From positions 4,836,001-4,900,000 of the forward strand of contig OZ176055.1 in NCBI GenBank assembly GCA_964247055.1: a DNA stretch of 64,000 nt, read 5' to 3'. Of this stretch, positions 1 through 64,000 are shown in pieces; within the stretch, counting starts at the first letter, position 1; every line of letters begins with the position of its first letter. Source of the DNA: Paragordius varius. Lineage: Eukaryota > Animalia > Nematomorpha. The notes below the pieces were generated by a model. It was given only the letters and a program-made list of their open reading frames with translations, did not search any database and was not told where the DNA came from. The position numbers were made by a program, and so were the translations under genes.

Positions 1-2380
1 CATTATTGGCTCGTAGTGTGGATGTGATCAACTTCCTGGGGATACAATCAAAGGCCCTTTGTAAATCAATAAAAATATGATATAGTTTTTTATTTTTCGC
101 TAAATAGTTCTCTTGCAATCTTCTCAAAATGAAGATTGCATCAATTGTGCTACTGTTTGGTTTATAGGCATATTGTGATTCCTGTATACTAACGATTGAT
201 CTTAGTTTTGATTCAATAATGGATTCAAAAATTTTTAACGGGTGTTCCAACAACTTTAGTGGTCTGTAGGAGGAACAAACGAGTATGTCTCCTTTGTTTT
301 TATAAATGGGTTTGATGGTGCTTTTTGACCAATCATTAGGGATGCGATTCGTTGATAAGATTAGATTGAATATGTTAGTTAAATGTATAATGCATTGTGG
401 TAAAGCTTTGATCATGTCACAGCTGAGTTCAGATGGACCTGTAGCTTTGTTATTTTTCATCTTGGCCAAGGCATCTCTTACATCATGTTGTTATCAATGG
501 TCGAGGACCGATTGCTGGTTGTTGGTTTATTGTTTCAAAATCATGTTTTTGTGCAAATTGTTCTTTGTAATACGTTGTCCAGACATTGCTTATGTCACTC
601 CACTCATTTACTAGTTGTTGATCTTTATTTTTAATATAGGAAATTTGTTTAATGTCCTTTTTATTATTGTTAACTGAATTTATTGTTCGAAAAATCTTAA
701 GAATTTTCATGTCTTGTTCTAATTTTTTAGCTAAATCCAAAGCTTTTTTGTTGGCTGAAATATTGATGGCTTGTTGTAAATTTTTATTTGATTTAATATA
801 TGATTCCACGTCTCTTTTATCTTTTGTTTGTTTCCATCTTTTATAGTTATTGCGTTTAATTTTAATTAAAGGTTTTATGGATTCTGACCACCACAAATTT
901 GATTGTTGTTTTTTCCTGTATATTTTCTTTCTGCCACAACAATTAAGCACATTTGGGATGATGCTGTTTTTAAAATTATCCCAAGCTTGTTCAGATGTTT
1001 TGTGGTTGAGGCTAAGCGATGCATTAACAGTTTCTGAGAGTTGAAGTTTAAGATCAGGAAGGTATAGTTTTTCTAAGTTTATTTTAGGTTTCTGGTTACT
1101 ATGGTAATAGGATTTGTTTATTATTATTATTGCTACAATTAATTTATGTTGTGTGTTAGTAAGGTATGTTTTAGAGTCTTTATTGAATTTTCTATCTTGT
1201 ATGGGTGTTAAAATTTAGTCTACCATAGAATTTTGATTACCACTTGTATAAATTATTAATTTCTTTGCTGGTTTCGTGAATAGGGTATTGCAGATAGTAA
1301 GTCTAAGAGATGCGCAGTATTCTAATAATGTATCACCTTCTTTGTTACGGCTGCCAAAAGCGTTTCCTCCATGTATTCTCATATAGTCTTCACCATTAGT
1401 GCCAAAGTGGGAATTAAAATCTCCACCTATAAAAATTTTGTCATTTGGAGGTATTGCATGGGAAATGTCGTATAGTTGGTTCCAAAAGGCTTGTTTGGTT
1501 GCTTCGCTTAATCCAGACTGGGGAGCATAGATGGAAAGTATGTTAAAAATTTGTTTTTTAAAGCCGATACGTATTTGGATAATTCTTTCGTTGTGTCTGT
1601 TTACTTCTATTATATTATCACAATATTCATTTTTAATAGCTATAGCCACTCCATGTTGGCCTTTCATTTGACCTTTGTAGAAAATTGTATAGTTGTCTAT
1701 ATTCAGCTTTCCCTCAGATTTATATCTTGTTTCCTGCAGGCAACAGATGTCAATGTTTTTCTCTTTTATTTGGTCGATAACTAAGTTTGATCTACCGACT
1801 AGCGTCGAGATATTCCAAGTGCCGATCTTAAGTGGTTTTACCATATTGTTGGGGGTTTTTTGATGTTTGTGGTTTTTTAGGAGAGCATTATTATTGTTAT
1901 CATTTAAATTAATATTATTATCAAAATTAAGATTATCATATATATTAATATCATTAATAAAATTATTTGTAAGATTAATATTATCATTTTTAAAATATAT
2001 ATCATTGTTTAAAAGTGTTGTCAATTCATTCATTATTTTCATATAGGGTATGATTAAGGCGATTGTTTTACAATTTGCATGTCTTTGCAAATCAAGAGAC
2101 TATTTCGGTGTCTCTGACCTATGGAATTGCCTTTCTGGGCTTACGGAGTTCCATCCCCGCTTACATATATTACAAATTGGTTGTTTCTAGCAACTGGTTA
2201 TAGCGCCAGATAAACCCGCTTTATCATCTGTGCGAATGCAGGTATTGTGGTATTTTATAGGTATAATGGTAGTTTATTTTTTTCCACCACACCCCACACA
2301 GATGATTTCTTTCCTTTGCCGCTCCCGTTGGTATTAACCGGGGTGCACCACGCGGAGGTGGGAATCGGACTTTGCACCCC
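1..2380 (-). mobile_element. RTE-like non-LTR retrotransposon, 5' half (APE + start of RT), decayed
   Basis: APE motifs GTWNISTL, CCLQETR, GGDFNSH (1215-2042); RT N-terminal blocks at 1-480 (KATGPSELS, YRPLKLLEH, TIDAIFILR, FIDLQRAFD); HDV-like fold at the 5' end. Confidence 0.92.
2319..2380 (-). ncRNA. HDV-like self-cleaving ribozyme (copy 1)
   Basis: On the - strand: P1 GGGGTGC/GCACCCC, P2 CCG-A-TTCCC/GGGAG-CGG, P3 ACC/GGT, L3 TCCGCGT, GG for P1.1, tiny P4, J4/2 CCAAC. Confidence 0.85.
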
Positions 2381-2867
2381 TGATTTAGAGTTTATATTAA
2401 ATATTAAAAAAAGGTTAAAAATAAAATGAATAATGATATGAGATTTAATTAATAAATTGAAAAACAAAACAAAAAAGCTAAAGGACCAACTTGAAGTGGT
2501 TCGAGGACACTTTTGAAGTGCAAATGATATATTAAAAAAGCACTCACATCAGAGCATAAGTAGGTGAGTAAATGAGAACCCAAAACAATGCAGTATAAAA
2601 AATATCTTATATTTACATAAGTTGTGTTAAAAATACGGAAACGATATGGCCAAAATAGTAGACCTTATACCTATATTTTGAAAAAGAGACACAAAGTGAA
2701 TATTTTTAGTTGGCATTAATCATGCAATCAAAATTTGCTTTCATTTAAACATATTGGAGGCGGAAATAAGCATTTAAACAGTTTAATACAGAAAGAAACA
2801 GAATGTTTTGATTAATATCTAAGAAGGCGGAGTAAAACTGATATGAAAAGCGCGGTTTTTATAATAA

Positions 2868-5800
2868 TTGTTGTTGTTGTTGTTTAACATTAAGCGTTGA
2901 TGGTGCACCATAAGCTATCCAACTTTTTATGAAATAGTTCTTTATCAATACAATCTGTTTATAGCAGTTTGAGTTGTTGGAAATCCAGATCAATCTTTTT
3001 AGTCCAGGTTAAACGTGGGCGACCGGGCTTATTGTTCCCGGGTGGAATGATGTCAAATGAGGTCCTGATCGGATTGTCAGGGTTCATACGATCAAAGTGA
3101 CCGTAGTACCTCATTCTTTTGAATTGAATGAATTTGTCTATAGGCTCCATTTGTATATGATTGCGGATATCTTGGGGATTTAGTTGCGTTGATATCAGGC
3201 GTAGTATGCGATTTTCCGCGCTTATAAAACGTTTCTCTTGAGTTTGTGTCAATGCCATGGTTTCTGTGGCATATGTCAAAACTGGTCTTATGCCCATTTT
3301 ATAAATTAAGCCTTTTGTTTTAAGAGATATGTGCTTTTGAAGTGTGTATTTTAGCTGATGATATTTTCCCCAGGTACGATTTATTCATGCATTTATTGCG
3401 CTATTGTTTGATGAGTCTGATGTTATTTTGTCGCCAAGATAGGTAAACTCGGTTACCACTTCAAAGCTTGAGTTACTAAGGACTATGTGCTTAATTGATG
3501 GGGGCGGTGAATGCTGCACGCATGATTCGCATTTGAAATTTATCTGTTCGGATAGTTTGCCGATAATGTTTGTACATTTTTGGTGACACCATTTTTTACA
3601 TGCAGAATCAAATCCAACATTTAATCCGCAAACTCCGCATGGCTATTTAATTTCATTGTGGGGTTCACCCGTTATCAGGATTTTACTTTTATTTTCATTT
3701 ATTTTGAATCCGAATTTAATTAGCTGTTGTTGCCATTGTATAAACATTTTCTCTAAGTCTGAAATCGAGGTTGCGGTAAGAACTATGTCATCTGCATATA
3801 TACTTTCATATGGCAGATTTAACCGAATATCGCGAGTAACAGCGTCTAATATTGTAATAAACAGCAAGGGACTTAAGGCTGAACCTTGATGGAGTCCTAT
3901 TTTAATTTCATAGGAATCTGAATCTCCCATAGGGGTTCTAACAAATGTTTTAGAATCTTGATATAGAAGCATGATAGCTTGGATTAGTTGTTCATCCACG
4001 TTATTTACTTTTAAAGCCCATGGAATTAGTGATCTGGGAACTCTATCAAAAGCTTTCTCCAAATCAAGAAAAAGATGATATAGTTTTTTATTTTTTAAAA
4101 GATAGTTATCTTGTATACGTTTTAAGACGAATATGGCGTCTGTAGTTGAGTGGCTTGGACGGAAGGCAAATTGAGAAGATGATAATGTTACCTGGTTCCT
4201 TAATTTATTTTCTAATACAACTTCGAATATTTTTAAAGCATGTTCTAAAAGTTTAATCGATCTATAGGAAGAACATTCTAACTGACTGCCTTTATTTTTA
4301 TAAATGGGGATTGTAATGCTTTCTTCCCAATCCGGCGGTATGGTTTGGTATCGAATTATAAGATTAAAAAGATTAGTGAGGTATTGTAATCCGGTTTTTC
4401 CTGATTTTTTTATTATATCGGAAGATAATTGAATAGGTCCACTTGATTTATTATTTTTCATTTTTTTAAGCGCATTTTCCACATCAGCTAACGAAAATTC
4501 TAAAATCGAATGTTTATTGTTAATATTCATGGAAGAAATATGATATGGATTTGTTGTATTCAGAAGATCTTTGGTATAGTCTTCCCATATTTTTATAACC
4601 TCGGAATGATTTGTTTGAATATTACCATTTTTATCTTTAATATATTTCGTTTTGGGTATATCTTTTTTGTTTTCATTTGATAATTTCATTCGATTAAAGA
4701 TTTTGAAATTTTTTGCATCCTTCTCTAGCGACTCTGCAATTTTTATGCTGTTTTCGTGTTTGAGTTTGGTAATTGATTTTGCAACTTCGCTACGTAATTG
4801 TAAGTATTTTTTTTGATCTTCCTCTTTATGGGTTTTTTTCCACAATCGGAAGGCTCGGTTTCGTGATTTGATTTGGGGTTTAATTTCATCACTCCACCAC
4901 CAATTTGACTTCCTTTTCCTAGCGCCCTTTGTCATGCCATATATTGCCTTGGTGTTCTTGAGTAAGGAATTTTTAAAAAGATCCCAGGTTTGACCCACGT
5001 TGTTATCGGCTGAGCAACTTTCGTTTAAATCTATCAGCTTCCATAAACTTATCAGCATATATGGGTTTTTGAAGCATTTTAATGTTTGGTTTGGGTTTGT
5101 GGTGTCTTATTGGTATGGATTTGGAATTTGATCCTAATAGTAAGGTAGATACTACTAGCCTATGTTGGGTGTCAGTATTGTAACATTTTGTATCATTGCA
5201 TATTTTTCTTTTCTCCTTTGGAATCAGAATTTAATCAATTTGAGATTTTGCATTTCCTGAGGAATATGTATATAGCTTATGATCAGGTTTGGTAAAGTTT
5301 GTATTTAATATGCATAGGTTGAACATTGCACAGAAATCAAGGACGAATTCTCCTTCTTTGTTTAGCAGTCCGTATCCAAAACCACCATGGATACCAGCAT
5401 ATTCGATTCCTTGTTTGCCCACGTGTCCATTCATGTCACCGGCTATCATTATCAGGTCTTTATCATGAACTTTACGCATTATTTCAAAAAGTTGATCCCA
5501 GAATTTTTGTTTTAGACTGTCTGCGAGTCCTGGTTGTGGGGCAAATACACATATAATATTTATTATGGAGTTACTATGTACTAATCTAATTTGGATTATA
5601 CGGTCATTGTGTCTTAAAACATCGAGGATGTTGTCACAGTGCTTTTCATGTAAAAGAATTCCGACACCTCCTGTTGCCTTATTTCCTCCCTGATAAAAGC
5701 ATTTATAATCACCAGCGGTGAAGTTGCCGCTTCCAGAATACCTTGTTTCTTGTAAGCAACATACATCGACTTGTAATAGTTTAAGCTTTTCTACAATATC

Positions 5801-6319
5801 TATAGTTTTGTTTCTTAGAGATCCTACATTCCACGTCGCATATTTAAAAGTTTGCGTTTTAAAATCATTTTAGTTGTAGTTATCATTATTTTAAAAATGA
5901 GGCAAAGTTTTACAATTTTATGCCCTTAAAATAAACCTCTTAACTCCGAGGAGGGGTAAATGCAATCCTAGCATTTAATAGGGAATTTATTTGGCCTTCA
6001 AACCTTGGGAAATTGCCTTACGGGGCTAACGAAGTTTCCTCCCCGCATTCAGATATCGATAGTATAGTATATCATACGTTGTAAGTCCATCATTTTTGTG
6101 CGTTGTTTGTGAGGGCTCTGGTTATAGCGCCAGTTCCCGCTTTATCGATTGTGTGACTGCAGGCATTGTGGTATTTTATAGAGCATGAGAAGCCTTCTTT
6201 CCCATGCTCACCACGCCCCACACCACATCAGACCATACGCATGCCTTTCCATGTGCCGCTCTCGTTAGTTGGATATCCAGGGTGCACCACGTGGAGGTGA
6301 GAGTCGGACTTTACACCCC
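2868..6319 (-). mobile_element. Full-length RTE-like LINE (APE-RT-PHD), inactivated
   Basis: APE 5231-5850; RT ORF 3643-5058 (LHQGSALSPLLF, YADD); (AAC)n 3' tail at 2868-2883; TSD GGTTTTTATAATAA (2854-2867) / GGTTTTTATCACAA (6320-6333); in-frame stops and frameshifts. Confidence 0.95.
6256..6319 (-). ncRNA. HDV-like self-cleaving ribozyme (copy 2)
   Basis: P1 GGGGTGT/GCACCCT (G1-U wobble), P2 CCG-A-CTCTC/GAGAG-CGG, P3 ACC/GGT, L3 TCCACGT, GG, J4/2 CTAAC. G1 coincides with the element end. Confidence 0.9.
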
Positions 6320-6505
6320 GGTTTTTATCACAACTATGAGCTGAATGCAGACTCATTCGCTAAGGATAATATCGTTATAAACGAAAATTAGAAATTATTA
6401 CAATATCCAATACATACATTCTTGAACATTTTTATGAAACAGATATATCAAGCCCATTTAAGGTAAACTATAATATCACAAACAAAAATTCATCCAATAT
6501 ATAGG

Positions 6506-7058
6506 TTAAGGTATTTTTGATCTTTTATAACCATTAGGTATTAAATTTACAGTTATAACCATGCATTTTATTATCACTAAGTAAAATAATTTTGATAATA
6601 ATAATTTTTATTAAAAAAGCAAACCAAAAGCTTTTTCAAAGATTTTTTTTTAATTTTATAATAATGTAACGCCGATAATTATATTAAAATAATTTATATG
6701 ATTTTTAAATTAGTTTGTTTGTGAAAAATTTTGACTTATTTAAGGCCTGAAAATTTTGACCATCTAACCCAATTTACATCAGATTGTTTTTAAATCACTA
6801 ACTATTATTCGAAAGATACAGTTTTTCGCGCTATTTCGAGTGTTATATAATATATGGCTCTATAGCTAAAACTGTTAGTTTTAAAAATTTCGAGTTTAAT
6901 TATATATCGGGGCCAAAAAAATTCGATAAATCCTTATAAAAAGAAATTCTTAAGTGTTAGACCATTTTTTTCAGATATACTATTTATGTACTTTAATGAA
7001 ATAAATTATAAATTTATATGAATGGTAGTTTAAAAAAGTTAAAATTTGTTGTCTAGTG
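6506..7058 (+). repeat. Unclassified ~550-bp dispersed repeat, copy 1 (others at 22901-23429 and 46501-46995)
   Basis: Three co-oriented copies share long strings (e.g. cgaaagatacagtttttcgcgct, ttttttcagatatactatt). Two begin TTAA-GGTATT. Confidence 0.8.
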
Positions 7059-7319
7059 TAATATTTTTAGCAACAAATGCAATAGAGTGTAAAATAGAGT
7101 TGAAAGAAATACAGACATAATATCCCATTTTCCAAAAAAAGTTTTCACGGTCAATTGAAATTTTATACCAAACAATATAAACGTTTTTATAGTCAATAAA
7201 AACATTTTATTAACACTTATATATTAAATATGGTTTAAAAAATATTTTTGCCATATTTTAATATTTTAATGGATAAAAAAATTACAAAAAAGGATATAAT
7301 TTCGTTCAAAAGATAATAC

Positions 7320-7419
7320 CCCTATGAGTAAACAATTCCTTCAATATCTGTTCTCCGGAAGTAATTACAACTGATGATTCAGGACTCAGGCAAGACAATA
7401 AATCATTTATATATTGAAC
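7320..7419 (-). CDS. NAGS: NAGS exon 8 (VQYINDLLSCLSPESSVVITSGEQILKELFTHRG)
   Basis: 100 nt, tag| and |gtatta; ends in phase 1 within the Gly codon, as I recall for the human exon boundary. Confidence 0.85.
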
Positions 7420-10400
7420 CTATATGATATTTTATATAAAAAATATAAAATAATCAAAATATATTTTCTCAAAAAACCTTTGAAATATTTAATAATGTCT
7501 CGAAATATAACAATCTTCCGGTTAAAAATTAATTAAAGATAAAGTTATTGTAAATCATGATCATCATTAAAAAGGTGATTTGGCGTTAATCATTGAGAGT
7601 ACATTATAATTGAGATTTGACTATTTCTATATTCATAAGCGCTCTATTGCTAATGTTTGCGTAGTATAATATCTAACAGATCTGGAGGTTTCGTATAAAT
7701 TTCTTTATTGTTTGTCTTCTCGTCTTTCTACATGACCCCCTTTGTAATCGGAGAGTTCTACACATTGTTTATGGGTTTGAGATTAAGCATATGGTTTGGG
7801 TTAATACATTAGGTGTAGCTCAACTTGGATGGACGGAGAACAAAATTTTGTTGGATTCAGCGTATAAAGGTTTTGATTGACTTGTTTTTAACATCGGTCA
7901 GATTTCTGGCCAGTATCTAAGGATGGGACGGATAGCTGCTTTGTAAATGGCATTCTGTGTGTAACTTAAAAAATTAATTATTTATAATTATTTACAACGA
8001 GCGGTGTTTATTCGTTTGTGAATTTCGTTGCTTGATAGCGGGTTTCGCCCCCAGCTGATATCAAATCAGTTATGCAGCAGAGGTTTACTGTTTTTATATT
8101 AAAAGGTTCGAATAGGTTGAATGTAAAAACATTGAAATTATCTTCCATACATCCTGAGAATATGTCATTTTATCATAGCATTTAAAAGATTTAAGGTTAC
8201 CATTTTTTGGGTGGCCATAAAAAACAAAAACGCATGAATTTGATTTGACTATTTTACATATTCTGCGCAGATTATTAGAGTAAGCAGCCATTATTTTATT
8301 CTTGAAGATATTTACTTTACGCCCGTAATTTTGTATATGTCTTTTCATAGACCAATTCTTGATAGGATGTCAATTTCATTTGTCAAAGTTATCATAAATA
8401 TCGGCATAAATATCAGATATTCCGGTTATCGGATCTATTGTTAATTCTACTAAAATAATATTAAAAAGAGTAGGTCCTAATAAAAATCCTTGGTGGAGTC
8501 CATTTTTTCTTAAAAACTTTACATAATTCGTATGTTGTATTACTTGAGGTGTTTGATTGATTGCAGTTATGGCCATTCTAGAATACCCTGACTTAATTCA
8601 AGTGTGTTCTCTTGGGATCGAGTAAAAAGCGCGTCCCACACCAAGGAATGTATAGTATAAAGTGATATTTTAAATGTGTGCGTTAATATCTATCGTAATT
8701 TAAAGATAGCGTCATTCATACCAATAATTGAACCCGCATCGCATTTCGTTTAATCGTATTTAGAGTAATATTTTAGTGAGTATTACCTTTTCACATATTT
8801 TCATGCCATCATCATCATCATTTTTATATGGATTCGCCATAAAATGGTGGTTCACCCGTTATTTTTTTCTAATCTTTTCTTGATCTGACTAACTTTAGAA
8901 TTATAAAAGATGCGAGGTCTTTATTAATTTTATTATTCAGTTTAATTTAGGTTATAAAGCGTCTTCTTTTGTGTATATGGAGATAACATGGTTTCCTAGT
9001 CATTGGTATTTTTCCATCCCTTATTATAACATTATTAAAGCGTTTTGCGAGATATGTATTTGCATATTGGGTATCTATCGATTTGAACATGTCACCAGTT
9101 GTAATTATTCGTATTAAGTAAGGCGGTATTGATAAATGATTTTGTAATTTTCAGTGAAGCTTTGAAAAGTTGACGTAATAAAAATTTGAATTAAACTTAA
9201 CATTCGTGAGTTGACAAAAACCAGCTTTTAACTTCGGCTGGATCATTGGTTATTTTTACTGATTCTGGCGCAGTTGATATAATTTTAATTTTAGTTATCG
9301 TTCTTTCGCAATTTTCATAGCTTTTTGATATAATTTTAATGGTGTTTTTTTTTAAAACCTTATTTTAAATGTTTTTTCACGTGTTATTCCATCAGAATCG
9401 ATATTTTTGGATTAATTTTTTGTGTTTTTTTCCAACCTATTAAAAGGATCTATTAGTTTTTGCGCACTGCCTTCTTTTCTTTTTGTATAAATAACATGTT
9501 ATTGCTATTTTATGTATGATTTATAAATATAGATTTTTAATGATCTGGTTTAATCAATTTAATACATGTATTTTTTTCGAAAAATTTTAGGTTTTAAAAC
9601 ACGCATTACCGATAGTATTCCAAATTAAAACTTATATGCCTTAAAGGTTACCGAAATGCATCATTTTAATCAAAAAAAAATATTTAGTAAATGTTAACCG
9701 AAATTGGTGTAAAACAGTGGTGTATATTTAAATAGAAACTAGTATATAAATAATATAAATAAATTTACCATAGATATTGCATTCTTTTGATCAAAATATG
9801 AATGCATCATATCAAGATTTAATTGCGACTGTATATTTGCTAAATCTTCTGGCAAATGGACCAAAGGAACAATCTGTTATATGTCATTATATAAGATATG
9901 TCAGTTTTGGGTTAAAAATCTGTTTGAATATTTTTATATTTTTGGATAGTAAAACTTACCAGTTTGAGAATCCAATAAAAAGAGGAAGATTTTGCACATA
10001 AGGAAAATAAACCCGAAATCTGATTCAAAAGAATTTTGATTATAACTTTATGAAATTATATGCCTGTGTTTTAATAATTTTGGATATTTAAAAAGTAAAG
10101 CGTCTAAAACAACAGATTTTCGAAATAATTGACTATGGGGGGTTTTAAGATGCTTAATATTCGACAAAAATATAATTTTGCAGAAACGCTAGTTTTTATA
10201 CACTGGCTTTTCCTTTTGTATTAAAATAGGATAAATACCTCATAATGTTGTATCATAAATAAAATATTCAGAGGCGTACTAATAATATTAACAATATTTA
10301 TTTTTAAATGAGACTATAAAAAATAACTATGAAGGATGTATGAAATATTACTAATTTATAATTATTATAAAAAACTAATCTTTAACAAACCTTATTATAT

Positions 10401-13400
10401 ACTATTTTAACAATATTATTAAATACGATTTAAACAATATTACAAATATTTAAATTTAATATGAAAACAATTCATATTGCTTTTAATTGTCAGTTTTTCG
10501 CCAAGATCTATGCATATTATATGCACATTTTTTTCAAATACAAAAATTAGAAATAAAAATATTTTTTAAAGTAGAAAAGATGTTTTAAAAAAAATCCAAA
10601 AAATCCATTGATCCATCCTTTTTTTAGGTCCCAAGGTGTCTGGGTTACCATGCACCAACTTTCTGAACAATGTCCTATCAAATACTTGTTCAGGTTCAAT
10701 ATTGAAATGTAAGAGATCTTGAGTCAACTGTTTGGACCATGTGAGTTTAGGACGACCTTTTCTGTTTGGGCCGGGTATGTTTAAATGTGGTATTTTTTGT
10801 ACCCAGTTATCCAAATTCATACGTTGAATCCGTAATATCGCAATCGGTAGCGCTGAGTAAACAGAAATATGGGTTCTATTTCTTAGATGGTATTCTCAAA
10901 AATATTGTTGCAGATTTTTAGCATGTGATTTTCAGCTCTAATAAGCCATTTAAGTCTGTTGCTGTAAGGGCCCAGGTTTCTATAGCGTATTTCATAGCTA
11001 GATTTCTCCCATTTTTTTAAATTTTTAACTTATAATTCGATTGATATTTTTATTAGTTAAAATATATTTTGATTAATTGACTTAACCCATCATTGACTGA
11101 TTCTATGAGAAATGGCATCCCTCAAAGATCCATCAGATGCTATATAATCGCCAAGATATGAAAAAAATTTCTAGTTTTCATTGAAATTTAAAATACGAGG
11201 ATTAGCTATTGGCAGTGGTATCGATAAAATGGTTATTAATAATTTCCTTTTATAATGGAGCATTTTTTATGGACCAATTTTTGCATTTTGTGCAACAAAA
11301 TGAGTTTAGTTTTACTTCTGTGCAAAATGGTCATGAGAACTTGATGATGTTGTGCTCATCTGTGATTAGGATTTCAGTTTTCATTGTATTGATCTTAAGA
11401 CCGTGTTTTGGTAATTGATTCAACCACCTTATATATTACGAGTATTGAAATAATTTCCGCAGTAATAAAGATCGGCTGCATAGAGAATCATATGGCAATC
11501 CTTCTCTTAGTCTTTTGTGATGTAGTATAGTATGGATATAAAAAGAAGAGGGCTTAAAATACACCCCTGATGCAACCCGGTATTAATAATGATATATTCT
11601 GAATTTCTAGCAGGTGTAAGAACACATCTGATTGTGTTGGTGTAAATTAACATTCTTTAATTTATATACATCTACGTTGTTGTAGCACAGTGAATCTATT
11701 CTTAGTATTCTAGGTACTGAGTCGTAAGCCTTTTCAAGTCGACAAAGCGGTGGTATAGTTTAATATTTTTTGCTCGGTATTTATCTTGTAATTGTTAAGG
11801 AGGAATATTGGATTAATTGTGCTTTTTTCGCTGAGGCAAATTGATTGGATTAATTAAAATGAGCAGAGCTATAATTTTTCAAGCATGGTTGAAAAATATC
11901 AACCCATGCTTAAGAAGTTTAAGGGCCTGTATGAGGAACAGTTTAGTCCTTTATTTTTGAAGTGGGAAATATAATGCTTTTTTCCCAGTCTGTAGGTATT
12001 TTAATTTCAACTATTTTTTCCCAATCTGTGGGTATTTTAATTTCAACTATTATTTTGTCAAATAAATTTGTTAAAAGCATGGAAATATTGGGTATTAATT
12101 TTATGATATCAAAACATAGTTCACTAGGCGAAGCCTTGTTTGATTTTATTTGGTCTAAGGCAATTTCGATTTCTTGTATTGTGAATGTCCTTAATGGGCC
12201 ACAACAGGGATCTCTATCAGAATTTATGATGGGTATTAAAATGTTGTTGAGATTTTGTTCCATATATTTTTGCCATATGCTTTCGATTCTGGTTGTATTT
12301 GTAAATTAATATTATTATTATTATCTTTTATACATTGAATTATTGGTATATCTTTTTTGTTATTATTCTAATGTTTCATATATTTGAAAATTTTATAATC
12401 TTGGATTTTCTTTTTAAATTTATCAGCAGTTTTAGCCTTATCATTCATTAATCTTGATTCCTTTTCTACCTTTTTGTGTGTTTTTAATACTCAGCATTGT
12501 CGCATTCTCTTTTCGAATTTTTGCATTTTTTATACAAACGCGCTTTTTCTTTAAGTAATGGCTCAATTGCATCGTCCCACCACCATTTCCTTTGGAACTT
12601 ACTCTTTCTCTTACCACACCATTTCTTTCTGTTTCAATAGCATTGCTCCTTAAACTGTGCCAGGAGTTTTCAACGTTTAGATTCAATGTTTAAATCTCTG
12701 GTTTTTAGCTCTTATGTATAAATAGTCTTTGTTTAGTATTATTATTTAAAAGCCTTGAATTAAATTTGAAAGTTCATGTTAAAATATTATGATGTGAAGA
12801 ATTATAAAATGGTTAATTTACCAGATATTTTCGGTTATGTTGCCTTGTTAGGATGTAGTTTTTTATTGCCAGGAGTGTATGTTATCAATTTATTTTTGCT
12901 TTTATTAACAAAGTATCTACTAATTGTAGCCGCTGAGCTGTACAAAATTCTAGAACATTTTCCCCTTCTTTGTCCCAATTATCAAAGTTGTATCCTCCAT
13001 GTATACCAGAAAAGCCTCTGCTTCCAACATGTGCGTTTAGATCTCCTCCAATCATCGTACCGTCAGTTTCGGGATTTATGAAACATATTTGATAAAGGTC
13101 ATCTCAAAAATCCAGCTATTTATCGAACAAGCCTTTTTGGGGTGCATATACTAAAATTATATTGAGGATCGACTTGTTATATATCATTCGAGATTGAGTT
13201 AGCATATCGCTGCGTAATCTGATTAGGTTTTGTCGATGGGTCTCTTTCGTAATGGCGACCCCAGATTGTCATTTGCCACCTTGGTATAATGAATATCCAT
13301 CAAAGTTTTCATATCTGCATTTTTTATGGAGTTTATATGTTTAAACTTAAGATACGCACCGTATCTATCCATTGCTTATTTCATGTTCCAACATTCCAGG

Positions 13401-15027
13401 AGCCAATTTTAAAAGACTCCGATATAGTTGGAAGTTTTTTTTCGATTCTTGTATCCTTCATTTTTCATTGTGTTGTCCCGGTTTATTGTTTTTGAATTTT
13501 GATAATTTGTAAGTTTAGTAGCATTATCATAAATATATATGTTATCATTTTTATTAATATTATGATTTCGATTTGATATTAAGTTTTGTTAATCATTCGT
13601 GTTTATAAGTCGTTTATTCATGGTTATGCAATTGAGACAAGATTTTACCGATTATATGCCCTCATAAACCAACCCTTTCAACTCAGAGGTGAGAGTACAT
13701 TATTCGATGTACCATAGAGAATGTATAAAAAGACGACGATATTCTAAAATCGATCTCATCCGTTGGCCTTAGACAGTGTGTAAGTTTCCGGACATCACCA
13801 CGCGGAGGTGGACGTAGGATTAGATGTCTCTCCAAAAAAATAACCTATATTAAAATTGATTTATAAGTATATGGTGCAAAGATGCATTTTCAATGATAAG
13901 ATTTGAGAAAACGCAAATTTATCAAGTACCTTTACCTCACTTATAGTTATATTCATACGACCTAGTGTACGAAAACAAAATTTAGATTTTGGTTAACAAA
14001 AGAATTTAATTATTTTTTATTATTTTAACAATATCAATAGGTAGATATTTCCAGCAATTCCATATTTAGCACTTAAAATTTTTAAGCACCGTGTAATATA
14101 AGAATTATTGAGACATAAAAGTATATGTGCATTGGATAATTGATTTCACAAATCCTACCCTAATTATATACATTTAGATTAAATATAAATGTCGCGTTCT
14201 GATTAATATTTGTTGAAATGCTTAATTTTACCTTTTGAAAAGTGTCGCGCAATCCACCAGTATTGTTCAAAAATAATACCTTTAATGGTTTTAGATCTGA
14301 ACTCATTTTAAAAAGAAGCTGAAATGGATTCATTAACAACATTTTATTAGAATAATCAGCATTTATTCCTAATATTGGTATAATATTCATGCTAAAAATT
14401 GTATATAATATACCGAAAACACCATTTAATTTTTTCATAATTAGAGTACAAATTAGATCTGAAACTAAAAATATGTAATTACTCATTGGTTGCGATTAAT
14501 CTAGGTTTCACTCTATATAAACTTGAATCCAAAAAAGATCTACTTTGTAAGTTTTGAATATAAAATTCTTCTGCAAGTTTACGACTGTTGCATTCAAAAA
14601 TATTTTTATTCTATCATAAAATAAATTTTACAATAGCCAATGGTAAATTATAATTTCCATGAACTACTATTAGTTTCATGCCATTTCTTTGCAAAAAACA
14701 AAAACTAGATATTGAGTTTTTAAGCTATTATAATTTATAATGTAACTTGATATTTATCTTCGAAAATTTCGCTTGATAAATAGGCTATTGCAAAAGGTTT
14801 TTTCGTGTTTCCAAACCTTTGAAAATACCTCAACCAAAAACGCCCCTCTTTTGGGTCAGCTTCATACTTAAAATTGTATTATAGTAAACTTCCAATAAAA
14901 ATCGCTGTAAATCTGGAATGTAAGAATCATGATAATGGCGAAAACAGCACTTGTTATTATTATTAAAACGATAATAACGCATGGTATTCCATAGCCTACA
15001 TAAGACCAGTTGCTCCGATATATACAT
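7320..15027 (-). CDS. NAGS: N-acetylglutamate synthase, vertebrate-like, mitochondrial (5' part; NAT-domain exons lie left of the window)
   Basis: Hand-spliced exons: 15027-14890, 14866-14747, 14724-14632, 14610-14483, 14464-14414, 14391-14232, 9873-9769, 7419-7320. All introns are GT-AG and phases are consistent, giving 298 codons with no stop. The peptides match recalled human NAGS motifs: DLQRFLLE/DIQAFLNQ, KPFAIA/KPFAVI, FLQRNGMKLIVVHG/FLQRMDMKPLVVLG, WCFRMNIIPIL/WCLESGSIPIL, LKPLKVLFLNNTGGLRD/LRPTKIIFLNNTGGLRD, VHLPEDL/VNLPADL, DLLSCLSPESSVVIT..ELFTHRG/DVLSRLPHHSSAVIT..ELFSNKG. The Arg-rich N-terminus resembles a mitochondrial targeting peptide. Confidence 0.9.
7620..8580 (-). mobile_element. 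Decayed LINE RT/C-terminal fragment
   Basis: GLHQGFLLGPTLFNII...IYAD and IYKAAIRPIL motifs; similar to 27320-28230. Confidence 0.7.
8806..9470 (-). mobile_element. Internally deleted LINE fragment with (TGA)n tail
   Basis: catcatcatcatcat tail at ~8808; RT domain-0-like text (TGDMFKSID...DGKIP). Confidence 0.5.
9769..9873 (-). CDS. NAGS: NAGS exon 7 (IVPLVHLPEDL...AISM)
   Basis: 105 nt, cag| and |gtaaat, phase 0/0; matches VLSNVNLPADL. Confidence 0.85.
10605..13829 (-). mobile_element. Decayed RTE-like LINE in NAGS intron 6
   Basis: APE remnant (SWNVG, 13300-13400), RT remnants (11500-12260), PHD remnant (~11300), GPNRKGRPKLTW C-terminus, possible TSD tccaaaaaat at both ends. Same family as 40712-42990. 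Confidence 0.85.
13755..13829 (-). ncRNA. HDV-like ribozyme (copy 3)
   Basis: P1 AGACATC/GATGTCC (first pair mismatched), P2 GTCC/GGAT, P3 ACC/GGT, L3 TCCGCGT, GG, P4 CTTA..TAAG, J4/2 GCCAAC. Confidence 0.8.
14232..14391 (-). CDS. NAGS: NAGS exon 6 (MNIIPILG...LNNTGGLRDTFQK)
   Basis: Carries the strongest NAGS motif, FLNNTGGLRD; donor AAG|gtaaaa. Confidence 0.93.
14414..14464 (-). CDS. NAGS: NAGS exon 5 (...YEKIKWCF)
   Basis: 51 nt, phase 2/2; followed by a 22-nt intron. Confidence 0.8.
14483..14610 (-). CDS. NAGS: NAGS exon 4
   Basis: 128 nt open frame ending in phase 2; followed by an 18-nt (or 24-nt) intron. Confidence 0.8.
14632..14724 (-). CDS. NAGS: NAGS exon 3 (LKNSISSFCFLQRNGMKLIVVHG...)
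   Basis: 93 nt, phase 0/0; followed by a 21-nt intron. Confidence 0.88.
14747..14866 (-). CDS. NAGS: NAGS exon 2 (YEADPKEGRFWLRYF...KPFAIA...DKYQ)
   Basis: 120 nt, flanked by 23-nt and 22-nt GT-AG introns. Confidence 0.85.
14890..15027 (-). CDS. NAGS: NAGS exon 1 (MYISEQ...DLQRFLLE)
   Basis: ATG at 15027 with an in-frame TAA two codons upstream; phase-0 donor gtttac at 14889. Confidence 0.75.
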
Positions 15028-15348
15028 CTTTTAACACTTCATGACCTCTTCAATTTTTGTCCTAGTTGACATATTAGGGTAATGTGACCAGATAGGCTGT
15101 TTTTCACAGTACAGTACTGGATTTTCAGAAAAAATACTGCCACTGTACTGCGCCCACTTTTGTACTGCTTTTTGAAATTGAAAAAAATAATTATTTATGA
15201 ATATATATATTAATTACCTTTAATTTATTCAAAAAAATTATTTAAAATTTGATATAGTACCCTCTGTAAAAATCACCCCATAATTTTTTAGTTTTTGCGG
15301 TAAAAAAGTAAGATTGGCCTATTGGTTAATATTTTATTTTCTGCTCGA

Positions 15349-17561
15349 ACTATACATAAAATGCGGTCAACCTCGTATGATAGCCTTTCGCGCAGTGGCA
15401 CAACTATAAATCTCGGACTCTACCGTAAGATTCAGGCTAATGGCGCATTCACTCAGGGTTTCCGCAAAAAGAGGTGCCTCAAAATTTAAAACTAACAAAA
15501 TTAATTTATGATATTTTAATAAATGTTTGATCAAGTTTAGAAAATTCATTTTTTGTTAAAATTATCAAAAGAAAATTATATAAAAAATTGTTATTCCCGT
15601 AACATATTATATATAATCATATTTATAAAAATGGAAAATTCTGGCTTTGTGATCTGTTTCCGGAAAAATGGTATCCAAATATCGAAAAAATATAATCATT
15701 AATGAATGCCTCGACAATAGCTTCGCCTTTTTTTGAATTAGGCCCCAAGTTGGGGCTTACCCCGTGTAAAAAACGGGTTTTTGAAAACAGAAGTCCACAA
15801 AAATCGTGACTTTGAGATAATTTCCGGAGAAGGTATTGGACCATTTAATTTTAAATATGATTTTTGATTATTTATTTTCAATTGCGCCCAACATAGTCGG
15901 CCCGCTTTTTTAATTTAGGCCCTCTTTTTACCCGCTTCTCCCGTAAAATTCTATTTTTTAAAAAAACCAAGTCCATAAAAATAATTTTTTGATTCTTTTT
16001 TTGCCCAAGGTATGAGATCGTAAAAATTCAATAAGCATTCCACGTTTTCCTTCTTAAAAGGCAAAAATTTTAGTCAAGCGTTTCTTTGATGATAGCTGCT
16101 GGGTAAGGAGCTACCCGCTAAAAACTGATCCGTCATGAGGCTTTGTGATCTGTATCCGTAAAACCGGTAGACCCATTTAAATACAAATATAGAAAAAATA
16201 TAATCATTAAGGAATGGTCCGACAATAGCTTTGCCCTTTAATTAGGGCCCAGTTCGGGCCCACCCCGTGTAAAAATCGGTTTCTTTTGAAAACACAAGTC
16301 CACAAAAATCGTGTCTTTGAGACAATTTTCCTGGAGAACGTGTTGGACCATTCAATTTTAAATATGATTTTTGTTTACTTATTTTCAATTGCGCCGAACA
16401 TGGTCTGCTGGCTTTTTTAATTTAGGCCCTTTTACCCGCTGCCCCATAAAATGCCATTTTTTTAAAAAAAAACCAAGTCCATAAAAATAATTTTTTGATT
16501 TTCCCCCAATGTATGAGACAGTAAAAATTCAATAAGGATTCCAGGTATTCCTTGTTAAAAAGCAAAAATTTTATTTAAGCGTTTCTTTGATGATGGCTGC
16601 TGATTAAGGAGCTACCCGCGAAAAAGTGACCCATCATATCAAAATAGCGTGCTTTTGGGGATCAGGCCATATGAGTCAATAGCTGTTCAAAATATTACCT
16701 ATAACAAAGCAAAAATTTAGATCGTGCGGTTTTATAAAAGTAGCCGTTAATTAGGCCCTTCACGCTCTGAAAATGCGCCACCATAGAATGATTTTTTTAA
16801 TTTTGATGCAATTTTTCCAAAAACTAATAAGAGCATATAGAATCAATCATGATTCCAAGTATTCTCCGTATAAAGGCAAAAATTTTAATCAAGCGCTTTT
16901 TTTGTATCAGCCTCTGAGTAGGGAGCTACCTGCCAAAAACTGCGCCGCTATATAGAAATTACGTTGTTTTGGAACTATTTTAAAGAAAACTTATGCCATA
17001 TGAGCTCATTTAAAGTTCGAAATATTACCCGTAACTAGGTAGAAATTAACGTCAGGCCTTTTTTATTAGCCGTTAATTTAGGGCCATATGCCCTAATAAG
17101 CCATCATATAACGATTATTTAGTGTTGAGGTATTTTTTTGCGTAACCCTTGAGACGATGGTCTCAGCGCTTTTTCCATATAGGCCTATGGTCAGGGGTCT
17201 ACTGGTTTAAAACTGAGGCGCCATACAAAAATGGTGTGGCTTTGGAGATAATTTTCAAAAAATTTAAGAAGCCATACGAGTTCAATAAAGGCTTAAAATA
17301 TTACACAGAAAAAGGTAAAATTATAATATAGCGGTTTTTTCCGTTAGCCGTCAATTTGGGGCCTTTCCACCAGTAAACAATATATTCGTATGTATGCAAC
17401 ATTTAGAAACTCCTATGAGATCATAGCTATTGAATAATGTTTCGAAATAATCCACATATATGGATCATTTTATTGATCCCTTTTTTTCAAATAGTTCCCC
17501 CCCTTCCCCAAAAGTCCGATGGACTTCCCCGGGCTGCGTAGCAGCACGAGATTTACGCTAG
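15349..17561 (+). mobile_element. Non-autonomous Helitron-like element with internal tandem duplication
   Basis: 3' end shows a GCTGC-GTA-GCAGC hairpin (17533-17545), a spacer, then CTAG (17558-17561) followed by T. The 5' end is inferred from (A)CTATACATAAAA at ~15349 and is less certain. Confidence 0.7.
15643..16630 (+). repeat. Tandem duplication, two ~496-bp units
   Basis: Units start ggctttgtgatctgt at 15643 and 16139; a third partial copy lies at ~16870-16940. Confidence 0.9.
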
Positions 17562-17719
17562 TTTATTATATATGGCATATAATTTCGAAATAACTTTTTT
17601 TTCGTATTAAATTAAGAGTTTACGTTTTCTATACTGATTAGGTGGGAGGTATGACATTACTTAATTTTTTCCCAATTAATTTTCATTAGTATTCTTATTT
17701 TTTGCATAAACAATTGATA

Positions 17720-18310
17720 TATTTTGTTGAAGCTTACTTCTAACGTATTTGAAGCATGATGGAAACGGTATAACGCTCTAAGATATAATAAAACCCTTTT
17801 TCTTAATAAGTCGATGATGTTGAACAATCAGAATTTTAAATTTAAAGGTTTGTTTGCTTACAAATTTTGGTGAATTTTTGTAAAACAAAATTTTTACATA
17901 AATTTGAAAACGAACGAATATTTTAACCAACCTCTTTTTGGGGAATTAGCATTATCGAATTATATGTATAAAATGTATAACACCGTTTATTCGTTTTCAT
18001 CATGCTCAAAGCTTCCACAAAATCTTGCTAAAAATTATATTTTTAAAAGTATGCATTTTTTAAAAAATATATTTAGCAGTCAAAATTTAGCACATATTTA
18101 AATTGCAAAATGTTTTCGCGTTTATTTAATAGAACAGTCCATTTTAAAAGAGCCAAAAATTTGGGACTTTCAGAGCCCACATCCAAAAATTCAACCCTAA
18201 AGCTCCATGATAATTCTGATATTTTCCTATCAGAATATAATTTCATCTGGATATTTTTTTGTGGAAAGCATGAATATACCACACCGATGGTGTAAAAGCA
18301 GGCAAAGCAT
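17720..18310. repeat. Partial copy of the intron-9 foldback family
   Basis: Shares cattttaaaagagccaaaaa..gggactttc and ttgttgaagct with 55320-55830. Confidence 0.6.
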
Positions 18311-18775
18311 GTTTTAATTTTGTACTCCGTTAAAGTTCAAAATATCTAGTCACATTATATTAGGGTTATTTTATAACGCAGAGCTCATTGTAAATAAACT
18401 ACTGTTGAATATTTAGTTAAAATTTACCAGAAATATTACTTAATCAGACTGGTATCTGAGAGATAAATAGCCAATATGAGATGGATCATGGAGAAAGACA
18501 AATTTTAAGACCCATATGACGTTTATGGTATTTTCCAGGCTTTTGATTCTATACAATATATTCTTCTACTTTCATTCTTAAAAGAGCTAGAAGTTTCAAC
18601 TTATTTAATTAACAAAAATTTTCAAATTACTCAAGTTCGACTGCTATGGTTTCTAAAAATCATAGAGCTGATCCCTGCATGGTGAATGTGGGGCTATGTC
18701 AGGGTTGAGTCTAATCACCTATTTTGTTTATGGCATATCTCTAATGCATAATGAGAAACTTACTCGATACATTGG

Positions 18776-21026
18776 TAGGGTGACCAGATTTTTTGAAGGA
18801 TAAAGCGGGACAAATCTAGAAAGGGGGGGTACAACAAAAAAATTTTATAAAAAAAATTTATTGTAGTATTTTTTTATTTTTAACACAAATACATTATAAA
18901 TATAAAAAAAATAATTTATACCTTGGTATATTTTTATCTGAGTAAATGCGTTTTAGCAGATTGTCATCATTTTTTAAAATATTGTAGAAGTCTTCACAAG
19001 AATTTGTCAAATTATATTTGACAGATAAAATGGCCTTTAAAGTTTCAACATTTAAATTTGATTTTTCCGATGTCCACACCAGATTTACTGTGAAAAAACG
19101 CGCTCAGTAGCAGCGTGGTTCCAGGTAAAGATAGTGCAAATTTTACAATTTTAAAATATTATTGTATGGAACAGAGTTTGTTTCAAAATTATGAAATATT
19201 TCTAACCATTTCTTTTCTATTGTATTTTTTCTCTTGTCCATAATTTAAGTTTTTTCATTAATATATTTTTTAACTAATGATACTTCAGAAAAAGGATCAT
19301 TATTTGAAAGGTTACTTTTTGGGAATTTTTGGGAGATGCAGAGATCAAATGATTTCTAAACATCGCACCAATTAAATTCTGGTTTTGATTTATCCACTGA
19401 AAATGATCAATTTTATTAAATTGCACCGTCCAGTCCAAATAATCTTTACAGTTTGTATAAAACATTTTTATATGATCCAGGATATCTTGGCGATTTATTG
19501 GTATAAAATATTTTCTAAACTTTCTTGACATTGGAATTTTAGGTTACTAACTTCATTGGCTACTTCGATTGCCAAAGTTTTGTCGCCTTCTATCAATTTA
19601 ATTACATTTTGAAAGAGAGAAGCTTGATTATGTAGGAACTCTAACCATATTTTTGAAGAATCACTTTCAAAAAAATATCCAAAGTTGTAGGACATTTGTA
19701 CTGTGACAAAAAAATAGGATTTTAAATATTTTTTAAAAATTTTTCGATAGCTGGCATAAGAGCAAACCAACGAGTTTTACAATATCCAAGCATTTTTTGA
19801 TATTGAATTTCGCATTTTCACAGAATTCCTTAAGCATTTCAACGCTTACCGTGTATGTAAAAATAGGAATATATCTTAACAACTACATTTTCCACATCTA
19901 GGTGTACCAAATCAGCAGCTGTTTGAATAGCGTTGTGTATTAAATGCGTTGCATCCAACGTCAATAATGTTTTGATTAAGATTATCTGCTAATTTATTTA
20001 AATTATTTTTTGTTCACCTCCTTGCTTTTCCACCGAAGTTCGTATTGGTGTTTTCAGCGCAATATGCAATTTTGTCTTTTAAATTATTTTTTCTAGAACA
20101 TTCATTATTGAAGTAAAAATTATGTCGGAATTTGTACCGGGTAGAGAAATAAAATCTAAAATTTTAAATCTACTCCGGTTTCTGATCAAAATATCTTATT
20201 AAAGTAGGAAATATTTGCTTCCTGATTTGATACATCAGAGTATGTCGATATTAAATTAATTTTCAGCAAATTTTTTTGTATTTCAGAAAATGCATGTGGC
20301 GAAAGGACATTGCATACAATGGCTTCAGCCTTTGTACGGACACGAATAACCTGTGAGGTACAATCCATAGATCTAAAGGAAGTGATTAACGGCGTGAAAA
20401 GATAAAACGCCTTCGGCTAGAGACAAATTCTTTTCTTCCTCTCCAAAAGCGGTTTTTCGATAAAAATCGCTCATTTTGTAAGATGATGCCGCCATATCTA
20501 TTTTTATGTTTCTGTTTTTCTATATGCTTTTTAATATCATGCTTGCCGCCATGTGCTAGAGTGAACCCCTCGCATAAAGCATTTAACAAATAACTCATTC
20601 TTTGTTTTTTTGAGAAAAGGAAATTCTTTCATTAAATCATCGTTAAATTTACAACCTCTTTTTGTTCTCATATTTTTAAACTATTAGTGTATAAAAATAT
20701 TATATTACCTTAATTTTCTGGAGTAAACGTATAAGCTACCGATTTGTGGTATTAATTTTTTTTTTGATAATTTTAGCAGCAGGATTAGGAAAAGTGTATA
20801 ATCATATGATATAAATTCGAAAAAAAATATTTTTAATTTAAAAATAAAAAATTTTAATTAAAATTGATATAGATTTAAAGATAATATTGATGATAAAAAA
20901 TTTAAACGTATAAAAACAGTGTATTTAAAAAGATTTTTTTTATACAATCGTGAAAAAGCGGGACATTTTTAAAACGCAGCGGGACGCGGGACAAAGTGTG
21001 AAAAAGCGGGACGTCTGGTTAACCTA
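18776..21026 (-). mobile_element. hAT (Blackjack-like) DNA transposon with frameshifted transposase
   Basis: Termini TAGGGTGACCAG...CTGGTTAACCTA; subterminal GCGGGAC repeats; C-terminal dimerisation text (ERVFS..WTSEKSNLNVETLKAIL). No clean TSD. Confidence 0.85.
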
Positions 21027-22190
21027 TTAGGAGCCTTTTTGCTAATGGAATGGGCATACATATTATTTTTAATTGATTAATAATTTGAAATAAATTTATG
21101 AAGAAAACTCTTTACATGTTTAATGATAACCTTTAGCGTTTATGAATTTATAATAAAGATTTGACAATTATAAACATTCATATTTAATTAGATAAAAATA
21201 TACCTTCATTTACTTTAAGATATTTTTGTCAATTAAATTTTAAAGCGATAATCATTTTTTCATCAACTTAGGAATAAATATAACATAGTGTGCAACAAAT
21301 TTCCTTATGATATCACACCCAGCATCTTTATATGAGCGTTGTGACATCATAAAAAAGTACAATGATAAAAAAATTGACAATGTAGAAAAAAATTCCCACT
21401 TTTTCCACATATGGTTATAATCGGAAAATATCAAATTTGCATAATGCGTTATCAAAGATATTAAAAATTATATATGATATAAAGAATATTGATTAAATAT
21501 TGTTTAAAAATTTGGCAAAATATGAATAGATATATTTTGAATAAATATCAATTAAGTTAATTTAAATTTAGCCCTTATATTAGCAACATAAAAAATATTC
21601 AAAGCAAAATAAAATTAAAAACAAATTTTTTTATATTAATTTTTGTATTAGCATTCTAGGGTATAATTTTTTACATGAAGAGTTCACATAAGAGGATTTC
21701 GAAATCTTTTGCAGAATAAAACTGTCAAGTTAGACCGAAGTTGTTTCACCCCTGTTGATAGTAATATTATATTTTTGTGGCAAAGCATGATACTGAAAAC
21801 GAGAAATATTTTGCTACCTACTTTTAATTACTTCCACCCTTACGGGGAAAAGGCTTACCCTATTTTTCGGTCAAGGCTATTTTGTAAAATTTCTGAAACA
21901 TTGGGTTATTTTCATTATTAAGATAACAATATTACAATACATGAAAAAAATGAAGCAATTATACAATATTGATTATGTTCTGCTGCATTGCAATTATTAT
22001 ATATTATATATATATATTTATTTACGACCCATAATATTAAAATAGTTACTACTTACTACAGTTACATGTTTTAATGGCTTTTTAACCGCATTCCTTAAAT
22101 TTAGAAATGTTATAAAATATCTTTAGGTTAGGTCCCTATTTATTCTTGAAAAATTCTTGAAAGAGACAGTTTATGGCTCAAACTTTAAAT

Positions 22191-22362
22191 CAGTGTTAGT
22201 AAAACTGCCGCCCTAAAGTTCGTTTTTATGGCCCTGAATTATTATTTAAATTTTGTGATATAATCATATTAGTATAAAATGCAAGTTTTTATAGAAATAT
22301 GTTTCAGTTCTTGAGACAAGATATTTTTTGCGCCCCTTAAAAATTTTTGTTGAGTACCATTG
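22191..22362. mobile_element. Short hAT MITE
   Basis: CAGTG...GAGTACCATTG termini; TSD CTTTAAAT/GTTTAAAT (7 of 8 match). A relative ends at 54305. Confidence 0.7.
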
Positions 22363-23429
22363 GTTTAAATGATTTGATTTTATTAACACTTCGATTCGAA
22401 TTGGGGTAACTAGACAACAAATTTTTCTTGAGTGACCGCTCTCACGAGTGAAAACATGTAATGTAATAATAATAAAAAAAATAATAATTCCACCTAAAAT
22501 TTTGTATAATTTGATTTTTTATGATTATGCGCCCTCTTTATCAAAATATTAAAAAATGTTTTTCCTTGAAAATGTAAAAATGCCCATTTGTAAATAATAA
22601 AAACTCTATAAAATTACTAATATGTTTGGCATCGATAGTTAATATTGGACATATGAAGCGACAAACCGACCAACGAGAGCGTTGTTCTTAATTATTATAT
22701 TGTAAAAACTAATGGATGAAATTAGCATGAATGTCTAAAAAAGGTAATACAAAAAAGTTTTTTTATAAAACACTTATTTAATGCTTTTATCTCATTCAAA
22801 ACAATTATTTTTAATTTTTTTGTTTTCAAAAATTACCGTCATACCAATATTAATTATTTTCTTTAGTAGGCATATAAAATTTCAAAGATAGAAATATAGT
22901 TTAAGGTATTCTTGATCTTTTATAGACATTAGTAAATTTACAGTTATAGCTATGCATTTTAGTATCCATTAGGTAAAATAATTATGATAATAATAATTTT
23001 ATAAAAGCAAAAAAACTTTTTCAAAGATTTTTTTTATTTTATACTAATGTAACCCTAATAATAATATTAAATTAATTTATATACTTTTAGTTTGTCTATA
23101 AATACTTCTTACTTGGTTCAAAAATTTGACCATATAAACGCAAAAACCTTTAACATCAGATTGTTTTTAAATGACTAACTACCATTCGAAAGATACAGTT
23201 TTTCGCGCTCTTCCAATATGATATAAAATACATGGCCTCTATATCTAAAACTTTTAGTTATGAATATTTGGAGTTTAATGTTAAATCTGGGCCAAAGATT
23301 CTCTATAAACCCTAATTAAAAAACATTAAGTAGACCAATTTTTTTCAGATATACTATTGTAGTTTAATGAAATAAATTTTATATTCAAAATAATGGAACT
23401 AAAAAAAGTCCAAATTTGTGGTCTAGAGT

Positions 23430-23815
23430 TTTATATCAAACGAAGATTTGAAAATTTAAACAAGATTAATATCTAATCATTAATTTTAAGATATTTTCTT
23501 GAATCAAATAGCATTTATGTATTGTTCTTAAATATTAGCAGAGTTTTAAATATTTAAACCCTTTATATTCACCCAATACAGTTTATAGCATTAACATTTT
23601 TAAACCTAAATTATATGCATACATAGTCCAAAATAATTTTAAGCATATTTTTAAATCTGTCAAGTGTGCCCTACACCACACTTATATGATATCACCTCCG
23701 AATCAGGTTTTCTTGCTTTTCTGTTGTCTAATGTTTAATTTTTTTATCAACGGTAAGCAAGCCATCACTTAAGAAACTTGCAAGTCGTCAAAAATATTTT
23801 TTTATCACCCCACCT
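23430..23815 (-). mobile_element. Partial Harbinger-like MITE arm (another partial copy at ~24330-24500)
   Basis: Reverse complement of the left part of 32335-33360; ends ttttatcaccccacc. Confidence 0.65.
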
Positions 23816-24831
23816 TTAAAAAAAGTATATCAAGTATTTTTGATGAATTTTTTTATATTTCGATTCATTTATGTTGGTGCAAACTTTTGCCATGGTTTCA
23901 GTTCATTCCATATTTTTTAGATTATTTAATTTTAAACAGGTCTGGGGTATCTAACGACCCCAATTCGAATCGAAGGATTGAATGTATTGTTGTATCCAAG
24001 TGATGAACTGTTTTTATACGTACGAACTTCATTTGTGCGATATGTGTATATATTTTTTTGATAATAACAGTAAATACACTATTTATACCAAAAGAGTTTA
24101 CTTTGTTTTGAAGGTTTACGGAATTAAGGAATTCAAAATACTTTTAGATTCATTTTTAATATTAGCTAAGTTTTTCCAAAGATTTTGTTTTTTATCCAAT
24201 CAGTATAATAAAATAAATACCCAAAAATTATCAGATAAAATGTTTATTACTTCAACAAAAGTTTGTACATAAACACCATATTTACATATATAAATAATTT
24301 CCGAAAATATTTTTATTTATATTTTCAAATCTGTCAAGTGGGTTTCAACCACATTTGCAAAGTCATCAAGTTTTACTAGATCATATAATTTTATCAGCTC
24401 CGAACTTTTCTTGCTTGACATTCCGCTAATGTTAAATTTTATTACATCAAAGCAACTGCCTTGAAAATCTTGCAAGTCAAATTAAAAATACCATTTTACC
24501 CTATGTTTTGAAGCATATAAGGAATTATTATAATTTGGATAATGATGTACGTTTCATTCTCCTAAATTGTTAATAACACTTGGATTTATACTTGGATACA
24601 ACACATTCATTTCAGTCTTTCGATTCAAATTGGGGTAGTTGGATACCCCAGGCCTGTTTAACTTTAATATTTCAAAAAATTTGGAGGGAATCGAAACCAT
24701 GACAAAAGTTTTGACTTATATAACATTAAACCAAAATATAAAAAAAATTATTGAAAATACTTGATAATACTTATTTGGTGAAACCCAAAATTAATAATTT
24801 AGTAAGCATCACATGTGATTACAAAACTTAA

Positions 24832-25389
24832 CACTTCGATTCAATTTGGGGTATTTAAATACCCAGACTAAATTTGAGTTAGGATTTTTAATAAACTACT
24901 GAAGGAAACGGTCCCAATTTAAATTTATGCTCCTCTAATAAAAATTATATAAATATGCTAAAATATCTAAATACAATTTTGTTTTGAAAAAAAAAGTTCC
25001 ATGTCAAACTACTTCGACGCCATTTTTATTTTACAAAATATTGCAAAATATCGTCCTCATTTAATTTTAAGGGTAAAATTATTACATCTAACATTGATTG
25101 AAATGGATAAACCGGTTTATTTTGTATTATTATTTAATTTTACCATTTCACACATATCACGTTGACGAAATTTTTACCTTTCGGTTTTATCTTAAAATAA
25201 GTAATATCAAGTATTTTTGAATAAAATTTTTTATATATTTCAGTTTATTAATGTTATAAAAGTGCAAAATTTTGCCATGGTTTGGTTTCCTTCCATATTT
25301 TTAAAAGAGTTTAATTTTAAACACGCCTGAGGTATCCAACTACCCCAATTTGAATCGAAGGACTAAAATGAATGTGTTGTATCCAAGTG
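24832..25389. mobile_element. piggyBac-like MITE, full copy 1
   Basis: TTAA|CACTT...AAGTG|TTAA; asymmetric ends with an internal inverted repeat CTTCGATTCAAATTGGGGTA separated by a spacer at one end only. Confidence 0.85.
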
Positions 25390-25684
25390 TTAAAAATAAA
25401 ACAAAATAAACCACTTTTTTTCTATCAATAGATGTTATTAAAAAATACCCTTATTTTTGCTCTAAAAATACGAGATTTAGCAAAAATATTGGGAAATAAA
25501 AATAGCGTTGATATAGTTTGATATGGAACTTTTTTGGCTTATATAATTAGAGAAACATAAATTTAAAATGGGACCGTTTTTATTAGTATCTTTTTAAAAT
25601 ATGAACTTAAATATAGTTTGGGGTATTTAGATACTTCAATTTGAATCAAAGTGGTAAAAGATTGTTCGTCCAGTTTTAAATATA

Positions 25685-25688
<4 letters not shown>

Positions 25689-25729
<41 letters not shown>
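25689..25729. repeat. (TA)n microsatellite
   Basis: About 20 TA units. Confidence 0.95.
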
Positions 25730-25737
<8 letters not shown>

Positions 25738-26090
25738 TATTACCCTATTAAATTAAAAAACGAAACATAATAGCATTCATTACAGTAACTAACCCCCATT
25801 CCAAGTCATAGATTTATATTTTCAGTACCTTACGGCTGGGTAGGTATTTTTGATTGATTGGCGGCTGCGGTTTTCTGTTGCCCTCTTTACTTGTTAGTTT
25901 TAATTGGATTTAGGCCAACACATATACGACTATTCAGAAAAAGTAATTGCGGATATATATATAGATAGTTTTCTTGTCTTTTTACCATAATATTTTTATT
26001 TTTTTACTCACTTATAAATAAATTAACTAAGATCACAATAAACAAATATAAAACGATATGACTATAAAAGATTACGAGAATTCGTTTTAA

Positions 26091-26660
26091 CACTTCGACT
26101 TAAATTGGGGTATCTAAATACCCCAGACTAAATTTAAATTAAAATTTTTATACTGAAGGAAACGGTCCCAATTTAAATTTATGCTTCTATCCTGATAAAT
26201 ATTATATAAATATGCCAAAATATCTTGATAAAATTTTGTTTTGAAAAAAAAGTTCCATCTCAAACTACATCGACGCCATTTTTATTTTGAAAAATTTCGC
26301 AAATCGGGTTCATTTAATTTTAAGGGTAAAACTAAAGCTTATTAATTATATAAATTACATCTAACATTGATAGAAATAAAAATAGCGGTTTATTTTATAT
26401 TATTTTTTAGTTTTACAATTTGACACATGTCACGTTGACTAAATTTTTACCTTTCAGTTTTAGCTCAAAATAAGTAATATTAAGTATTTTTGAATAAAAT
26501 TTTTTATATATTTCGGTTTATTAATGTTATAAGTGCAAAATTTTGCCATGGTTTTGATTGCTTCCATACTTTTTAAAGTATTTGATTTAAAAGAGGCCTG
26601 GGGTATCCAACTACCCCAATTTGAATCGAAAGACTAAAATGAGTGTGTTGCATCCAAGTG
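26091..26660. mobile_element. piggyBac-like MITE, full copy 2
   Basis: TTAA TSD at 26087-26090 and 26661-26664; highly similar to 24832-25389. Partial copies lie at ~22387, 23820-24002, 24577-24780 and 25490-25653. Confidence 0.88.
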
Positions 26661-26687
26661 TTAATATCCAAAGCATATTTTGCATAA

Positions 26688-61473
<34,786 letters not shown>

Positions 61474-61478
<5 letters not shown>

Positions 61479-61546
61479 ATATTTTATTATATCCATATTT
61501 TATTATAAAATAAAATATGCTAAAATTTATTGTAAAATATAATAAA
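61474..61546 (+). promoter_or_regulatory. Candidate SRP54 polyadenylation signals
   Basis: AATAAA at 61474, 61509 and 61541. Weak evidence in such AT-rich DNA. Confidence 0.3.
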
Positions 61547-62633
61547 GATTTATTAAGATAGTTTATTATAATACACAAAAATTCAGAAACCAGTTTTTGG
61601 AAACGGTTTGAAAATAATAGTAAATTAGATTTAGAGGCGCCACATCATGTTAAAAACGGTTTGATATTTTTATTGGTATTATTGCGTTAAAAAAAATTTT
61701 ATAAACTGGCATATTAAATGTGATATTGTTTAATACACAGTTAGCCAGATGTTATATGCAAATCGCTCATCGGTCAAAACCCATGTTTTATATCATTCGT
61801 ATTAAATAATTCTATTTCGTTTAGAAAAAGGCCTTTTATAATATTTAAATTAAATTATAATATAGAGCACATACCACGGGTGGACTTTTGATAGCCCAAG
61901 CCTATTTCTAAATGTTTCGCGAGACAAAAAACGAATACTAAAAATATTCAATAACCAAAAAAATTATTTTACATAATAGATATGTCGAAAACTTTTTACA
62001 ATGGACAAGATTTTAACATAAATAATATAGAATATAGTTCAATTAGTTTTGTCTGATTAAACTTGTTTATCAGCTTCTAAGGTCTTTAAAATTTGGCATA
62101 TAACACAGTGCGTCAAGTTTTAGCTTTTTGTTCCAATCCGACCTTTGATTTGTCTAAAAGAGAAATATTGATCATATATATCTTTTTCCACCAGGACCCC
62201 TCATGAGCCGCTACACCTCAAAATTCGCTAATCTATTGATGATTCATGTTTTTGGCACCATATAACTTAAAAATATTTAGAGTTGAATCTTTAATTTATA
62301 AATGTTAAAAACAACACTAGTATTCTTTAACAATTTTAATTGTTTTAAAATATTTTTTACAGATCTAAATAAATAAAATATTATTAATTTTAGGGAATTG
62401 GTATACCCTGACTGCAGTTTAATGGGAGGAATACATATAATAATGAAGTAAAAGTTATAATATTAACTAAAAACGTGCATTTTCTATAGATTAGCAAACT
62501 TTGAGTATAAGCGCGGAGCACGGTAAAAAGATTTATATATTTAAATCAGAAAAAAATTAATAGTATAAATTGCAAGGCGGTCTTGTTAATTGGTCCTAGC
62601 CTTTTCCTCTAGAACGTAAAAAAATTCTTTCTA

Positions 62634-63712
62634 CCAGGTGCATTCATAAATTTTACCGGTTAGTAAAAATGAAAGTAATATTTATTTTATTCAAAAAATT
62701 GTCTTGGCTTCTAGCACATTTTTCCATCTCTCAGGTAGTATATGAATGCCATGCCAGAAAATTGATTGTCCAATACAGAATACCATTCTTCAAGCCATTT
62801 AAGACGTCCTTTAAATTATTGAGCTGCTGCTCTGCGAGGGGCTTCCCATCGATGCAAAGTTGTATTACTCAGATGGCGCCAGGTCAGGGGCGTTTAGCGT
62901 ATGCAGAAAAAAAAACTTTAACTGGTATCGTTGTGTGAGACAAAGAATTGTTAACCAAAAATCATGCCATGTTTTCTGGTTCTTCCGGCTGTTTTTCGAT
63001 TAATGCATGGGTTTAATTAGACATTATTTTAACGATAGTGCTGTGTATTAACCACGCTCAAAAGTTCACAGCTTTGGTTCCCCAGAGACAGAACATGGTT
63101 TCCATGCCGTAGCTATTTGGTCTTATTGTAAATGGAACGGCTTGGCAAGGTATATATTACTTTCCATCTTTGTATTGACAAAATAAAGCCATTATCTTTG
63201 GTCCCAATTCGATGTAAAAATGATTACTTTTCGTGTCATTGTATAAGGAATTGACTAATCACTTTGCGATTTTTGATTTGACATTCATTAAAATGTGTGG
63301 AACACTACCAAGTTTATTGACCTCTTCCATTGCTCTTACACATTTTTATAGTTTTTTACATAGATGCTTCTGTCGATTTCCGCTGCTTTTCCAATATTTC
63401 TTGCTTTAATCGTCTTTGCAGTTGTGCCGTAAATCAGAAGACCCATATTCTTTCATGTGATTACTTTTAATATCCGAAACCATGTTTACATGTATTAATC
63501 GATAAAGCATGTTCACCCTATGTTTCTTAATGATTTTAATATATTTGAGACATTCGCTTGCATTTAAATATGTTTTGAAATATAACATATATTCTTATTC
63601 TTATGATATTTTTTGGAATAAAGCATTTAGCTTTTATAAAAAATATAAAAGCACCAAAGATCCTGATACTTTCTATTTAAAATCGATAATGATTATTTAA
63701 CGAATGAACCGA
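62634..63712 (-). mobile_element. Mariner (Mos1-like) transposase relic
   Basis: APDLAPSE*YNFASMG...KWLEEW...HGIHILPERWKNV matches the recalled YSPDLAPSD..FASMGH..LPERWEKC motif; TA|CCAGGTGCATTCATAAATT terminus at 62632-62652. The right end is uncertain. Confidence 0.82.
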
Positions 63713-64000
63713 AGGCGATTGCATTTTTTTAGTTAGTCTTCTATTCCCTACCAGTCAGAAAATTAGGTTTTTTGAAAGATACCGATTTTGAAGAAATCAT
63801 GAAAACGTGCCGACTAATTCCTATTCAAAAGAAATCGATTGAATAATTGCGTGGAATGTCACAGCGCTATTTCGTATTAACTTGTCAATTCAGCCATGTA
63901 AAAATGGTTATTAAAAATATTATTTAAAACATTTTTCGGAAATCGCCTAGCCCATTCGAGTTGAAAGTGGAAATTTTGTATACATTTTTAGATGCCCGAG

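What the first reader, a model, noticed from the sequence alone, without database searches (positions are those of the whole stretch)
7420..61347. Extreme intron bimodality suggests a once-compact genome re-expanding by TE insertion
Seen: six introns of 18-23 nt coexist with introns of 2349, 4358, >7300, 7340, 5114, 811, 3299, 6591, 3151, 504, 2435, 3633 and 287 nt. The large ones are mostly recognisable TEs (for example ~2650 of 3151 nt in SRP54 intron 7). Many positions match ancient animal introns as I recall them (SRP54 c.78, 255, 360, 485, 636, 785, 886, 973). Inference: ancestral introns shrank to about 20 nt and some were later inflated. One spliceosome must therefore handle a ~400-fold size range.
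Basis: partly seen in the sequence, partly recalled or inferred. Interest (0 to 1): 0.75.

Follow-up and report, generated by a model that had tools for sequence, protein, structure and literature searches.

The report
Tiny and giant introns side by side
Two ordinary housekeeping genes of an AT-rich, repeat-rich animal (probably a horsehair-worm relative) carry real-looking introns of only 18-23 bases next to transposon-filled introns of up to 10 kb, which puts the animal's minimal intron size below the roughly 30-base limit so far broken only by two other parasitic animal groups.

Summary
SRP54 (+ strand, 12 exons, 523 aa) has one 21-nt intron and ten of 287-7340 nt. NAGS (- strand) has five introns of 23, 22, 21, 18 and 22 nt, then 4358, 2349 and >7300 nt. 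All are GT-AG, and all six tiny ones are required by homology.

They lie at ancient intron positions. The 12 NAGS positions are those of Gordionus, where the introns are 115-6171 nt, and all 12 recur in at least one of two other animals. A cytoplasmic dynein gene elsewhere in the genome has at least eight homology-fixed introns of 25-32 nt.

Long introns are 28-84% young repeats (a lower bound). After masking they still keep 0.3-3.5 kb, and an 811-nt intron is single-copy.

So "ancestral introns shrank" is supported. "Long ones were once tiny and were re-inflated" is not shown. A minimal-intron peak shifted down to about 18-32 nt, plus a transposon-fed long tail, explains the data as well.

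The genome is not the ctenophore its assembly size suggests: it has no tektin and only two dynein loci. Its best relative is a horsehair worm. I obtained no RNA evidence. The scan has already noted this intron class in other windows of the same genome.

The parts
26721..61478 (+). SRP54 gene, 12 coding exons: 26721-26798, 26820-26996, 34337-34441, 39556-39680, 40492-40642, 43942-44090, 50682-50782, 53934-54020, 54525-54739, 57175-57331, 60965-61060, 61348-61478.
   Evidence: Pfam SRP54_N, SRP54 and SRP_SPB on single exons. Local model: 523 aa, no internal stop, all introns GT-AG. PDB matches for exons 1 and 2.
26799..26819 (+). SRP54 intron 1, 21 nt, GT-AG, phase 0, 90% A+T.
   Evidence: Two in-frame stops. 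The flanking exons match residues 1-26 and 27/28-85 of mammalian SRP54. The same position holds an intron of about 1.06 kb in another animal contig.
26997..34336 (+). SRP54 intron 2, 7340 nt, at least 52% repeat or TE-protein-like. Includes a 1.9-kb multi-copy element at 28258-30155.
34442..39555 (+). SRP54 intron 3, 5114 nt, at least 65% repeat. Holds an antisense LINE at about 34748-38058 with RT, PHD finger and endonuclease-like ORFs.
   Evidence: RVT_1 and PHD. Exo_endo_phos, below the family's cut-off. Copies elsewhere at 88-91% identity.
39681..40491 (+). SRP54 intron 4, 811 nt, no repeat detected, single-copy in the genome.
   Evidence: The whole-genome DNA search finds only itself. No tandem array.
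40643..43941 (+). SRP54 intron 5, 3299 nt, at least 77% repeat (LINE fragment at 40690-42957).
44091..50681 (+). SRP54 intron 6, 6591 nt, at least 40% clear repeat (about 56% with weak old repeats). Includes an abundant 1.7-kb element at 47451-49154.
   Evidence: 1628 first-look candidates genome-wide
50783..53933 (+). SRP54 intron 7, 3151 nt, 84% repeat (LINE fragment at 51090-53732).
54021..54524 (+). SRP54 intron 8, 504 nt, 8% repeat.
54740..57174 (+). SRP54 intron 9, 2435 nt, at least 68% repeat.
57332..60964 (+). SRP54 intron 10, 3633 nt, at least 28% repeat.
61061..61347 (+). SRP54 intron 11, 287 nt, no repeat detected.
1..15027 (-). 5' two-thirds of the N-acetylglutamate synthase (NAGS) gene. 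Exons: 14890-15027, 14747-14866, 14632-14724, 14483-14610, 14414-14464, 14232-14391, 9769-9873, 7320-7419. The remaining exons lie 3.1-10 kb before the window start (L002).
   Evidence: NCBIfam acetylglutamate kinase. Pfam NAT exons upstream of the window. tblastn with full-length NAGS homologues. Boundaries checked.
14867..14889 (-). NAGS intron 1, 23 nt, GT-AG.
   Evidence: The homologue alignment is contiguous across it. Orthologous Gordionus intron: 3433 nt.
14725..14746 (-). NAGS intron 2, 22 nt, GT-AG.
   Evidence: Gordionus orthologue: 606 nt.
14611..14631 (-). NAGS intron 3, 21 nt, GT-AG, with two in-frame stops.
   Evidence: Gordionus orthologue: 6171 nt.
14465..14482 (-). NAGS intron 4, 18 nt, GT-AG (24 nt with an alternative acceptor).
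   Evidence: The profile of 14 NAGS homologues prefers this model by 20 bits. Gordionus orthologue: 3729 nt.
14392..14413 (-). NAGS intron 5, 22 nt, GT-AG.
   Evidence: keeps the conserved W-C motif. Gordionus orthologue: 355 nt.
9874..14231 (-). NAGS intron 6, 4358 nt, at least 73% repeat or TE-protein-like (LINE remnants at 10569-13821).
7420..9768 (-). NAGS intron 7, 2349 nt. Only 4% masked, but it has a degenerate RT-like ORF at 8379-8597.
1..7319 (-). Window part of NAGS intron 8 (about 10.5 kb in all), 86% LINE or repeat.
   Evidence: RVT_1..

Best explanation
The window holds two divergently transcribed housekeeping genes, NAGS (-) and SRP54 (+). They belong to an AT-rich, repeat-rich animal without motile-cilia genes, probably a relative of horsehair worms.

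Ancient intron positions in these genes are filled by U2-type GT-AG introns of two size regimes.
1. A minimal class of 18-23 nt here, and 25-32 nt in a dynein gene. These introns are clustered, and in both window genes they sit next to the start of the gene.
2. Ordinary to very long introns, 0.3-10 kb.

Shown: the tiny ones are real interruptions of conserved reading frames, at positions where other animals have long introns.

Inferred: they arose by lineage-specific deletion down to the shortest length this spliceosome still accepts. This is the usual animal 'minimal-intron peak plus long tail' with the peak moved from 40-90 nt to about 20-30 nt.

Shown: the long introns owe a quarter to over four fifths of their length to young LINEs and other interspersed repeats.

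Inferred: long introns keep growing because they are large neutral targets. A 20-nt intron offers almost no place where an insertion would leave splicing intact. That sharpens the two classes without requiring that every intron was once tiny.
For: - Gene models and splice sites.
- Homology across the tiny introns.
- A further 21-nt NAGS intron outside the window, restoring an exact match to the homologue.
- Dynein introns of 26, 29, 26, 25 and 25 nt. In each case exactly one GT-AG pair has the length predicted by contiguous homologue coordinates. Introns of 32, 25 and 28 nt are fixed by AAA_6 profile and motif continuity.
- Conserved positions: 12 of 12 with Gordionus, and each also seen in at least one of two other animals.
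- Repeats: half of the window matches other places in a 314-kb sample. A 20-kb query gave 5935 first-look candidates, with copies 84-96% identical.
- Residual unique sequence in the long introns.
- CCT genes have only 67-5500-nt introns.
Against: - I have no RNA evidence for removal of any of these introns. No same-species transcript was found.
- The genome-wide length distribution was not measured. Only three genes plus rough CCT estimates were used.
- The repeat mask is a lower bound, so the residual lengths are upper bounds.
- The size-dependent target argument is an inference.
- Gordionus orthologues of the tiny introns themselves hold hAT and zinc-knuckle ORFs. The ancestor may therefore have had much shorter introns than Gordionus has now.
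Confidence: 0.6

Rival explanations
1. In a compact ancestor all introns shrank to about 20 nt. The present long introns are former tiny introns re-inflated by transposon insertions, and the genome is re-expanding.
For: - Long introns are rich in young repeats.
- A gene otherwise packed with 25-32-nt introns has one intron blown up to about 3.4 kb by a LINE that starts 6-43 nt after the donor.
- In Gordionus the orthologues of the tiny NAGS introns carry transposon ORFs, so inflation does happen in this clade.
- The genome (110.6 Mb) is smaller than the 200-300 Mb reported for studied hairworms (10.1101/2024.06.11.598342).
Against: - Residual non-repeat sequence of 287-3501 nt remains in every long SRP54 intron.
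- The 811-nt intron is single-copy.
- There are no tandem exon-edge arrays.
- About 210 nt of non-LINE sequence is left in the dynein intron.
- All six long NAGS introns are also long in Gordionus.
- A 20-nt intron is a very small and fragile target for a first insertion.
Confidence: 0.25
2. Position-dependent selection. Promoter-proximal introns are kept minimal because that benefits expression or co-transcriptional splicing, and distal introns are free to grow. The pattern is then functional, not historical.
For: The tiny introns are intron 1 of SRP54 and introns 1-5 of NAGS. Earlier scan notes on other windows describe the same 'tiny at the start, transposon-filled at the end' layout (unchecked leads).
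Against: NAGS intron 10 is also 21 nt. The dynein gene has tiny introns along its motor domain, far from the start. No expression data are available.
Confidence: 0.1
3. The short segments are not spliced. The genes would then be pseudogenes, the assembly would carry small insertions, or the segments would be removed or bypassed in another way.
For: I obtained no RNA evidence. Lengths under 30 nt have long been treated as annotation errors in animals (PMC13644364).
Against: - Every validated case has GT-AG ends.
- Lengths are mostly not multiples of three.
- Each removal restores a conserved frame exactly.
- The positions coincide with introns of other animals.
- All other exons of three single-copy essential genes are intact.
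Confidence: 0.05

Closest known systems
Ultra-short introns of myxobolid myxozoans (Henneguya salminicola, Thelohanellus kitauei, Myxobolus rasmusseni), PMC13644364
   Same: GT-AG introns of 20-30 nt in an animal, at conserved intron positions between conserved exons. Splice-site motifs are weak and A/T-rich. Short introns are flanked by short neighbours. The host is parasitic.
   Different: There the median intron is 22-27 nt and the genomes are described as compact, with relatively few transposons. Here tiny introns are one class beside many introns of 0.3-10 kb, half the window is repeats, and several genes (CCT) show none at the resolution used. The phylum is different (ecdysozoan-like, not cnidarian).
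Short introns of the dicyemid Dicyema japonicum (PMC6736024; compared in PMC13644364)
   Same: Highly shortened introns at conserved positions in a parasitic animal.
   Different: The dicyemid genome is reduced (title and abstract of PMC6736024). Kilobase transposon-filled introns in the same transcripts are not described in what I read.
The 'minimal intron' peak of compact animal genomes (about 47 nt in C. elegans, about 60 nt in Drosophila; from my own knowledge, not checked here)
   Same: A sharp lower mode at the shortest spliceable length plus a long tail, both within the same genes. This is the same architecture as seen here.
   Different: The lower mode here is 18-32 nt, below the roughly 30-nt floor assumed for animals.
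Orthologous introns of the horsehair worm Gordionus (GCA_954871325; locus L026)
   Same: The same 12 NAGS intron positions, a similarly AT-rich genome (27.7% GC in the locus), and transposon ORFs inside introns.
   Different: All 12 Gordionus introns are 115-6171 nt and none is tiny.

Membership tests
U2-type (GT-AG) spliceosomal introns | GT at the 5' end and AG at the 3' end | tested here: met
   All 11 SRP54 introns, the 7 complete NAGS introns plus the donor of intron 8, and 8 dynein introns.
U2-type (GT-AG) spliceosomal introns | Removal restores one continuous, conserved reading frame | tested here: met
   In five dynein junctions only one GT-AG pair has the length that homology predicts.
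U2-type (GT-AG) spliceosomal introns | Position shared with introns of other species | tested here: met
   NAGS: 12 of 12 with Gordionus, and each also in at least one of two other animals. SRP54 c.78 and c.255 in another animal contig.
U2-type (GT-AG) spliceosomal introns | Absent from mature mRNA | not testable with these tools
   No same-species transcript-derived protein turned up in three protein searches. An earlier scan note claims RNA support at another locus; I did not check it.
U2-type (GT-AG) spliceosomal introns | Branch-point adenosine and pyrimidine tract upstream of the AG | not tested
   The tiny introns are 83-90% A+T, so A residues are everywhere. No motif analysis was done on the roughly 15 cases.
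Animal lineages with ultra-short introns as defined in PMC13644364 | Introns shorter than 30 nt exist and recur | tested here: met
   Seven of 18-23 nt in SRP54 and NAGS, and seven of 25-29 nt (plus one of 32 nt) in dynein.
Animal lineages with ultra-short introns as defined in PMC13644364 | Median intron length below 30 nt genome-wide | tested here: inconclusive
   Not measurable here. Ten of 11 SRP54 introns, six of 12 NAGS introns and all 48 CCT estimates are 67 nt or more, while the dynein gene is mostly under 35 nt.
Non-LTR (LINE) retrotransposons, as the filler of the long introns | Reverse transcriptase ORF | tested here: met
   RVT_1 in ORFs at 3646-5106, 35190-35762 and 42506-42979 (the second scores just under Pfam's cut-off).
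Non-LTR (LINE) retrotransposons, as the filler of the long introns | AP-type endonuclease ORF upstream of the RT | tested here: inconclusive
   Exo_endo_phos matches at 20.7 bits, below the 24.5-bit cut-off, for 37350-37616. It matches at 32.3 bits for the LINE in the dynein intron.
Non-LTR (LINE) retrotransposons, as the filler of the long introns | Many dispersed copies, often 5'-truncated | tested here: met
   Dozens of scored copies at 84-96% identity with shared 3' ends and variable 5' ends.

The most novel reading that the evidence does not exclude
A third, independent animal lineage (a horsehair-worm relative, Ecdysozoa) has evolved spliceosomal introns under 30 nt. It has done so in a transposon-rich genome where the same pre-mRNAs also carry 3-10-kb introns. 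Intron miniaturisation would then be decoupled from genome compaction. The minimal intron length of the animal spliceosome would be an evolvable, lineage-specific parameter, with tiny introns clustered near gene starts.
Probability: 0.65. Interest if true: 0.75.

Novelty: new variant of a known kind. Interest (0 to 1): 0.62.

Why it matters
A paper of September 2026 (PMC13644364) states that animal introns under 30 nt are known only from myxobolid myxozoans and a dicyemid. It ties them to parasitism, small bodies and genome reduction.

Here the same extreme occurs in a repeat-rich genome, inside genes whose other introns are kilobases of transposons. Streamlining of genome size therefore cannot be the driver.

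There are three practical consequences:
- It gives a natural system in which one spliceosome handles an 18-nt and a 10-kb intron in one transcript.
- Standard gene finders and aligners, with minimum intron lengths of 20-30 nt or more, will mis-annotate this genome.
- Part of the reported loss of universal genes in such lineages could be an annotation artefact. That last point is my inference and was not tested.

Tried and rejected
1. Taxon. I first took the genome for the ctenophore Hormiphora californensis, because 110.56 Mb in 44 contigs equals that paper's abstract. I rejected this. There are only two dynein heavy-chain loci and no tektin, so the animal has no motile cilia. The best NAGS relative is Gordionus. 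An initial guess of a dicyemid or myxozoan was dropped for the same reasons.

2. Reference-free statistics. I counted GT..AG pairs between open frames against other dinucleotide pairs. The test was not discriminating, because every real junction allows many frame-compatible pairs.

3. A dynamic-programming exon chain for the dynein gene. It recovers six of eight validated introns, but it over-fits: it stitches LINE ORFs into the gene. I use it only as a rough indication.

4. Alternative NAGS models without the 18- and 22-nt introns, using one 58- or 64-nt intron instead. They score 20 bits worse.

5. RNA evidence. Three protein searches found no same-species transcript.

6. Asking whether the LINE-bearing dynein intron is 'tiny plus LINE'. 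The 5' flank is 6-43 nt but the 3' flank is about 210 nt, so the result is inconclusive and leans against.

7. None were found in SRP54.

Full report
WHAT THE WINDOW IS

The window is 24-35% G+C and lies at contig 6, 4,836,001-4,900,000, of a 110.56-Mb assembly in 44 contigs. Six-frame reading shows reverse-transcriptase ORFs and scattered exons of two conserved genes.

SRP54 is on the + strand and an N-acetylglutamate synthase (NAGS) on the - strand. Their start codons face away from each other across an 11.7-kb spacer, of which about 70% is masked as repeat.

WHICH ORGANISM

The assembly size and contig number equal those in the abstract of the Hormiphora californensis genome paper, and I first took it for that ctenophore. 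That is wrong.
- Whole-genome profile searches find only two dynein heavy-chain loci.
- They find no tektin. This excludes an animal built on motile cilia.
- The closest NAGS in a 1.84-billion-protein library is encoded in GCA_954871325. A preprint lists that assembly as Gordionus sp., a horsehair worm.
- That locus is 27.7% G+C, and the Gordionus genome paper gives 26.9% G+C and 64% repeats.

The NAGS exons are only 40-74% identical to the Gordionus protein, so the relationship is not close. 'Horsehair-worm relative' is my best reading, not a determination.

THE OBSERVATION, SRP54

From window coordinates I built a 12-exon model: 523 aa, one open frame, all eleven introns GT-AG.

The 21-nt intron (26799-26819) carries two in-frame stops. 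It lies between an exon that matches mammalian SRP54 residues 1-26 and one that matches residues 27/28-85.

THE OBSERVATION, NAGS

Pfam did not recognise the main exon, NCBIfam matched it only weakly, and the word search found nothing. For that reason I used the one large protein search, on a NAT-domain exon that lies before the window start.

The full-length homologues align exon by exon. The alignment is contiguous across the 23-nt and 22-nt introns, and the 21-nt intron is forced by two in-frame stops.

For the 18- and 22-nt introns I compared models locally against a profile of 14 homologues.

The '>7300' intron is about 10.5 kb in all. A sixth tiny NAGS intron, 21 nt, lies outside the window, and its removal restores an exact match to the homologue. 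All six tiny introns of the finding are therefore supported.

IS THE TINY CLASS GENERAL?

A cytoplasmic dynein heavy-chain gene on contig 5 has exons that abut one another.
- Three introns of 32, 25 and 28 nt are fixed by AAA_6 profile coordinates and motif continuity.
- Five more, of 26, 29, 26, 25 and 25 nt, are fixed by homologous protein fragments whose coordinates run on across the gaps. In each case exactly one GT-AG pair has the predicted length.
- A rough exon-chaining model suggests some fifty more, but it over-fits.

By contrast, about ten genes with a Cpn60/TCP1 domain gave 48 intron estimates of 67-5500 nt and none shorter. In-frame tiny introns hidden inside profile matches cannot be excluded there. 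Tiny introns are thus a real, recurrent and clustered class, not the rule for every gene.

THE LONG INTRONS

Half of the window matches other places in a sample of only 314 kb of the genome. A 20-kb query had 5935 first-look candidates genome-wide. Scored copies are 84-96% identical, so many insertions are young.

I combined DNA repeats with protein-level similarity to repeated ORFs. The masked fractions of SRP54 introns 2-11 are at least 52, 65, 0, 77, 56, 84, 8, 68, 28 and 0% (the 56% for intron 6 includes weak old repeats). That leaves 3501, 1803, 811, 755, 2873, 508, 465, 789, 2625 and 287 nt.

These residuals are upper bounds, because the mask is incomplete. Even so:
- A 2.3-kb residual piece has only weak, old repeat matches.
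- The 811-nt intron 4 has no second copy anywhere in the genome.
- No tandem arrays fill these introns.

ORTHOLOGOUS INTRONS

The Gordionus NAGS gene has 12 introns of 3433, 606, 6171, 3729, 355, 1269, 1144, 2554, 779, 499, 115 and 598 nt. The genome under study has introns at the same 12 places: 23, 22, 21, 18, 22, 4358, 2349, about 10,470, about 1,620, 21, about 4,060 and about 590 nt.

Each of these 12 positions recurs in at least one of two further animals, one on a scaffold I believe to be of the limpet Lottia (from memory). There the introns are 166-2836 nt.

For SRP54, fragmentary gene calls from other eukaryotes break off right after residue 85. One contig has exon 1 and exon 2 about 1.06 kb apart, split exactly after residue 26.

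The tiny introns are therefore shrunken ancient introns, not new insertions. Two Gordionus orthologues of tiny introns contain hAT and zinc-knuckle ORFs. Inflation by transposons also occurs in that lineage, and the ancestral lengths remain open.

THE RE-EXPANSION STORY

I tried one direct test. The single long intron of the otherwise compact dynein gene holds a young LINE. Copies elsewhere align from 6-43 nt after the donor to about 210 nt before the next exon. The pre-insertion intron was therefore probably about 0.2 kb, not 20 nt, although an unnoticed small exon in that flank cannot be excluded.

Four observations together give no positive sign that the long introns were ever tiny: the unique residuals, the single-copy 811-nt intron, the long Gordionus orthologues of the long introns, and the CCT genes.

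A minimal-intron peak moved down to 18-32 nt, plus a transposon-fed tail, explains the two classes. Size-dependent exposure to insertions would add to the contrast. This is the familiar architecture of compact invertebrate genes with an unusually low floor.

LITERATURE

PMC13644364 (September 2026) states that introns under 30 nt are known in animals only from myxobolids and Dicyema japonicum. Neither the Gordionus genome paper nor a comparative hairworm preprint mentions introns. Searches for ultra-short introns in other animal groups found nothing relevant. The library holds open papers only. Cunha et al. 2023, on hairworm genomes, could not be read.

EARLIER WORK OF THIS SCAN

Several other windows of the same genome were already noted for 20-32-nt introns, often at gene starts and followed by transposon-filled introns, and other agents also read the genome as hairworm-like. 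One note claims RNA support at another locus. I treated these as leads. My own tests reach the same reading for this window.

LIMITS AND OMITTED STEPS

The joined, spliced protein models of SRP54, NAGS and dynein were never typed or sent to any search tool. Exons were searched one by one by reference. Joined models were assembled only inside local scripts from window coordinates, for frame checks and for one local profile comparison.

No searches with a whole spliced protein were done. For that reason SRP54 orthologues of relatives, and same-species transcripts, were out of reach of the length-limited protein search.

None of the contigs fetched looked human. L030 differs from the mammalian SRP54 chain at two exon-1 residues, and I read it only for its ORFs.

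I could not measure a genome-wide histogram.

Noticed in passing
G000 contig 2, 3,000,001-3,100,000 (loci L016-L025): Every 5-kb bin of this 100-kb block is 41-47% G+C, against 27-30% in the other sampled regions. One 10-kb piece has a single ORF of 120 aa or more and no large tandem array. This is an unexplained compositional island, which could be an isochore, foreign DNA or a mis-scaffold.
   Followed up: partly
window 14392-15027 (-) and 26721-26819 (+); L002 about 5040-5060: The tiny introns are the first intron of SRP54 and the first five of NAGS (plus the tenth). The transposon-filled ones lie further downstream. Earlier scan notes describe the same polarity in other genes.
   Followed up: partly
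whole genome G000: Only two dynein heavy-chain loci and no tektin match. The genome seems to lack the motile-cilium toolkit. Its size and contig number coincide by chance with the published Hormiphora assembly.
   Followed up: yes
L002 about 735-780 (-), NAT-domain exon of NAGS: A 45-nt in-frame insertion (15 residues) relative to all homologues, without stops and without GT-AG ends. It is either a true insertion or a non-canonical intron.
   Followed up: no
window 35190-35762 (-): The LINE ORF has a PHD finger directly after the reverse-transcriptase domain.
   Followed up: no
window 47451-49154 and 28258-30155: Two non-coding elements of 1.7-1.9 kb are very abundant. The 6.6-kb intron holding the first gave 1628 first-look candidates, and scored copies of both are 82-91% identical. 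Pfam found no domain in their ORFs.
   Followed up: partly
L026 17374-17763 and 23402-23791 (Gordionus NAGS introns 3 and 4): A hAT dimerisation-domain ORF and a zinc-knuckle ORF lie inside the Gordionus introns that are orthologous to 21-nt and 18-nt introns here.
   Followed up: partly
window 15028-26720: The divergent NAGS-SRP54 spacer is 11.7 kb and at least 70% repeat, so transposons are tolerated right next to both gene starts. This weakens a simple 'insertions are excluded near promoters' explanation for the tiny first introns.
   Followed up: no

Follow-up and report, generated by a model that had tools for sequence, protein, structure and literature searches.

Can an animal spliceosome remove introns of 18 to 24 nt from a gene that elsewhere carries introns of several kilobases? 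This question is raised by the window, the whole stretch of 64,000 nucleotides of Paragordius varius DNA analysed here, in which a NAGS gene on the minus strand starts at 15027 and extends past window position 1. The sequence-only reading had proposed that its first part is hidden by five consecutive A/T-rich GT-AG introns of 23, 22, 21, 18 or 24, and 22 nt, and these segments are indeed all present on the minus strand. In the order of transcription, exon 1 (14890-15027, with an ATG at 15027, or 14982) is followed by intron 1 (14867-14889; 23 nt, phase 0), exon 2 (14747-14866; 120 nt), intron 2 (14725-14746; 22 nt, phase 0), exon 3 (14632-14724; 93 nt), intron 3 (14611-14631; 21 nt, phase 0), exon 4 (14483-14610; 128 nt), intron 4 (14465-14482; 18 nt, or 24 nt if it extends to 14459; phase 2), exon 5 (14414-14464; 51 nt, or 45 nt), intron 5 (14392-14413; 22 nt, phase 2) and exon 6 (14232-14391; 160 nt). 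All five segments start with GT and end with AG. Their A/T content is 79-86%, or 93% without the terminal dinucleotides, and that of the exons is 71%.

Retention of introns 1, 2 and 5 leads to a frameshift and to a stop within 19, 3 and 7 codons, respectively; introns 3 and 4, both of length 3n, contain in-frame stops, two in intron 3 and one at the start of intron 4. A stop or frameshift in every one of the five is also what has been described of short introns in ciliates, those of length 3n likewise holding in-frame stops (PMC5014332). Outside the GT..AG segments, the 895 coding nt of the gene are free of stops and frameshifts. A dynamic search found that a stop-free frame from the ATG at 15027 to 14232 requires a minimum of five removals of 18-30 nt. 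With up to eight removals allowed, no dinucleotide shuffle out of 1000 gave an open frame; with up to five, a single control frame out of the 1896 taken from the window did so, and that one was the NAGS locus itself. However, three or four longer removals (31-120 nt) can also open the frame mechanically, so that homology is needed to place the borders.

NAGS homology was searched exon by exon with a NAGS/K profile built from 85 bacterial proteins, whose loci were fetched. Exons 2, 3, 6 and 8 are collinear on this profile, at positions 26-52 (weak), 53-76 (E 3.8e-5, for 8 exons), 181-218 (E 2e-6) and 250-281 (E 5e-10), respectively. The match of exon 2 ends at about 52-54 and that of exon 3 starts at 53, the two adjoining across intron 2. 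NCBIfam PRK04531 matches exon 6 (173-217, E 0.003) and exon 8 (E 2.5e-5), within its AAK-type N-terminal domain, and PDB 3s6k is the only match common to these two exons. Homology is significant for exons 3, 6 and 8, whereas the assignment of exons 1, 2, 5 and 7 relies on published residue anchors; exon 4 has neither. No significant match to the 85-protein profile was obtained for exons 1, 4, 5 and 7, nor any Pfam match for single NAGS exons. The frame of exon 4 is open, but no significant homology was found for it.

The gene is also longer than initially delimited. Exon 6 is followed by intron 6 (9874-14231; 4358 nt, phase 0), which contains a decayed LINE, exon 7 (9769-9873; 105 nt), called by the anchors Val310, Leu312 and Pro313, intron 7 (7420-9768; 2349 nt, phase 0), exon 8 (7320-7419; 100 nt), which ends in phase 1, and intron 8 (1-7319; >7.3 kb), which holds two LINE copies and leaves the window. 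No exon for the C-terminal NAT domain (PF04768) was found in 1-7319, where the gene leaves the window; a NAT-like match at 6678 (E 1.1) is weak, sits in a repeat and was rejected. Upstream of exon 7, positions 9874-9990 contain short open frames and a stretch bounded by GT and AG (~9960-9921) whose donor is of textbook form; this is possibly a cryptic or decayed exon, in which NAGS homology was not seen.

The AAK-like domain of vertebrate-like NAGS and of bacterial NAGS-K (PRK04531; PDB 3s6k, 3s6g, 4k30) is collinear with the window gene, and the presence of ultra-short spliceosomal introns in an animal-type NAGS gene is strongly supported. The N-terminus of the predicted protein appears basic and acid-poor, in the manner of a mitochondrial presequence, and the protein is probably mitochondrial. 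Compared with vertebrate NAGS, the window gene has five extra introns in the part seen and lacks human intron 1; acetyl-CoA:glutamate N-acetyltransferase activity of its product is a prediction. Searches for an animal NAGS yielded none: exon 6 against 50% representatives returned two repeat proteins and no animal NAGS, a word search for animal NAGS yielded no candidate, a degenerate DNA scan of metagenomes for NAGS gave 31 matches, all unrelated, the bacterial NAGS profile search recovered only bacteria among its best 120 matches, and the Atlas provided only AA_kinase leads (<0.9).

Human residue and splice numbering was taken from published variant tables (PMC4992009; PMC10094985 supplement 4), according to which the human introns in the corresponding part follow c.426, c.701, c.915 and c.1096. 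Across intron 1, Ile106 (a Leu in exon 1 of the window), Ala115, Pro117, Arg121 and Trp123 align without gaps, the last four with human spacing in exon 2. The distance from Trp123 to Arg166 over intron 2 is 43 residues in human and 42 in the window, and Arg166, Met169 and Val173 are spaced in exon 3 as in human. Over intron 5, Trp248 and Pro256 lie eight residues apart in both proteins, and in the window only if intron 5 is removed as 22 nt. Exons 7 and 8 accommodate human Val310, Leu312, Pro313, Val350 and Glu360.

Homology thereby fixes the borders of introns 1, 2, 4 and 5 and rules out longer options for intron 3. A 20-nt alternative for intron 1 (14867-14848) would delete Ala115, Pro117 and a Glu invariant in alignment A1; the next option for intron 2 is longer and costs 13 residues; and a longer intron 5 would lose conserved residues. 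Frame restoration gives its weakest support to intron 3. Alternatives of 54 and 57 nt would delete an invariant His-Gly there, and a GC-AG intron of 27 nt is possible. Intron 3 amounts to seven codons, and the stretch from Val173 to Trp248 is seven residues shorter in the window protein than in human. An intronised exon was nevertheless not adopted, because homologues differ by more than this in the same region: from Val173 to the conserved Pro there are 100 residues in the bacterial protein, 83 in human and 76 in the window.

Human introns 2, 3 and 4 are common to the window gene in position and phase, intron 2 exactly so if the tiny intron 4 is 18 nt long. The introns after exon 6 (phase 0, Lys305/Val306) and exon 8 (phase 1, codon 366, c.1096/1097) coincide with human introns 3 and 4, and tiny intron 4 corresponds to human intron 2 (c.701/702), which lies in Ser234 and is likewise of phase 2. 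Since it has the phase and position of human intron 2, at least this tiny intron would most simply be of old origin and have become shorter where it stood. For introns 1, 2, 3 and 5 the human variant tables show no counterpart.

The length of intron 4 itself is finely balanced. It has exactly two frame-compatible acceptors, at 14465 (18 nt) and 14459 (24 nt). Use of the distal AG, the proximal one being too near the donor and skipped, would cost two residues; it would bring the intron closer to the other five tiny introns of the window (21-23 nt), and this acceptor ends in CAG after a run of T. Window acceptors, on the other hand, mostly end in TAG or AAG. With the 18-nt acceptor, the phase-2 intron sits 14 codons before the Trp of exon 5, exactly as Ser234 precedes Trp248 in human, and the first Phe of exon 5 falls on human Tyr235; with 24 nt the distance becomes 12. 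Exons 5 and 6 total 211 nt with the 18-nt intron and 205 nt with the 24-nt one, human exon 3 having 214 nt. The two acceptor hexamers are alike at 5 of 6 positions, as a 6-nt tandem duplication would give; this has been counted for the distal site, but the resemblance fits either length. Homology thus appears to favour 18 nt, and sister lengths and the CAG ending 24 nt, at even odds, and both acceptors may be in use.

The segments are not peculiar to one assembly. Contigs from a second study (X3) and from a second sample (X4) contain all five unchanged, and their sole exon difference from the window gene, at 14716, is synonymous; five DNA runs from the two studies contain 80-100% of the words sampled from the NAGS stretch. 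Since these contigs span all five segments unaltered, an assembly error is excluded. An assembly or sequencing artefact, or chance GT..AG pairing, for which the ~72% A/T of the window might offer an opening, has next to no probability, in view also of the negative shuffles and control frames. It is also very improbable that the gene is a pseudogene and that the segments, as insertions that disable it or as remnants of dead introns, are no longer removed. The NAGS stretch shares no words with five RNA-labelled runs, and runs X6 and X8, searched at 80% likeness, match only the repeat upstream of it and leave NAGS uncovered, no spliced NAGS transcript being seen in these runs; moreover, the start of this high-copy repeat and the first ATG of NAGS are about 3 nt apart, and the 3' half of the gene lies outside the view, beyond the window edge. 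A dead gene is, however, hard to reconcile with disruptions confined to GT..AG segments and absent from the exons, or with a single observed variant that is synonymous, and the death of NAGS could not account for a 21-nt intron in the neighbouring SRP54 gene.

The interspersed repeat just mentioned occupies 15030-15300 and raises contig depth by orders of magnitude; it may include the promoter or the 5' UTR of NAGS. Its end resembles the 18776 terminus of a decayed DNA-transposon-like element (18776-20970) located between NAGS and SRP54, in which transposase-like fragments were recognised by eye on the minus strand.

The splice signals raise a further alternative, which is compatible with real introns. 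The donors of the five tiny introns (GTTTAC, GTTACA, GTAAAA, GTAATT and GTATAT) match U1 poorly, the U1 and U2 helices cannot both fit into 18-23 nt, and the same cell has to splice kilobase introns as well. A modified spliceosome or dedicated short-intron factor, with altered U1/U2/U6 pairing or loss of a bridging protein, could therefore be envisaged. This appears unlikely, though by no means as remote as a dead gene: donors in the long introns of the window are just as weak, and myxozoans and Stentor, with introns of 15-27 nt, keep canonical U2/U2AF (PMC13644364). Neither of the U12-type signals looked for (ATCCTT after GT/AT, and a TCCTTAAC branch site) is present in any of the five introns, no shared branch-point motif is evident in the six tiny introns of the window, including that of SRP54, and no snRNA was found in the window (no tRNA and no Rfam match). 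Introns 1 (14867-14889) and 5 (14392-14413) align at 19 of 22 positions. This likeness exceeds that of shuffles (p ~0.006 uncorrected, one of 20 pairs) and may reflect a shared signal or a shared origin.

Taken together, the sequence, the frame logic, the collinear homology, the independent DNA and the three intron positions in common with human argue that the five segments are real spliceosomal introns, with a probability of about 0.9. Only marginally less probable is the more comprehensive explanation that they are genuine major-type GT-AG introns of an intact vertebrate-like NAGS gene, in an A/T-rich and transposon-rich animal, with intron shrinkage and two coexisting modes of splicing. The host appears to be of animal type, with the standard code, the three NAGS intron positions found in human and SRP54 exons that resemble those of nematodes at 52-80% identity.

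The essential SRP54 gene, head to head with NAGS on the plus strand (26721 to ~61478), is complete, with 12 coding exons that are 52-80% identical to nematode SRP54; in the SRP54 exon search the best relative showed at most 67% identity. Its intron 1 (26799-26819) is 21 nt long and contains an in-frame stop, and the two exons it separates abut at residues 26/27 of Heterorhabditis SRP54. Its later ten introns measure ~287-7340 nt. The CDS borders at 78, 255, 360, 485, 636 and 785 appear to coincide with those of human SRP54. Compared with other fragments of SRP54, the exon at 54524-54740 carries six additional residues as an insertion. An SRP54 locus of Parelaphostrongylus tenuis (L152:8029-12577) was left unused as a comparison, as it looked fragmented and degenerate, with no GT after its first exon.

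In both genes the tiny introns lie 5' of every long one. The five of NAGS are adjacent and are followed by introns of 4358, 2349 and >7300 nt, and over these two genes, the only ones considered, the window holds 6 tiny and 13 long introns. The tiny intron 5 of NAGS lies ~610 nt past the ATG, whereas the second intron of SRP54, at 276 nt past its ATG, measures 7.3 kb, so that the rule is intron rank rather than distance from the ATG, two genes being too few for a statistic. The sequence-only reading, which proposed a spliceosome adapted to ultra-short introns, overlooked that the genome is not one of short introns: NAGS has kilobase introns filled with LINE remnants, and tiny introns only at its start. 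RTE-like LINE copies, with endonuclease, reverse transcriptase and a C-terminal PHD-like finger, were observed at 1-2400, 2850-6330, 10600-13830, 35000-38070, 40700-43000 and 51000-53730, within introns of the two genes, those in NAGS, three in number, being sense-oriented. The GC content of the window is ~28%, and its long ORFs are fragments of LINE endonuclease and reverse transcriptase. In base composition and repeat load it is in line with the Gordionus genome as published (26.9% GC, 64% repeats). The literature searched contained no paper on the intron lengths of hairworms, and the Gordionus genome paper makes no mention of introns.

Introns of 18-24 nt are too short to hold the U1 and U2 helices simultaneously. 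It can be proposed that shrinkage of introns close to the start of a gene stops at a floor of around 21 nt and that, since these helices cannot be seated together, the standard major spliceosome recognises the tiny introns by intron definition, that is to say across the intron, in normal two-step splicing. The signals needed would amount to little beyond GT(A/T), an A-rich middle and (T/A)AG. Unspliced copies would be directed to nonsense-mediated decay by their stops and frameshifts, a fail-safe like that of ciliates (PMC5014332), and downstream introns would accumulate LINEs and be processed by exon definition. Two length classes would thus coexist within one transcript, the tiny ones ahead.

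The sequence-only reading had placed these lengths near those of Stentor and nucleomorphs and far below animal minima. Animal precedents had been missed. Among 51 animal genomes surveyed in 2026, introns <30 nt, the class to which all tiny NAGS introns belong by length (18/24, 21, 22, 22 and 23 nt), were found only in myxobolids and dicyemids, where they are linked to compaction in tiny parasites (PMC13644364). Median lengths are 27 nt in Henneguya salminicola and 22 nt in Thelohanellus kitauei and Myxobolus rasmusseni, and myxozoans splice introns of 20-27 nt with conserved U2 snRNA and U2AF and reduced splice signals (PMC13644364). The myxobolids share with the window GT-AG introns of 20-27 nt, reduced signals and short introns beside short ones; their positions are conserved with other animals, as is that of intron 4 in the window. 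However, their short introns set the genome-wide median of compact genomes, whereas those of the window come only first, the others being LINE-filled and 0.3-7 kb long. An intron of 18 nt would fall below the 20-27-nt classes analysed in PMC13644364, where a minimum is not stated. In dicyemids, whose introns have a median of 27 nt and are <30 nt in two thirds of cases, size and GT-AG borders resemble those of the window, and positions are conservative, as for intron 4 here (PMC6543705). Their splice signals are reduced (PMC6543705, PMC13644364), but these introns form the genome majority rather than a 5' minority beside kilobase introns.

A parallel in arrangement is offered by flukes. In Opisthorchis felineus intron lengths peak at 37 nt, 90 nt and 3 kb, and, as in the window, adjacent short introns form clusters at the 5' ends of genes although the genome is large; intron definition was proposed for them, and exon definition of long downstream introns was offered to explain the clusters (PMC6530080). 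The fluke microintrons are nevertheless ~37 nt long, against 18-24 nt here. The ciliates Paramecium (~25 nt; PMC5014332) and Stentor (15-16 nt, cited in PMC13644364) share the size, but are unicellular and have tiny introns throughout, unlike the window. Ultra-short animal introns are thus already known from myxobolids and dicyemids; what is new is the repeat-rich setting, the accompanying kilobase introns, the leading position of the tiny ones and an 18-nt candidate at an ancient position. A tentative reading, given somewhat less than even odds, is that introns as short as 18 nt are spliced in a third animal lineage, which is repeat-rich and has kilobase introns: intron 4 would be the human c.701/702 intron, shrunk to 18 nt and using its proximal AG, below the myxobolid and dicyemid classes analysed, and the spliceosome would change over from tiny introns to long ones within one transcript.

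Gene finders were noted to miss genes with microintrons in flukes (PMC6530080), and it is plausible that standard ones would miss genes with introns such as these. The usual minimum-intron annotation settings would fragment or drop 5' exons, and counts of gene loss for the lineage could be inflated. The NAGS locus is distinctive for its run of five tiny introns and for the 18/24-nt case at an ancient position. A gene with both length classes and a natural 18/24-nt acceptor pair offers a direct test of the minimum intron length of an animal spliceosome, and also of how it passes from intron definition to exon definition. Since the tiny introns sit beside LINE-filled introns of 2-7 kb within the same genes, their shrinkage would be confined to the beginnings of genes rather than result from a reduction of the genome.
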